Origin: Saprospiraceae bacterium
GTDB taxonomy: Bacteria > Bacteroidota > Bacteroidia > Chitinophagales > Saprospiraceae
Length of the DNA: 37,394 bases
NCBI GenBank assembly: GCA_020629965.1
Contig: JAHDCG010000054.1
Coordinates: 1-37,394 of the forward strand
Direction: 5' to 3'
In this document: piece by piece, positions 1-37,394 of the stretch
How the letters are laid out: each line of letters starts with the position of its first letter
Numbering within the stretch: the first letter of the stretch is position 1
The notes under the pieces: generated by a model
The model's input: only the letters and a program-made list of their open reading frames with translations
What the model was told of the DNA's origin: nothing
The model's database searches: none
Translations under genes and position numbers: made by a program

Positions 1-212
1 ACGACAGTGAAGAAAAGAAGCAGTAGTTTATTTTGCATGGCGGCGCTTTTTTTTTGGTAAAATTACGGGAATCGAGCGGTATGGGAAAATGCTTTTAGAT
101 TCGAGAATTATCGCGGAGTTCGGATTGGTTTGTATGGCTTAAAAGATTGCAAAACGTTATTAGTTGAAAAATGTATGTATTTTTGGGTACATTTTTCAAC
201 CAATACGGAATC

Positions 213-1652
213 ATGATAAAGAACTTTTACGGAAGGAAGAAAGAAATTACAATTTTACGAGAAGCTCTGACAAGCTCGTAAGCAGAAATGATTTCGGTCA
301 TCGGCAGGCGAAGAGTAGGTAAAACATTTTTGATTAAAAAAGTGTACGAAAACCATATTGCTTTTCAAATGACAGGAACGCAAAATGCCCCGCGTACCGA
401 ACAACTGCAAAACTTTGCAATTCAATTGAAAAAATCCTCGGGCAGGACTCTGCCTTTACAAAAACCAAAAAATTGGTTAGAAGCATTTTTCTTGCTTTCG
501 GAATATTTGGACAGCAAACAAATCGACAAAGAAAAATCTGTGATTTTCTTTGACGAAGTGCCGTGGATAGCTACGTATAAATCGGGATTTTTACGCGGTT
601 TAAGCCGGTTTTGGAACAGTTGGGCTGTCGAAAAAAATATCGTAGTCGCTATTTGTGGTTCGGCGGCTTCGTGGATGATTAAAAAAGTAGTACACCACAA
701 AGGCGGTTTACACAACAGAATTACGCGTCAAATTAATTTGCGACCTTTCACTTTATACAAAACCGAAGAATACTTAACTCAACGCGGTATTCAACTCGAC
801 CGATATCAAATCATTCAGATTTATATGGCTTTGGGCGGTATGCCTTTTTACTTGAAAGAAATAAAAAAAGGGAAAAATGCATTACAAAATATCAATGACA
901 TCTGCTTTACCGCGAACGGATTGTTAAAAAACGAATTTCCGATTCTATATAATTCGCTTTTTGACCGAGCAAATCGTCACATCAGTATAGCTAAATTATT
1001 AGCTGTAAACCCAAAAGGCATGACACGCGATGCAATTGCTGTCAACTCAAAATTAACCAAGGGCGGCACACTTACCACAGTATTACAAGAACTTTCAGAG
1101 TCCGGATTTATTATGAGTTTTCGACCTTTCGGCAAAAAAAAGAAAGATACACTTTACCGTTTAACAGATGAATATTCTCTGTTTTACTTGCAATTTATCG
1201 AAGGTAAAAGTCTGGAAGGTGATAATATTTGGCATCATTTAAGCCAAACGCCGGCGTATAAAGCATGGAGCGGTTTTACTTTCGAGAGCATCTGCCTAAA
1301 ACACATTCCGCAAATTAAAAAAACTTTAAGTATTGCCGGAATTTATTCTCTCTCGTCCTCTTTTCATAAAAAGGGTACTGCCGATGAACAAGGCACACAG
1401 ATTGATTTGGTTATCGACCGGAAAGACCACGTTATAAATCTTTTCGAGATAAAATTTTACGATACGACTTTTACCATCAGTAAAAACTACGCGCAAAATC
1501 TGCGAGAAAAAATGCGCATCTTCAAAGAAACAACCGGTACATCCAAACAAATATTTTGGATATTTCTGACTACTTTCGGAGTAAATGAAAACGAACACAA
1601 CCGAAGTATAATTACGCAGGAGTTGACGATGGATGCGTTATTCAACCAATAA
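213..1652 (+). pseudogene. Full-length reading frame of the ATPase including the conserved N-terminal segment, interrupted by an in-frame TAA (279-281); possible nonsense-mutated gene or sequencing error
   Basis: Frame 213-281 translates to MIKNFYGRKKEITILREALTSS*. It is in the same frame as ATG 288 (213 and 288 are both multiples of 3). Read across the stop, the sequence ...FYGRKKEITILREALTSS-x-AEMISVIGRRRVGKT matches the canonical N-terminus of this family (F-x-G/D-R-x-x-E-L..L...... hhhhYGRRRVGKT). Confidence 0.45.
288..1652 (+). CDS. AAA+ ATPase of the PF01637/DUF234 'archaeal ATPase' family (ATP-binding protein), as called from the first ATG after an in-frame stop
   Basis: Walker A motif GRRRVGKT sits at residues 6-13. 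Walker B-like hhhhDE (VIFFDEVPW) follows about 80 aa later. Length of about 450 aa and a C-terminal DUF234-like region fit the family. Family members normally carry about 25 aa before the P-loop. That stretch is found in the same frame upstream (213-281) but is separated by TAA at 279-281. Confidence 0.75.
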   Translation: MISVIGRRRVGKTFLIKKVYENHIAFQMTGTQNAPRTEQLQNFAIQLKKSSGRTLPLQKPKNWLEAFFLLSEYLDSKQIDKEKSVIFFDEVPWIATYKSGFLRGLSRFWNSWAVEKNIVVAICGSAASWMIKKVVHHKGGLHNRITRQINLRPFTLYKTEEYLTQRGIQLDRYQIIQIYMALGGMPFYLKEIKKGKNALQNINDICFTANGLLKNEFPILYNSLFDRANRHISIAKLLAVNPKGMTRDAIAVNSKLTKGGTLTTVLQELSESGFIMSFRPFGKKKKDTLYRLTDEYSLFYLQFIEGKSLEGDNIWHHLSQTPAYKAWSGFTFESICLKHIPQIKKTLSIAGIYSLSSSFHKKGTADEQGTQIDLVIDRKDHVINLFEIKFYDTTFTISKNYAQNLREKMRIFKETTGTSKQIFWIFLTTFGVNENEHNRSIITQELTMDALFNQ

Positions 1653-1740
1653 AAAAAGCGACCCCCGCCCCCCAAAGGAAACGAAAGTCGCTTTCTCAAA
1701 AATTACCAAGTAAAAAATCCGGTAGCGGCTCGAATCTGTG

Positions 1741-1792
1741 ATTACTCACCGGGTGACTCACTTGTCCCTCAGGAAAGTCACTTTTTGAGTAA
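1741..1792. repeat. Copy 1 (expanded loop) of a nested-palindrome intergenic repeat family: TTACTCAC-(C/A)GGGTGACTC...AGTCAC-TTTTTGAGTAA
   Basis: Outer arms are ttactca and tgagtaa. Inner arms are gtgact and agtcac. Related copies lie at 6701-6741 and 31821-31881. Confidence 0.7.
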
Positions 1793-1860
1793 AAGCAAAG
1801 CATCGACCGATTTGACCCGCGACCAAAGTTTACCGCGAACCAAAGCCGCTTTCCGGAGCA

Positions 1861-1885
1861 AGACGTCGCAATGCAACGTCTCTAC
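1861..1885. repeat. Hairpin-containing 25-bp repeat (agacgtcgcaatgcaacgtctctac). An inverted, near-identical copy is at 7944-7968
   Basis: The reverse complement is gtagagacgttgcattgcgacgtct. Sequence at 7944-7968 is gtagagacgttgcactgccacgtct, a 23/25 match. Both copies lie 3' of plus-strand genes. Confidence 0.5.
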
Positions 1886-2006
1886 TAATTTACCCTCCGG
1901 AATTTTAACGGAATAAACGAACACTCTGTCTTCCCTCCGAGAGATAAGCGACAAGAGACTTCAATAAAGAAAACTCAACATCAAAGCCACCGCCCTTCCC
2001 CCGAGC

Positions 2007-2047
2007 AATCGTACATCGTAATTCGTAAATCGTAAATCGTACATCGT
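2007..2047. repeat. Short tandem repeat (tcgtaNa)x5-6 immediately 3' of the M36 peptidase gene
   Basis: Read directly: aatcgtacatcgtaattcgtaaatcgtaaatcgtacatcgtt. Confidence 0.6.
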
Positions 2048-2054
2048 TCCAAGC

Positions 2055-5000
2055 CTATTTAGCAATCACCACCTTCTCCGAGTACGTTTGACCCTCCGCA
2101 GTCACCTGCAAAAAGTAGAAACCGTCGGATAGTGCGCTGACGTTGACCGGCAGATTGGTTTCGCCGCTCGCCGTTACGTTGTAAGATTGCAAGGTGCGAC
2201 CGTCAACCGTGTGCAAAGTGACATTGACTTCCGTAGCGGTCGTCGTGTTCATGCGCACGTGAATGAAGTCCTGCGCAGGATTCGGGAATACCGAAACGCT
2301 CAAATCTTCCGTGACCGGCTCGAAGGTCGAGCTGACAACCTGACTCTCCACGACCGTACCGCGACCGGCGGGCGTCGCACAGGCTTCGTCGCCGTCCGCA
2401 CTGCTGACGCAGGCATCGCTCACGTAGTTTTTCATGTCCATAAACTCGAAGTCGTCGATGGCCCAACCGAAACCGGCACCGCCGGCGTTCGTACCGAACA
2501 TCCAACGCAGGTAAACTTCCTGACCCGCAAAGGCACTCATGTCGGCGTAAGAGGCAATCCAACCGTCAGAGTCACCCGAGAAGGCGTTCAAATTCGGAAC
2601 GACAAAAGTCTGGTATTGTACCTGCGCCGGGTAGTCGCCCCGGAAGAAATCCGCGCCGGCATCCTGCCATACGCTGCCCTCCAGAGGGTCTTCGTCGAGC
2701 GTCAACTGGAACAAACCGGCATCCGCACCCGCTTCGGTGTCATAGTTGTGGTAAAAACGAATGACCGGTTGATCACCGTCGATTAACAGACGGTCGATGT
2801 TCAACAAAGCATCCTGACTTTCTTCGTCCGGATTCGAGACAAAGAAAGAGTTGTTGCCGCTGTTTGACAATGCGTCCGTCAGTTGGAAGCTGTTTTCCAA
2901 ATCATCGTCGCTGAAAGTGTTGAAGAAATAGTTGCTCACGTCGCCTTCCATATCGTCGATAAAACGGGTGACGGAGAAAATATCGGGGTCGGTCGCAAAT
3001 TTGTAAGTCAATACAATTTCATCTTCAAAAGCCATCGTGCCGAGATCGAAGCTGACCATATTGCCGTTGACCGTACCTGCGATGCTGCCGCTGCCGGCTA
3101 CATAAGTCGTTCCTTCCGGAATTTCGTCGGTCACGACTACGCCGTCAACCGGGTCGGGTTTGTGATTGATAACCGTTACGGTTACGTCGATATCGTCGCC
3201 GGCATCTACCAACGGCGTTACTTCTTTGCTGATTTTCAACTCTTGAATACAAGTCGGACGCGGCTCGAAGTCTTCCGATTGGTCGGTAGCCGAGTTAGGG
3301 CTGCCTTGGTCGGCAAAGAAACCGGCACCGCGACGCGCGAATACTTCCCAAATCAAACACTGATTAGCACCGTCGTATAGTGCCATATCCGCCGCCAAAA
3401 TCGCATCCCGACCGTCTAAAAAACCGGGCGAACAAGCCTGATTTTTCATACCTTCAAAAACTAAGCGAACAGCTTTGTTGTTACCGCCGGTGCCTTCGTA
3501 AACGTCCGGGTCCCAGCCGTCTTGCTCCACAAATGCCCAGTACAAATCCCAAATCATGTTACACCACACCTCACCGATGGCATGTACCCCGGTGTTGCCC
3601 GCTACGTCGCCGTAAGTCAGGGGGCTGATGTTCATATCGGTAGAGTAAGGGAAACGGCGAATACCGCGACCGTCATTCGGCTGACGCTGTACGAAAGTAC
3701 CGACGCCGCGACGCATATCGCCCGTGTCGCCTTCCTGCGTACCCAAGACCAAGCCCATGAAATCGGACCAGCCTTCGCCCATTTGCTCCGCATTGCCGAG
3801 AGAACCTTGATTGGGACCGCAAGTCAAACGAATAGAAATACCGTGACCGAATTCGTGCGCGATGATACCGTTGTCGAAGTCACCGTCGAGTTTTTCCGGA
3901 CCGGTCATGACCGGCGCGGAGATAGTTGCCTGTAAACCGTCGTCCCCCGCAAATTCGCGGATAGAAGCACAGTCGATACTCTTCATCGACACTACGGGGA
4001 TGGTCACGGAGTTACCGTCGGCACCCGCTGCCATATTGATAGTCGCATCTTCAAAATTACAAATAATGACACCTACCGCACCCGCTTGCTCGGCAGCCAA
4101 GGCTTTAGAACCGAACTCACAACCGCCGCGGTCGATGAGGGCAATTTTACCCGTCAATTCCGTTACGTTTTGGATAGCTTCGCAAGCGTCCGTGCTGTAA
4201 GGGTTAAAAATTTGGTCATTAACGATGGTCACACCCGCCGTCACGCCCGGCTCGCCCGGTAAAATTTGCGCACCCCAGTCCGCAGTACCCGTATCGTAAG
4301 CACCGCCGACGCTCGCCGGCTCATTCACCTGCAAAAACTGCGAACCGCCGCCGGCACCCCACACGAACATATTGATGCTCGGAGATGTACCGTCGTTGGC
4401 GTGCGAGTAGAAAGCATTGTCTTCCTGACCGGCATCCGCGCCCGCCTGTGCGAGTGCGTCGATGGGGTCGCCGCCGATACCGCCGCCGCCGTAGTTATTT
4501 TCTTGAAAAGCACCTTCGGAGGTGTTCATACCGTTGGCGAAAGCGAAATCGTGCATGATGTTAGTCATGTAAAACAAGTTCGTTACCGCAGCGGGAATAA
4601 TCTCTTCCGGCTCCGCATCCGCATCGTAGGGCGGGTCGAAAATCAGGTCATCACCGCCGTCGGGTTCGTCGCCTGCCGAGCTTTGGTTGTCGTCGCGGTC
4701 TTCCCACGCCCAGGTGTTGTTACCGCGTGTGATGGTAAATTCGGGACCGTCCACCCCGTCGGTGTCGTGCCAACCGAAAGGAGAAGCGGGCAGGTAAGCG
4801 GGATTTTGTACTACGGAGCGGTCACCGTGTGCGGGGCTTTCCAAAGGCAAAGCAAATACGGTGTACTGTGCATTGTCTTCGGCGAGCATTTCTACGGCTG
4901 CCGCTTGCGTCGTCAGAGCTTCTTGTACGTTGCCGAGACCTGCGGGCTTTTCGCGGCAGGCTGCGTCGTGGTTGTGGTAAGCATCGTTGGTGTGTGCGCA

Positions 5001-5630
5001 GTAAATTGTCCAATTTTGTTGTGCCAACACTTCGCCGTTCATGGCGTCGATGCGCATACTCCAACGGTCGTTGTCGGTTTTGAGGTCGATGACCATATCC
5101 CACGCGAGGCGGACGCTGCCGTCTTTGAGTTCTTGGTATTGCAGTTCGGTTTCGATGTCGAGCTTCGCAAAATCATCTTTCGCAAATGTCACCTGACGGC
5201 TGCCGTTTTCACGAATGACAGTTAAAGCGACACCGGGCGATTGCAAATGTGCCAAAGCCGCCTGTACCGCCTGCTCGGCGTCGAGTGCCGGCTCACCGGA
5301 ATTGATTTTTGTGTTCAACTCGGCGACAAAGCGTTTTCCGACAAAGAAAACCTCGCCTTCCGCGTCGATAGAGACGTTGATAACGGCTTGGTTGATTTTA
5401 ATGCCGGCGTATTGCTGCTGCAAATAAACGCGGCTGATGCCCGTTCTTGCGTCGGAAGTAATTGCGCTGACGTGCATGTTTTGCACGTCGTCTTTCGTCA
5501 AGCCCCACTCGGCGTGATTGGTATTGACCTCGGCGAGGGCAATGTTAAGCGGCGATTGCACTTGAGCGAATGCCGAACCGCCCGCCAAAAGCAAGGCAAA
5601 GAGCAGCATTTTTGTAAAAACTGATTTCAT
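2055..5630 (-). CDS. Secreted M36 (fungalysin-family) zinc metallopeptidase with FTP-type propeptide region, inserted PA domain and T9SS type-A C-terminal sorting domain
   Basis: N-terminal signal peptide MKSVFTKMLLFALLLAGGSAFAQ. HEXXH zinc site in GIIAHEFGHGIS with the downstream third ligand motif GEGWSDF, as in M36. PA-domain signature KIALIDRGGCEFGSKALAAEQAGAVGVIICN lies upstream of the active site. The C-terminal ~80 aa (...VFPNPAQDFIHVRM...LQVTAEGQTYSEKVVIAK) has the T9SS CTD pattern. Confidence 0.85.
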   Translation of the reverse strand: MKSVFTKMLLFALLLAGGSAFAQVQSPLNIALAEVNTNHAEWGLTKDDVQNMHVSAITSDARTGISRVYLQQQYAGIKINQAVINVSIDAEGEVFFVGKRFVAELNTKINSGEPALDAEQAVQAALAHLQSPGVALTVIRENGSRQVTFAKDDFAKLDIETELQYQELKDGSVRLAWDMVIDLKTDNDRWSMRIDAMNGEVLAQQNWTIYCAHTNDAYHNHDAACREKPAGLGNVQEALTTQAAAVEMLAEDNAQYTVFALPLESPAHGDRSVVQNPAYLPASPFGWHDTDGVDGPEFTITRGNNTWAWEDRDDNQSSAGDEPDGGDDLIFDPPYDADAEPEEIIPAAVTNLFYMTNIMHDFAFANGMNTSEGAFQENNYGGGGIGGDPIDALAQAGADAGQEDNAFYSHANDGTSPSINMFVWGAGGGSQFLQVNEPASVGGAYDTGTADWGAQILPGEPGVTAGVTIVNDQIFNPYSTDACEAIQNVTELTGKIALIDRGGCEFGSKALAAEQAGAVGVIICNFEDATINMAAGADGNSVTIPVVSMKSIDCASIREFAGDDGLQATISAPVMTGPEKLDGDFDNGIIAHEFGHGISIRLTCGPNQGSLGNAEQMGEGWSDFMGLVLGTQEGDTGDMRRGVGTFVQRQPNDGRGIRRFPYSTDMNISPLTYGDVAGNTGVHAIGEVWCNMIWDLYWAFVEQDGWDPDVYEGTGGNNKAVRLVFEGMKNQACSPGFLDGRDAILAADMALYDGANQCLIWEVFARRGAGFFADQGSPNSATDQSEDFEPRPTCIQELKISKEVTPLVDAGDDIDVTVTVINHKPDPVDGVVVTDEIPEGTTYVAGSGSIAGTVNGNMVSFDLGTMAFEDEIVLTYKFATDPDIFSVTRFIDDMEGDVSNYFFNTFSDDDLENSFQLTDALSNSGNNSFFVSNPDEESQDALLNIDRLLIDGDQPVIRFYHNYDTEAGADAGLFQLTLDEDPLEGSVWQDAGADFFRGDYPAQVQYQTFVVPNLNAFSGDSDGWIASYADMSAFAGQEVYLRWMFGTNAGGAGFGWAIDDFEFMDMKNYVSDACVSSADGDEACATPAGRGTVVESQVVSSTFEPVTEDLSVSVFPNPAQDFIHVRMNTTTATEVNVTLHTVDGRTLQSYNVTASGETNLPVNVSALSDGFYFLQVTAEGQTYSEKVVIAK

Positions 5631-5933
5631 ACTAAATTTTTAAGTGGCAAAGAAAATCGTCGGACGTTCTCGTGATTTTCAGCCGGTTTTGATAAGTCTG
5701 TAGAAGTTGTCCGTACAAAAAGTACAAACAGGCTGCCAAAGATAAGAAAAAGTGTAATATCTTGCTTAGGCTTTTGTCAGAATAGGGTTAAACAATGTTA
5801 ATGCGGTAAGAAATCGGGCGGAATGTTAAGCGGGTGACAAGCGGACGGGAGAGATTGCATACAAATGCCAACGGCATGAAGTACTTCAGCCCGGTATGTA
5901 AGTGCCGGGAGAAACAAAACACCGAAATAAAAT

Positions 5934-6563
5934 CTACCGCGTCCACGCCCGCCAATCTTTCTCCTCCGGAAAAATATCGTACAAATCAATTTTCAAAGCG
6001 GGCAACAAAGCGGATTTTAAATTTTCACCTAAAGTAAAAAACGGCAAACGCGTCGTATACTTACCGGTTTTTTCGTGTAATGAGTAAACAATGATGAAAA
6101 AATGCAGCGGGTCGATAATCCAATATTCTTTAACGCCGGCGGCTTCGTAGAGCAGAAATTTATCTTTCATTTCTCGTTTGGCGTTGCCTTGATTTAAAAT
6201 TTCGACCGCTAAATCCGGTATGCCGATAAGTCCGTCTTTGTCAAATTTATCATCATCGAAAGTCAAAGAAATATCGGGCTGCACGACAATGTCTAATTTT
6301 CCTTTTTCTATTCCCTTGACTTCTCTCTGCAAATGCACATCGAAAGGCGCAGGCAGTAAGTCAAATCGACGTTCTTGACTATACAAATGCTGTGCAATTC
6401 GGAAGATGACCTGCCCCGAAACGTACTGATGCAAAGTACCCGTTTTCGGTATTAAAACGGGTCTGCCGTGCAGTAATTCTACGCGTTCTTCAAACTGCCA
6501 CGCGCAATAATCCGCATAGGTGTATCTGCCGGAAAAATCCAATTGGTCGAGCGATGTAAGCAT
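5934..6563 (-). CDS. Uma2-family (DUF820) PD-(D/E)XK-type putative restriction-endonuclease-like protein
   Basis: Length 209 aa. Characteristic core ...PDLAVEILNQGNAKREMKDKFLLYEAAGVKEYWIIDP (D...E-I-L-S/N-x-x-N/T...K...Y...G..EYWIIDP). Confidence 0.8.
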   Translation of the reverse strand: MLTSLDQLDFSGRYTYADYCAWQFEERVELLHGRPVLIPKTGTLHQYVSGQVIFRIAQHLYSQERRFDLLPAPFDVHLQREVKGIEKGKLDIVVQPDISLTFDDDKFDKDGLIGIPDLAVEILNQGNAKREMKDKFLLYEAAGVKEYWIIDPLHFFIIVYSLHEKTGKYTTRLPFFTLGENLKSALLPALKIDLYDIFPEEKDWRAWTR

Positions 6564-6700
6564 ATTTTTTTTCGTAAAAATAATGCAAATGAGCGATACG
6601 GAAAAGGCAAAATAACTTTTCGGTCAACCCCTCCCCCCTTCCCCGTGTTCATACTTGCGAAATACTTATTGAATTACCGACAGAAGCAGTTTGAACCGGC

Positions 6701-6741
6701 AATTACTCACAGGGTGACTCGAAGTCACCTTTTGAGTAATT
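6701..6741. repeat. Copy 2 of the nested-palindrome repeat (aattactcacagggtgactcgaagtcaccttttgagtaatt)
   Basis: Outer 9-bp arms are aattactca and tgagtaatt. Inner 6-bp arms are ggtgac and gtcacc around tcgaa. It lies in the Uma2/tas intergenic spacer. Confidence 0.75.
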
Positions 6742-6783
6742 ACCAACTCAACCGACAACAAAATTAAACAGCCACACACATCC

Positions 6784-7824
6784 ATGCAAAAAAATCAACT
6801 CGGAAATACCGACCTTCAAGTTTCTAAAATCTGCCTCGGCACCATGACCTTCGGCGAGCAAAACACCGAAGCCGAAGGACACGCACAACTCGACTGTGCC
6901 TTAGACCACGGCGTTAATTTCATCGACACGGCAGAAATGTATTCCGTGCCGGGTCGGGCGGAGACGCAGGGCAGCACCGAGCGCATTATCGGCACCTGGC
7001 TCAAAAATCGCAGCGACCGCGACCGCATTATCTTAGCAACAAAAGTGACCGGTCCCTCGGCGGGTCTGCAAAAATATATGCGTCCGCTCGACTTCAAACC
7101 CGCGTCGATACGCACGGCTTTGGACGGCAGTTTCGAGCGATTACAAACGGACTACATCGACGTTTATCAACTGCACTGGCCCGAGCGCGAAGCCAACTTT
7201 TTCGGCAAACGCGGTTACAAACACAATCCCGATAATGAATGGGAAGACAACTTCCTCAGTATCATCGAAACGATGACCGCTTTGATAAGAGAGGGCAAAA
7301 TCAGACACTGGGGTATCAGCAACGAAACCGCTTGGGGCGCGATGCGTTACCTGCACCTCGCCGATAAACACGACCTGCCCCGCCCCGTCAGCATCCAAAA
7401 TCCTTACGGTTTGCTCAATCGCACTTACGAAGTCGGCTTGGCGGAGGTCAGCATCCGCGAGTCATTGAGTCTGCTGACTTATTCTCCGATGGCGTTCGGT
7501 CTGTTGAGCGGAAAATTTCATAAAAAGCAAGACAACGAAAACGCCAGACTCAATAAATTTAAACAAATGTCGCGCTACAACTCGCAGCAGTGTTGGAATG
7601 CCACCGAGAAGTACCTCGCCATCGCCGAAAAACACGGCATGACCCTCGCGCAGATGTCCTTGGCATTCGTCAACGACCGCCCGTTTAACACCTCGACCAT
7701 CATCGGCGCGACGAATTTGGAACAACTGAAAGAAAATATCGGCAGCGCGGAGATTTCTTTGTCGAAAGAAGTGCTGAAGGAAATCGAAGAAGTACAGGAG
7801 CTCATTCCGAATCCTGCGCCGTAG
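6784..7824 (+). CDS. tas: NADP(H)-dependent aldo/keto reductase, Tas-type
   Basis: 346 aa. Strong collinear motif agreement with E. coli Tas: LGTMTFGEQNTEAEGHAQLDCA, RYLHLADKHDLPRPVSIQNPYGLLNRTYEVGLAEVS, and the C-terminal ...IPNPAP. Confidence 0.88.
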   Translation: MQKNQLGNTDLQVSKICLGTMTFGEQNTEAEGHAQLDCALDHGVNFIDTAEMYSVPGRAETQGSTERIIGTWLKNRSDRDRIILATKVTGPSAGLQKYMRPLDFKPASIRTALDGSFERLQTDYIDVYQLHWPEREANFFGKRGYKHNPDNEWEDNFLSIIETMTALIREGKIRHWGISNETAWGAMRYLHLADKHDLPRPVSIQNPYGLLNRTYEVGLAEVSIRESLSLLTYSPMAFGLLSGKFHKKQDNENARLNKFKQMSRYNSQQCWNATEKYLAIAEKHGMTLAQMSLAFVNDRPFNTSTIIGATNLEQLKENIGSAEISLSKEVLKEIEEVQELIPNPAP

Positions 7825-8024
7825 GGTTGGGTGACAGGTGGTGGTTGATAGGTGGTAGAAGGCTACGGGGTTTTGCTTACCTTTGCGGGAGGTTGAGGGG
7901 TTTGGAGGTTGGGGAGTTGGGCGGTTGGGGAAAGCACGGAGTTGTAGAGACGTTGCACTGCCACGTCTTACTATGAAAAAACGAAAGCGGCGAAATAACC
8001 GAAAAAATAAACAAAGAAAGGACT

Positions 8025-8530
8025 CAAAATTTTAAAGATGAAACCACAGACTCAAGCCCGGAGAAAGTTCCCCGCTCCGGGGTTAGGGGTTTAGAAACAC
8101 AGGACAGAGCCGTACTAAAAACCCCCGACCCCGGAGCGGGGAGAACATATTTTCACAACTGAAATTCGTCTTGAATTAAAATTCGATTGCAAAAGGGGAA
8201 TCTCAAATTTTACTGTTTTACAAAAATCAGAGAACCAAAAATTTTAAAGATGAAACCACAGACTCAAGCCCGGAGAAAGTTCCCCCGATTCGGCCTGTCC
8301 CGACTTCAGTCGCGGAGGTTAGGGGTTTAGAAACACAGGACAGAGCCGTACTAAAAACCCCCGACCCCGGAGCGGGGAGAACATATTTTCACAACTGAAA
8401 TTCGTCTTGAATTAAAATTCGATTGCAAAAGGGGAATCTCAAATTTTACTGTTTTACAAAAATGAGAGAACCAAAAATTTTAAAGATTAAATCACAGACT
8501 CAAGCCCGGAGAAAGTTCCCCCGATTCGGG
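8025..8530. repeat. Tandem direct repeat, unit about 212 bp, about 2.3 copies (8025-8236, 8237-8472 with a ~24-bp insertion, and a truncated third copy 8473-8530). Each full unit carries a long GC-rich stem-loop
   Basis: Copy 1 hairpin: ccccgctccgggg (8070-8082) pairs with ccccggagcgggg (8129-8141). An inner stem ggggttt/aaacccc sits in the loop. In copy 2 the left arm is disrupted by an insertion (cccccgattcggcctgtcccgacttcagtcgcggagg). Copy 3 retains only cccccgattcggggg. The array lies between tas and obg. Confidence 0.8.
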
Positions 8531-8571
8531 GGTAAGGAGGCTGAAAACACACAGCAAAAACAAACAAAACC

Positions 8572-9573
8572 TTGGCAGAACAAAACTTTGTAGATTACGT
8601 CAGAATCAATACCCGCTCCGGTAAAGGCGGCGGCGGCTCGACGCACTTGCTGCGCGACCGCAACACCTCGAAGGGCGGCCCTGACGGCGGGGACGGCGGA
8701 CGCGGCGGTCACGTCATCCTGCGCGGCAGCACACACGTGTGGACGCTCCTGCCCTTCCGCTGGCGCAAGCACGTCATTGCGGGCGACGGCGGACACGGCT
8801 CGGGCAGTCACTCGCAGGGCAAAGCTGGCGAAGATGTCATTATGGACGTGCCGCTGGGTACGATTATCAAAGACCCCGAAACGGAGGAAGTTTTGGGTGA
8901 AATTACGGAGGAAGGCGAGATTTTTGTCATTGCCAAAGGCGGTCGCGGCGGTCTCGGAAATGCTAATTTTAAGTCCTCGACTTTACAGACCCCGCGCTTT
9001 GCGCAGCCGGGTGAAGAGGGCGTGGAACACTGGCGCATTTTAGAGCTGAAAGTCTTGGCGGATGTGGGTTTGGTGGGCTTTCCGAATGCCGGAAAGTCAA
9101 CGCTGCTCTCGGTTATGACGGCGGCAAAACCGAAAATCGGGGCTTATCCGTTTACGACGATTATCCCGAATTTGGGCATTGTCAAATACCGCGATACGCG
9201 CTCTTTTGTTATTGCCGACATTCCCGGCATCATCGAAAATGCACACGAAGGCAAAGGTCTCGGGCACCGCTTTTTGCGACACATCGAACGCAACGCGACG
9301 CTGCTTTTTATGATTCCCGCCGACACGGATTCGATTAAAAAGGAATACGAAATTCTACTGCACGAATTGGAAATGTACAACCCCGAATTGCTCGACAAAC
9401 CACGCATTTTGGCCATCACCAAAAGCGACTTGGTGGACGAAGAATTGAAAGAATTAATGCAACCCGACATCCCGAAAGATGTGCCGCACCTGTTCATTTC
9501 CGCCGTAGCGCAGAAAGGGCTGACGGAGTTGAAGGATTTGCTTTGGGAAACGATAAATGACGGTGGACGGTAG
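8572..9573 (+). CDS. obg: Obg-family GTPase (short form lacking a C-terminal OCT domain)
   Basis: Gly-rich Obg N-domain ([19 protein letters not shown]..., [14 protein letters not shown]). It is followed by G1 [10 protein letters not shown]3 DIPG and G4 TKSD motifs. Length 333 aa. Confidence 0.85.
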
Positions 9574-9749
9574 AGGGTTGACGGTTGACGGGGGCACTCT
9601 TCTTGAGAGTATTTGACTTCTTTGCTTTTGGCAATTTCTCCTAATCTATAACTTTATAAGCATAGCACGTAGAGTTGTAAATTCAATCATCATCAAGAAC
9701 CAACCTCCGTCCACCGTCCGCCTTTCACCGTCCACCGAAAAACAAAATC

Positions 9750-11417
9750 ATGTCAAAAAAACCGATAATTTTCTCCATCGACGACGACCCGCAGGTATTG
9801 CGGGCGGTGCGCCGCGATTTGCGCTCGGAGTACAAAGAAGACTACCGCATTGTTTCGACCGAGAGTGCGAAAGATGCTTTGGAAACGCTGAAAGAATTGA
9901 AAAAGAAGGGGGAAGATATTGCCCTTTTTCTCTCCGACCAACGCATGCCCGAAATGCTCGGCGTCGATTTTTTGGCGGAAGCGCAAAAGATTTTTCCCGA
10001 TGCCAAGCAGGTTTTACTGACCGCTTATTCGGATACGGATGCGGCAATAAAAGGCATTAACGATGCCAAGCTGGATTATTATCTGGTCAAGCCGTGGGAC
10101 CCGCCGGAGGAAAAGATGTTTCCCGTGCTGAATGATTTGCTGGACGAATGGCACATTTCGCACCGCTCGGTTTTTCAGGGGATTCGGGTTATCGGTTTTC
10201 AGTATTCGCCCAAATCACACGCGATAAAAGACTTTTTGGCGGGCAATCTGCGTCCTTATCAGTGGCTCGACATCGAACGCAGTACGGAGGCGGAAGAGCT
10301 GGTCGAGTTGCACGGTCTGAAGAAAAACGACATGCCGATTGTCACCTTTGAGGACGGTACTTGCATGCACGACCCGACGCTCGCGGAGTTGGCAAAAAAA
10401 GTAGGATTAAACGCCGAGGCGCAGTCCGATTTATACGACGTCGCCATCATCGGCGCGGGTCCGGCGGGACTGGCGGCGGGCGTGTACGGCGGCTCGGAGG
10501 GTTTGAAAACCTTAGTCATCGAAGCCAACCGACCGGGCGGACAGGCGGGCACTTCCTCGCGCATTGAAAACTATTTGGGCTTTCCGAAAGGGCTGAGCGG
10601 TGCGGAACTGACGCGGCGGGCACTCTCGCAGGCGCAGCGTTTCGGCATTGAATTTTTATCGCCGCAACTGGTCAACGATATACAGCACGAGGGCAATCTG
10701 AAAGTCGTTAAACTCAAAGACGGCAGCGAAGTCAAGACCAAAGCCGTCATCATCGCCACCGGGGTGCAATACCGCAAACTCAACGCCCCGGGCGTCGAGG
10801 ACTTCACGGGCCGCGGTGTCTATTACGGAGCCGCCATGACCGAGGCCAACGCCTGCCGCGACCAAATCGTCTATGTCGTAGGCGGCGGCAACTCGGCGGG
10901 ACAGGGCGCGGTTTATCTTTCCAAATACGCCAAAGAGGTAAAAATTCTCATTCGCAAGCCCGATTTGACCTCCTCCATGTCCTCTTACCTCATCGACCAA
11001 ATCGACTCCATCGACAACATCGAGGTCATGGGCGGCAAGGAAGTCAAAGAGGTTTTCGGCACAGACCACATCGAAGAACTCTGCCTCGCCGACAGCAACG
11101 ACCCGGACAGCTACGGCAAGGTGCGCGCCGACGCGCTCTTCATTTTTATCGGTGCCAAACCCTCGACGGAATGGATTGGCGACGCGATGTACCGCGACGA
11201 AAAAGGCTACTTGGAAACGGGCAGAGATTTGAGTCGCCACAAGTTATTCAAAAAAGGCTGGCGCATCGAACGCGAACCCTTTCTGCTCGAAACCTGCGTC
11301 CCCGGTGTCTTTGCGGCGGGCGATGTACGCTCGGGCGCCATGAACCGCGTGGCGAGTGCCGTGGGCGAAGGAGCAATGGCGATTAAGTTTGTGCACGAGT
11401 ATTTGGGGACGATATGA
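9750..11417 (+). CDS. Three-domain protein: CheY-like receiver + Cys-less glutaredoxin-like domain + thioredoxin-reductase-fold FAD/NAD(P) oxidoreductase lacking the CXXC redox disulfide
   Basis: Residues 1-125 carry receiver hallmarks (IFSIDDDPQVL..., LFLSDQRMPEMLG, ...LVKP). Residues ~150-225 show a glutaredoxin fold with CPYC replaced by SPKS and a conserved cis-Pro (MPIVTFEDG). Residues ~230-555 are TrxR-like: FAD GxGxxG in VAIIGAGPAGLAAGVYG, NAD(P) GGGNSAGQGAVYLS, and C-terminal GVFAAGDV. In place of the TrxR CATC active site the sequence reads GAAMTEANACRDQ. Confidence 0.85.
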   Translation: MSKKPIIFSIDDDPQVLRAVRRDLRSEYKEDYRIVSTESAKDALETLKELKKKGEDIALFLSDQRMPEMLGVDFLAEAQKIFPDAKQVLLTAYSDTDAAIKGINDAKLDYYLVKPWDPPEEKMFPVLNDLLDEWHISHRSVFQGIRVIGFQYSPKSHAIKDFLAGNLRPYQWLDIERSTEAEELVELHGLKKNDMPIVTFEDGTCMHDPTLAELAKKVGLNAEAQSDLYDVAIIGAGPAGLAAGVYGGSEGLKTLVIEANRPGGQAGTSSRIENYLGFPKGLSGAELTRRALSQAQRFGIEFLSPQLVNDIQHEGNLKVVKLKDGSEVKTKAVIIATGVQYRKLNAPGVEDFTGRGVYYGAAMTEANACRDQIVYVVGGGNSAGQGAVYLSKYAKEVKILIRKPDLTSSMSSYLIDQIDSIDNIEVMGGKEVKEVFGTDHIEELCLADSNDPDSYGKVRADALFIFIGAKPSTEWIGDAMYRDEKGYLETGRDLSRHKLFKKGWRIEREPFLLETCVPGVFAAGDVRSGAMNRVASAVGEGAMAIKFVHEYLGTI

Positions 11418-11426
11418 GGGGGTTGA

Positions 11427-11475
11427 GTGAGGCTTACTAACCTTTCGGAAGGTTAGTAAGCCTCACAGATTTTTC
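11427..11475 (+). terminator. Rho-independent terminator (18-bp perfect stem, loop tcgg, T-run) directly after the REC-TrxR-like gene; also module A of a BOX-like modular repeat
   Basis: Stem gtgaggcttactaacctt, loop tcgg, stem aaggttagtaagcctcac, followed by agattttt. Confidence 0.65.
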
Positions 11476-11612
11476 GATAGCCCATCGACTAAATTCGATG
11501 CTACGGCACAACCACCTCTTCCTAAAACTTACTCAGTTGGCGCGTGGTTTTACCTCGTGCCGTTCATTACCCCTTGAGAGGCAGGCAAGGCGAGAACCTC
11601 GCGCGAACGTGT
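11427..11612. repeat. Left modular repeat block (sub-elements A 11427-11466, B 11476-11519, C 11534-11568, D 11570-11609) 5' of the AT-rich gene
   Basis: Each sub-element reappears at 85-95% identity on the other side of the gene in the order C, insert, D, A, B (12388-12658). Confidence 0.75.
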
Positions 11613-11629
11613 TAACTTAATTCCATACA

Positions 11630-12367
11630 TTATTTCGCTTTTTGAACATCACGCATAAATTTTCTCCTTTTTTCGAAAAAATCATTTGTTTTCTTTCTGC
11701 CCAAAAACCATTGTTCTTCCGTAAACTCAAAAATTTCAACATCACTTTTTCTTTCGGGAGGAAAATCCTCTTCGTCATATACGGGATTCGATAAATAAAC
11801 TCTGAAACCTATAGTAGTATGAGATTCTCCCCATAACATTCCTTCATCGGGAAAGATATAGTTCCCAATCTTTTCTGCTTTAATTCTTCTCAAACAGTTT
11901 TCTACACGATTAGAATTAATAATTGCTAAATCAATTTGATACTCTTTATCATCTTTCACAGGTAGTACAAAATCACTGTGGACACCTATACTAATTTCGT
12001 AAATAGTTAAATCCAAATGTAAGATTATAAGTTTTTCCTCCAATTTTTCGCTTAGCTTAGTATTTGTATCACCAAATAAAAGTAAATATTTCAAGTTTTC
12101 ATTACAAATTGACTCATCCATCAAAGATTTAATAAAATTATCTTCTGATATAAAAATCTCCTGTCTTGGTGCCGGATGAAAACTAGCATGCACTTTGTTG
12201 AGAAAGAATAGCTCGCACTCTTTTAAAATTTTTAAAACTTCTATAAGGATTTCAATTCTCTTCTTGACGTCATGTATGGTATTTTTTCTTTTGAAACCTT
12301 GACTATAAAAATCCTTATCCTTTAAGTCAATAGTCCATACTCCAAGAGCCTCGTTATATTTTTTCAT
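11630..12367 (-). CDS. Hypothetical protein (245 aa), strongly AT-rich relative to the surrounding DNA; probable horizontally acquired cargo gene
   Basis: Long uninterrupted ORF on the minus strand. By eye its GC is about 30% against 55-60% in the flanks. It is bracketed by homologous repeat modules. No recognisable catalytic motif. Confidence 0.6.
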   Translation of the reverse strand: MKKYNEALGVWTIDLKDKDFYSQGFKRKNTIHDVKKRIEILIEVLKILKECELFFLNKVHASFHPAPRQEIFISEDNFIKSLMDESICNENLKYLLLFGDTNTKLSEKLEEKLIILHLDLTIYEISIGVHSDFVLPVKDDKEYQIDLAIINSNRVENCLRRIKAEKIGNYIFPDEGMLWGESHTTIGFRVYLSNPVYDEEDFPPERKSDVEIFEFTEEQWFLGRKKTNDFFEKRRKFMRDVQKAK

Positions 12368-12387
12368 TCAACTATCTATTTAAGAAT

Positions 12388-12658
12388 CAGTTGGCGCGTG
12401 GTTTTACCTCGTGCCTTTCACTTTCCCGTCTCCGGCGGATTTTGAATACAGATATTAATTCTGCTTTTACCTTTCCGCCGGAGGCGGGCTAATGTATCAC
12501 ACCTTGAGAGGCAGGCGAGGCAAGAGCCTCGCGCGAACGGTTTGAGTTCAAGACTTACTAACCTTCCGAAAGGTTAGTAGGCCTCACGCCGGCCGATACT
12601 TATTCGGTTTCCCGGATAGCCCATCGACTAAAGTCGATGCTACGGCACAGCCACCTCT
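12388..12658. repeat. Right modular repeat block (C 12388-12421, unique hairpin insert 12422-12500, D 12502-12540, A 12552-12587, B 12614-12658)
   Basis: Direct-orientation homologues of the left block. The insert carries a 14-bp imperfect inverted repeat (ccgtctccggcgga ... tccgccggaggcgg) around an AT-rich 38-nt loop. Confidence 0.75.
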
Positions 12659-12670
12659 CCCCTCAAACCC

Positions 12671-14110
12671 CTACCCATCCGAAGCCCGAATCTTAGTACT
12701 CCGCTGTATCCAGCACGGCACAAAGTAAGTGTCGCCGACCTTTAGACTGCGGATGAATATGTCCTCTTTGCTCGGCATGTACTGCGAGTATTGATTGATA
12801 AATTTATTCGCTTCGGCCGCCGAGGAGGGGTCGATGCTTTTGGCTTTGTACCACATATCCAGTGCCGTCCAAACGACGACCTGACTGTTCCAGCCGCGCC
12901 CCGAGCCGCACAACGGGCCGGAGGAAGCGTACATTCTGCCGATGAGCAGATAGGGTTCGCCCCAACCGCCTTTGAGGTCAGCGGCTTCCAGTGCGTAGCG
13001 TCGCGCCTGACTGAAGTTTTTCAGGTGAGCGTAGTAGATTTTGGCGACGAGCATGGTGTATTTAGCTTTCTTTTCGGGGTCGGTTTCGTCGGCAGCTTTG
13101 GTTTTGAAGCAATCCAAGGCCTCGGTGTAATTTGCGTCGCGCAATAGGTCATAGCAAGGATTTTGCGCTACGCGGCAGTCCGTTTGGTATTTTTGGTAAA
13201 TCTCGTTGTACTCCGGCGAGTTAGCTTCCGTGCAGCCGCCGAATTTCAGACGACTCAACACCGTCAGCACATTATCGCAGTCACCGGGACTGGCTTGGTA
13301 CTCCGGGTAGTATTTTTCCGTGAAATAAGCACAGTCGTAAAAGCCTTTAACGCGCTCGAAATATTCCAATCGCTCGGGCAGATAACCTTTGATTTCTTTG
13401 TACAAATCACAGTCCGAGCCTTTGCACTCTTCGGTTTGCTTTTTGAGTGCATCGTTCAGCATTTGCACGTACTTTTTGGCTTCTTCGTCCGTAATTTTTT
13501 CCTCGTAGTGCATATCGACGAGCAGGGCACCGAAGGGATTCATGATGAAGTACGGCATGTCGTCTCCGCCCTTTTCGGCGGCTGTGCGCAGCAGTTCGAA
13601 GGTCTCTTCTTTGCTGCTGCGGTTGGGATATTTATAAAACAAATCGAAGCCTTTGCGTGCGCCGGCGTAGTTTTCCGCGCCCGGGTAGCAGCGTTCCGTC
13701 TCGTCGTACAGCTTAAATATTTCGTCGATGTACTCGTTTATTTTCGTGCTGTCCTGCGTCTGACTGATGAAAACTTCGTAAAAATAAATCCCGTCCAAAT
13801 AGACCGTATTGCGCTGACCGTCGGCGGCGGGGGCTTTTTCGTACACCGTTTTCCAGCGTTTAAAAGCCTCTTCAATTTCATCGTTTTTCAGCATATCTCG
13901 GTAAATGACGTACTGATTTTCGGTATCGTCTTTCTCTTGATACGGCAAATCCTGAAACTTCTTACACGGACTCAAATCGGTCGGCGGCGGGGTCGGCGGG
14001 GTCGGTGTTTGGGTGACCGGTTCGGTGACCGTCTTCGGAGTTTTCGGAGTGCAGGAAAAGGCGAAAATTGCCAAAAGAAGGGCGGCGAAGAGTTTGCTTT
14101 GGAATGTCAT
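12671..14110 (-). CDS. Lipoprotein with helical/TPR-like repeats, function unknown
   Basis: Signal peptide plus lipobox (LLLAIFAFSC). Pro/Thr-rich linker PTPPTPPPTD. Many Cys pairs and a helical-repeat composition. The opposite-strand ORF 13163-14182 has typical antisense V/F/L/R-rich junk composition. Confidence 0.7.
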   Translation of the reverse strand: MTFQSKLFAALLLAIFAFSCTPKTPKTVTEPVTQTPTPPTPPPTDLSPCKKFQDLPYQEKDDTENQYVIYRDMLKNDEIEEAFKRWKTVYEKAPAADGQRNTVYLDGIYFYEVFISQTQDSTKINEYIDEIFKLYDETERCYPGAENYAGARKGFDLFYKYPNRSSKEETFELLRTAAEKGGDDMPYFIMNPFGALLVDMHYEEKITDEEAKKYVQMLNDALKKQTEECKGSDCDLYKEIKGYLPERLEYFERVKGFYDCAYFTEKYYPEYQASPGDCDNVLTVLSRLKFGGCTEANSPEYNEIYQKYQTDCRVAQNPCYDLLRDANYTEALDCFKTKAADETDPEKKAKYTMLVAKIYYAHLKNFSQARRYALEAADLKGGWGEPYLLIGRMYASSGPLCGSGRGWNSQVVVWTALDMWYKAKSIDPSSAAEANKFINQYSQYMPSKEDIFIRSLKVGDTYFVPCWIQRSTKIRASDG

Positions 14111-14348
14111 GTTTACGCGGTTTGGTTAGTTAAAAAAAGTTGTCTGTGCATTTATAACCCGAAAGGGCGGTCGTTTGCTTGATAAAGGTAAGAGAAAATC
14201 GGGAAACGGGTTTGGGAGATACCGGTAAAATTTTTGAGAAGGTATCATTTCGGGCGTTTATATAGTCCGTCTTTTACCAAACATCCGCCCCCCTCCCCCG
14301 TTTCACCTCTAAATCCTATTTTCTTTCATCGCTCAAAAACAAACAACA

Positions 14349-14465
14349 ATGAACAATCTTTTTCGAGGACTTATAGCCGGCTACGGCGCAAAAAAATTAG
14401 GCGGCGGTTGCTTTAGTACCATTTTGGTTTTTATCATCATTTGGGTACTTTTAGGCGGCTGCTAA
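14349..14465 (+). CDS. Possible small membrane protein (38 aa: MNNLFRGLIAGYGAKKLGGGCFSTILVFIIIWVLLGGC)
   Basis: ATG sits behind an A/C-rich leader. One predicted TM helix. A hairpin plus T-run terminator lies about 45 nt downstream (14509-14538). Too short for the ORF track. Confidence 0.35.
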   Translation: MNNLFRGLIAGYGAKKLGGGCFSTILVFIIIWVLLGGC

Positions 14466-14508
14466 AAATACAGCTGTATCGACTATCGTCGGTATGTCTT
14501 GTCCCTAC

Positions 14509-14538
14509 GGTGTCGATTTGCTTCGACACCGTTTTTTA
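14509..14538 (+). terminator. Putative intrinsic terminator (ggtgtcga-tttgct-tcgacacc + gttttttatttc)
   Basis: 8-bp GC-containing stem followed by a T-run, downstream of the small ORF. Confidence 0.5.
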
Positions 14539-14597
14539 TTTCTACTCCCGAAATCTCCATCCTCCTTACAAAACATAAGCACTCGCCTCTCAACGAT

Positions 14598-15200
14598 TCA
14601 ACAACTCAACAACTCAACACTTTCAAACGCCCGAAAAGTCACCGAAATTCTCCTTCCCGTGTATTTCTTCGTCGCCGGCACTTCGTGCGTAAACGCTTGA
14701 TTTACCGCGTAAGGCATTACGAAAACCGCCCCGTTTTCCGCTCCGAAATCCCGAAAACCCTTCCCGCCGTAAGGTCGCAGCCGAAAGGCGCGAAAATCTC
14801 CTAACGATACCGTTACTATCGGCGCGCCCGCAATCATATTTTTGGTGCTGTCGCGGTGCTTACCGATGTAGTGCCCTTTTTGTCCGTCGTACCAATTCAG
14901 CAGCAGCCCGTTCAGTCGCTCGTCGATATTTTCCTTGACCCAAACGTGCAGTTTTTCCAAAATTTCCGGAACGGGTAAAGCCGCATTGACGCGCCCCGTG
15001 TAAGCATAATTACGCCCGTAAGCCTGCTGCCAACGCGGCGTCAGCACTTCCTTGCCGTGCATCATAATCACATGATAATCAGCGGGATGTAAATTCCAAA
15101 TTTCAGCAAAAGGTAAATTTTGCAGTAGCCGGGCGGGTAATTCTCCCGTGTAAAAACAGTGTCCTTCGGACAGTTCGTGCGCGGTAAAGTGTTTGTACAT
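14598..15200 (-). CDS. alkB: AlkB-family Fe(II)/2-oxoglutarate-dependent dioxygenase (alkylated DNA/RNA repair)
   Basis: HxD...H iron triad in YIGKHRDS and FTHEVP. 2OG-binding RxS/T-x-T-x-R in RRISVTFR. Length 200 aa. Confidence 0.8.
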   Translation of the reverse strand: MYKHFTAHELSEGHCFYTGELPARLLQNLPFAEIWNLHPADYHVIMMHGKEVLTPRWQQAYGRNYAYTGRVNAALPVPEILEKLHVWVKENIDERLNGLLLNWYDGQKGHYIGKHRDSTKNMIAGAPIVTVSLGDFRAFRLRPYGGKGFRDFGAENGAVFVMPYAVNQAFTHEVPATKKYTGRRISVTFRAFESVELLSC

Positions 15201-15242
15201 GCTAAGATTTGATTGATGATTGGTTGGAAAATATTCCTGACA

Positions 15243-15437
15243 TTAATTGTTTTTTCGTCGAGTCAAATTATCACTAAAAAAATCAGAAAAAATTTTCTTA
15301 CATTCATTTTTTCTCCGTTCGTCCTTGGCGAGGGTAAGATAATGCTTTTCTTTACGATAAGATAACGATTCGACTTTCCGATACAGTTTTTTCCGTTCAT
15401 CGTATTTCTCACGATTTTCATCGGATAAATTTGTCAA
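15243..15437 (-). CDS. Possible small basic protein (64 aa) upstream of alkB; weak call
   Basis: ORF only; Lys/Arg/Glu-rich; no motif. Confidence 0.2.
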   Translation of the reverse strand: MTNLSDENREKYDERKKLYRKVESLSYRKEKHYLTLAKDERRKNECKKIFSDFFSDNLTRRKNN

Positions 15438-15517
15438 GTCTTAAAAAAATGTGAATATTACGTTAACAAACGCGGGGTTAAAGGTATTGCGGTGTTTTCA
15501 AAAATCAACTTACACAA

Positions 15518-15596
15518 GGTACGGGGTACTTCTCTAATAAAAAAGACAGAATACTTCGGCATACTTTCGCATTTTGAAAAATAAGTACCCCGTACC
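15518..15596. promoter_or_regulatory. Perfect 14-bp inverted repeat (ggtacggggtactt ... aagtaccccgtacc) with a 51-nt spacer, 27 bp upstream of the nfeD-flotillin operon in the alkB/nfeD divergent promoter region
   Basis: Read directly. Its position suits an operator or a 5'-leader structure. Confidence 0.35.
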
Positions 15597-15622
15597 TCCT
15601 TAGAAGTGCAAAAAAACGAAAC

Positions 15623-16162
15623 ATGATACTCACATATTTAACCTACATATCTTTGGTAACAGGCGGCTTACTCATCCTGCTGATGCTGATTTCTTTAATC
15701 GGCGGCTTGGATTTAGACTTCGACCTCGGCGACACCGATATAGACACGGACGCCGGCGGACTCGGCGTTATCAAAGGCGGCTTGACCTTCATTTCCGTCA
15801 CTTCCTGGGTGATGAAATTGGTATGGGCAACGCAGGAAAGCCCGTGGATTGCTATCGCTATCGGCGTCTTCGCAGGCGCGGCAGCCCTGTGGTTATTGAG
15901 TTATCTGTTCAGATTACTGTTGAGCAATGAAGAAAACGTCAACTGGGAAATGACCGACGCCGTTTATCAAGAAGGCAAGGTTTACCTGCGCATTCCGACC
16001 GCCGGCGAGGGCATTGTCCGCGTAAAAGTTAAAGGTACGGAGCGCGAACTGAAAGCCAAAACCCGTCATAATCGAGAAATCAAAACCGGCGAAGTCATTC
16101 TGGTCACCGATACGGAAGGGGAATACGTGATTGTGGAACCGGTGGTGCGGAATGAGTTTTGA
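15623..16162 (+). CDS. NfeD-family membrane protein (short YuaF-like form with C-terminal OB-fold)
   Basis: Two N-terminal TM segments then a beta-rich soluble domain (GKVYLRIPTAGEGIVRVKVKGTERELKAKT...GEVILVTDTEGEYVIV). It sits immediately upstream of a flotillin gene, the conserved NfeD-SPFH pairing. Confidence 0.8.
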   Translation: MILTYLTYISLVTGGLLILLMLISLIGGLDLDFDLGDTDIDTDAGGLGVIKGGLTFISVTSWVMKLVWATQESPWIAIAIGVFAGAAALWLLSYLFRLLLSNEENVNWEMTDAVYQEGKVYLRIPTAGEGIVRVKVKGTERELKAKTRHNREIKTGEVILVTDTEGEYVIVEPVVRNEF

Positions 16163-16337
16163 AAGCGAGATGTTAGATTTTAGATTTTAGACGTTAGACT
16201 GCTTACGCCACCTAAAATACCACCGACACGATTGCCTCAAGGAGAAAAAACCAAAAACCAAAAATCAACTACACGGTCAAGAAAAAATCGACCGGCAACC
16301 ATCAACCATCAACTACCAACCATCAACTAACAAAATT

Positions 16338-17747
16338 ATGTCAGGAACCTTAATCGTTGCAGGCTTCATTCTTTTTGTAGCCTTTTTACTCGTCCTCTTC
16401 TTCATCAGTCGCTTCAAACGCTGCCCCTCCGACAAAATCTTAGTCGTGTACGGCAAGACCGGCGGCGACTCCTCCGCCAAGTGCTACGCCGGCGGTGCGG
16501 CCTTTGTGTGGCCCGTTATTCAGGACTACCAATACCTCGATTTAACGCCTTTGAGTATCGACGTCAACTTGCAGGATGCGCTTTCCAAGCAAAATATCCG
16601 CGTGTCGGTGCCTTCGCAGTTTACCGTCGGTATCAGCAACAAACCCAACCTCATGCTCGCGGCGGCGGAGCGTCTTTTGGGCTTGCAGCGACAAGACATC
16701 AGCTCGCTTTCGCACGACATTATCATGGGTCAAATGCGCCTCGTGATTGCCAACATGGACATCGAAGAGCTGAACACCGACCGCGATAAATTTGTCGAGT
16801 CCGTCTATCGCAACGTCGGCGACGAGTTGCACAAAATCGGTTTGGAACTGATTAACGTCAACGTCACCGACATTCAGGACGAGTCAGGCTACATCGCCGC
16901 GCTCGGTAAAGAAGCCGCCGCCAAAGCCATTAACGACGCCCGCGTCAAGGTCGCCAAAGAGGTGCGTACCGGTAGCATCGGTGAGGCCGAAGCACAGCAA
17001 GACCAACGGATTAAGGTATCGGACGCCAACTCCCGCGCCGAAATCGGGGAAGCCAAAGCCGATGCCCTCTCCAAGCAAGGTAAAAACGAATCCGCCATCA
17101 ATATCGCCAACTCCGATGCCGAGCGCGACATTGCCATCGCCGAGTCGGAAAGAAAAGCCATGGCAGCACGAAAAGTAGCGGCCGCCAAAGCACTCGAAGA
17201 GGCTTATGTGGCAGAGCAGTCTGCGGAATTGGCGCGGGCAAAAATGGAAGCAGCCCGCAAGCAAGCGGACGAAATCGTCGAAGCAGATATTCAACGCCAA
17301 AAGTTGGTTATTCAGGCGCAGGCAGAGGCGGAGCGCAAGCGCGAAATCGCACGCGGTGAAGCCGACGCGACCTTGGCCCACTTTGCCGCACAGGCAAAGG
17401 GTATGGAAGAACTGCTGAAAAAACAAGCCGAGGGTTTTCAAAAACTCGTCGATGCCGCCGGCGGTGACCCGCAAAGTGCCATCAACTACCTGATGCTCGA
17501 CAAACTGACGGAACTGACGCAAATCCAAACCTCCGCCATCAAAGAACTCGACATCGACAAAGTAGTCGTCTATGACAGCGGCAACGGTCAGGGCGTCGGC
17601 AATTTTGTCAAAGGTCTGTACGGTATGATGCCCCAACTCAATGACTTTTTGAGTCAAAGCGGAATGACTTTGCCGCAGGCACTGGTACAAAATAAAGAGG
17701 TCGAAACGGCAAAAGTCGTGGTGACGGAGAAGCCGAAGGAGAAGTAA
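16338..17747 (+). CDS. Flotillin-like SPFH/band-7 protein (FloT/YuaG type)
   Basis: N-terminal TM anchor, an SPFH domain, and a long Ala/Glu/Lys-rich coiled-coil 'flotillin' region (EA repeats). It pairs with the NfeD gene upstream. Confidence 0.85.
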   Translation: MSGTLIVAGFILFVAFLLVLFFISRFKRCPSDKILVVYGKTGGDSSAKCYAGGAAFVWPVIQDYQYLDLTPLSIDVNLQDALSKQNIRVSVPSQFTVGISNKPNLMLAAAERLLGLQRQDISSLSHDIIMGQMRLVIANMDIEELNTDRDKFVESVYRNVGDELHKIGLELINVNVTDIQDESGYIAALGKEAAAKAINDARVKVAKEVRTGSIGEAEAQQDQRIKVSDANSRAEIGEAKADALSKQGKNESAINIANSDAERDIAIAESERKAMAARKVAAAKALEEAYVAEQSAELARAKMEAARKQADEIVEADIQRQKLVIQAQAEAERKREIARGEADATLAHFAAQAKGMEELLKKQAEGFQKLVDAAGGDPQSAINYLMLDKLTELTQIQTSAIKELDIDKVVVYDSGNGQGVGNFVKGLYGMMPQLNDFLSQSGMTLPQALVQNKEVETAKVVVTEKPKEK

Positions 17748-17768
17748 ACTTTGGTGTTTCTAAATAAG

Positions 17769-17806
17769 CAAAGCCGCTTCGGAGTCACACCCGAAGCGGC
17801 TTTTTA
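17769..17806 (+). terminator. Rho-independent terminator of the nfeD-flotillin operon
   Basis: aagccgcttcgg-agtcacac-ccgaagcggctt followed by ttttt. Confidence 0.7.
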
Positions 17807-17912
17807 GTGTCGAGTGTCGGATACTTAAATTTCGACAAAAACTCCGGTTTCGGTTTTACCACAGAAATCAAGCAAAAACAAGTATCCGACACTTGTAACC
17901 AAAAAGAAACGA

Positions 17913-19925
17913 CTACTCCTTCTCCTTCACCCCCACCGAAAAATAATCCCCTTTTCGATGATAAGTCACCTTCATATTCCCTTGTTTTTTTCTGCCGCGC
18001 GCGTCGATGTAGTAAACGTTGCGCAGATTAAACAGCGGTAAAATTTTGGAGTCTTCCGGTGTAAACTCCACGGGTTTGAAGTACATTTTCTTGCGACTCA
18101 TCACCACTTCGGCAACTTTGTAGGGCTTGCCGCCGCGCTTGACCATCCAGTTATCGGCGGTAGCGTCGGCGTACCAGCGCAGCGGCGTCGGGTCGCGCCC
18201 GATAGAGACGCCGTTGCGCTCCAACAGATTGTTGATGTAGCCGACCATAAACTGAGCGCGACGGTCGTCGGTGGCAAAAAGTCCGATGTCTTCGATGTCG
18301 GACGAAGGACGGTGCCTGACTTGATTAAAGCGCAGACCCTGCGAGCGATTTTCGGGAATGTTAAAGTCAAAACCGGATTTCTTTTCAAAAGCAAATTCTT
18401 CGACTCCGATATTGCGCTCGGCGCGGCGCAGCAGCGTATCGGCTTCGGTGCGTGTGCAGTTGACGGGCAGCCCGCGCTGCGGCTCGATGTACATCTGCCC
18501 TTCGTTCCATTTGACCACGCGCAGCGAGTATTTGAAAGGCTGCCTGACCGAATATTCTTCTTCCGTTTCGCGGTTGGTGTAGGTCAGCACGCGCTCGCCC
18601 TGCGTCGGATTGACGATGTTGTATTTGTAGTCGATTTTACCGCCGCCGTCCAAGGTCCGAAAAGTCACCCAACTGCCGTACAAATCGTTTTGATTAAACT
18701 CCTTGAGCAGCGAAACTTTCTCCTTCTTTTCCCCTTTTTTCTCCGCTTCTTTGGTCTTTTTTACCGATGCCGCAAATTGTCGTTTGCGCTCGTCTTCTTC
18801 CAATTTATTCAACACTTTTTCCCACTTATCCGCATCGTAAGCCGCGACGGCGGGGTCGCTTGCCGCCGCTTCATTTCCCGTAAACATCCACGCAAATAAC
18901 GCTAAGACAAAGACGCAGGTACTGCCGATGAGGTAAGGTTTGAAGTTGAAATCCCGCTCTTTTTGCAACGTACCCTGCGGAGTCGGCGCGCCTGTCAGTC
19001 GCGTGCTTTTACCTGCTGAAGCAGTCGGAGCCGCCGTCACGACGGGCGCGGCTACCGGACGCGGCAGAGGTCGCATGGCCGCCGGCGGACGGTAGTTATT
19101 GCCGATTTTTTTCCGAAACAACTCGATAAATTTAGCGGCATTCGGCGGGTTCAGAATCATCTTGTCCGTCTGTGCGGCGAGCAGCAAAATGTGCAAGTCT
19201 TCATCGGAAAAATGCTGAAAACGGGTCGCTCGTCCGCGCTCGACGGCTTGCGTCAGCAGTTTATTATGCAGATGCCGCGCAAATTCTTCCGTCGGCTTCG
19301 CAAAAACGGGCGGCAAATGTTTGAGCATCCGACTGACCTGAATATTGACGTACCTTCTGATGTCGGGCAGCAGAGTAAATCCGCCGGCTGTGGTAAAAAC
19401 TTGGTCGGTCAGCTTGTCGAATGAGTCCGCAAATTTTTGTAAAAAAGCAATCGAGTCCGCGTAAAGTATTTGTTCGGTTGCCGGGTCGATAGGAATATCC
19501 ACGAGTTTTATTGCCGCCAGTTTGTATAAGTTTTCGTGCGTCGGTGCGGCTACCGTACTGTTAATAATGTGCGCTTTGGCTTGTACGAAAAGCGGTTGGA
19601 TTTTGGTTTTGAATTGCGGGTCGGCTAACAGAGCCGCCGTGCGTTTGTCTTCCAAAAAGCGAAAATCGCCGCGTTCCAAAAAATTTAACAGCGGACGCGA
19701 TTTGTGCAATTTGAGATAAAAAGGCAAATCGCTGCGTAGGCTGTTGAAAGCATTTTTGACTTCGGCAACCGAAAAAAAGACATTGCCGCGTCGGTAGGCA
19801 ATTCCGTTACCGAACAAAATTTCACGGAGGATTTCGTATTCGCGGGCGTCGAGTTCGGCGGCGGTGAGTGTTTCGAGATTGGGATACCGACCGATAATAA
19901 GGTGAACGGGAGACTTAAAATTCAT
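17913..19925 (-). CDS. Hypothetical 670-aa single-pass membrane protein (cytoplasmic N-domain, Pro/Ala-rich linker, TM helix IGSTCVFVLALFAWMF, ~330-aa extracytoplasmic C-domain)
   Basis: Long ORF with coding-like composition. Topology inferred from the single hydrophobic segment. No recognisable catalytic motif. Confidence 0.65.
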   Translation of the reverse strand: MNFKSPVHLIIGRYPNLETLTAAELDAREYEILREILFGNGIAYRRGNVFFSVAEVKNAFNSLRSDLPFYLKLHKSRPLLNFLERGDFRFLEDKRTAALLADPQFKTKIQPLFVQAKAHIINSTVAAPTHENLYKLAAIKLVDIPIDPATEQILYADSIAFLQKFADSFDKLTDQVFTTAGGFTLLPDIRRYVNIQVSRMLKHLPPVFAKPTEEFARHLHNKLLTQAVERGRATRFQHFSDEDLHILLLAAQTDKMILNPPNAAKFIELFRKKIGNNYRPPAAMRPLPRPVAAPVVTAAPTASAGKSTRLTGAPTPQGTLQKERDFNFKPYLIGSTCVFVLALFAWMFTGNEAAASDPAVAAYDADKWEKVLNKLEEDERKRQFAASVKKTKEAEKKGEKKEKVSLLKEFNQNDLYGSWVTFRTLDGGGKIDYKYNIVNPTQGERVLTYTNRETEEEYSVRQPFKYSLRVVKWNEGQMYIEPQRGLPVNCTRTEADTLLRRAERNIGVEEFAFEKKSGFDFNIPENRSQGLRFNQVRHRPSSDIEDIGLFATDDRRAQFMVGYINNLLERNGVSIGRDPTPLRWYADATADNWMVKRGGKPYKVAEVVMSRKKMYFKPVEFTPEDSKILPLFNLRNVYYIDARGRKKQGNMKVTYHRKGDYFSVGVKEKE

Positions 19926-20148
19926 GTTGAGCGGCGGAGTTTACGATTTGATGAAAGCGAAGGGGCAAATTTAGAGAGAAGTCGGAAAAAATTCGGTATC
20001 CGTGACCGTTTAATTTATTTTATTCGCTCTCGCAAACCGCTTAAAATCCCGGAAAAGGAATGCTCTTAGTCTCGGCTCGCAGATGAATACGATGTGCGCT
20101 TTACGGTAACTTTGCGATGGGAGGGTTATTTATTTTTTGAGTTCCGAG

Positions 20149-20186
20149 CAAAAAAAATGACCGAAAAATCAAATTTCTCGGTCATT
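20149..20186 (-). terminator. Hairpin (atgaccga...tcggtcat) with an 8-T run on the minus strand; likely terminator of the giant surface-protein gene
   Basis: 8-bp stem and 13-nt loop. On the minus strand the hairpin is followed by TTTTTTTTGCTC. Confidence 0.5.
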
Positions 20187-20409
20187 TTAGTTTTAACTCT
20201 TCCTGATTGCGTGTGATTTGCAGACCTGCGTAAAAACCGATACCGCATTCATACGGGTGACGGGACAAGTCCTTTTAAATCAAGCTCATACACATCCTAA
20301 AAAGCTCTGTGGATTTGTAAGCACATAGGTTGTACAAATTTGCAAGCGGACGCGATTACAAAAGAGTCTGAATTTTCAATCGACACAAAATCGCACAAAA
20401 AATATCACA

Positions 20410-23400
20410 CTACGGAGAACACAACGGGGTCGGACACGTAACCGTTATGAGGTATTCCTCCGTTTCACCGTCGGCGGCACAATCTCCGTTACCGCAGGGG
20501 CTCGTCGTACCGGCGTCGTCGGTGCTGACCCGCATTCGCAAAGCTAAGCCTTGATTTTTCTGCGCAGTCGTCGGCACCGTTACCGCTTGGTAAATGGTAA
20601 ATGTACCGTTATTGTCGGCGGCGGAAAAGACCTCGTCGGCAACCTGTTCGTCGGCGTCGTCAAAATCACCGTCACCGTTCCAATCTATCCACATCCGAAA
20701 ATAGGCGTCATCTCCCGAGGCATTGTAAATGACTACGGGCAGACGCAGATTTCCGCCGGCGACTATTCTTACGTTTTCGCCCAAAAGCAGCCCGTCGTCT
20801 GCATCGGAGTCCACGTTATCGCTTGCCCCGGGGTCGGCGGTTACTTCATTGCCGAAGTAAATATCGCTGTCGATAAAGTGACACGGTGCGGAGGGACAGG
20901 CGGCGTCGCAGCAATCGGGAAAGTCACGTTGTCGATAAAAGCCGAAATCTACGGTTAAATTACTGAACTCGTCGGCGGCGGCGGTACCGGTAGTGCTGCC
21001 CGCCGCATAGCTGCCGGGGGCTGTTTCGCCGGTCGGTTCCGTACCGCTCAAAGTAATGACTCCGGAGCGCACGGCTCCGTTGAAGGGAGTATCCAAGCCG
21101 TTATCGTTTAGGTCGCCGTTTGCGTTAGGATTACTTTCCTGCGCCGCGCCGTCGGTAGAAGAAAAGTGTTGTAAAGTACCGGATGCGGCAAAATTTGCGG
21201 CAGTAATTTCCACGATATAATCGCCTTCCGGCAAGTCGTCGAAACGATAATAACCGCCGTTGCCGGTAATCACCGTCAAAGGCTGTATGCCCGGAGTGTC
21301 GGGGTCGCTGTCGTAGGCAGAGCCGTCGGCATTCAACAGCAACAGCTCGATGCCGTCGATACCGGTTTCCGTGCCGTTTTGAGTGCCGTTTCGGTCAGAG
21401 TCATTAAAGACGCGATTTCCGAGCGAGTACACGGTAACGGCACAGTCGAGTGCCGGCGTCGTAATCGTCTCATCCGTAAAGCAGCCGTCCTCTCCGTTCC
21501 AGATGCGTACCGTGTATTCGGTGTCGTGCATCAAGCCGGTTAAAGTGCTGCTGCCCCCGCTGACATCCGTGTTGGAAGCGTCACCGTAGGCGGGACCGGT
21601 GTAGGTGCTGCCGGGGGAGGCGTTCGCTTGGTCGCCGTCGGTTACCTGTATGAGAGAAAGGGTCGCGTCGTCGTTCGGTGTATCGCCGGTGCAGCTGCCT
21701 TCTGCGGCGGCTAAATTTGCCGTCGGCGAAATACAATCCGTACAAGTCACTCCCAAATCGTATTTATGGTCACCGCAGCCCGTCTCTGCCGTAGTCATTG
21801 CGATAAACGGCAGACCGTCGGGGCGGTTGCCCAAACTGCCGCTTGTCAAAGTACTCGGATCGACATCGGAGTCGATTTTGTCATTATCGCCCGCGTCGAA
21901 GTCGGCGGTAATGCCGTAGTCGTTGCCGCCGAAAGTAAATTCACCGCCGGAAAATTGACCGTCACCGAAGACAATAAAATAATCGGTTTCGGCGGTCAGG
22001 CCCGTGTAGCTGCCCGAAGTCGCACTGCCGTCGGGATTAACTCCGTTGACATCGACGTTGGTTTCGTTAAAAGCATACTGTCCGCCGGCGGTCGTTGCGG
22101 TCAGACCGACGAGGGTGCCGGCTGCGTCGTAAAGCTGCACGGTCAGTCCGTCGATACCGCGCTCGCAGGCATCCTGAATGCCGTTTTGCAGGGAGTCGCA
22201 CCAGACGTAGTTGCCGATTTCGAGGGGGGCGGCGTCGCACATAACTTCCGTATCACCGATACCCGCCGCTTTGGCGAAAGTTTGCGTATCGCCGTTTTCG
22301 TATAACTCATAGGAGCGGGTCCGATTTCCGTCTTGAGTGCTGAGCCAAATTACACCGCCGGCGTTGACATTGTCATTATCTACTCTCAAGCCCGGATCAA
22401 AAGCGGACATAAAAACCTCTCCCTTTCCTTTTACCAATCCTACTTGTCCCAAAGTAATTTCCGAGTGCAGTGAGAAAGGATGGGTAGGAGAATAATTGTC
22501 TTCCCCGAAAAATTCTCCGCCTCCGATACCTTCGTTATTTCCGATACCGACGGCAGAGGAGCGATTGCCGACGCTGCCGTTGTTTTCGACTGTCCAAGTG
22601 CCGTTACCGTTGTCGGCAAAAATCACCACATCTCCCGCATTCACTCCGTCAAAATTACCCGAAATACAACTGTTGTTTGCAGAACTGTACTGAACACCCG
22701 TCTGATCTCCGAAACGATCGGCGATGCCGAGGATTAAAAATTGTTCTTCATCAAACTCAATGTCCCAGGCCCAAGGTTGCGGATAAAAAGCCAAGTCGTC
22801 TCCGTTGTCACAAAGAAAGGTTTCGGTATTTATCCATGGGTTCCATGTGCCCGGTGAGCTTCTGCCGGCTGAATTGGACGGTCGTGTATAATTCAAATCC
22901 GCCTCGGCAACTTTTGTATGAATGCCGTTTTCAAATTTATACACATAAGCAGCCAGATAGTCTTCGGGGTTACCCGCTGCTGTACCGATATTTTCGGCGG
23001 TGCAGGTCAGCGTGTAGTAAAGTACACCTTTTTCAATTGCCAAACCGCCGGGGCGTAAATTGTAATCAAGCTCGCCCGCCGGAGTATCGGGGTGCTGCGG
23101 ACAATCTGCCGGCACCGCAAAATCATGGGTTTGAAAATTTTGTGAAGCAATATCTATTTCGTACAGTTTGCGGTCGAAAAGATTAACCGCCCACAGCGTC
23201 TGTCCGTCTTCCGAAACTTCAACATCCGCTAAGCCTGTTTTTCCGACAAAATCCCACACGTCGTCGTGCTCTTGATTTAAATCGGCGTATTGGTGAACAT
23301 CGTTACCGGCGGGTAATTCCGTAAAAGTGTTTACTGCTCCGCTGTTGACATCTATGCTGAAAATTCTGCCCGGAGCAGCATTATCCGTAGCGTTACCGTA

Positions 23401-26400
23401 ACCGACAAATGATTTGAAATAGGCTGCGGCATAGATTGTTTCGTTATCACGTCGATATGCCAAGCCCTTGACAGGACCTACCTCGGTGTCTAAAGCCAAA
23501 GAAGTATAGGCAGGCATATTCAAATTGCCGCCCGACGAATTATCCTGTGAAACATCGGTCACTCCCGACTCATAGGGGAAACTGACGACGGAAGAAAGAC
23601 CGTCGCTCTGGGTGCCGCTCGTAAAGCAGGTAGTCACAATCATCGGATTCTCCTGACAATAATCAGCCGAACTGCTGACACTAAACTCGGTACAAGCCGG
23701 GGCGGTAACGAACTGCACATCCGAGCCGTTGTCCGTGCCGAGGTGAGTCGGCTGCGCCCAACAGGCTACGGACTCGGGCAGTACGAACTCTACCCGGTAG
23801 GCTTCCGTATCGTTCAAACCGCAAACCTGCCAATTGCCCTGCCCGTCGGAGTAGGTCGAACCGACTAAAGTATTTTCACAATCATAAATCAAAGCCTGTA
23901 CTCCCGTTACGCCGGGTTCGTTGGGGTCATCCGCACCGTTGCAGTTAAAATCTTCAAAGACATTACCGCCGATACAGCCGGATTGAGCCGTACAGTCTCC
24001 GACGGGGTCGGGGCAGGGGGTAGGGGTTTTGAGGCTGCGGCTTTCGGAGCAACCGCCCTCGGCAGTATAAGCGGCGGTAAAATTTTGCCGGCCGGTACCG
24101 TCGGCAGAGGCAGAGGTCGTAAACAAGGCGGGGCTGCTGTCTGTCGCAGTATCTATGGTACCGATAACCGCGCCGTTATGAGTGACCTCGATGGTTTCCG
24201 CACCGCCACAGAGCGCGACCTCCCAAGAGACGGTCACGTCATAATCTGCGGTAAAGTTATTACTCCCGCCGTCGGTACAATCGGTTTGCGCGACTTCCAA
24301 AGCAAGCGAAGCCACTCTGACGTTGAAAGTAATATCGACGGAGCCGCATTGGGTATTGGAGCCGGACTTGGTAAAAGTACCGCAGGCATTCGGGCCCGTG
24401 ACGGTGATGCTTTGATCGCAATCATCGTAAGTAAAGCCGGTATTGGCGGGGTCTTCTTCCCACATTTGCGCGCAGACGATGCCTTCACAGGAAAAAATTT
24501 CGTTTAGGAACAATTTTTGCCCGACGCCTGCCTCGCACAGAAGAGTATCCGTTACTATAGGTGAGTCGGTCGGGCAACATTCGGTACTAACGGCAATGCC
24601 CTTCGCGGAAGAAGAGGTGCCGGTAGTCGGAACAGCGGCTCCTAAATAATTCAAATCGGTATCGAAGAGAGATACGCAATCATCGGTAGCTGATTGAGTA
24701 GAAACATACAGAAAACCGGACATTTGACTGTATTCGATACCGATAGCTCTGTGCCATCCGCCGTCACCACCGGTCATATCCCAGGCTGTTTGAGCAACCA
24801 ATGCTCCGGTATTATCATATTTTAAGATTTTGCCGTTGCCGCTTGCATACACGCCCGCATTGATAACAACGTAGATATTGCCGTCATTATCTCCTTGCAC
24901 ACCGGCTATATAAAAGCGCGGCAAGCAAGTCATCCCGATGGTAATATCCGTAGTCGGGCAGACGGTCAAAAATTCGTCTATCGTGTTTCCGTCCGTCATT
25001 TCAGATAAATTCCAGCGGTATAAAATACTACCTGTGGTACTTCCGAATGCTTCCGTTGCATAAAAGGTTTCGGTTATTTTGTTGAAACTGAAACCCCAAT
25101 CCTGCCCCGCTGCTCCCGAAGAATTTTCAAAGGTTATGCTGCCCTCCGAATTACCCGTACACAGGTCGTAAAATTCAAGTTGTTGGTTGTACCAATCGTT
25201 GGCAAAAAGAATATTGCCTACCGACTCTAAATTAGTGGGTGCTCTTTGTATGTTGAATTCCGCCGCCGGAACAATTTCTCCCGCACAATTCAGTTTTCTG
25301 ATGCGACCGTTTGGTTGAAGTCCCTCTCCGATATAAAGATTTCCGTTTAAATCCATACCCAACCCGTGGGGCGAAGGCAACTGTGAAGTACCGCTGCCCG
25401 GATACCAGGCATTTCCGTTTACTAATATTTCAGACACACTTCCGTCGGCAGGGTTTATCTCGTATTTGTGTACTTTACCGCCGTCGGTCGTTTCGTTGAG
25501 GTACATATAATCAATGCAATTACAAGATACGGGCGGCGGCGGATTCTGAGTTTGGCGAAAGCCGAAGTCATAAGAATGATTATTTTCCCCCGCATCACCG
25601 AGCAGAAACGCAGCTTCGGCGGTATCGCCGGTTTTCATGCCGTCGGAGTCGCGCAGGTCGCCGTTTGTCGAAGAGTCGGCATCGTTGCTCGTAATAAACA
25701 GACCCGACAAATTTGCCTGCTGTGAGCCGCCTTCGGCATCCGGGATGCGCACTTTGTAATTTTCGGCGGCAGCCAAGCCGAGATTATAAATAAAGGCGGC
25801 GGTAGAAGTGCCGACGGCGGTTGAGAAAATGTAATTTCCCTCGGCATCAGTTACGGCGGTAGCGAGGACATTATCGGCGGCATCGGTCAATTCTACGTTT
25901 ACCCCGGCAATGCCGCTTTCGTCGGCATCCTGAATACCGTCGCCGTCGTCGTCGCTCCATACGCGATTACCGATTTCTACGGGGGCGGGGGCACAAAGCA
26001 ATTCTACATCACCGAGCCCCAAAGCTTTATTTAGGGTTGCGCCGCCGTTACTACCGTCAAAAATCAGATAGCCGTCGTCTTTCCAACCGTCGGTGTTGTT
26101 TAACCAAACTATGCCTCCCGAAGTATTTGAAAGAGGATTCATAGAGCTGGAAATGACATTATTCGACCCGGCAAGCAAAGCGATTGCTCCCTGAGTATTT
26201 TCTTTATGAGAACCGCTGTTTTCCAGTTCGTCTCCGCTGTAATATTCCTGCCCGTTAATACCGCGACCGTCGTTAGAGGCATCGGGATGCAGAGGGGTAA
26301 CACAGCCTCCGGTTCCTTCTAAAAAATAGGTGTCGTCAATCTTACATACGCGAATAACATCTCCGCCGATTTCCCCGGAATACAACGTATTGTCCGCAGG

Positions 26401-27891
26401 ATCTACACTGCTGTTATTGTTCCCGACTTGAAAGCCCAATCTGTCTCCGAAACCTAAAATAATCGAACCGTCGATGTCAAACTCTAAATCGGTTATAATC
26501 GGCTGCGGATAACCGGCTTCTCTGTCGTCGGGGTTAGTGCTCCAGACTATTTGGTCAAAATCGGTAACCCAGGCATTCCATTGCCGCCTAAACGGAACGT
26601 CACCGTTGCCCGGTGAGTCGCGTCTTTCCTGTATGTTTATCGGTCCGAACTCCGTGGTAAAAGAATTGCCATCCAGCTTCATTACATAAGCAAACAATTC
26701 GTCTCGGGCATCTGCGGGATCGGTCAAGGCGGTGGTTTGTCCGGTACAAACGACGCCCGCATAGAGAGAACCCCGATATAGTTTTAAGCCCCATACTCTG
26801 TAATCTCCGTTTGTACAACCCGGGTCTAAGCCGGTGTCATATTTGGTCACGGTTCCGACAGCAGCCGGAGCATCGGTCGAAACAACCGACGATACATCGA
26901 TACTGTACACGGAGTTGTCTGATAAATTTGACACCCAAAGGGTATTTCCGTCTTCGGAAACTTCAATATCTCCGAAAGACATTTTTCCGATTAAGTCGAA
27001 TATTTCGGGGTCGCGCGAAAGTTGCGGTCCCGGCTGCCATGAAGTATTTGTACGAGGGTCGGGAACGGCAGTGACCACATTAGATAAGTCGAGGTGTCCC
27101 TGTAAAACAGGCACAATCGGATCGGAATAATCAAACATATAGATTGCGTAGGCTCCCGCAGGTCCGAAAGCAGAGTGCCTCTTAGCGACCGATGCGGCAT
27201 ACACTCTGCTGTTTTTTCGGTCGTACGCGGTGCCGTAGGTAGTACCGATATCGTCATGGTCGGCGGAATAAATGTGGTCGTCCGAATTTTCACCCGTACT
27301 CGAAAATTTGAAGCCGACGAAGGCGGGTTCTTCTCCGTTCGGTCCGCCGTCGGCAGTTAATGCTTGATTAGCGAAACAAGGAATAACTAAAGGAGGATCA
27401 TTACTGTGACAGTAAAAGGCAGGATAATTAATCGCAAAATCAGCTTCGGTCGTTGCTGTCGTATAAAATTGAATGTCCGAAAAATTTTGTCCTCCCATTG
27501 CCGTCGGGAAATCAGTGCTTTGATAGCCCGTAAATTCAATTCTTACGGGAAAGCTGAGTCCGGAAAAATTGTAGTTGCCCGCTGCATCCGAAACTTGAGT
27601 TCCGCCGACTTGCACACCTGACGGATTGTATGCTCTTATTTCTATGTTCGGTACACCGATTTCGTTGTATTCGCTCTGCGTATCAAAACTGCCGTTGCCG
27701 TTAAAATCGTAATACACTTTTCCGGATACCTGAGCAAAAATGCCTTGACCGACCGGTAAAATAAAACAAACCAAAAAGGCGTATTTTCTCGCTGCAAAAT
27801 TTAGTCTGCGAGTTGATAAAGTCGAAAAAAACCGAACCAAAAACAAAAAGGTATCAGTATCTGTTTTTTTTGATTTGAATAAGTTATTCAT
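20410..27891 (-). CDS. Giant (2493-aa) secreted surface/adhesin-like protein: five SdrD-B/Cna-B-type Ca-binding repeats, two internally duplicated beta-propeller-like modules, and a C-terminal GEVED domain
   Basis: Signal-like hydrophobic segment AFLVCFILPVGQGIFAQ. Repeated D-x-N-x-N-G-x-x-D motifs (YYDFNGNGSFD, FEDFNCNGADD, VWSDDDGDGIQD, VWCDSLQNGIQD, VFNDSDRNGTQN). The two halves are clearly paralogous (…SFGDIEVSEDGNTLWVSNLSDNSVYSIDVS versus …GLADVEVSEDGQTLWAVNLFDRKLYEIDIAS). The C-terminus carries WIDWNGDGDFDD...DGETEEY (GEVED-like). The N-terminus is uncertain: 36 aa precede the signal peptide. Confidence 0.85.
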   Translation of the reverse strand: MNNLFKSKKTDTDTFLFLVRFFSTLSTRRLNFAARKYAFLVCFILPVGQGIFAQVSGKVYYDFNGNGSFDTQSEYNEIGVPNIEIRAYNPSGVQVGGTQVSDAAGNYNFSGLSFPVRIEFTGYQSTDFPTAMGGQNFSDIQFYTTATTEADFAINYPAFYCHSNDPPLVIPCFANQALTADGGPNGEEPAFVGFKFSSTGENSDDHIYSADHDDIGTTYGTAYDRKNSRVYAASVAKRHSAFGPAGAYAIYMFDYSDPIVPVLQGHLDLSNVVTAVPDPRTNTSWQPGPQLSRDPEIFDLIGKMSFGDIEVSEDGNTLWVSNLSDNSVYSIDVSSVVSTDAPAAVGTVTKYDTGLDPGCTNGDYRVWGLKLYRGSLYAGVVCTGQTTALTDPADARDELFAYVMKLDGNSFTTEFGPINIQERRDSPGNGDVPFRRQWNAWVTDFDQIVWSTNPDDREAGYPQPIITDLEFDIDGSIILGFGDRLGFQVGNNNSSVDPADNTLYSGEIGGDVIRVCKIDDTYFLEGTGGCVTPLHPDASNDGRGINGQEYYSGDELENSGSHKENTQGAIALLAGSNNVISSSMNPLSNTSGGIVWLNNTDGWKDDGYLIFDGSNGGATLNKALGLGDVELLCAPAPVEIGNRVWSDDDGDGIQDADESGIAGVNVELTDAADNVLATAVTDAEGNYIFSTAVGTSTAAFIYNLGLAAAENYKVRIPDAEGGSQQANLSGLFITSNDADSSTNGDLRDSDGMKTGDTAEAAFLLGDAGENNHSYDFGFRQTQNPPPPVSCNCIDYMYLNETTDGGKVHKYEINPADGSVSEILVNGNAWYPGSGTSQLPSPHGLGMDLNGNLYIGEGLQPNGRIRKLNCAGEIVPAAEFNIQRAPTNLESVGNILFANDWYNQQLEFYDLCTGNSEGSITFENSSGAAGQDWGFSFNKITETFYATEAFGSTTGSILYRWNLSEMTDGNTIDEFLTVCPTTDITIGMTCLPRFYIAGVQGDNDGNIYVVINAGVYASGNGKILKYDNTGALVAQTAWDMTGGDGGWHRAIGIEYSQMSGFLYVSTQSATDDCVSLFDTDLNYLGAAVPTTGTSSSAKGIAVSTECCPTDSPIVTDTLLCEAGVGQKLFLNEIFSCEGIVCAQMWEEDPANTGFTYDDCDQSITVTGPNACGTFTKSGSNTQCGSVDITFNVRVASLALEVAQTDCTDGGSNNFTADYDVTVSWEVALCGGAETIEVTHNGAVIGTIDTATDSSPALFTTSASADGTGRQNFTAAYTAEGGCSESRSLKTPTPCPDPVGDCTAQSGCIGGNVFEDFNCNGADDPNEPGVTGVQALIYDCENTLVGSTYSDGQGNWQVCGLNDTEAYRVEFVLPESVACWAQPTHLGTDNGSDVQFVTAPACTEFSVSSSADYCQENPMIVTTCFTSGTQSDGLSSVVSFPYESGVTDVSQDNSSGGNLNMPAYTSLALDTEVGPVKGLAYRRDNETIYAAAYFKSFVGYGNATDNAAPGRIFSIDVNSGAVNTFTELPAGNDVHQYADLNQEHDDVWDFVGKTGLADVEVSEDGQTLWAVNLFDRKLYEIDIASQNFQTHDFAVPADCPQHPDTPAGELDYNLRPGGLAIEKGVLYYTLTCTAENIGTAAGNPEDYLAAYVYKFENGIHTKVAEADLNYTRPSNSAGRSSPGTWNPWINTETFLCDNGDDLAFYPQPWAWDIEFDEEQFLILGIADRFGDQTGVQYSSANNSCISGNFDGVNAGDVVIFADNGNGTWTVENNGSVGNRSSAVGIGNNEGIGGGEFFGEDNYSPTHPFSLHSEITLGQVGLVKGKGEVFMSAFDPGLRVDNDNVNAGGVIWLSTQDGNRTRSYELYENGDTQTFAKAAGIGDTEVMCDAAPLEIGNYVWCDSLQNGIQDACERGIDGLTVQLYDAAGTLVGLTATTAGGQYAFNETNVDVNGVNPDGSATSGSYTGLTAETDYFIVFGDGQFSGGEFTFGGNDYGITADFDAGDNDKIDSDVDPSTLTSGSLGNRPDGLPFIAMTTAETGCGDHKYDLGVTCTDCISPTANLAAAEGSCTGDTPNDDATLSLIQVTDGDQANASPGSTYTGPAYGDASNTDVSGGSSTLTGLMHDTEYTVRIWNGEDGCFTDETITTPALDCAVTVYSLGNRVFNDSDRNGTQNGTETGIDGIELLLLNADGSAYDSDPDTPGIQPLTVITGNGGYYRFDDLPEGDYIVEITAANFAASGTLQHFSSTDGAAQESNPNANGDLNDNGLDTPFNGAVRSGVITLSGTEPTGETAPGSYAAGSTTGTAAADEFSNLTVDFGFYRQRDFPDCCDAACPSAPCHFIDSDIYFGNEVTADPGASDNVDSDADDGLLLGENVRIVAGGNLRLPVVIYNASGDDAYFRMWIDWNGDGDFDDADEQVADEVFSAADNNGTFTIYQAVTVPTTAQKNQGLALRMRVSTDDAGTTSPCGNGDCAADGETEEYLITVTCPTPLCSP

Positions 27892-28642
27892 GGGAAAATG
27901 AATTATGAATTGTGTTTATTTGAAAGGAAAATGACCCTTTTTTTGCAGAAGGAAATACAGTTTTGCGTACCTAAGTAAAATTGATATTCGGGCTGTCCTT
28001 CCTTTGACTCTTCAACAATTTTTGCATTCTTCTTCGACGCGGCTAAAATTCCTTATGCCGATGACTCGGCTTAACAAAAGACTTTAGACCACTAACGGTC
28101 AGGAAGAATCACAGACTCGACAAGTCCCGTAACGGAATATGCGAATTTAAAAAAATGCTGATATTTAGTTTTGAGTACAGAAAAAATGCACAGTCGAAGT
28201 GACGGAGAAAGCGAGATAAGTAAAATAATCGTACCGAATAAAAGTCTGTATTGATATTGCAAATGACTATCGGAATTCTTTACTTTTTGTCGGCAACAAC
28301 TCGATAAACGGAGTATTTATCGTTTGCTGCGGGTATCATTGTTAAACATCAAATTTATTGCCGTCAACCGATAAAATCAAATATTATGCCGATAGATAGG
28401 ATATATTATATTGAAACTGAAGAAAAAATATAGCTGAGGATAAACTAAACTGTAGCATTGAAACCGCTTTGAACAGTACGGAACGCTACGCGTTTTTGTC
28501 AAGAGAAAAGGTAATTTTTCAATTTGAGATACCTGACTCGTTGAACTTTTTGTGAATTGGTGCAGTGTCGGCTTTTCCAAAGGGTCGTAACCATCGGGAG
28601 TCAGTTCTAAATCACCTGAAAACCGATTAAAATCATTTATTT

Positions 28643-29527
28643 TTACAGAAACGCAAACACCAAATACTCACCGAAAAACAGTACCCAAATAAACCGGTAA
28701 TAATTGAAAACGGAGTCTTGATTTTGTAAATTCGTGCGCAACATACCGAGCAATAATAACAGCAGAAAAAAACCGTGTACACCCGAAAAAAGCAAACTGT
28801 CCACCTGTACTTTAAACAGAAACGGAGCCAAAATACACAACACAAACAGCGTCATCATAATTACATTGCCGAAGGCAAAAACACGCCGCCGACCTAAGCG
28901 CACGGATAAGGTACGCACCGCAAATTTCGCGTCGCCCTCAGTATCGGGCAGGTCTTTAAACAGGGCAATAATGAGACTGTAAACCACAATCACTACCGTC
29001 AACAACCACACCAAAGGCGTAATGCTGTGCGCCCCGTTGATGTGCGCGTGAAAGTGCAAAAACAGCAACAAATTGACAATAATGCCGCGCACGGCAATGA
29101 TGCAAAACGCCGCCCAAAACGGATATTTTTTCAAGCGCAGCGGCGGCAGCGAATAAGCAATGCCGAGTGCCAAACTCAACAACACCGTCCACAGCAAATA
29201 ACCTCCGATGAAGACCGCCAAAATCAATGACACCGCCAAACCGATACCGACAATCAGCTTTCCCGTTTGCAGAGAAAACGCGCCCGAAGCTAACGGCAGA
29301 TAGGGTTTGTTGATTTTATCGATTTCAATATCCGTGATTTGATTCAAACCGACGATGAAAATATTCGCGCCGAGGCAGGCGATAATCGTCAATCCCAACA
29401 GCGAACCGTACATCTCCGTGCCGTCGGCGTACGACAGCGCAATGAGCCACAAGGTGACAATGCTCAACGTCGTGCCGATGATGGTGTGCAGACGCGAAAA
29501 ACGGATGAAATTGAGGAGGAAATGCAA
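28643..29527 (-). CDS. UbiA-superfamily prenyltransferase of the homogentisate phytyl/geranylgeranyl-transferase (HPT/VTE2-like) type
   Basis: Nine predicted TM segments. First Asp-rich motif in the HPT-specific form NQITDIEIDKINKPYLPLASG (N-Q instead of N-D, and IDK-x-NKP-x-LPL). Second motif KDLPDTEGD. Confidence 0.8.
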   Translation of the reverse strand: MHFLLNFIRFSRLHTIIGTTLSIVTLWLIALSYADGTEMYGSLLGLTIIACLGANIFIVGLNQITDIEIDKINKPYLPLASGAFSLQTGKLIVGIGLAVSLILAVFIGGYLLWTVLLSLALGIAYSLPPLRLKKYPFWAAFCIIAVRGIIVNLLLFLHFHAHINGAHSITPLVWLLTVVIVVYSLIIALFKDLPDTEGDAKFAVRTLSVRLGRRRVFAFGNVIMMTLFVLCILAPFLFKVQVDSLLFSGVHGFFLLLLLLGMLRTNLQNQDSVFNYYRFIWVLFFGEYLVFAFL

Positions 29528-29583
29528 ATAAATGTTTATTTGTTGATTCGGTTATTTGTTTATTTGGCGGCAGACGCCGGCGG

Positions 29584-30426
29584 TTATTTTTCTCCTTGCA
29601 GCAAGGCAAATTTCAGCAGACCGCGCTTGTAGCCTTCCGTCATATACCGCATCGTCCACGCGCCTTTGAGAGCGGGGGCACCGGCTTTGAGCAAGCCCGT
29701 GACGCTTTTCCAGCTAAAGGCGGATTTAATCACGGCTTTCCAAAAAGGAGCGACTTCATCCGTCCAGTCTTCGGTTTTGATATTTTTAAAGCCCGTTTGT
29801 TGCGCAAATTCGGCGTATTCCGACATCGGTATCATTGGCGGCAGATGGTAATTTTTGTAGATTTTTTGCAGCAGTTTTTGCTCGTCGTCGGTCAGTTCAC
29901 TTTGCGGCGCGCGAACGCACCAAGTGACCATCAGCAGCTTTCCGCCGGGCTGTAAAAGGTCGTAAAACATTTGTACCAGACCGCTTTTATCCGCGATGTG
30001 TTCCGCACTTTCGAGCGACCAAATGAGGTCTTTGTTCGGCTGTTCCGTATCGCCCAAAGTCATCATGTCCTGCACGCGAATCTCGACTTTGTCCTGCAAA
30101 TTTGCCCGCCGATTGTAGTGCGCCGCCCGCTCCGCCTGCACCGAGCTGAGAGTGACGCCCGTTACGTTTGCGCCGTATTTATGCGCTAAATACCGCGCAC
30201 TGCCGCCGACTCCGCAGCCCGCGTCGATGATGCGCTGCGGTCGCTGCACCTCGCCCCATTCGAGCAACCTTTCCACCAATTCGACCTGCGCCTCGCGGTG
30301 ACTGACGGCGGGTTTACCCTCCGTACCGTACCAGCCGTGATGCATGTGCTCGCCCCACACATCGAGCCACAGCGGCGTACTGACGTCGTAGAAGTTTTTG
30401 ATGTCGGCGTTTAATGTGTTCGGCAT
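29584..30426 (-). CDS. SAM-dependent methyltransferase of the gamma-tocopherol methyltransferase (VTE4-like) family
   Basis: Start taken at the internal Met (MPNTLNADIKNFYD...). The track ORF extends to 30558 through a low-complexity leader. Family-specific motifs: FYDVSTPLWLDVWGEHMHHGWY, SAM motif IIDAGCGVGGSARYLA, WSLESAEH, GGKLLMVTWC, and C-terminal VAPFWKAVIKSA...KGAWTMRYMTEGYKRGLLKFA. Confidence 0.8.
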   Translation of the reverse strand: MPNTLNADIKNFYDVSTPLWLDVWGEHMHHGWYGTEGKPAVSHREAQVELVERLLEWGEVQRPQRIIDAGCGVGGSARYLAHKYGANVTGVTLSSVQAERAAHYNRRANLQDKVEIRVQDMMTLGDTEQPNKDLIWSLESAEHIADKSGLVQMFYDLLQPGGKLLMVTWCVRAPQSELTDDEQKLLQKIYKNYHLPPMIPMSEYAEFAQQTGFKNIKTEDWTDEVAPFWKAVIKSAFSWKSVTGLLKAGAPALKGAWTMRYMTEGYKRGLLKFALLQGEK

Positions 30427-30533
30427 AATTCCTTTTTTTTTTGAATTGTTGGAGTGGTTGGAGTCGTTGGAATGGTTTGAGTTGTCGCGCCCGGGCAACC
30501 GGCAACCGGCAACCGACAACCGACAACTAAAAA

Positions 30534-31478
30534 TTACCGTTTTTTCCCCAACCACCAAGCCAATGCCACCACCCCGACGGCGAGCGCACCGAGTACGGTT
30601 TTCTGCTCCGTGTTGAGGGTTTCGCGCATTTCGGGCGGCAGATGTTTTTGGCGGTCGCCGTGTACGAGATAGCCGACCAAAGCAATCGGAATGAAGATAA
30701 AACCGGCGAGCGAACCGAGCGCAACCCGACCAATCATCAGGGCGGTGCGGGCGACGGTCATTTCTTCGTCCTGCGGTTTTAAGGCGGACACGACGGCAAC
30801 CGAGTCACCGGGGGCGGGCTTGGGTTTGGGCTTAGCGTCCATTGGTTTGTCACCGGCGATGGCGATGCCGAAGTGCGTTTTGCCGGGCGTAAACCAGTGC
30901 GGGTCCACATAGACGTAGCGGATATTTTCAAAGCCTGCTTCTTCGTAAAATTTGAAATAATCTTTTTCGGGCGGAAAGAGCATCCAGGTCGTCGCGAAAA
31001 AGCGACCGACGGGATTTCCGGGTTCTATCGGACCGATGAGCAAAGCCGTGCCGCCGGGTTTGACGACGCGAAAAGCCTCATCGACGCCCCGCTGCGGGTC
31101 GGGCCAATACTCGATACTGCCGGCACTCACGTAGCGGTCGAAAGTATCGTCCGGGTAAGGAATATTTTCGGCGTCGCCGATGCGAAAAGTACAATCCTGC
31201 AGGTCGGGTTTCGCCTTTGCCTTCGCCATTTGTTGGTGGCTTTGATCCACGCAGAACACATTGTGCGCGGGCACGCGCTTGACAATGCCCTGCGTCGTAA
31301 AACCGGTGCCGGAGCCTACGTCGATAACTTTCAGATTCGGGTCGTCGAGTTTGCCGATGTCCAGTGATTCTTCGCGCATTCTGACCGTCCAAAAGAGGGG
31401 GTTGACGAGGTTGTCGTAGAAGTTGGAGAGGAAATAGTAGAACCAGTAGGCTTCTTTTTTATGTTGTACTAATTGCAT
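30534..31478 (-). CDS. SAM-dependent methyltransferase of the MPBQ/MSBQ methyltransferase (VTE3-like) family with C-terminal membrane anchor
   Basis: YYFLSNFYDNLVNPLFWT, VIDVGSGTGFTTQGIVK, DQSHQQMAKAKAK, GDAENIPYPDDTFDRYVSAGSIEYWPDPQRG, GGTALLIGP, and RFFATTWMLFP, collinear with plant VTE3/APG1. Two C-terminal TM helices. Confidence 0.8.
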   Translation of the reverse strand: MQLVQHKKEAYWFYYFLSNFYDNLVNPLFWTVRMREESLDIGKLDDPNLKVIDVGSGTGFTTQGIVKRVPAHNVFCVDQSHQQMAKAKAKPDLQDCTFRIGDAENIPYPDDTFDRYVSAGSIEYWPDPQRGVDEAFRVVKPGGTALLIGPIEPGNPVGRFFATTWMLFPPEKDYFKFYEEAGFENIRYVYVDPHWFTPGKTHFGIAIAGDKPMDAKPKPKPAPGDSVAVVSALKPQDEEMTVARTALMIGRVALGSLAGFIFIPIALVGYLVHGDRQKHLPPEMRETLNTEQKTVLGALAVGVVALAWWLGKKR

Positions 31479-31528
31479 TTTTTTTGAGACTTTAGACGTT
31501 AGATTTTAGATGTTAGAATTCCGAACGG

Positions 31529-31783
31529 TCAGATTTTAGACTTAGCATTGTTCTTCTGCATAAGCGGTGCAACTTCGATTTCGGCGGCGGTCGCGTCGCG
31601 GTGCGTGATGGTCGTAACGGGGCAAATCGCCTCGCAAACCATACAGGCAATATCGCAAACGGTATTGACGGCGATGGTATCGAAGTCACTGATGAACGGC
31701 TCGGGCTGCGGACAAACCGCCACGCAGGCTCCGCAGTTTATGCAGGCATTCCAGCCGATATCGAAAAGGACGGGTTTGTTCAT
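31529..31783 (-). CDS. Small 2x[Fe-S] ferredoxin
   Basis: Start taken at the internal Met (MNKPVLFDIG...). CINCGACVAVCP (CxxCxxCxxxCP) and CDIACMVCEAICP cluster motifs. The longer track ORF (to 31888) would read through the 61-bp palindromic repeat. Confidence 0.75.
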   Translation of the reverse strand: MNKPVLFDIGWNACINCGACVAVCPQPEPFISDFDTIAVNTVCDIACMVCEAICPVTTITHRDATAAEIEVAPLMQKNNAKSKI

Positions 31784-31820
31784 TTTTTTGTTTTGTTCTG
31801 TTTTTAATCGGGTGTGGGAA

Positions 31821-31881
31821 GGTTGCCGTTTTTTACTCACAGGGTGACTCAAAGTCACCTTTTGAGTAAAAAACGGCAACC
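31821..31881. repeat. Copy 3 of the nested-palindrome repeat, here a 61-bp near-perfect palindrome between the GGR stop and the ferredoxin start (inside the operon)
   Basis: ggttgccgttttttactca-c-agggtgact-caaa-gtcacc-ttt-tgagtaaaaaacggcaacc. Outer stem 19 bp, inner stem 7 bp. No flanking U-tract on either strand. Confidence 0.8.
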
Positions 31882-31891
31882 GATACACCCA

Positions 31892-33070
31892 TCAAATCTT
31901 CTTATACTCCGAATCCGGACTAAAATAATCCGACATAATCTTATACAACTTACGATTGCGCTCTTCCAAATCTTCGGTTTTAAAAATTTCGGTTTTCTCG
32001 TCGTAGAGCTTCCACATTTTATTGCCGAGCTTTTCGAGCCAATTATCTTGATAGCCTTTTAGGTCTGCTTTTTTAAATGCGCCGCCGCTGTTGATTTGTT
32101 CGACCAAAAAATCCGCCGCGATTTTGCCACCGCTGAGCGCCGTGTGGATGCCGCCGCCCGTTATCGGGTTGACGTGGCGCGCGGCGTCGCCGACGAGGAC
32201 TAAATTATCGGCGTACTGCGTTTTCAGCGGTGCCGCGAGGGGGACGCCGCCGCCCTGTATTTCTAAGATGCGGGCATTTTTAAAGCGGTCGCCGAAGAAA
32301 GATTGTTTGATAAATTTGTCGAGTTGCTCGCGGGCGTTGAGTTCCGTAACGGTCGGGATGACCCCGAGTCCGATTTCGGCGTAGCCGTGCCCTTTGGGGA
32401 AGACCCAAGCGTAGCCGCCGGGTGCCCATTCGTGACCGGTGATGATTTCCAGCAAGCCTTCCGTTTCGACTTTATCGACGATAAATTGCAGACAACTCGC
32501 CAGCTCCGTCAGTCTGATTTGAGTGCGCAGTCCCGCCCATTTTCCGACCACGGATTGCAGACCGTCCGCACCGACGAGGACTTTACAGCGCAGGGTCATT
32601 TTTTCGTTGAAGCGGCGCACATCGACCTCGCAGGTGCCGTCGGGCTGCGGGCGGTAGCCGAGTCCTTCCGTTTTGAGGTAGGTTTCCGCACCCGCTCTTT
32701 CGGCGAGGGTCATCAGATGCCGATCGAAGCGGCGGCGGTCCACAACGTAGCCGAGGGGTGATTTATCCGCGCTTCCGCCGTATTTTTCGGGGGCGAGTCG
32801 GCGGTAATCAATCGTTTTTTTATCGCCTTTTTCATTGTAAATACCGAAGCCGTAGATGGGTTCCAAAATAAATTCCGCGTCGGGTCTGATGCCGACTTCT
32901 TCCAGTCCGTGCCGGCTGACGGCGCCGCTGCACTGAATGGGTGCGCCGAGTTCCTGCTTTTTATCGAGCAGTAAGACTTGCAAGCCCCGATTTGCCGCGA
33001 GTCGTGCGACGGTAGCCCCGGCGGGTCCGCTGCCGATGATGATGAGGTCGTAAAGTGTATTTTCGGACAT
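31892..33070 (-). CDS. Geranylgeranyl reductase family flavoprotein (GGR/ChlP-like, FAD-dependent)
   Basis: N-terminal FAD fold DLIIIGSGPAGATVARLAANRGLQVLLLDKK. PIQCSGAVS (PxxCGxxxS). GADGLQSVV and GDAARHVNPITGGGI motifs typical of the TIGR02032-type GGR family. 392 aa. Confidence 0.85.
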   Translation of the reverse strand: MSENTLYDLIIIGSGPAGATVARLAANRGLQVLLLDKKQELGAPIQCSGAVSRHGLEEVGIRPDAEFILEPIYGFGIYNEKGDKKTIDYRRLAPEKYGGSADKSPLGYVVDRRRFDRHLMTLAERAGAETYLKTEGLGYRPQPDGTCEVDVRRFNEKMTLRCKVLVGADGLQSVVGKWAGLRTQIRLTELASCLQFIVDKVETEGLLEIITGHEWAPGGYAWVFPKGHGYAEIGLGVIPTVTELNAREQLDKFIKQSFFGDRFKNARILEIQGGGVPLAAPLKTQYADNLVLVGDAARHVNPITGGGIHTALSGGKIAADFLVEQINSGGAFKKADLKGYQDNWLEKLGNKMWKLYDEKTEIFKTEDLEERNRKLYKIMSDYFSPDSEYKKI

Positions 33071-33182
33071 AAGAAGATTGGAATGTGTGGTAGAAAGAGC
33101 ATTTTATTTTCGCCCTTTGCAGAGTAACGGGGGAGGTCGGGTTAAGTTTGCCGAGAAAAAATTTAAGCCGATATTTTCTCAC

Positions 33183-34136
33183 TCACTCCCCGTACCCGCT
33201 CCGCTTAAAAAACCGCTTCGCATTCTTTATCGCCAAAATATCCCGCAAGGCCTGCGCTTTGTCCTCGGCTCGATTGTAGTAGCTTTCACAAATTTTATAA
33301 CCTACAAAATAGCCCAAATCCGCCGGCACTCCTTCCTCCGTATTGTCTCCCTGATACAGCCAATTATCGACATTTTTGCCGTACATATCTTCTTTAAAAT
33401 CCGCCCAAACCTCGGCTTCGTGCGCATTGCCGTAGGCGTAAATATTTTGATTGATGGTATTGCCCGTTACTTTTACGGCTAAAAAATCCGCTGCGCCTTC
33501 CATCAAACACGTCGTCAAAACGCGGTTGTTGAGATAACTCAATACAGAACCCAAGTTTACCTTTTGCAACGCGTGTACATATTCATGCGCAACCATTCCC
33601 GTCACATCGAACTCTTTGTTAAAAACGCTTTTCAGCCAATTATTTAACTCGGCGGTGTAGGTCGTGCTGTCCGTCGCCGCGATTTCGGTACCGATGAGTA
33701 AATAGTTGTTCGACACCGTGCCGCCCGTGCGCAGACAGCCGATGGCGAAGCACACTTTGGGCGTTTCACGCCCCGGAAATGCGGCGGAATACTGCTCGAC
33801 GATTTTTTCCAATTGCGGACGAATGGTCTTTACGCGCAAGGTATTCGGGCGAACAGACTGCCAATATTTCGGATATTTTCCGACCAAAACCGTGTACTCT
33901 TCCGCCGTAAAATCTCGGACTTTAAGAAACTCGACAAAACCCGGACTTGCCTTGTCGATGTAGGCGGTTTGAAAAATGCGAATGCTGTCTTCCGGGGTTT
34001 CGGCGGTCGGTAAGAGGTCGTAAGCCGCCCAAAAATTGTCGATGTCGGAAGTCAAAATATCGGTTTGCACCTGCCCGCACAGATTTGCGGCGCTGAAGAG
34101 AAAGAGAAAAAGTACCTTTACGGTCGTTGTTTTCAT
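33183..34136 (-). CDS. Secreted DUF2268-type putative zinc-dependent peptidase
   Basis: Signal peptide MKTTTVKVLFLFLFSAANLCGQ. HEXXH in GMVAHEYVHALQ with downstream EGAADF. Confidence 0.7.
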   Translation of the reverse strand: MKTTTVKVLFLFLFSAANLCGQVQTDILTSDIDNFWAAYDLLPTAETPEDSIRIFQTAYIDKASPGFVEFLKVRDFTAEEYTVLVGKYPKYWQSVRPNTLRVKTIRPQLEKIVEQYSAAFPGRETPKVCFAIGCLRTGGTVSNNYLLIGTEIAATDSTTYTAELNNWLKSVFNKEFDVTGMVAHEYVHALQKVNLGSVLSYLNNRVLTTCLMEGAADFLAVKVTGNTINQNIYAYGNAHEAEVWADFKEDMYGKNVDNWLYQGDNTEEGVPADLGYFVGYKICESYYNRAEDKAQALRDILAIKNAKRFFKRSGYGE

Positions 34137-34471
34137 AGGTCGTTATTTTTTGAAAATTATCGTCTTGTGACGCAGGATTTTAAGAAAATTATTGCCGAAA
34201 GAAAAAGACATCGGTCAGGGTTTTCGGTTGCTTTGCTGTTGTGCATATTACTGCCCGGAAGTCGAATAGTAACAGCGACTTTTAAGTCGTCTAAAAAACG
34301 AAGTTTTTTGCTGAACGCGGCAAAAATTATCGATTAACGGCAAGCCGTTTTTTTACGACCGGCTGAAGCCGGCGGTTACTACAGGCGCGCGAAATTCATA
34401 GATTAAACAATCACAAACCCAAAGAAAAACCGAAGTTTTCTAAAATAAAAAAACAGTTTACACTCAAAATT

Positions 34472-36019
34472 ATGCAAAAAATTCACAATCTGCTGTTCTG
34501 CTTTTTTCTCTTGTCGAGTCTGTCGCTTATCGCCCAAATCGAAGGCGACGCCGTCTTTGCCGAAGACCAAATTATCACCGTCGAATTGGAGTTTTCCCAA
34601 CCCGGCTTCTTCGACAGTCTGCTGCTCAATTACGAAACAGCGGACTACATGAAAGCCGACCTGACCCTGACCGACAACACCGGCACGACCGTACTCAACG
34701 AAGTCGGCGTGCGCTTGAAAGGCAACTCGACGTTCAATCATCCGAACAATAAAAAAGCCTTCAAAATCGACATCAACGAGTACGTCAGCGGGCAAAACTA
34801 CGACGGGCTGAAAAAACTGAACTTCAGCAACGGCTTTAAAGACCCGACGCTGCTGCGCGAAAAAATCTTTTTCGACGCGGCACGCGCGGCGGGTGCACCG
34901 GCTCCGCGTGCGAATTTCGCTAACGTTTATTTTAACGGCGAGCTGTGGGGTTTTTATACCGTAGTCGAACAAATCGACGACCAATTTTTGGATTGGCGCA
35001 TCCTCGACGACGACGGTAATCTTTTCAAAGCGGGCGATAACTTCGGCGGCGGTCCGCAGGGCGGCGGCAATGCGGCAGACCTGCAATGGTACGGTACCGA
35101 CCAAGAAGAATACGCGGAACGCTACGAACTGAAAAGCAATGAAGACGAAAACGATTGGTCGGATTTAATCGACCTCATCGACTACATCGACAACTCCTCG
35201 CAGGCGGATTTTACGGCAGAGTTCGACACCCGTTTCGAGGCGGAGGAGTACCTGACTTCGGCGGCTTTGGATAACATTTTCAGCAATCTCGACAGCTACA
35301 CCGGCTCGGCGCGCAACTACTACCTGTACCACAATCTGACGACCGATAAGTGGGAATGGATAAAGTGGGATGCCAACGAAACTTTCGGCAGCTACGGCGG
35401 CGGCGGGCCGGGCGGCGGCGGGCAAAATAACATGACCACTTTGGAGATTGATTACCGCGACGACAATCGCCCGCTGTTGGATAAAGTCTTCAACAGTCCC
35501 GAACTTTTCGCACGTTACCAAAACGCAATGTGTGTGATTTTAAACAATCATTTCAGCCCCGAAATGCTGAACCCGAAAATCGACGCGCTGCGTGATTTGG
35601 TACAAAGCTCGGTCTATGCCGACAACAACAAACAGTACAGTAACGCCGATTTCGATAACAATATCGAAAACAACATTACGACGGGCGGAGGTCCCGGCGG
35701 CGGCGGTACGACTTACGGTTTGAAATCGTTTATCAGCGCACGTTATAACTTTTTGACGAGCGAAGCAGATTGCACGACGGCGGTACAAAATGCGGAGTTT
35801 TTTAATGTCAAATTATTCCCCAATCCGACGAGCGATATTTTGCAGTTTGCGGAAGGTCTGACGGAGGTTGTCGTTTACAATGTATTCGGGCAGGAGGTCT
35901 TGCAGCAGAAGGAAAGGGCGGTGAATATCACGGTTTCGGACTTGACGGCGGGCAGCTATATTTTGACGGCTTTAAATGAAAACGGAGCGCGCGTAGCAGG
36001 TAAGTTTGTGAAAATGTGA
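34472..36019 (+). CDS. CotH-family (atypical kinase-fold) secreted protein with T9SS type-A C-terminal sorting domain
   Basis: Signal peptide. CotH-like core (…NFANVYFNGELWGFYTVVEQID…, …NYYLYHNLTTDKWEWIKWDANETFG…). Gly-rich loops. C-terminal VKLFPNPTSDILQF...GSYILTALNENG...KFVKM CTD. Confidence 0.8.
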   Translation: MQKIHNLLFCFFLLSSLSLIAQIEGDAVFAEDQIITVELEFSQPGFFDSLLLNYETADYMKADLTLTDNTGTTVLNEVGVRLKGNSTFNHPNNKKAFKIDINEYVSGQNYDGLKKLNFSNGFKDPTLLREKIFFDAARAAGAPAPRANFANVYFNGELWGFYTVVEQIDDQFLDWRILDDDGNLFKAGDNFGGGPQGGGNAADLQWYGTDQEEYAERYELKSNEDENDWSDLIDLIDYIDNSSQADFTAEFDTRFEAEEYLTSAALDNIFSNLDSYTGSARNYYLYHNLTTDKWEWIKWDANETFGSYGGGGPGGGGQNNMTTLEIDYRDDNRPLLDKVFNSPELFARYQNAMCVILNNHFSPEMLNPKIDALRDLVQSSVYADNNKQYSNADFDNNIENNITTGGGPGGGGTTYGLKSFISARYNFLTSEADCTTAVQNAEFFNVKLFPNPTSDILQFAEGLTEVVVYNVFGQEVLQQKERAVNITVSDLTAGSYILTALNENGARVAGKFVKM

Positions 36020-36087
36020 TAGAGGATGTTTAGGCGTTTAGAGTTTTAGTGCAAAGATTTATTAGTTGCTGATATTTTTTTTGAACC

Positions 36088-36150
36088 TGATTTTTATGAT
36101 TCTTATGATTTGTTATGATTTGGATTTTACTTCGTAAAATCTACGCGACT
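36088..36150. repeat. Partial inverted copy (~60 bp) of the 134-bp tandem-repeat unit found at 37062+
   Basis: Sequence tgatttttatgattcttatgatttgttatgatttggattttacttcgtaaaatc, compared with the reverse complement of the unit ...tgatttttaggagagttatgatgttttatgattgattttacttcgtaaaatt... Confidence 0.6.
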
Positions 36151-36257
36151 GATGATGAAGATAACTGTTAGAAACTAACAAAACGCAGCATTAGTTATTT
36201 CGGGCAGTACTCTACGTTTTCCCGAACGGCAAAAAATGTAACGTAATTTCTTCTCAT

Positions 36258-36310
36258 AAAAAAACGGGCGTATCGAACACTACGGTAGTGTCGAATACGC
36301 CCGTTTTTTA
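36258..36310. terminator. Bidirectional intrinsic terminator between convergent CotH and def genes
   Basis: aaaaaaa-cgggcgtatcgaacactac-gg-tagtgtcgaatacgcccg-ttttttat. 19-bp stem with an A-run 5' and a T-run 3'. Confidence 0.65.
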
Positions 36311-36416
36311 TCATTAAAATATCATAATTAAAATAAACCAAACCGTTGAGATTTCAACAAAGACCGACAAATACCACAAGCCGGCTCTCCCCTCTCCCCT
36401 TCTCTCCTCTCCCCTA

Positions 36417-36884
36417 TTACAATCTATCCAAAAACAAAATTCCGTTCAGATGGTCGATTTCATGCTGAAAAATGACCGCCGTAAAGTCCTCAATCATCTC
36501 CGTGTGGTGCGAGCCGTCGAGTTTATCGTATTCAAGCAAAACGGCATAAGCCCGCGTTTTCGTCGTCGCCCGATAATCGGGAACAGACAGGCAACCTTCG
36601 GGACAATCCTGCTTTAAATCCGTGTATTTAACAATTTTCGGATTGAGATACACCTCGAACGGAAAATCAGGCTTATCAAATCGCTGCACCCAAATAATGT
36701 TGCGCAAAATACCGACCTGCGGCGCGGCAATACCGACTCCGAGCGAAATCGAGTCGCGCACCGTGCTGTACAATCTGCCCACAAATCGCTGCAAAATCGG
36801 GTCATTCGGGTCGGGCACGACATCGCTGCATTGCTTGCGCAGCAACAAGGAGTCAGCCCGATTATTGATTTTGAAAACCCGCAT
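36417..36884 (-). CDS. def: Peptide deformylase. Start placed at the internal Met; an in-frame upstream extension to 37058 would add a 58-aa lipoprotein-like leader
   Basis: Motif 1 GVGIAAPQVG, motif 2 EGCLSVP, motif 3 HEIDHLNG. From the internal Met the N-terminus MRVFKINNRADSLLLRKQ aligns with canonical PDF N-termini (M-x-hhxhhxxxDxxLRK). Confidence 0.85.
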   Translation of the reverse strand: MRVFKINNRADSLLLRKQCSDVVPDPNDPILQRFVGRLYSTVRDSISLGVGIAAPQVGILRNIIWVQRFDKPDFPFEVYLNPKIVKYTDLKQDCPEGCLSVPDYRATTKTRAYAVLLEYDKLDGSHHTEMIEDFTAVIFQHEIDHLNGILFLDRL

Positions 36885-37061
36885 CGGCTTATCCGCAGCG
36901 GCGGCATTTATCAACTCTGCCTGCGCTGCCGTAAAAGAAACAGAACCGCCGGTAGTCCCCGCTGCCGTCACGGATTTCTTCGCTTTACAACTCATTAAAA
37001 GCAAAAGCAGCAGCAAAAATGTAAAACCCCGCAAAAGTCTAAAATCAACGTACATCATAAA

Positions 37062-37394
37062 AAATCATATAAAATCAGCGTCAGAAGTTACAGCCACAAA
37101 ATTTTACGAAGTAAAATCAATCATAAAACATCATAACTCTCCTAAAAATCAGAGTTAAAAACAAAGTCACACGAGCAATCAGCGCAAACCATAAAAAAAT
37201 CATATAAAATCAGCGTCAGAAGTTACAGCCACAAAATTTTACGAAGTAAAATCAATCATAAAACATCATAACTCTCCTAAAAATCAGGGTCAAAAACAAA
37301 GTCACACAAGCAATCAGCGTAAACCATAAAAAATCATACAAAATCAGCGTCAGAAGTTACAGCCACAAAATTTTACGAAGTAAAATCAATCATA
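37062..37394. repeat. Tandem direct repeat, unit about 134-135 bp, at least 2.5 copies, running off the window end; abuts the def upstream region
   Basis: The landmark 'cagcgtcagaagttacagcc' recurs at 37076, 37211 and 37345. Copies differ by only a few substitutions. Each unit has a small hairpin attttac-gaag-taaaat. Confidence 0.85.

Follow-up and report, generated by a model that had tools for sequence, protein, structure and literature searches.

The spacer between tas and obg in an uncultured Saprospiraceae bacterium carries a tandem array of about 2.3-2.4 copies of a 212-nt unit built around a long hairpin, and this array could be found in one species only. It was analyzed in a window, meaning the whole stretch of 37,394 nucleotides under study, which is a complete MAG contig (assembly GCA_020629965.1, contig JAHDCG010000054.1, forward strand). 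The array is most probably near-neutral repeat DNA and not a dedicated RNA gene, and we assign a probability of about 0.6 to the following reading: a long quasi-palindrome has been duplicated in tandem, in this species only and without coding function, within a spacer in which repeats have been building up, and the product is carried passively in the leader of obg.

The array lies between two genes that are encoded on the same strand:

6784 to 7824, + strand: aldo/keto reductase gene, named tas in the first-pass annotation (Pfam PF00248, E = 6e-67).
8572 to 9573, + strand: obg, encoding the GTPase Obg, with a TTG start codon (Pfam GTP1_OBG and MMR_HSR1).

The spacer, from the tas stop at 7824 to the obg start at 8572, has a length of 747 nt. 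The N-terminus of Obg, MAEQNFVDY, aligns with the Obg proteins of relatives, and the nearest Obg sequences all belong to MAGs of Saprospiraceae or Lewinellaceae. The start codon of obg is TTG in this species (8572) and GTG in the related loci L019, L108, L110, and L111. A neighbouring metallopeptidase carries a T9SS sorting domain.

The presence of a tandem repeat upstream of obg, at the coordinates and in the ∼2.3 copies given by the first-pass annotation, was confirmed with TRF and with a repeat search, far above chance. TRF identified the region 8081-8529 with a period of 236, 1.9 copies, 98% matches and a score of 877, and a direct repeat of 213 nt with 99% identity was observed between 8081-8293 and 8317-8529. 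A 64-nt block occurs three times, at 8010-8073, 8222-8285, and 8458-8521, with spacings of 212 and 236 nt, respectively. A 29-mer from this block, common to all three copies, was found exactly three times in the window and 0 times in shuffled sequences. The following parts could be distinguished:

8025 to 8236, + strand: copy 1 of the repeat, 212 nt (TRF, repeat search, nhmmer).
8237 to 8472, + strand: copy 2 of the repeat, 236 nt (TRF, repeat search, nhmmer).
8473 to about 8551, + strand: stump of copy 3 (repeat families D2 and D3; nhmmer E = 2e-9).
8294 to 8317, + strand: 24-nt segment present in copy 2 only, unique in the window and with its own 7-bp mini hairpin.

The copies follow each other head to tail, as expected of a tandem-repeat (minisatellite/VNTR) locus. 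In the stump, the first 57 nt are ∼96% identical to copy 2 and the next 26 nt 73%, after which no similarity is left. The 24-nt segment of copy 2 is also present at the same position in a second MAG of the species (GCA_020628695.1), and apart from this position no other copy that could be its source was found in the window or in the fetched loci. It falls exactly on the copy junction in the 236-nt register of TRF, and could therefore be filler DNA of the duplication junction instead of a later insertion.

All three copies contain predicted structures:

8068 to 8143, + strand: hairpin of copy 1, consisting of 17 bp, a 1x1 internal loop, 7 bp and a 26-nt apical loop.
8280 to 8381, + strand: three-way junction of copy 2, consisting of the outer stem, the inserted mini hairpin and the inner stem.
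8518 to 8532, + strand: mini hairpin of copy 3, 6 bp, CCCCCGATTCGGGGG (RNA fold).

The arms of the copy 1 hairpin (8069-8092 and 8119-8142) are 24 nt each, are 92% complementary and lie 26 nt apart. The RNA fold of copy 1 has an energy of -50.7 kcal/mol compared to a shuffle mean of -25.4 (z = -8.3), and 0 of 200 shuffles were as stable. The GC-rich double stem-loop described in the first-pass annotation is thus indeed a strong hairpin, but it forms one long interrupted hairpin rather than two stem-loops, and its outer stem comprises 17 bp instead of 13 bp. The left arm of copy 2, which had been described as lost, is a variant arm, CCCCCGATTCGG, which still pairs with CCGGAGCGGGG, and the fold of copy 2 reaches -40.0 kcal/mol with a z of only -1.9. 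The view of the locus as a decaying array holds for copy 3, which is a diverged stump, but not for copy 2, which is no broken copy but a structured variant. The copy 1 hairpin folds equally well on the opposite strand, as a DNA palindrome would, whereas a strand-specific RNA would not be expected to. Moreover, each hairpin arm is itself a small palindrome, CCCCG-NNN-CGGGG, with four occurrences versus 0.07 expected. The stability of the hairpin is far above what neutral sequence would require (z = -8.3) and, together with the foldable copy 2, could hint at structural selection, which would argue against neutrality. However, a palindrome born by templated repair would look the same.

Bacteroidetes sigma-A promoters contain a TAnnTTTG -7 box at positions -12 to -5 (PMC9723704). 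Such a box, and two further elements upstream of the array, are located in the spacer:

7878 to 7885, + strand: TACCTTTG, -7 box of the Bacteroidetes sigma-A type and presumed promoter of obg (TAnnTTTG match).
7887 to 7931, + strand: G-rich 16-nt repeats GGAGGTTGAGGGGTTT, GGAGGTTGGGGAGTTG, and GGCGGTTGGGG (TRF period 16, 2.8 copies; family D4).
7944 to 7968, + strand: REP-like element, GTAG plus the palindrome AGACGT-N9-ACGTCT (repeat search).

TACCTTTG is the sole TAnnTTTG match on the + strand of 7825-8571, even when one mismatch is allowed, and transcription is predicted to start near 7890. An internal Bacteroidetes promoter was rejected, as 7886-8571 contains no TAnnTTTG with at most one mismatch on the + strand. 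No change in the extended box TTACCTTTGCG is seen among the second MAG, the Logan strain variants and L103, L019, and L110, and the box follows tas in L019, L110, L103, and the second MAG. In many Saprospiraceae, TAyCTTTG is present 25-80 nt upstream of obg. The distance between the -7 box and the obg start codon is ∼41 nt in L019 and L110 versus 686 nt here, and relative to relatives this species has ∼640 extra nt between box and obg. The extra DNA consists, in order, of the G-rich 16-nt repeats, the REP-like palindrome, an A-rich stretch and the array. The array (8025-8551) is therefore flanked by the conserved -7 box on one side and by the start codon of obg on the other, which is the position of a leader. 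As the box is conserved but lies 686 nt from the start codon, the array is most likely contained within an expanded obg 5′ UTR. It would probably be transcribed within a 5′ UTR of ∼680 nt, with promoter use deduced from one conserved motif. The earlier proposal that the repeat might belong to the obg leader thus gains indirect support from this sole, conserved -7 box upstream of the array.

The G-rich repeats directly follow the conserved -7 box, contain at least four G-runs and are absent from relatives. They weakly resemble the inner left arm of the array hairpin, a score that was reached by 1 of 500 shuffles. The REP-like element (GTAGAGACGTTGCAyTGCsACGTCT) has a second copy, in reverse complement, at 1861-1885; both copies are present in the second MAG, and none was found in the >80 related loci.

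The order of tas followed by obg is also found in relatives, but there the array is absent. L019 and L110 (Obg 84% identical in both) have spacers of 135 and 119 nt, respectively, and L111 (Obg 82% identical) has a spacer of 55 nt. In L108, the closest relative outside the species (Obg 95% identical), no relationship is seen over the 320 nt that precede obg. Homologs of the spacer, the unit and the hairpin were searched with blastn and nhmmer in ∼955 kb of Saprospiraceae loci from >80 genomes, and only the same-species locus was identified. A 21-mer common to the three copies gave 0 matches in 596 Gb of species-representative genomes, a set that includes neither MAG of this species, and 0 matches in JGI metagenomes. 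The right hairpin arm had 0 matches in viral contigs, and no match to the array was found in phages and plasmids (blastn, distant setting). The two-arm hairpin pattern had one metagenome match (L109), on a high-GC marine contig, which was dismissed as chance because only the 13-nt arms match. The first-pass annotation had proposed a search in related genomes, and had listed, among the observations speaking against its reading as an sRNA or regulatory element, that close relatives lack the repeat at this locus or have an unrelated one; this is what was found for every relative outside the species.

Upstream of its obg, L108 has its own 50-nt inverted repeat (1-50 versus 100-147, 78%), and no tas is present within the 320 nt. 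Turnover of structured non-coding DNA thus seems to have a hotspot upstream of obg in this clade.

Within the species, the second MAG has an identical array architecture, with the same copy number and copy lengths. Its sequence is identical to that of the window over 7972-8413 (0 differences), and the six substitutions between 8414 and 8538 all lie outside the hairpins. The 50 nt after the tas stop (7828-7877, compared with 6160-6210 of L099) are highly divergent between the two strains, with indels and ∼10 substitutions, and in the next 530 nt the strains differ at only four positions. This suggests that the divergent 50 nt represent a recombination patch.

The array was compared with mycobacterial MIRU-type repeats. 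Like MIRU-type minisatellites/VNTRs, it consists of head-to-tail units of tens to hundreds of nt between same-strand genes, is probably co-transcribed, is restricted to a narrow lineage and has diverged end copies. It differs from MIRU-type loci in its longer unit (212-236 nt), which carries a 24-bp hairpin, and in that this genome is not known to contain a family of such loci. Unlike a VNTR, it shows no copy-number polymorphism between the two available strains, i.e., the window and GCA_020628695.1, although two short-read MAGs provide a weak test. With the same restriction, the equal copy number counts against a fast-evolving minisatellite. It is concluded that the array is a newly described, ordinary instance of a lineage-specific intergenic tandem repeat.

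In the preferred reading, the array would have arisen by slipped-strand mispairing or unequal recombination around the long quasi-palindrome. This would have produced two full units and a diverged stump, resembling a minisatellite, within the ∼640 nt that were gained between the box and obg, and the 24-mer specific to copy 2 may mark one of the duplication junctions. The array would be co-transcribed in the ∼680-nt obg 5′ UTR, and any effect would be exerted in cis on the obg mRNA, with the 24-bp stem as a possible target of a double-strand-specific RNase. Alternatively, the hairpin might impede the ribosome or the polymerase.

It is rather unlikely that the array goes back to a dispersed (semi-)mobile repeat of the MITE-, ERIC-, Correia- or BIME-like type, represented by the unit or its hairpin core, which landed between the promoter and obg and was then tandemly duplicated. 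The ∼640 extra nt are an insertion relative to relatives, and the REP-like GTAG palindrome is found 100 nt upstream within the same spacer, with its second copy 6 kb off. At least two other dispersed palindromic families are present on the contig, and the hairpin arms, each of them a small palindrome, loosely recall paired REPs. However, no other copy of the unit or the hairpin was identified in the 37-kb window or in the ∼955 kb from >80 related genomes, and no exact genome, metagenome or viral match was found, apart from the arm-only marine match attributed to chance. In the repeat search, the unit ends showed neither terminal inverted repeats nor a target-site duplication, both of which would be expected at the ends of an element. 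A flanking similarity of 18 nt between 7998-8015 and 8551-8568 (83%) consists of A-rich low-complexity sequence.

With ERIC and Correia (NEMIS) elements the array shares a long imperfect GC-rich palindrome in a presumably transcribed spacer upstream of a gene, and the stem is long enough, in principle, for processing by a double-strand-specific RNase. However, ERIC and Correia elements have defined termini and occur as tens to hundreds of dispersed copies, whereas the array has no second locus in the searched data, has no terminal inverted repeats and shows no sequence similarity to them. Like REP and BIME elements, it contains short GC-rich palindromes as inverted pairs in a spacer, but its hairpin arms lack the GTAG hallmark and it is not demonstrably dispersed, and it was not classified as REP/BIME. 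A scan of the 18 larger ORFs of the window identified no RAYT transposase gene.

The following short reading frames were considered:

8038 to 8094: short uORF, MKPQTQARRKFPAPGLGV followed by a stop, 18 aa (26 aa in copy 2), ending in the left arm of the hairpin.
8187 to 8330: candidate ORF of 47 aa.
8423 to 8593: candidate ORF of 56 aa.

For none of the 47-, 56-, 18- and 26-aa ORFs does a gene record exist anywhere. All six substitutions (6/6) inside the array ORFs, between copies or strains, are nonsynonymous, and in the obg-proximal copy the ATG of the uORF is missing, with ATT in its place here and TTT in the second strain. On these grounds, the idea that the array encodes small proteins is not supported. 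The possibility that the unit is a degenerate duplicate of the 5′ coding region of obg was also rejected, with an alignment score of 17 compared to a shuffle mean of 16.8. By eye, 'cagaacaaaactttgtagat' resembles 'gagaaccaaaaattttaaagat', an apparent likeness of the unit to the first codons of obg; the local alignment is not significant.

We regard it as unlikely that the array is a functional cis-regulatory leader, in which translation of the uORF or cleavage of the stem by an RNase would tune the production or translation of full-length obg mRNA. Its position between the conserved -7 box and obg fits such a role, as do the very stable stem, the A-rich, unstructured context of the uORF start and the ability of GCCCGGAG (8056-8063) to pair alternatively with CTCCGGGG in the left arm. 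The 24-nt insert, in addition, preserves the reading frame and the stop codon, but one indel in three would keep the frame by accident. Furthermore, the copy nearest to obg has no ATG, the ORFs give no synonymous-versus-nonsynonymous signal, conservation outside the species is lacking, and the obg leaders of relatives are only ∼40 nt long. On the + strand, no U-tract or terminator-like site follows the hairpin: the stem is followed by GAGAACAUAUUUUCAC, which the scan did not call as an intrinsic terminator or attenuator. The resemblance to leader-peptide attenuators and structured 5′ UTRs lies in the position between promoter and start codon, in a short ORF that runs into a strong hairpin and in the possible alternative pairing, and the array departs from them in having neither a U-tract terminator nor conservation, nor a uORF start in the copy nearest to obg. 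More far-reaching proposals, namely that the ∼680-nt leader, recently gained, with its duplicated 24-bp hairpins and the uORF ending inside them constitutes a new lineage-specific post-transcriptional control of obg, which would act by RNase cleavage or by unfolding coupled to translation, or that the unit is the first member of an undescribed Saprospiraceae family of mobile structured repeats, are improbable.

The first-pass annotation had suggested that the units might be duplicated sRNAs or other duplicated structured RNAs; in the former case, every unit would be a small RNA gene transcribed on its own. A strong hairpin followed by an AT-rich tail, in a unit that has been duplicated, is in line with this, but as an explanation the sRNA gene is very improbable, and a conserved structured RNA is not supported either. 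The Rfam scan that had been proposed along with it gave 0 matches at gathering score for the whole window. When the region 7800-8620 was scanned at E ≤ 10, the best match was mir-955, with 22 bits versus a threshold of 50, and all matches at this level are noise caused by the hairpin. No tRNA or tmRNA relics were found. Within the unit, neither a sigma-70-like promoter (promoter scan) nor a sigma-A -7 box with at most one mismatch could be identified. The + strand of the unit contains no terminator-like site and hence no intrinsic terminator; only weak sites with a 5-bp sub-hairpin are present on the - strand. In addition, homologs are absent from all relatives, and the equally good fold on both strands is that of a DNA palindrome.

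It is hardly credible that the array is an assembly artefact, i.e., a collapsed or chimeric repeat: the second MAG does break inside the array and the window contig itself terminates in another repeat, but the two independent assemblies agree in order and lengths, and the copies are told apart by the 24-nt indel and by substitutions. In GCA_020628695.1 the locus is split over two contigs, which overlap by 13 nt, with the break in the right arm of the hairpin of copy 1. In many SRA runs, the short-read unitigs with coding sequences for the identical Tas or Obg proteins also stop where the repeat begins or ends, as they would at a real repeat. The same architecture in the second MAG and the breaks of the unitigs indicate that the array is real and common to the species.

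Further repeats were observed on the same contig. A second array (37056-37394) consists of 2.5 copies of 135 bp with 96% identity and runs into the contig end; it lies directly upstream of an ORF for a peptide deformylase on the minus strand (36417-37058), has no sequence relationship to the array at obg and is absent from the loci of relatives. A dispersed palindromic element, TTACTCAC.GGGTGACT...AGTCAC.TTTTGAGTAA, is found in intergenic positions at 1742-1792, 6703-6739, and 31821-31881, and its copy at 1742-1792 has a longer loop, which echoes the hairpin-with-insert pattern of the obg array. A non-coding block of ∼210 nt (11418-11629) contains a perfect hairpin of 15 bp (11430-11466). The block is repeated at 12368-12672 with its segments, which are 83-94% identical, in circularly permuted order, and the two occurrences flank an orphan ORF of 245 aa (11630-12367, minus strand, no Pfam match). 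Heptamer repeats of the TTAGAyr type (GAGATGTTAGATTTTAGATTTTAGACGTTAGA) are present in two intergenic spacers, at 16167-16198 and 31472-31517. Given the 135-bp array, the REP-like element, the palindromic families and the duplicated block, the expansion of repeats in spacers seems to be a general habit of this genome.

As a species-restricted tandem duplication, the array accounts for the breaks of short-read assemblies between tas and obg in this organism. If this reading is true, its significance would be small unless the hairpins alter the expression of obg or the unit is mobile. The array is a potential strain-typing marker for this uncultured Saprospiraceae lineage, and it would provide a natural example of a housekeeping gene whose leader has grown ∼15-fold (from ∼40 to ∼680 nt) within a genus while its promoter box was not displaced.

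Follow-up and report, generated by a model that had tools for sequence, protein, structure and literature searches.

A solitary low-GC gene of a putative toxin-immunity family enclosed by nested direct repeats in a Saprospiraceae bacterium

Introduction

Gut Bacteroidales harbor rAID-1 clusters, in which low-GC immunity genes are accompanied by a XerD-like recombinase and by repetitive intergenic sequences (Ross et al., 10.1101/471110). Such clusters are delimited by a tyrosine recombinase of the XerD-like type at their 5' end, with at least two co-directional downstream genes of at most 41% GC (10.1101/471110). The locus described here was found in a window of 37,394 nt, the whole stretch of DNA that was analyzed (contig JAHDCG010000054.1 of the Saprospiraceae assembly GCA_020629965.1), and among known kinds the orphan immunity gene, such as present in AID and rAID-1 clusters, comes closest to it. 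The locus likewise comprises a low-GC immunity-type gene in a member of the Bacteroidota, with flanking repeats and no cognate toxin, and the expected benefit is alike, namely resistance to the toxin of a competitor. It departs from rAID-1, however, in that it consists of one low-GC gene rather than an array, has no XerD-like recombinase within 37 kb and resides in a Saprospiraceae-like host instead of Bacteroidales, while its protein matches no known immunity family and its nested, duplicated repeats take in a host terminator. The orphan immunity gene is a known kind; the protein family is new, and the repeat architecture is unusual. If the reading put forward below is correct, orphan immunity genes extend from gut Bacteroidales to an environmental Saprospiraceae lineage.

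Orphan toxin C-terminal/immunity modules are also known from CDI, Rhs and other polymorphic toxin loci (Zhang, Aravind and co-workers). Some of the homologues presented below (L019, L020 and L022) conform to that pattern, in that a toxin 3' remnant precedes the immunity gene in arrays that trail a large toxin, whereas the window copy is without a toxin remnant (at most 19 nt are left), lies far from toxin loci and is placed between housekeeping genes.

A sequence-only reading of this DNA had depicted a foreign orphan gene between permuted, BOX-like modular repeats, and proposed a single-gene mobile cassette with immunity, abortive-infection or toxin-type cargo. We followed up these claims computationally, and consider it somewhat probable, at roughly 60%, that the gene is a solitary, acquired immunity gene expressed by read-through, with the nested repeats as a footprint left by the assembly or import of the tract.

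Results and Discussion

Nested repeats fill the spacer between two convergent genes

The stop codons of the flanking 555-aa and 479-aa genes are separated by 1253 nt, the features of which are collected in Table 1. As the sequence-only reading had it, four modules recur in direct orientation on both sides of the 245-aa open reading frame (ORF), and a repeat search places their identities at 83-94%: A (11430-11466 and 12551-12587, 89%), B (11476-11522 and 12615-12661, 94%), C (11533-11573 and 12387-12427, 90%) and D (11566-11618 and 12496-12548, 83%). The permuted order A-B-C-D/C-D-A-B proposed for them is on the other hand better replaced. Local alignment and folding reveal that A and B form one repeat unit, and that C and D pair with each other as opposite arms of one long hairpin (hp), so the order is that of nested direct repeats, AB[hp[gene]hp]AB. 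C and D do recur next to the gene on both sides, as claimed, but as parts of one structure rather than as separate modules.

According to the local alignment, the left AB unit starts 3 nt past the stop codon of the 555-aa gene and the right unit ends 3 nt short of the stop codon of the 479-aa gene. The outer pair is a duplicate of all the spacer DNA that lies between the flanking stop codons, and the inner pair a 77-nt hairpin, likewise duplicated, which borders the foreign DNA on either side. A tandem duplication, which would yield ABCD-gene-ABCD, does not fit the observed order.

Table 1. Features of the locus, in positions of the window
Feature	Position	Strand	Description
Left flanking gene, 555 aa	9750..11417	+	Response-regulator receiver fused to thioredoxin-reductase-like flavoprotein; Pfam Response_reg and Pyr_redox_2
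Outer repeat, left copy (AB unit)	11420..11528	+	Local alignment with 12539-12668
Module A, left	11427..11466	+	Hairpin with 18-bp perfect stem and 4-nt loop, then T-run
Module B, left	11476..11522	+	Internal CATCGA/TCGATG stem at 11483-11500
Inner repeat, left copy (C arm and D arm)	11533..11609	+	One long imperfect hairpin (folding); 60% GC
AT-rich foreign tract	11610..12386	-	30.1% GC; ORF with 19 nt upstream and 20 nt downstream
245-aa ORF, unnamed family of putative polymorphic-toxin immunity proteins	11630..12367	-	
Inner repeat, right copy	12387..12538	+	Matching long hairpin with about 75 extra nt at the tip
Nested hairpin inside tip of right hairpin	12425..12488	+	15-nt arms, 93% complementary
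Outer repeat, right copy (A', 27-nt extra segment, B')	12539..12668	+	Local alignment
Right flanking gene, 479 aa	12671..14110	-	Conserved in Saprospiraceae; co-oriented with the ORF and upstream of it

The finer details described for the repeats are present, including the perfect stem of A, the internal stem of B and an insert in the right-hand block with an inverted repeat of its own, the arms of which occupy 12425-12439 and 12474-12488. In the left copy, the T-run of A lies on the + strand and the hairpin was reported as terminator-like, congruent with the claim that it terminates the upstream gene. In the right copy, A', the T-run is replaced by an unrelated 27-nt segment, which contains a further small hairpin, CCGATACTTATTCGG, between A' and B', and no terminator-like element was reported there.

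The left long hairpin folds with a minimum free energy of -37.6 kcal/mol on the + strand versus -29.1 on the - strand, and the right one with -79.5 versus -65.3, while the nested hairpin reaches -39.2 kcal/mol; the block with the left hairpin, taken whole, has a folding z-score of -6.6 relative to shuffles. The + strand folds better because of G-T/G-U pairs, a weak hint that it is the relevant strand for the hairpins. A scan of 11300-12800 against Rfam, which lacks an attC model, returned chance-level matches only.

Each module exists in exactly these two copies as far as the searches extend. A third copy of A, B, C or D is absent from the 37.4-kb window, and no further copy occurs in about 264 kb of DNA from other loci, including other same-species DNA. 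Exact 19-20-mer scans recovered no other copy of the long hairpin from 185,579 species genomes, metagenome contigs or viral contigs. The C-arm 19-mer had four matches among the species genomes, none extending past the seed and one (L009) located inside a long ORF. The metagenome scan with a 20-mer produced 14 matches, all without a hairpin partner, and 13 of these have one unrelated, conserved sequence context in common. B, the D arm and A were without matches in viral contigs.

The enclosed gene is foreign to its host

The ORF has a GC content of 30.5%, as compared to 55% and 51% for its two neighbors, the latter figure being that of the co-oriented 479-aa gene, and to 49% for the window. Similarly, its GC at third codon positions (GC3) is 26% against 64-68% in both neighbors, and no other 738-nt stretch of the window is as low in GC. 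The deficit had been estimated at 25-30 points relative to everything around; the gene is indeed the lowest point, but the overall difference amounts to 20-25 points. For the homologues whose DNA was examined (see below), the genes have 25-31% GC and the surrounding DNA 32-38%. Considering that the AT-rich tract is trimmed nearly exactly to the ORF, and that the examined relatives are found in DNA of 32-38% GC, the data support that the gene is foreign to the host and derives from a distant low-GC relative, in agreement with the foreign cargo originally suggested.

The 245-aa protein belongs to a family found behind toxin C-terminal domains

To the word-indexed protein search the ORF appeared alone, and a profile added only three relatives; an exhaustive HMMER search was required to uncover the family. 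It yielded about ten relatives of around 230 aa with 24-34% identity (best E = 4e-16), which have the motifs SDLWxP, YQIDLAxLNxxRLExCLxxIK, PDEG and GFR in common. An extra member, detected by tblastn on plasmid pAT5 of Aureibacter tunicatorum, aligns with an hhalign probability of 100%, and a second family member is present in L019. The gene had been called an orphan without family, which stands as far as curated families are concerned, since Pfam, NCBIfam and PADLOC gave zero matches for eight members and the described immunity families (the Imm families and SUKH) were unmatched, but not with respect to these distant homologues. PHROGs gave no match for the ORF and its relatives, and neither phages searched by tblastn nor viral contigs contained a relative.

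Foldseek against the PDB and a PDB sequence profile search were both empty, structural similarity is weak, and an AF2 model generated without an alignment had a pLDDT of 36, rendering it unusable. Compared with T6SS immunity proteins of the Imm52/TsiT (PA3908) and PA0821 types, no sequence similarity was detectable and the fold match is suggestive only. Reading of the 245-aa protein sequence disclosed no signal peptide.

As to the genomic setting of the homologues, on pAT5 the family member starts 4 nt after a gene for a 1525-aa protein, and in L023 it starts 2 nt after one for a 469-aa protein; the C-terminal approximately 190 aa of these two proteins are homologous (E = 6e-11). Directly 5' of every other member, tblastn exposed this toxin end or a decayed remnant of it, spanning 181 aa interrupted by stop codons in L019a, 23 aa in L019b, 30 aa in L020/L021 and 69 aa in L022, the last identical to L023. 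The giant upstream proteins of L019 and L020 have weak matches to PT-HINT (pretoxin-HINT), an EndoU toxin is also present in L022, and two of the homologue loci were shown to be Bacteroidota. ORFs beside the L022 homologue were considered as a decayed HUH/RAYT-type transposase, which Pfam and PDB sequence searches did not confirm.

A gap of 2-4 nt behind a co-varying toxin C-terminal domain is the classical signature of cognate immunity. The homologues lie immediately downstream of such a domain and co-vary with it, and the toxin-immunity linkage is conserved among them. Since this layout is that of the standard polymorphic-toxin C-terminal/immunity module, we conclude from gene order and co-variation that the family probably represents the cognate immunity partner of one unnamed toxin C-terminal domain, congruent with immunity as one of the candidate functions initially listed. 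The solitary window copy has no toxin gene or recognizable remnant alongside and is only 24-34% identical to the homologues; for this protein itself an immunity function is likely by extension from the family. If correct, two uncharacterized families are hereby defined, an immunity-type protein of about 230 aa and its partner, a toxin C-terminal domain of about 190 aa, and the pAT5 pair, originating from a cultured strain, would represent direct test material for both.

Ancestral parts of the spacer

The protein encoded by the 479-aa gene has 1151 homologues and is a TPR-type lipoprotein according to names in the sources; the names of the homologues place the organism near Saprospiraceae and Phaeodactylibacter. 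Elsewhere in the window, T9SS tail domains and GldB agree with Bacteroidota.

In a sister species, the orthologue of the 555-aa protein falls in the same 90%-identity protein cluster, and the DNA is about 85% identical at the end of the gene. Two contigs of that species (L007 and L008) hold hairpin A directly 3' of this orthologue, followed by a second terminator and htpG, whereas B, the long hairpin and the ORF are absent. A possible homology of B to the sister-species spacer was unsupported on comparison. Given the conserved hairpin A and the terminator-like T-run of the left copy, left A is best understood as the ancestral terminator of the 555-aa gene. Behind the sister-species orthologue of the 479-aa gene (79% identity) lie a heptamer repeat and then a different terminator, and in more distant relatives the neighbors of this gene differ again. 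Thus, the two flanking genes, which are not adjacent in the differently ordered sister genome, are not neighbors outside the species, and an empty site therefore cannot be reconstructed from relatives.

Presence and diversity within the species

No empty site, the repeat without the gene, was found within the species either, as every same-species contig that reaches the site contains the ORF between identical neighbors. Seven other same-species contigs contain the ORF (L001-L006 and L025), each of them in intact form, and the second metagenome-assembled genome (MAG), GCA_020628695.1, has it with the same flanks; one further contig from the empty-site search was too short to show the site.

Diversity was assessed from seven sequences covering the site, of which five are Logan contigs and the other two the window and the second MAG. 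Across the 1253 nt of the pocket 7 sites segregate, as compared to 42 across 1389 nt of coding sequence next to it (Fisher p = 1.6e-6). Five of the seven cluster within 44 nt in a single MAG, and most variants in the flanking genes occupy third codon positions. Polymorphism in the inserted tract is about five times lower than in the flanking genes, and the tract is, given 7 versus 42 segregating sites, much younger than the diversity of its flanks. It is possible that the allele swept recently, or that it is carried by only one clade. If a sweep is the cause, the low-diversity pocket between polymorphic flanks would provide a natural example of a foreign gene fixed between core genes.

Between the two copies of each repeat, the differences amount to 6-17% plus indels, far above the diversity within the tract. 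They were hence already different when the present allele spread, which argues against a simple, recent duplication in situ. Recombination between diverged sequences, or import of the pocket from a related lineage, fits better.

A proposed immunity gene expressed by read-through, and the alternatives

Taken as a whole, the preferred explanation is as follows. In low-GC genomes, the family would usually be placed directly behind one particular C-terminal domain that large, secreted polymorphic toxins carry. The Saprospiraceae-like host would have acquired the immunity half only, horizontally and trimmed to the ORF, and the 245-aa protein would bind and neutralize a toxin delivered by competitors, conferring resistance without the weapon in the manner of the orphan immunity genes of gut Bacteroidales. 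Transcription probably occurs by read-through from the co-oriented 479-aa gene, as A' is devoid of a T-run and no convincing promoter was identified in the 19 nt of foreign DNA 5' of the ATG.

In the preferred explanation, the repeats are best taken as the footprint of the building or import of the tract, for which we see several possible routes. Two single-crossover events of the Campbell type could have generated the arrangement, or a single crossover if the circle involved already bore hp-gene-hp together with a copy of AB; alternatively, homologous recombination in the flanking genes could have brought in the whole pocket from a related lineage. The geometry is compatible with Campbell-type insertion. 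The present data do not, on the other hand, support that the repeats work as a mobility device, and the repeats would be of wider interest only if proven to be recombination sites. The mobile cassette recombining at the repeat, as first proposed, is in this regard unsupported: no empty site was recovered, the hairpin has no other copy in the genomes and contigs scanned, and no recombinase, integrase or transposase domain is found in any large ORF of the window.

A related explanation is a hairpin-mediated gene cassette, where the C+D hairpin would act as a recombination site, analogous to integron attC or to the intergenic repeats of rAID-1 arrays, and a circular molecule of gene and hairpin would have been captured at a resident hairpin by a recombinase encoded elsewhere. 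Congruent with this, little foreign DNA extends past the ORF, and the same hairpin borders it at both ends in direct orientation; members of the family in two other Bacteroidota lineages (L019 and L022/L023) are also abutted by GC-rich hairpin repeats. Integron cassettes are likewise promoterless-looking, trimmed ORFs between similar, imperfect hairpins in direct orientation, and the variable tip and conserved base of the hairpin resemble the variable terminal structure of attC. However, attC sites open with R'' (RYYYAAC) on the 5' side and close with R' (GTTRRRY) on the 3' side, and the C+D hairpin reads 5'-GTTGGCGCG...CGCGCGAAC-3' on the + strand and 5'-GTTCGCGCG...CGCGCCAAC-3' on the - strand. 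By inspection, a hairpin that begins with GTT and ends with AAC has the core motifs in the reverse arrangement, and we rejected the attC reading. CALINs are defined by at least two attC sites within 4 kb; here there is no IntI in the window, and the two hairpin sites are the only ones found. A precedent for pairing low-GC immunity genes with integron-like intergenic repeats exists in rAID-1 arrays (10.1101/471110). The locus amounts to a single cassette, with no tyrosine recombinase in 37 kb, no further copy of the hairpin arm in the genomes and contigs scanned, and no alternative cassette among the strains covering the site, all of which renders capture of this kind unlikely. That the hairpin would moreover be the attachment site of an undescribed Saprospiraceae system for immunity-gene capture, served by a trans-acting recombinase, we regard as a long shot. 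Were it so, the GC-rich hairpin repeats of L019 and L022/L023 would be lineage-specific versions of the same device, and the system a functional parallel to integrons and rAID-1 arrays.

The hairpins could alternatively be REP- or MITE-like elements, small intergenic repeats of a selfish or structural nature, gathered independently in the two spacers that the gene created, with no causal link to its arrival. Every module is indeed a hairpin, one is nested within another and a further small one separates A' from B', REP-like hairpins flank the homologue in L022/L023, and a different dispersed palindromic element recurs in three spacers of the window (1774-1794, 6703-6739 and 31821-31881). BOX of pneumococcus and the REP/BIME families are likewise modular, hairpin-forming intergenic blocks, yet these are defined by many dispersed copies. 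The modules of this locus are restricted to it in the sequence searched, being absent from the rest of the window and the other same-species DNA examined, and the BOX-like designation consequently lacks support, with no evidence of dispersal. No REP-associated tyrosine transposase (RAYT) was found in the window. The outer unit furthermore reaches from stop to stop and keeps A and B adjacent in both copies, suggestive of block duplication rather than independent insertions, and the sister species has hairpin A as a conserved terminator rather than a repeat. Independent accumulation is thus quite improbable.

Finally, the protein could serve another purpose, as an anti-phage or abortive-infection factor, a regulator or an accessory protein of toxin loci. 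The lack of a curated family, the weak structural similarity and the isolation of the window copy, with no toxin nearby, leave room for such roles. Against them stand the absence of PADLOC and PHROG matches and of relatives in phages or viral contigs, the lack of a signal peptide in the 245-aa protein and the position of the homologues a few nucleotides behind a toxin domain with which they co-vary. A different function is by this token rather unlikely, and the family is more readily understood in connection with the unnamed toxin domain.

Variation at the ORF and beside its right flanking gene

Between the window and a second MAG of the same species (GCA_020628695.1), all five substitutions that distinguish the two copies of the AT-rich ORF, which encodes a putative immunity protein of 245 aa, are confined to one 44-nt patch, and three of these alter the protein (V155I, N157T and N169S). 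Such clustering suggests either a conversion patch or a local hotspot. In the sister species, four to five copies of a GAGAGGT heptamer directly abut the stop codon of the orthologue of the 479-aa right flanking gene. In the window, GAGAGGTGG occurs just once at the equivalent place, where B', the right copy of module B, has its outer end.

Hairpins and toxin remnants at loci with ORF homologues

A hairpin element, GC-rich, about 110 nt long and with a second hairpin nested at its own tip, is present in three copies in the low-GC array of L019. Duplicated toxin-remnant/immunity modules are set apart by this element, an arrangement reminiscent of the window, where a gene likewise stands between two hairpins.

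A 1.9-kb segment is common to two further loci, L022 and L023, where its copies are 99% identical but their surroundings differ. It comprises the 3' end of the toxin together with the immunity gene, a broken ORF, and a REP-like hairpin (CCCCGCAGTCGCTCGGCTCTTGCCGAGTGAC) that is present again as an inverted copy; L022 has an additional direct copy of the hairpin upstream. From its YAYVIM...NHIHLV motif we read the broken ORF as HUH/RAYT-like, a transposase assignment that sequence searches of Pfam and the PDB did not confirm. Moreover, large proteins of L023 and of plasmid pAT5 of Aureibacter tunicatorum (L043) end in an unnamed toxin-like domain of about 190 aa, with the common motifs D(I/V)D(Y/F)G, AYQ(F/L)K and KI(F/Y)E(V/I)EM.SGT, for which Pfam returned no match.

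Other repeats and unusual genes of the window

A palindromic element with 29-nt arms (core TTACTCACAGGGTGACT...AGTCACCTTTTGAGTAA) is dispersed over three separate spacers of the window, and a REP-like hairpin family therefore exists in the source genome; it has no sequence relation to modules A-D, the repeats that flank the ORF. A short way upstream of obg, a unit of 212-236 nt stands in tandem in two to three copies, two of which are 99% identical and each enclose a GC-rich hairpin with 24-nt arms. Finally, three tandem copies (83-97% identical) of a unit of about 135 nt reach the contig end, and may be the cause of the assembly ending there. Among the genes, one resembles the Uma2 endonuclease, and another, coding for a 454-aa ATPase_2/AAA_14 protein at about 36% GC, well under the window mean, is probably also foreign.

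Coordinates of the features described
Feature	Locus	Position
ATPase_2/AAA_14 gene	window	288-1652
Uma2-like gene	window	5934-6563
Tandem unit upstream of obg	window	8010-8529
Hairpin arms in that unit	window	8069-8092 / 8119-8142; 8355-8378
Substitution patch in ORF	window	11862-11905
Dispersed palindrome	window	31821-31881; 6703-6739; 1774-1794
Contig-end tandem repeat	window	37043-37394
Heptamer copies	L013	2228-2260
Heptamer copies	L014	1623-1655
Hairpin element	L019	2489-2511; 3828-3850; 5819-5924
Shared segment	L022	5537-7497
Shared segment	L023	2924-4842
Large protein with toxin-like domain	L023	1749-3158
Large protein with toxin-like domain	L043 (NZ_AP025310.1)	34393-38970

What the first reader, a model, noticed from the sequence alone, without database searches (positions are those of the whole stretch)
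28643..33070. Five-gene operon resembling a tocopherol / methyl-prenyl-benzoquinol pathway (GGR, ferredoxin, VTE3-like MT, VTE4-like MT, HPT-like prenyltransferase) in a Bacteroidota-type genome
Five co-directional minus-strand genes run in order 33070 to 28643 with short spacers. They encode a geranylgeranyl reductase, a small ferredoxin (the likely electron donor, as archaeal GGRs need a dedicated adjacent ferredoxin), an MPBQ/MSBQ-methyltransferase-like enzyme, a gamma-tocopherol-methyltransferase-like enzyme, and a UbiA enzyme with the homogentisate-prenyltransferase-specific NQxxDxEIDKxNKPxLPL motif. In plants and cyanobacteria these activities make phytyl-PP from GGPP, condense it with homogentisate (VTE2), and methylate the quinol (VTE3) and chromanol (VTE4) rings to give tocopherols. 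Tocochromanol synthesis is regarded as a trait of oxygenic phototrophs. The surrounding genes (T9SS cargo, GEVED, SdrD-B adhesin, no SD sequences) argue for a non-photosynthetic Bacteroidota host. A tocopherol cyclase (VTE1) and a homogentisate-producing HPPD are not in the window. The product could therefore be an uncyclised dimethyl-phytyl-benzoquinol (a plastoquinol-like antioxidant or quinone) or, with a cyclase encoded elsewhere, genuine tocopherol or tocotrienol. The tight clustering of all prenyl-side-chain and ring-tailoring steps in one operon is the strongest system-level signal in the window. It may be a horizontally acquired antioxidant or novel lipoquinone pathway.
Basis: partly seen in the sequence, partly recalled or inferred. 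Interest (0 to 1): 0.85.

Follow-up and report, generated by a model that had tools for sequence, protein, structure and literature searches.

The report
Vitamin-E-type lipid genes in non-photosynthetic bacteria
A non-photosynthetic Bacteroidota bacterium (family Saprospiraceae) carries a compact, conserved five-gene cluster whose enzymes match those that plants and cyanobacteria use to build the vitamin E skeleton; this matters because vitamin-E-type lipids are thought to be made only by oxygenic phototrophs, but no product has been measured.

Summary
Five co-directional minus-strand genes lie at 28643-33070, with spacers of 50-108 nt.

- **UbiA enzyme:** it passes NCBI's curated equivalog model for homogentisate phytyltransferase (332 bits, cut-off 226). 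It scores far below cut-off for ChlG, MenA, UbiA and the archaeal lipid prenyltransferases.
- **MT2:** it is 44-48% identical to the methyltransferase that sits beside HPT in cyanobacterial tocopherol clusters.
- **MT1:** it belongs to a family that JGI and NCBI name MPBQ/MSBQ methyltransferase.
- **Reductase:** it is an archaeal-type geranylgeranyl reductase, always followed by its own ferredoxin (8 of 8 loci).

The module recurs in about 20 Saprospiraceae, Lewinella and Chitinophagales loci, including cultured Phaeodactylibacter luteus, with unrelated flanks and host-like codon composition.

A second Bacteroidota clade of HPT-like genes sits beside DUF92 genes, the family that I recall includes the plant phytyl-phosphate kinase VTE6. 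That supports phytyl diphosphate as the prenyl donor.

No tocopherol cyclase or HPPD was found in the window or in any related Bacteroidota locus. I could not scan whole genomes. The end product is therefore open: an uncyclised methyl-phytyl-benzoquinol or a true tocopherol.

I found no paper describing this. I rate it a new variant of a known pathway, supported by sequence only.

The parts
31892..33070 (-). Geranylgeranyl reductase, archaeal type (392 aa). Proposed to saturate the C20 geranylgeranyl chain to phytyl, either on GGPP or after prenylation.
   Evidence: TIGR02032 GG-red-SF scores 231 bits (cut-off 159) and Pfam GGR_cat is present. The best solved relative is Thermoplasma digeranylgeranylglycerophospholipid reductase 3oz2 at 193 bits. 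The ChlP/BchP models fall below cut-off (114 vs 343; 66 vs 505). The sequence carries GxGxxG, Cys47 (QCSGA), PGGYAWVFP (the PxxYxWxFP motif) and LVGDAA, which PMC10821996 lists for archaeal GGRs. Saprospiraceae homologues are 66-73% identical.
31529..31783 (-). Small dicluster-type ferredoxin (84 aa). Proposed dedicated electron donor of the GGR.
   Evidence: Pfam Fer4 and Fer4_9 hit. The motifs are CINCGACVAVCP and CDIACMVCEAICP, giving 8 Cys. It directly follows GGR in all 8 related loci that have a GGR (L001, L002, L005, L006, L007, L045, L057, L085). It is absent wherever GGR is absent. Precedent: the M. acetivorans GGR needs the ferredoxin encoded in the same locus (PMC10821996).
30534..31478 (-). 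MT1, a plant-VTE3-type MPBQ/MSBQ C-methyltransferase with a C-terminal membrane anchor (314 aa). Proposed to methylate 2-methyl-6-phytyl-benzoquinol to the 2,3-dimethyl form.
   Evidence: Its homologues are named 'MPBQ/MSBQ methyltransferase' by JGI, and by NCBI for a Neolewinella MAG. It is 48% identical over 271 aa to Arabidopsis VTE3 as recalled from memory, against about 30% to gamma-TMT or Sll0418. Generic UbiE/MenG models fall far below cut-off (58 vs 158 bits). It is present in 10 of the 14 first-set Bacteroidota-type loci and in more metagenome loci.
29584..30426 (-). MT2, a gamma-tocopherol-methyltransferase-type enzyme (280 aa). Proposed to add the last ring methyl; whether it acts on a chromanol or a quinol is unknown.
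   Evidence: It is 44-48% identical to the gene directly upstream of HPT in Nostocales and in cyanobacterial HPPD-MT-HPT-VTE1 clusters L100/L101. It is 43% identical to Synechocystis slr0089, 39% to AtVTE4 and only 27% to Sll0418, all recalled sequences. Of 82 residues invariant in 43 phototroph homologues, 63 are kept in the window protein. Only 48 are kept in at least 90% of the Saprospiraceae-type set.
28643..29527 (-). Homogentisate phytyltransferase (VTE2/HPT family UbiA enzyme, 294 aa, TTG start). Proposed to condense homogentisate with phytyl-PP or GGPP.
   Evidence: NCBIfam NF009525 (equivalog) scores 332 bits against a cut-off of 226. ChlG scores 72 (cut-off 313), UbiA 30, MenA 16 and DGGGPS-type models 48 or less. 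It is 42-50% identical to cyanobacterial HPTs. Of 44 residues invariant in 58 phototroph HPTs, 40 are kept. NCBI already names the P. luteus orthologue WP_147166103.1 'homogentisate phytyltransferase'.
33071..33182 (-). 112-nt spacer upstream of GGR; presumed promoter region, not identified.
   Evidence: Sequence read. No Bacteroidota -7 motif TAnnTTTG lies on the minus strand here or inside the cluster, and the sigma-70-type scan gives nothing convincing. Co-transcription with the upstream GldB-like gene cannot be excluded.
27892..28642 (.). About 750-bp AT-rich non-coding stretch that ends the cluster and separates it from the 2493-aa adhesin gene.
   Evidence: GC is about 0.39, no ORF has a family hit, and no clear intrinsic terminator was found.

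Best explanation
The five genes form a self-contained biosynthetic module for a vitamin-E-type prenylated benzoquinol in a non-photosynthetic Saprospiraceae bacterium.

Proposed mechanism (every step is inferred from orthology and gene context; none has been demonstrated biochemically):
1. The archaeal-type geranylgeranyl reductase takes electrons from the ferredoxin encoded next to it. It saturates the C20 chain of geranylgeranyl diphosphate to phytyl diphosphate, or saturates the chain after it has been attached.
2. The HPT-family UbiA enzyme condenses that prenyl diphosphate with homogentisate, supplied by an HPPD encoded elsewhere. The product is 2-methyl-6-phytyl-1,4-benzoquinol.
3. MT1 (VTE3 type) methylates this to 2,3-dimethyl-6-phytyl-benzoquinol.
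4. MT2 (gamma-TMT type) adds a further ring methyl.

The acceptor in step 4 is the open point. No tocopherol cyclase is linked to the cluster in any of about 20 loci. My working reading is therefore that the module itself ends in methylated phytyl-benzoquinol/quinone (di- or trimethyl). Such a compound would act as a membrane antioxidant or redox lipid. True gamma/alpha-tocopherol would form only if an unlinked cyclase exists.
For: - **Gene identities:**
- **Conservation:** the order GGR-Fdx-MT1-MT2-HPT is found in L001, L002, L005, L006, L057 (cultured Phaeodactylibacter luteus) and L085. GGR-Fdx-MT2-HPT is found in L007 and L045. MT1-MT2-HPT is found in the Lewinella/Neolewinella-type loci L035, L040, L042, L093 and L105. 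No other neighbour is conserved.
- **Reductase and ferredoxin:** they are gained and lost together, 8 of 8 loci. This matches the M. acetivorans precedent.
- **Link to cyanobacteria:** the MT2-HPT pair is shared with cyanobacteria, where it can sit in HPPD-MT-HPT-VTE1 clusters (L100, L101).
- **HPT conservation:** 40 of 44 phototroph-invariant residues are kept.
- **Independent support for a phytyl donor:** a second Bacteroidota clade of HPT-like genes still passes the HPT model (224-301 bits). It sits next to DUF92/TIGR00297 genes in 8 loci. DUF92 is the COG1836 family of the plant phytyl-phosphate kinase VTE6; that equation rests on my knowledge, and one search supports the VTE6-COG1836 link.
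- **Native genes:** GC3 is 0.62-0.67, as in Obg and other window genes.
- **No linked cyclase:** tblastn and a 37-sequence VTE1 profile find VTE1 only in cyanobacterial or eukaryotic loci.
Against: - No chemistry exists: no lipid has been measured in any carrier.
- Characterised gamma-TMTs methylate chromanols, not quinols (established knowledge). A conserved MT2 therefore argues for a cyclase somewhere, which counts against my uncyclised end-product reading.
- The absence of a linked cyclase is weak evidence. Only 4 of about 60 cyanobacterial loci have HPT-VTE1 adjacency.
- Whole genomes of carriers could not be scanned for VTE1, HPPD or a GGPP synthase.
- The MT1 and MT2 reference comparisons use sequences recalled from memory.
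- Substrate specificity of UbiA enzymes cannot be read from sequence, and no HPT structure exists.
- Co-transcription is inferred from spacing only.
Confidence: 0.62

Rival explanations
1. The bacteria make complete gamma/alpha-tocopherol. The cluster supplies phytyl-PP, HPT, VTE3 and VTE4 activities. A VTE1-type cyclase (or a non-homologous one) and HPPD are encoded elsewhere in the genome.
For: MT2 is a clear gamma-TMT-type protein, 44-48% identical to cyanobacterial genes in tocopherol clusters, and that family is known to act on chromanols. Variant clusters with MT2 as the only methyltransferase (L007, L045) make sense if a cyclase gives delta-tocopherol, which MT2 would then convert to beta-tocopherol. 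Unlinked VTE1 is normal: most cyanobacterial loci also lack VTE1 next to HPT.
Against: No VTE1 was found in the window or in about 34 Bacteroidota loci by tblastn or by profile HMM. Among the 150 best family representatives of VTE1 in 1.84 billion proteins, the eight divergent ones I checked by context were cyanobacterial, eukaryotic or uninformative; none was Bacteroidota. That sampling is incomplete. MT2 has lost 34 of 82 phototroph-invariant positions across the Saprospiraceae-type set, including the PF after motif II. This is compatible with a changed acceptor.
Confidence: 0.3
2. The HPT-like enzyme uses a different aromatic acceptor or a different prenyl chain. The cluster would then make another methylated prenyl-aromatic lipid, for example a new respiratory or signalling quinone, unrelated to homogentisate chemistry.
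For: UbiA-family specificity cannot be derived from sequence, and no solved HPT exists. The Saprospiraceae clade is separate from the cyanobacterial sequences (91/100 bootstrap) and its branching order is unresolved. No HPPD is linked in any Bacteroidota locus.
Against: The score is well above the curated HPT equivalog cut-off. Of 44 residues invariant in phototroph HPTs, 40 are kept. The enzyme co-occurs with two methyltransferases whose closest characterised relatives both act on homogentisate-derived rings. The C20-specific reductase, and the VTE6-like kinase genes next to the sister clade, point to phytyl rather than a long polyprenyl chain.
Confidence: 0.12
3. The genes belong to a different known pathway that uses a UbiA enzyme, a GGR and methyltransferases. 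Candidates are archaeal-type ether lipids (DGGGP synthase plus GGR), (bacterio)chlorophyll esterification (ChlG/BchG plus ChlP plus BchM), or menaquinone tailoring (MenA plus MenJ plus MenG).
For: The GGR is closest to archaeal lipid reductases. FCB-group bacteria with archaeal-lipid genes are on record (cited in PMC10821996).
Against: The UbiA enzyme fails every one of those models: DGGGPS-type 48 bits or less against cut-offs of 280-353, ChlG 72 vs 313, BchG 57 vs 212, MenA 16 vs 289. No G1P dehydrogenase, GGGP synthase, bch/chl or men genes are in the window or conserved next to the cluster. MenJ scores 72 vs 700, BchM 31 vs 159 and MenG/UbiE 58 vs 158.
Confidence: 0.03

Closest known systems
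Cyanobacterial tocopherol genes (Synechocystis slr1736 HPT, slr1737 cyclase, slr0089 gamma-TMT; compact HPPD-gammaTMT-HPT-VTE1 clusters such as loci L100/L101 and L032 found here)
   Same: The HPT is of the same family (42-50% identity and the same curated HMM). The gamma-TMT-type gene lies directly upstream of HPT in the same order and orientation.
   Different: The cyanobacterial clusters carry the VTE1 cyclase and HPPD, which the Bacteroidota clusters never do in the DNA I hold. Cyanobacteria use a Sll0418-type quinol methyltransferase and a ChlP-type reductase encoded elsewhere. This cluster has a plant-type VTE3 and an archaeal-type GGR with ferredoxin. The host is not a phototroph.
Plant plastid vitamin E pathway (VTE2, VTE3, VTE1, VTE4; ChlP; VTE5/VTE6 phytol salvage)
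   Same: Homologues of VTE2, VTE3 and VTE4 are all present. MT1 shares the VTE3 architecture, including the C-terminal membrane anchor (48% identity to recalled AtVTE3). A sister Bacteroidota clade pairs HPT-like genes with VTE6-family (DUF92) genes.
   Different: Plant genes are dispersed nuclear genes, whereas here they form one bacterial cluster. No VTE1 was found. Phytyl-PP is proposed to come from a ferredoxin-dependent archaeal-type GGR instead of the NADPH-dependent ChlP.
Archaeal geranylgeranyl reductase with a locus-encoded ferredoxin (Methanosarcina acetivorans MA1484/MA1485; Thermoplasma GGR, PDB 3oz2)
   Same: The flavoenzyme subfamily is the same (TIGR02032; 193 bits to 3oz2), with the catalytic Cys47 and the PxxYxWxFP motif. 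A small 4Fe-4S ferredoxin gene is adjacent and co-inherited.
   Different: The archaeal enzymes saturate membrane ether lipids. Here the neighbours are quinol-pathway genes in a bacterium, and the lipid-reductase equivalog cut-offs are not reached (205 vs 780; 145 vs 580).
Methyl-plastoquinone pathway of Nitrospirota (PMC11874023)
   Same: It is a bacterial route to a tri-methylated benzoquinone lipid outside phototrophs. An NCBIfam model for its methyltransferase, MpqE, exists.
   Different: That pathway starts from 4-hydroxybenzoate with UbiA/UbiD/UbiX/UbiH homologues and a long polyprenyl tail. MT1 scores only 30 bits against MpqE, whose cut-off is 335. This cluster is homogentisate/HPT-based with a C20 chain.

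Membership tests
Homogentisate phytyltransferase (VTE2/HPT) family | Scores above the curated equivalog HMM cut-off and above all other UbiA-superfamily models | tested here: met
   NF009525 scores 332 bits (cut-off 226). The next best is ChlG at 72 bits (cut-off 313). Orthologues in L057, L042 and L045 score 288-341 bits.
Homogentisate phytyltransferase (VTE2/HPT) family | Two Asp-rich motifs (NQxxDxxxD and KDxxDxxGD) and residues invariant in phototroph HPTs | tested here: met
   NQITDIEID and KDLPDTEGD are present. Of 44 residues invariant in 58 phototroph HPTs, 40 are kept.
Homogentisate phytyltransferase (VTE2/HPT) family | Catalyses decarboxylative prenylation of homogentisate with phytyl-PP | not testable with these tools
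   This needs an enzyme assay or heterologous expression.
Tocopherol (vitamin E) biosynthetic pathway | MPBQ/MSBQ methyltransferase (VTE3 or Sll0418 type) present | tested here: met
   MT1 homologues are named MPBQ/MSBQ methyltransferase by JGI and NCBI. MT1 is 48% identical to recalled AtVTE3. No curated HMM for VTE3 was available, so this is homology and not an equivalog call.
Tocopherol (vitamin E) biosynthetic pathway | Gamma-tocopherol methyltransferase (VTE4) present | tested here: met
   MT2 is 44-48% identical to the methyltransferase adjacent to HPT in cyanobacterial tocopherol clusters. It is 43% identical to recalled slr0089 against 27% to Sll0418. The substrate is untested, and 19 of 82 phototroph-invariant residues are changed in the window protein.
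Tocopherol (vitamin E) biosynthetic pathway | Tocopherol cyclase (VTE1, PF14249) present | tested here: not met
   VTE1 is absent from the 37-kb window and from every Bacteroidota-type locus held, by tblastn and by profile HMM.
Tocopherol (vitamin E) biosynthetic pathway | Homogentisate supply (HPPD) | tested here: not met
   No HPPD is in the window or in the Bacteroidota loci; it occurs only in cyanobacterial L032, L059, L100 and L101. Genome-wide presence was not testable here.
Tocopherol (vitamin E) biosynthetic pathway | Tocopherol or tocotrienol detected in the organism | not testable with these tools
   This needs LC-MS. No paper was found on tocopherol in Saprospiraceae, Phaeodactylibacter or Bacteroidetes.
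Geranylgeranyl reductase family (TIGR02032) | Passes the subfamily HMM and carries the catalytic motifs | tested here: met
   The score is 231 bits against 159. GxGxxG, Cys47, PGGYAWVFP and LVGDAA are read in the translation against the motif list in PMC10821996.
ChlP/BchP geranylgeranyl diphosphate reductase of phototrophs | Passes TIGR02023 or TIGR02028 | tested here: not met
   The scores are 114 vs 343 and 66 vs 505. The enzyme is closer to archaeal lipid reductases.
Archaeal GGR with dedicated ferredoxin | Ferredoxin gene adjacent to and co-inherited with the GGR | tested here: met
   The ferredoxin follows GGR in 8 of 8 loci with a GGR, and both are absent together elsewhere. Electron transfer itself was not tested.
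Chlorophyll/bacteriochlorophyll synthase, MenA, UbiA, DGGGP synthase | Passes the respective curated model | tested here: not met
   All are far below cut-off: ChlG 72/313 and 43/436, BchG 57/212, MenA 16/289, UbiA 30/275, DGGGPS-type 48 or less against 280-353.

The most novel reading that the evidence does not exclude
Non-photosynthetic Bacteroidota synthesise vitamin-E-type lipids themselves: tocopherols or their methyl-phytyl-benzoquinol precursors. The carriers are Saprospiraceae and Lewinella through this GGR-ferredoxin cluster, and Flavobacteriaceae and Chitinophagaceae through a sister HPT-like gene linked to a VTE6-like phytyl-phosphate kinase, which would let them reuse phytol from algal chlorophyll. 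Tocochromanol-type antioxidants would then not be exclusive to oxygenic phototrophs. The plant-type VTE3 methyltransferase, which cyanobacteria lack, would have a large bacterial sister family bearing on its origin.
Probability: 0.5. Interest if true: 0.85.

Novelty: new variant of a known kind. Interest (0 to 1): 0.7.

Why it matters
Reviews state that tocochromanols are made solely by photosynthetic organisms (PMC5745509, abstract shown). A conserved and widespread gene module for the same chemistry in chemoheterotrophic, often alga-associated Bacteroidota would change that picture.

It would also point to an unrecognised lipid antioxidant or redox lipid in these bacteria. It offers a ferredoxin-driven, non-ChlP route to phytyl diphosphate that could be useful for engineering vitamin E production.

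It bears on an old puzzle. Plants and cyanobacteria use unrelated MPBQ methyltransferases (Cheng et al. 2003, cited; the paper itself was not readable). The VTE3-type family now has more than 120 listed bacterial protein clusters (90% identity) at 55% identity or more to the window protein.

The question is directly testable, because cultured carriers exist: Phaeodactylibacter luteus KCTC 42180, Neolewinella aurantiaca, N. maritima and Lewinella sp. 4G2.

Tried and rejected
1. **Hunt for a cyclase.**
   - tblastn with Arabidopsis VTE1 (recalled), a cyanobacterial VTE1 and a divergent VTE1, plus a 37-sequence profile HMM, against all 178 loci and the window. Hits fell only in cyanobacterial or eukaryotic DNA.
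   - The search for homologous proteins with a cyanobacterial VTE1 and with a divergent one. The 120 rows listed were, where named, cyanobacterial, so Bacteroidota members, if any, were not visible.
   - A full-library representative search: 1145 relatives, 150 listed. I checked eight divergent representatives by genomic context. P0135 sits with cyanobacterial DUFs. The P0148/P0282 clade lies on a contig whose GH57 gene is 66% identical to that of Anabaena. P0153 sits with cyclin and F-box genes and is eukaryotic. P0143 looks eukaryote-like. P0123, P0154 and P0295 were uninformative.
   - I predicted a VTE1 structure (pLDDT 87.6) in order to list organisms through AFDB. Both AFDB libraries were unavailable.
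   - Outcome: there is no evidence for a Bacteroidota VTE1, but its absence is not proven.
2. **Extra conserved genes near the cluster.** None is shared across the family. Three Chitinophagales variants share a secreted 208-aa protein, an Amino_oxidase-family flavoprotein and a 158-aa membrane protein. I judged this to be local synteny of close relatives, not part of the module.
3. **Promoters and terminators.** The sigma-70-type and Bacteroidota -7 motif scans gave nothing usable.
4. **RNA elements.** No Rfam or tRNA hit in the window.
5. **Recent horizontal transfer.** Rejected on composition.
6. **Nesting of the Saprospiraceae HPT inside cyanobacteria.** The NJ bootstrap cannot decide: cyanobacteria-plus-plant monophyly has only 31/100 support.
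7. **Literature.** Ten searches found no report of these genes or of tocopherol in these bacteria. Cheng et al. 2003 could not be read.

Full report
**1. Observation**

The window is a whole 37,394-bp contig of an NCBI metagenome-assembled genome. Between 28643 and 33070 it carries five minus-strand genes in a row:
- GGR, 31892-33070.
- A small ferredoxin, 31529-31783.
- MT1, 30534-31478.
- MT2, 29584-30426.
- A UbiA-family enzyme, 28643-29527.

The spacers are 108, 50, 107 and 56 nt, and every start codon has an A-rich leader without a Shine-Dalgarno sequence. The same protein lengths were called independently in the public protein collection.

A 750-bp AT-rich gap separates the last gene from a 2493-aa adhesin gene. 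The rest of the window is Bacteroidota in character:
- T9SS sorting domains on an M36 peptidase and on a CotH protein.
- A GldB-like gene.
- An SdrD-B/GEVED giant protein.

The window holds no RNA gene or Rfam element.

**2. What the genes are**

*UbiA enzyme.* It scores 332 bits on NCBIfam NF009525, the equivalog model for homogentisate phytyltransferase (cut-off 226). It scores far below cut-off on ChlG (72/313), BchG, UbiA, MenA and the archaeal DGGGP-synthase models. Both Asp-rich motifs are present. Of 44 residues invariant in 58 cyanobacterial and plant HPTs, 40 are kept. NCBI's pipeline already names the Phaeodactylibacter luteus orthologue 'homogentisate phytyltransferase'.

*MT2.* It is 44-48% identical to the methyltransferase that lies directly upstream of HPT in Nostocales. 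The same relationship holds for two cyanobacterial loci, L100 and L101, where the order is HPPD, MT, HPT, VTE1. Against sequences that I recalled from memory, and which are therefore unverified, it is 43% identical to Synechocystis gamma-TMT slr0089, 39% to Arabidopsis VTE4 and only 27% to Sll0418.

*MT1.* It belongs to a large family whose members JGI names 'MPBQ/MSBQ methyltransferase'; NCBI uses that name for a Neolewinella MAG. It is 48% identical over 271 residues to recalled Arabidopsis VTE3 and shares its C-terminal membrane segment. Generic UbiE/MenG models fall far below cut-off.

*Reductase.* It passes the geranylgeranyl-reductase subfamily model (231/159) but not the ChlP/BchP models. 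Its best solved relative is the Thermoplasma archaeal lipid reductase 3oz2. It has Cys47 and the PxxYxWxFP motif listed for archaeal GGRs in PMC10821996.

*Ferredoxin.* It has eight cysteines in two cluster motifs.

No close solved structure exists for the HPT or for either methyltransferase.

**3. Related loci**

A scan of one genome per prokaryotic species found the closest HPT relatives (47-61% identity) in Saprospiraceae, Chitinophagales and Lewinella/Neolewinella MAGs, and in cultured Phaeodactylibacter luteus KCTC 42180. Cyanobacteria follow at 42-50%.

| Arrangement | Loci |
|---|---|
| GGR-Fdx-MT1-MT2-HPT (all five genes) | L001, L002, L005, L006, L057, and L085 from a microbial mat |
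| GGR-Fdx-MT2-HPT | L007, L045 |
| MT1-MT2-HPT | L035, L040, L042, L093, L105, L103 |
| MT1-MT2-HPT interrupted by an aldehyde dehydrogenase on the other strand | L022 |

Nothing else is conserved around the cluster. It therefore behaves as a self-contained module placed in different neighbourhoods.

GGR and the ferredoxin are always present together or absent together (8 of 8 loci). This fits the precedent that the M. acetivorans GGR needs the ferredoxin encoded in its own locus.

The cluster genes have the same GC3 (0.62-0.67) as housekeeping genes of the window. The Saprospiraceae-type HPTs form one clade with 91/100 NJ bootstrap support. Whether that clade is sister to cyanobacteria plus plants or nested among them is unresolved (31/100). 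This is an old, vertically maintained trait of the group and not a recent transfer.

MT1 homologues at 55% identity or more fill all 120 listed rows of the protein search. They include Neolewinella aurantiaca, N. maritima and Lewinella sp. 4G2, so cultured carriers exist.

**4. A second Bacteroidota clade**

HPT-like genes at 36-40% identity occur in Flavobacteriaceae, Chitinophagaceae and Sphingobacteriaceae MAGs, in an Anaerolineae MAG and in a MAG labelled Rhizobium. The four I scanned score 224-301 bits on the HPT model, so one is just under the cut-off of 226.

In eight of these loci the neighbour is a membrane protein of the DUF92/TIGR00297 family. To my knowledge this is the COG1836 family of the plant phytyl-phosphate kinase VTE6. 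The VTE6-COG1836 link is stated in PMC9782597, but I could not confirm the DUF92 equation from a paper.

In six loci a 240-aa protein lies directly upstream. It has a DLCSGSGEP motif and only a faint methyltransferase hit.

Two different ways of obtaining phytyl diphosphate are therefore each found next to HPT-like genes in Bacteroidota: a reductase with ferredoxin, or a phytyl-phosphate kinase. This independently supports a C20 phytyl donor.

**5. The missing cyclase**

Neither tblastn nor a profile HMM finds a VTE1 or an HPPD in the window or in any Bacteroidota-type locus. Both are found in cyanobacterial loci: L032, L036, L100 and L101 for VTE1, and L032, L059, L100 and L101 for HPPD.

I could not scan whole carrier genomes. 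Two protein searches with VTE1 queries listed only cyanobacterial names among their top 120 rows. A search of 1.84 billion representatives gave 1145 relatives. The divergent ones I examined by context were cyanobacterial, eukaryotic or uninformative. A route through AlphaFold-database organism lists failed because those libraries were unavailable.

Absence of linkage is weak evidence, since only 4 of about 60 cyanobacterial loci have HPT next to VTE1.

MT2 is less constrained than HPT. Only 48 of 82 phototroph-invariant positions are kept across the Saprospiraceae-type set, and the PF after motif II is lost. That is compatible with a changed acceptor but does not prove one.

**6. Mechanism**

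The best-supported reading is a pathway from homogentisate and a C20 prenyl diphosphate to methylated phytyl-benzoquinol:
1. GGR plus ferredoxin make the phytyl chain.
2. HPT attaches it to homogentisate.
3. MT1 gives the 2,3-dimethyl quinol.
4. MT2 adds a further methyl.

All of these steps are inferred. The acceptor of MT2, and therefore the end product, is open: a trimethyl quinol/quinone, or gamma/alpha-tocopherol through an unlinked cyclase. I put 0.62 on the homogentisate-derived prenylquinol pathway as a whole and about 0.3 on true tocopherol. Other acceptors get about 0.12. Ether-lipid, chlorophyll or menaquinone readings are excluded by the HMM scores.

**7. Comparison, novelty and verdict**

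The module combines three elements:
- A cyanobacteria-like gamma-TMT/HPT pair.
- A plant-type VTE3, which cyanobacteria do not use.
- An archaeal-type GGR with its ferredoxin.

It lacks the cyclase and HPPD of compact cyanobacterial clusters. It differs from the 4-hydroxybenzoate-based methyl-plastoquinone pathway of Nitrospirota.

Single genes are already named by annotation pipelines. Even so, ten full-text searches found no report of the cluster or of tocopherol-type lipids in these bacteria, and reviews state that only photosynthetic organisms make tocochromanols.

I rate it a new variant of a known kind, with interest 0.7. Two corrections apply: the trait is old in this lineage, and the cyclisation step is not encoded in the cluster.

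Noticed in passing
L047, L049, L053, L054, L113, L116, L117, L122 (for example L049:1170-2672 minus strand, next to HPT-like L049:2728-3729): A second clade of HPT-like genes occurs in Flavobacteriaceae-type and other Bacteroidota loci. Each lies next to a DUF92/TIGR00297 membrane protein, the family of plant VTE6 phytyl-phosphate kinase to my knowledge. In the Flavobacteriaceae type this protein is about 500 aa with an uncharacterised N-terminal membrane half.
   Followed up: partly
L050:9285-10004, L048:9298-9990, L047:3861-4574, L052:9141-9971, L118:9025-9747, L122:1809-2528: A conserved 240-aa protein lies directly upstream of the second-clade HPT-like gene and overlaps its start. It has DLCSGSGEP and MFNAFHHF motifs and a hydrophobic C-terminal half. 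Pfam gives only Methyltransf_25 at E=0.048, so it may be an undescribed methyltransferase family.
   Followed up: partly
L100:3791-8278 and L101 (metagenome contigs Ga0209181_10005593 and Ga0163144_10023272); also L032:3511-6759: These are compact cyanobacterial tocopherol clusters with HPPD (opposite strand), a gamma-TMT-type methyltransferase, HPT and the VTE1 cyclase side by side. They served as a useful reference arrangement.
   Followed up: yes
L045:10526-13496, L007:2986-5044, L004:1937-4182: Chitinophagales variants of the cluster lack MT1. Downstream they share a 208-aa secreted protein, a 557-aa Amino_oxidase-family flavoprotein (CrtI-like) and a 158-aa membrane protein. It is unclear whether these belong to the pathway.
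   Followed up: partly
L057:4522-6063 (Phaeodactylibacter luteus, minus strand): An HMG-CoA synthase gene of the mevalonate pathway lies about 700 bp upstream of the GGR, divergently oriented. This could be isoprenoid-supply linkage in this one species.
   Followed up: no
L082:10001-11011, L164:9857-10867 (proteins P0282, P0148): A small, divergent clade of 336-340-aa tocopherol-cyclase-family proteins is only 34-41% identical to ordinary cyanobacterial VTE1. It lies on contigs with a TonB-dependent receptor, but a neighbouring GH57 gene is 66% identical to that of Anabaena, so the host is probably an unusual cyanobacterium.
   Followed up: partly
window 9750-11417 (+): A fusion of a response-regulator receiver domain with a thioredoxin-reductase-like pyridine-nucleotide-disulphide oxidoreductase (555 aa).
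   Followed up: no
window 20410-27891 (-): A 2493-aa secreted protein has five SdrD B-like repeats and ends in a GEVED domain; Pfam reports no T9SS sorting domain in it. Two further large ORFs have no Pfam hit: 12671-14110 (479 aa) and 17913-19925 (670 aa).
   Followed up: no
window 2055-5630 (-) and L005:10385-13888: An M36 fungalysin-type metallopeptidase with PA, DUF11 and MAM-like domains and a T9SS sorting tail. A homologue lies near the cluster in the station-ALOHA Saprospiraceae MAG.
   Followed up: no
window 27892-28642: A 750-bp AT-rich (GC about 0.39) non-coding stretch between the cluster and the adhesin gene. No family, RNA or repeat is assigned to it.
   Followed up: partly

Follow-up and report, generated by a model that had tools for sequence, protein, structure and literature searches.

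In E. coli, REP/BIME elements are short palindromic extragenic repeats found to either side of a single Y1/HUH gene, and the encoded enzyme is represented in the PDB by model 4ER8 (E. coli "REP associated tyrosine transposase bound to a REP hairpin"). REP hairpins that lie inside operons act on the mRNA, as between malE and malF in E. coli. Newbury and colleagues reportedly found in 1987 that E. coli REPs stabilize upstream mRNA, and a REP within ~15 nt of a stop codon is said, after work by Liang, Rudd and Deutscher in 2015, to lower translation of the upstream gene. Both the RNA decay machinery and translation initiation differ between Bacteroidota and E. coli.

A REP unit measures ~20 to 40 nt. 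A conserved tetranucleotide at the 5' foot, GTAG or GT[AG]G (or CGTC), is used as a criterion for a REP (PMC3733652, PMC6006769). Among the TnpA-REP enzymes, those of subclass 2.4 occur in Cyanobacteria and Bacteroidetes, are ~194 aa long and carry the motifs NH[IFV]H and YIxNNP; REPs placed in frame within tnpA are unique to this subclass (Quentin et al. 2018, PMC6006769). The words that flank genes of RAYT group 4 have a modest copy number of ~14 per replicon (Bertels et al. 2017, PMC5581495). In REPINs, conserved REPs form the ends of a longer hairpin whose center varies (Bertels and Rainey 2011, PMC3116915).

Here, we describe a 61-nt nested palindrome that lies between a geranylgeranyl reductase (GGR) gene and a ferredoxin gene in a 37,394-nt stretch of DNA from a Saprospiraceae bacterium (assembly GCA_020629965.1, contig JAHDCG010000054.1; the whole stretch is referred to below as the window). 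We assign a probability of roughly 0.8 to the reading that this hairpin is a REP-type element whose core is the cognate hairpin of a RAYT-like Y1/HUH family (TnpA-REP subclass 2.4, RAYT group 4). The 61-nt copy between the two genes is most likely a tolerated selfish insertion and no purpose-built RNA switch.

As with REP/BIME elements and their RAYT in E. coli, a short extragenic palindrome is found on both sides of a single Y1/HUH gene, and the predicted fold of the protein, which has HUH and Tyr motifs, best matches 4ER8. The 37-nt core (consensus TTACTCA-NN-GGGTGACT-loop-AGTCACCC-NN-TGAGTAA) differs from the E. coli REP in several respects: it forms a perfect 17-bp stem with a 3-nt loop, whereas the REP stem is imperfect and bulged; its foot is TTAC...GTAA, with GTGA within the arms, in place of 5' GTAG; and it is low-copy in most genomes, with one sequence shared phylum-wide instead of a species-specific one. 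At this foot, none of the canonical REP tetranucleotides (5' GTAG, GT[AG]G or CGTC) is present. The protein shares with subclass 2.4 an NH[IFV]H motif, a sequence similar to YIxNNP, a length of ~200 aa, its occurrence in Bacteroidetes and an in-frame REP between the HUH and Tyr motifs, but the core fits neither of the REP types published for that subclass, "long" (three G-C foot pairs) or "double foot" (5' GT[AG]G ... C[TC]AC 3'). Like a REPIN, the core is readable as two inverted 17-nt half-units around a short spacer; in contrast to REPINs, it is the apex of the long hairpin that is conserved and its base that is not. Recognition of single-stranded DNA by a Y1/HUH enzyme (here predicted) without target-site duplication is also a property of the subterminal hairpins of IS200/IS605 elements (IS608, ISDra2), but the core is not part of an insertion sequence with two distinct ends, and the hairpin would disperse alone.

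Structure and operon setting of the hairpin

The palindrome reads GGTTGCCGTTTTTTACTCA-cag-GGTGACT-caa-AGTCACC-ttt-TGAGTAAAAAACGGCAACC. A repeat finder returned two 29-nt arms (31821-31849 and 31853-31881) that are 93% complementary across a 3-nt gap. A 3x3 internal loop separates the perfect 19-bp outer stem from the 7-bp inner stem, which is capped by 3 nt of loop. One A-T pair can form within the internal loop, and the + strand, unlike the - strand, adds a G.T wobble. The 61-mer folds as single-stranded DNA with -27.9 kcal/mol on the + strand (z -10.6) and -27.1 kcal/mol on the - strand (z -11.8). For the mRNA-sense (-) strand, RNA folding in a 126-nt context gave -53.6 kcal/mol against -21.7 +/- 3.5 kcal/mol for shuffled sequences (z = -9.2; none of 200 shuffles was equally stable). 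This predicted fold extends beyond the palindrome through the pairs GGGUGU/ACACCC and UUUGAU/AUUAAA, which would bring the GGR stop codon inside the structure. Neither strand has a U-tract after the hairpin (- strand UUCCCACACCC, + strand GAUACACCC), and a sigma-70/terminator scan called no promoter-like or terminator-like site there. The Bacteroidota -7 motif TAnnTTTG is absent at or after the hairpin, and a search of the whole window with Rfam 15 at the gathering threshold matched 0 families.

The operon comprises genes for GGR, ferredoxin, two methyltransferases and a UbiA prenyltransferase. From the GGR stop codon (TGA, 31894-31892) to the ferredoxin start (ATG, 31783-31781), the spacer measures 108 nt, and the ATG at 31783 is backed by homologues that begin MNKPVLFD or MNQPVLFS. 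The hairpin starts 10 nt past the GGR stop and ends 37 nt ahead of the ferredoxin ATG; the leader between the hairpin and the ATG is A-rich and, by RNA folding, unstructured. Coordinates of all features are collected in Table 1.

Most of what the initial annotation had read from these letters holds: the sequence and the repeat finder bear out a 61-bp nested palindrome with a 19-bp outer and a 7-bp inner stem, the stop and start coordinates confirm the 108-nt spacer, the computed folding energy agrees with a very stable hairpin in the mRNA, and the statement that this is not a classical terminator is correct, given the missing U-tract and the empty scan. Its description of the element as the third copy of a repeat is likewise right, with the core word recurring at 1742, 6703 and 31833 together with mirror arms. 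The placement of the hairpin "immediately upstream" of the ferredoxin start has to be amended, as a distance of 37 nt is outside the normal ribosome footprint.

Table 1. Features of the hairpin locus, copies of its core in the window, and the corresponding junction in relatives
Feature	Coordinates	Strand	Context or basis
Core copy 1, 51-nt form	1742..1792	+	Convergent intergenic: ATPase 288-1652 (+) / M36 peptidase 2055-5630 (-)
Core copy 2, 37 nt	6703..6739	+	Divergent intergenic: Uma2-family 5934-6563 (-) / aldo/keto reductase 6784-7824 (+)
Core copy 3, 37 nt	31833..31869	+	Between co-directional GGR and ferredoxin genes
Whole 61-nt nested palindrome	31821..31881	.	Sequence reading, repeat finder, folding
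Left outer arm GGTTGCCGTTTT	31821..31832	.	Sequence unconserved in other copies
Right outer arm AAAACGGCAACC	31870..31881	.	Contains CGGCAACC heptamer-type motif
Extended imperfect RNA structure, mRNA strand (predicted)	31803..31896	-	RNA fold
GGR, geranylgeranyl reductase family flavoprotein (upstream gene)	31892..33070	-	
84-aa 4Fe-4S ferredoxin (downstream gene)	31529..31783	-	Start supported by homologues
GGR-ferredoxin junction, L041 and L042			Stop/start overlap (ATGA)
GGR-ferredoxin junction, L040			58-nt spacer, heptamer-periodic sequence, no hairpin
GGR-ferredoxin junction, L039			82-nt spacer, unrelated nested palindrome

Copies of the core in the window

The core of the GGR-ferredoxin hairpin, TTACTCACAGGGTGACT-caa-AGTCACCTTTTGAGTAA, is one of three in the window, where an 18-nt core word occurs three times against a chance expectation of 0.01. 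Copies 2 and 3 differ by one loop base only, and both have CCTTTTG in the right arm where the phylum consensus has CCCTGTG; a metagenome scan for this variant gave 0 matches. Copy 1 has 17 nt inserted at its center, and its right arm is more degenerate. The copies fold with z = -6 to -12, and all three are intergenic, a density of 3 per 37 kb. They share the + strand orientation while the neighboring genes lie on differing strands, and uniform orientation despite mixed gene strands is not expected of an element selected at the RNA level. In 6.7 kb beyond the window, no further core copy was present; there was a single chance half-site, within a coding region. Neither the three window copies nor the external copies described below are surrounded by direct repeats or target-site duplications.

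A palindrome family across Bacteroidota

Genomes (one per species) and JGI metagenomes were scanned with the gapped pattern TTACTCANNGGGTGACT-N(3-27)-AGTCACNNNNTGAGTAA, in which 28 bases are fixed. The two scans found 80 core loci, 34 in genomes and 46 in metagenomes. All named loci are from Bacteroidota, and they span distant lineages: Bacteroidales, Rikenellaceae, Paludibacteraceae, Prolixibacteraceae, Saccharicrinis, Sunxiuqinia, Lentimicrobiaceae, Chitinophagales, Saprospiraceae and Lewinellaceae. A single REP sequence can thus stay almost unchanged across a phylum. The 51- to 53-nt form with a 17-nt spacer, seen in window copy 1, recurs at Saccharicrinis loci, and the 17-nt half-units of the core are also found singly and in 22-nt tandem arrays.

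The positions that the pattern leaves free vary together. Of 65 distinct 37-nt copies, 61 show exact complementarity both at the free dinucleotide and at the four unfixed bases of the right arm, and the dinucleotide comes in six types (CC/GG in 24 copies, CG/CG in 15, GC/GC in 13, TC/GA in 4, CA/TG in 3 and GG/CC in 2). Covariation alone is no proof of selection for a hairpin, since template-switch "correction" in DNA palindromes can also yield it.

The copies are mostly intergenic: 76 of 84 lie between ORFs (100 aa or longer), and of the other 8, 6 fall inside the RAYT gene. Intergenic copies are often placed a few nucleotides past a stop codon. Where an intergenic copy is flanked by two ORFs (60 copies), the neighbors are co-directional in 36 cases, convergent in 16 and divergent in 8, and the core may point with or against transcription. 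The RAYT gene aside, neighboring genes across the 80 loci are unrelated. Elsewhere, exact copies under the strict pattern number only 1 to 3 per genome, and the core family is low-copy, unlike the classical high-copy REP. This number fits the modest copy number of the words that flank group 4 RAYT genes.

The RAYT-like gene beside the core

ORF clustering followed by HMM searches identified a protein of ~205 aa whose gene adjoins or overlaps the core in 15 of the 80 external loci, a sample in which the 28-base pattern over-represents the best-conserved copies and thus possibly the RAYT-adjacent ones. At four loci (L005, L007, L010, L013) there are hairpin copies upstream of, within and downstream of the gene, and at L019 there are copies upstream and within. 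The internal copy is in frame, encodes THGVT.SHPVS and sits between the HUH and Tyr motifs. The hairpin variant also tracks its gene: around the RAYT gene of L090, the hairpins are of the CGATGACT variant.

The protein carries the motifs NHFH and YIxxNP (YIHxNP), with residues N53, H54, F55, H56, Y157, I158, H159, N161 and P162 invariant in 34 sequences. It matches Pfam Y1_Tnp weakly and the NCBIfam model REP_Tyr_transpos (REP-associated tyrosine transposase, NF047646) with E values of 1e-11 to 1e-16; the scores of 43 to 59 bits stay below the curated cut-off of 80 bits of this model, which is an equivalog model built on other subclasses. In a profile search against the PDB, the sole match was 4ER8. 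Structural comparison of an AlphaFold model (pLDDT 85.9) again placed 4ER8_A at the top (E = 2.6e-7; TM 0.67, target-normalized), followed by the IS608, ISDra2 and IS200 transposases. The only poorly modeled block was the REP-encoded insert, predicted as a low-confidence surface loop. By its motifs, length, host taxa and in-frame REP, the gene matches TnpA-REP subclass 2.4, which corresponds to RAYT group 4. No RAYT gene was found by six-frame HMM search of the window or in the adjoining 6.7 kb, which together make up 44 kb of this genome.

The hairpin as an insertion between GGR and ferredoxin

The GGR encoded in the window shares no more than 77% identity with any other database GGR, its nearest homologues coming from Saprospiraceae and Lewinellaceae. 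Among four relatives examined, three (L039, L040, L042) keep the operon, and the fourth (L041) has the GGR-ferredoxin pair only. Their junctions consist of an overlap, a plain spacer or another palindrome (Table 1), which argues that the hairpin of the window is a lineage-specific insertion, as judged by sequence comparison. Short-read contigs of the same organism give a further view of the element: contig L037, with 19 similar places, terminates inside it, and contig L036 runs through a variant copy into a different neighbor gene. Stopping at an element or jumping through it is how assemblers treat repeats.

Proposed mechanism and alternative explanations

If the element behaves like those of E. 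coli TnpA-REP and the IS200/IS605 transposases, the palindrome would extrude as a single-stranded DNA hairpin, and the RAYT would bind it, cut and rejoin DNA at its foot and so scatter copies into intergenic DNA. Once inserted between GGR and ferredoxin, the element would fold into a very stable hairpin in the polycistronic mRNA without terminating transcription. By analogy with E. coli REPs, the hairpin might block 3'-to-5' exonucleases and favor the upstream GGR segment, and it may raise the stability of GGR mRNA or perturb termination of GGR translation. The insertion would also replace the stop/start overlap found in relatives and thereby uncouple translation of ferredoxin, which could begin from the open, A-rich leader 37 nt downstream, where the start would stay accessible. 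Any such RNA effects would be by-products of a tolerated insertion and not its purpose. Of the functions that the initial annotation had offered, the simple one, a REP/MITE-like insertion tolerated within an operon, is the one that gains support, from a phylum-wide palindrome that is tied to a RAYT-type gene and missing from the relatives' spacer. RNA processing or stability as the reason for the element is unsupported, as the core occurs between genes of every relative arrangement (convergent, divergent, co-directional) and points either way, and the case for a translational attenuator is weak when the hairpin ends 37 nt before the ATG and is followed by an unstructured leader.

As an alternative hypothesis, the hairpin could be a cis-acting mRNA element under selection, whether or not recruited from a repeat, that serves as a processing site, as a barrier to 3' exonucleases or as a decoupler setting the ratio of GGR to ferredoxin. 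It resembles the malE-malF type of REP hairpin in being stable, lacking a U-tract and lying between apparently co-transcribed genes near the upstream stop codon. Here, the RNA fold is far more stable than its shuffles, the gene pair is apparently co-transcribed with no promoter motif between its members, the hairpin begins 10 nt past the GGR stop codon, which the extended fold encloses, and effects on upstream mRNA and on translation near stop codons are those that E. coli REPs are said to have. We nevertheless regard this hypothesis as unlikely. The hairpin is not conserved in the same operon of the four relatives, the same core recurs in unrelated contexts and in both orientations to transcription, the single G.T wobble favors the + strand when the mRNA is the - strand, and Rfam holds no match. 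An atypical or factor-dependent terminator or attenuator between the two genes would likewise account for a strong hairpin in the spacer and for the T-runs inside its stem, but we consider it highly improbable, as there is no U-tract on either strand and no call by the scan, the flanks of the family, with T-rich 5' and A-rich 3' sequence, have the wrong polarity for a terminator, and relatives couple the two genes by overlap.

Dyad symmetry is also what would be expected of an operator that a dimeric or tetrameric transcription factor binds as duplex DNA, with TTACTCA/TGAGTAA and GGGTGACT/AGTCACCC as half-sites and the window copies as a regulon, and copy 2 does lie in a divergent promoter region. 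Free positions need not covary to keep pairing in a protein operator, however, and the neighboring genes are unrelated over 80 loci save for the RAYT gene; on these two grounds, the operator was rejected. Many copies, moreover, follow stop codons by a few nucleotides or lie between convergent genes, and some are within the RAYT coding sequence, which leaves this reading barely credible. The element could otherwise be a MITE or other non-autonomous element of a non-Y1 transposase, or a palindrome whose spread needs no enzyme and relies only on recombination or template switching. The 44 kb of this genome without a RAYT gene and the degeneration of the window copies relative to the consensus would suit that origin. 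We judge it very unlikely, though, because the core repeatedly and specifically accompanies a RAYT-like gene, flanking it at both ends, lying inside it and changing in step with it (CGATGACT at L090), and its copies lack target-site duplications and any shared terminal repeats beyond the palindrome. The missing target-site duplications in particular contradict a MITE of the DDE type.

The REP-type reading provides a consensus with which a Bacteroidota REP linked to RAYT subclass 2.4 can readily be searched for. The kind of element, a REP with its RAYT, is already known; the phylum-wide core is a new member of it. For annotation of the GGR-ferredoxin-methyltransferase-prenyltransferase cluster, it means that the hairpin should be counted as a conserved control element only if transcript data support this. 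Two leads also emerge, the frequent growth of palindromic flanks and a recurrent cas9-RAYT-cas1 gene order.

Proposed growth of the outer arms

In the window copy, the core is extended by 12 bp on each side. Similar perfect palindromic extensions of the flanks reach at least 3 bp in 18 of 85 copies and at least 8 bp in 6, with a maximum of 26 bp (L024); the expected number of copies reaching a 3-bp extension is ~1 to 3 of 85, allowing for the T-rich 5' and A-rich 3' flanks. The long arms of the window copy and of L021, L024, L028, L031 and L049 have no sequence in common, and a larger conserved element that would include the arms was rejected on this ground. A pre-existing terminator hit in its loop by the core was rejected as well: pairing reaches the core, no leftover loop bases are present, and the polarity is wrong, with flanks that are T-rich upstream and A-rich downstream.

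We propose instead that the outer arms formed locally, one flank having been copied in inverted form by fold-back priming or template switching at the hairpin. In the window, the CGGCAACC motif of the right arm occurs seven times on the + strand and twice on the - strand, one of the latter being the left arm itself, and the right arm resembles heptamer-type tracts that occupy other + strand spacers. This distribution suggests that the right arm may be the original flank and the left arm its inverted copy. The palindromic arms (12 bp here and up to 26 bp elsewhere) might then record hairpin-primed DNA synthesis at a nicked REP, a mode of palindrome growth undescribed for REPs, which we weigh below jointly with a speculation on the nuclease.

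RAYT genes between cas9 and cas1

In at least 10 type II-C loci of Bacteroidota, a member of the RAYT family is located between cas9 and cas1-cas2. This cas-linked set includes four of five homologues that had been picked solely for the length of their contigs. In the literature, we found nothing relevant on a link between RAYTs and CRISPR or on transposases encoded between cas9 and cas1. We considered, and rejected, a relationship of the hairpin to the CRISPR repeats of these loci; the array repeat of L093 (GTTGTATCAAAG...) is unrelated to the hairpin.

We speculate that the hairpin could be the dispersed footprint of a CRISPR-linked single-stranded DNA nuclease, and that the RAYT and its hairpins might serve the adaptation module as a functional accessory instead of hitch-hiking. 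Taken jointly with hairpin-primed growth of the arms, this is a tentative proposal to which we give a small chance of being right. A functional cas9-RAYT-cas1 linkage, should it prove to be one, would tie HUH hairpin nucleases to CRISPR adaptation. The Cas9 proteins of the cas-linked RAYT loci are only 25 to 33% identical, and it is because the shared gene order spans such wide Cas9 divergence that the enzyme and its hairpins could be a functional accessory.

RAYT-like gene within type II-C CRISPR-Cas loci

The type II-C loci of many divergent Bacteroidota carry the RAYT-like Y1/HUH gene, together with flanking hairpins, between cas9 and cas1-cas2 (L005, L007, L019, L027/L072, L030, L066, L090, L092, L093 and L098-L100). 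Among these RAYT-carrying loci, Cas9 proteins share 25-33% identity and Cas1 proteins 53-60%. The cas9-RAYT-cas1 order recurred in four of five further RAYT homologues, which were picked solely by how long their contigs were. Cas-linked members are scattered across the RAYT tree, and comparison of the hairpin with the CRISPR repeat showed the two sequences to be unrelated. A literature search on RAYT genes between cas9 and cas1-cas2 found no paper.

Palindromes and half-sites

The 17-nt half of the main REP-type element may be an independent unit, because 22-nt units carrying the left half-site alone (TTTTACTCAGCGGGTGACCCTA) are repeated in tandem at the element-bearing locus L002, and because additional half-sites adjoin full copies in L005, L006 and L010. 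The L002 series is broken by a masked run and closed by one complete palindrome.

In the closest relative (L039; geranylgeranyl reductase [GGR] 77% identical), the GGR-ferredoxin spacer holds a different nested palindrome, GGAGGACAGACA-ttcc-TGTCTGTC ... GACAGACA-ggag-TGTCTGTCCTCC, in which two small hairpins together make one long hairpin. This spacer appears to offer palindromic repeats a permissive place to land. In a second relative, L040, it holds a heptamer-periodic tract of the kind present in intergenic spacers of the window. L036, a contig from a short-read assembly of the window's own organism, runs from the 3' end of GGR through a variant element copy (TTACTAAAAAGGTGACTTTGAGTCACCCTGTGATTAA) into a different, 925-aa gene; either the genome has a fourth copy at another site, or the variant reflects a strain difference.

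A second hairpin family in the window, GTGAGGCTTACTAACCTT-tcgg-AAGGTTAGTAAGCCTCAC, is arranged as inverted pairs, with a foot (TTACTAAC/GTTAGTAA) similar to that of the main element (TTACTCAC/GTGAGTAA). Its hairpins, accompanied on each side by about 200 nt of repeated blocks, surround an open reading frame of 245 aa for which a Pfam search returned no match.

Features and their coordinates
Feature	Locus	Position	Strand	Detail
cas9	L007	1582-6078
RAYT	L007	6330-6953
cas1	L007	7043-8000
Half-site array	L002	1402-1659
Nested palindrome	L039	3680-3745
GGR junction	L036	2420-2470
Second-family hairpins	window	11427-11466, 12551-12587
Flanked ORF	window	11630-12367	-
GGR cluster	window	28643-33070	-	GGR, small 4Fe-4S ferredoxin, two SAM methyltransferases, UbiA prenyltransferase
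Heptamer-periodic tracts	window	16167-16198, 16277-16343, 30491-30543, 31472-31517
Heptamer-periodic tract	L040	3690-3730
Long tandem repeat	window	8010-8529		212-236-nt units; internal G+C-rich hairpins 8069-8142, 8355-8378
Long tandem repeat	window	37043-37394		135-nt units; reaches window's end

GGR gene cluster and non-coding repeats

The GGR cluster appears to encode a Bacteroidota pathway, either of the prenylquinone or tocopherol-like type or for saturated isoprenoids. Its two methyltransferases are UbiE-like and CMAS/tocopherol-MT-like. GGR, ferredoxin and the first methyltransferase are conserved in L039, L040 and a further relative, L042, and the whole cluster through UbiA is present in L042.

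Long tandem repeats occupy two stretches of the window's non-coding DNA. Intergenic spacers also contain heptamer-periodic tracts of the TTAGAYR or CNNCAAC type, whose orientation is constant on the + strand, independent of the strand of adjacent genes.
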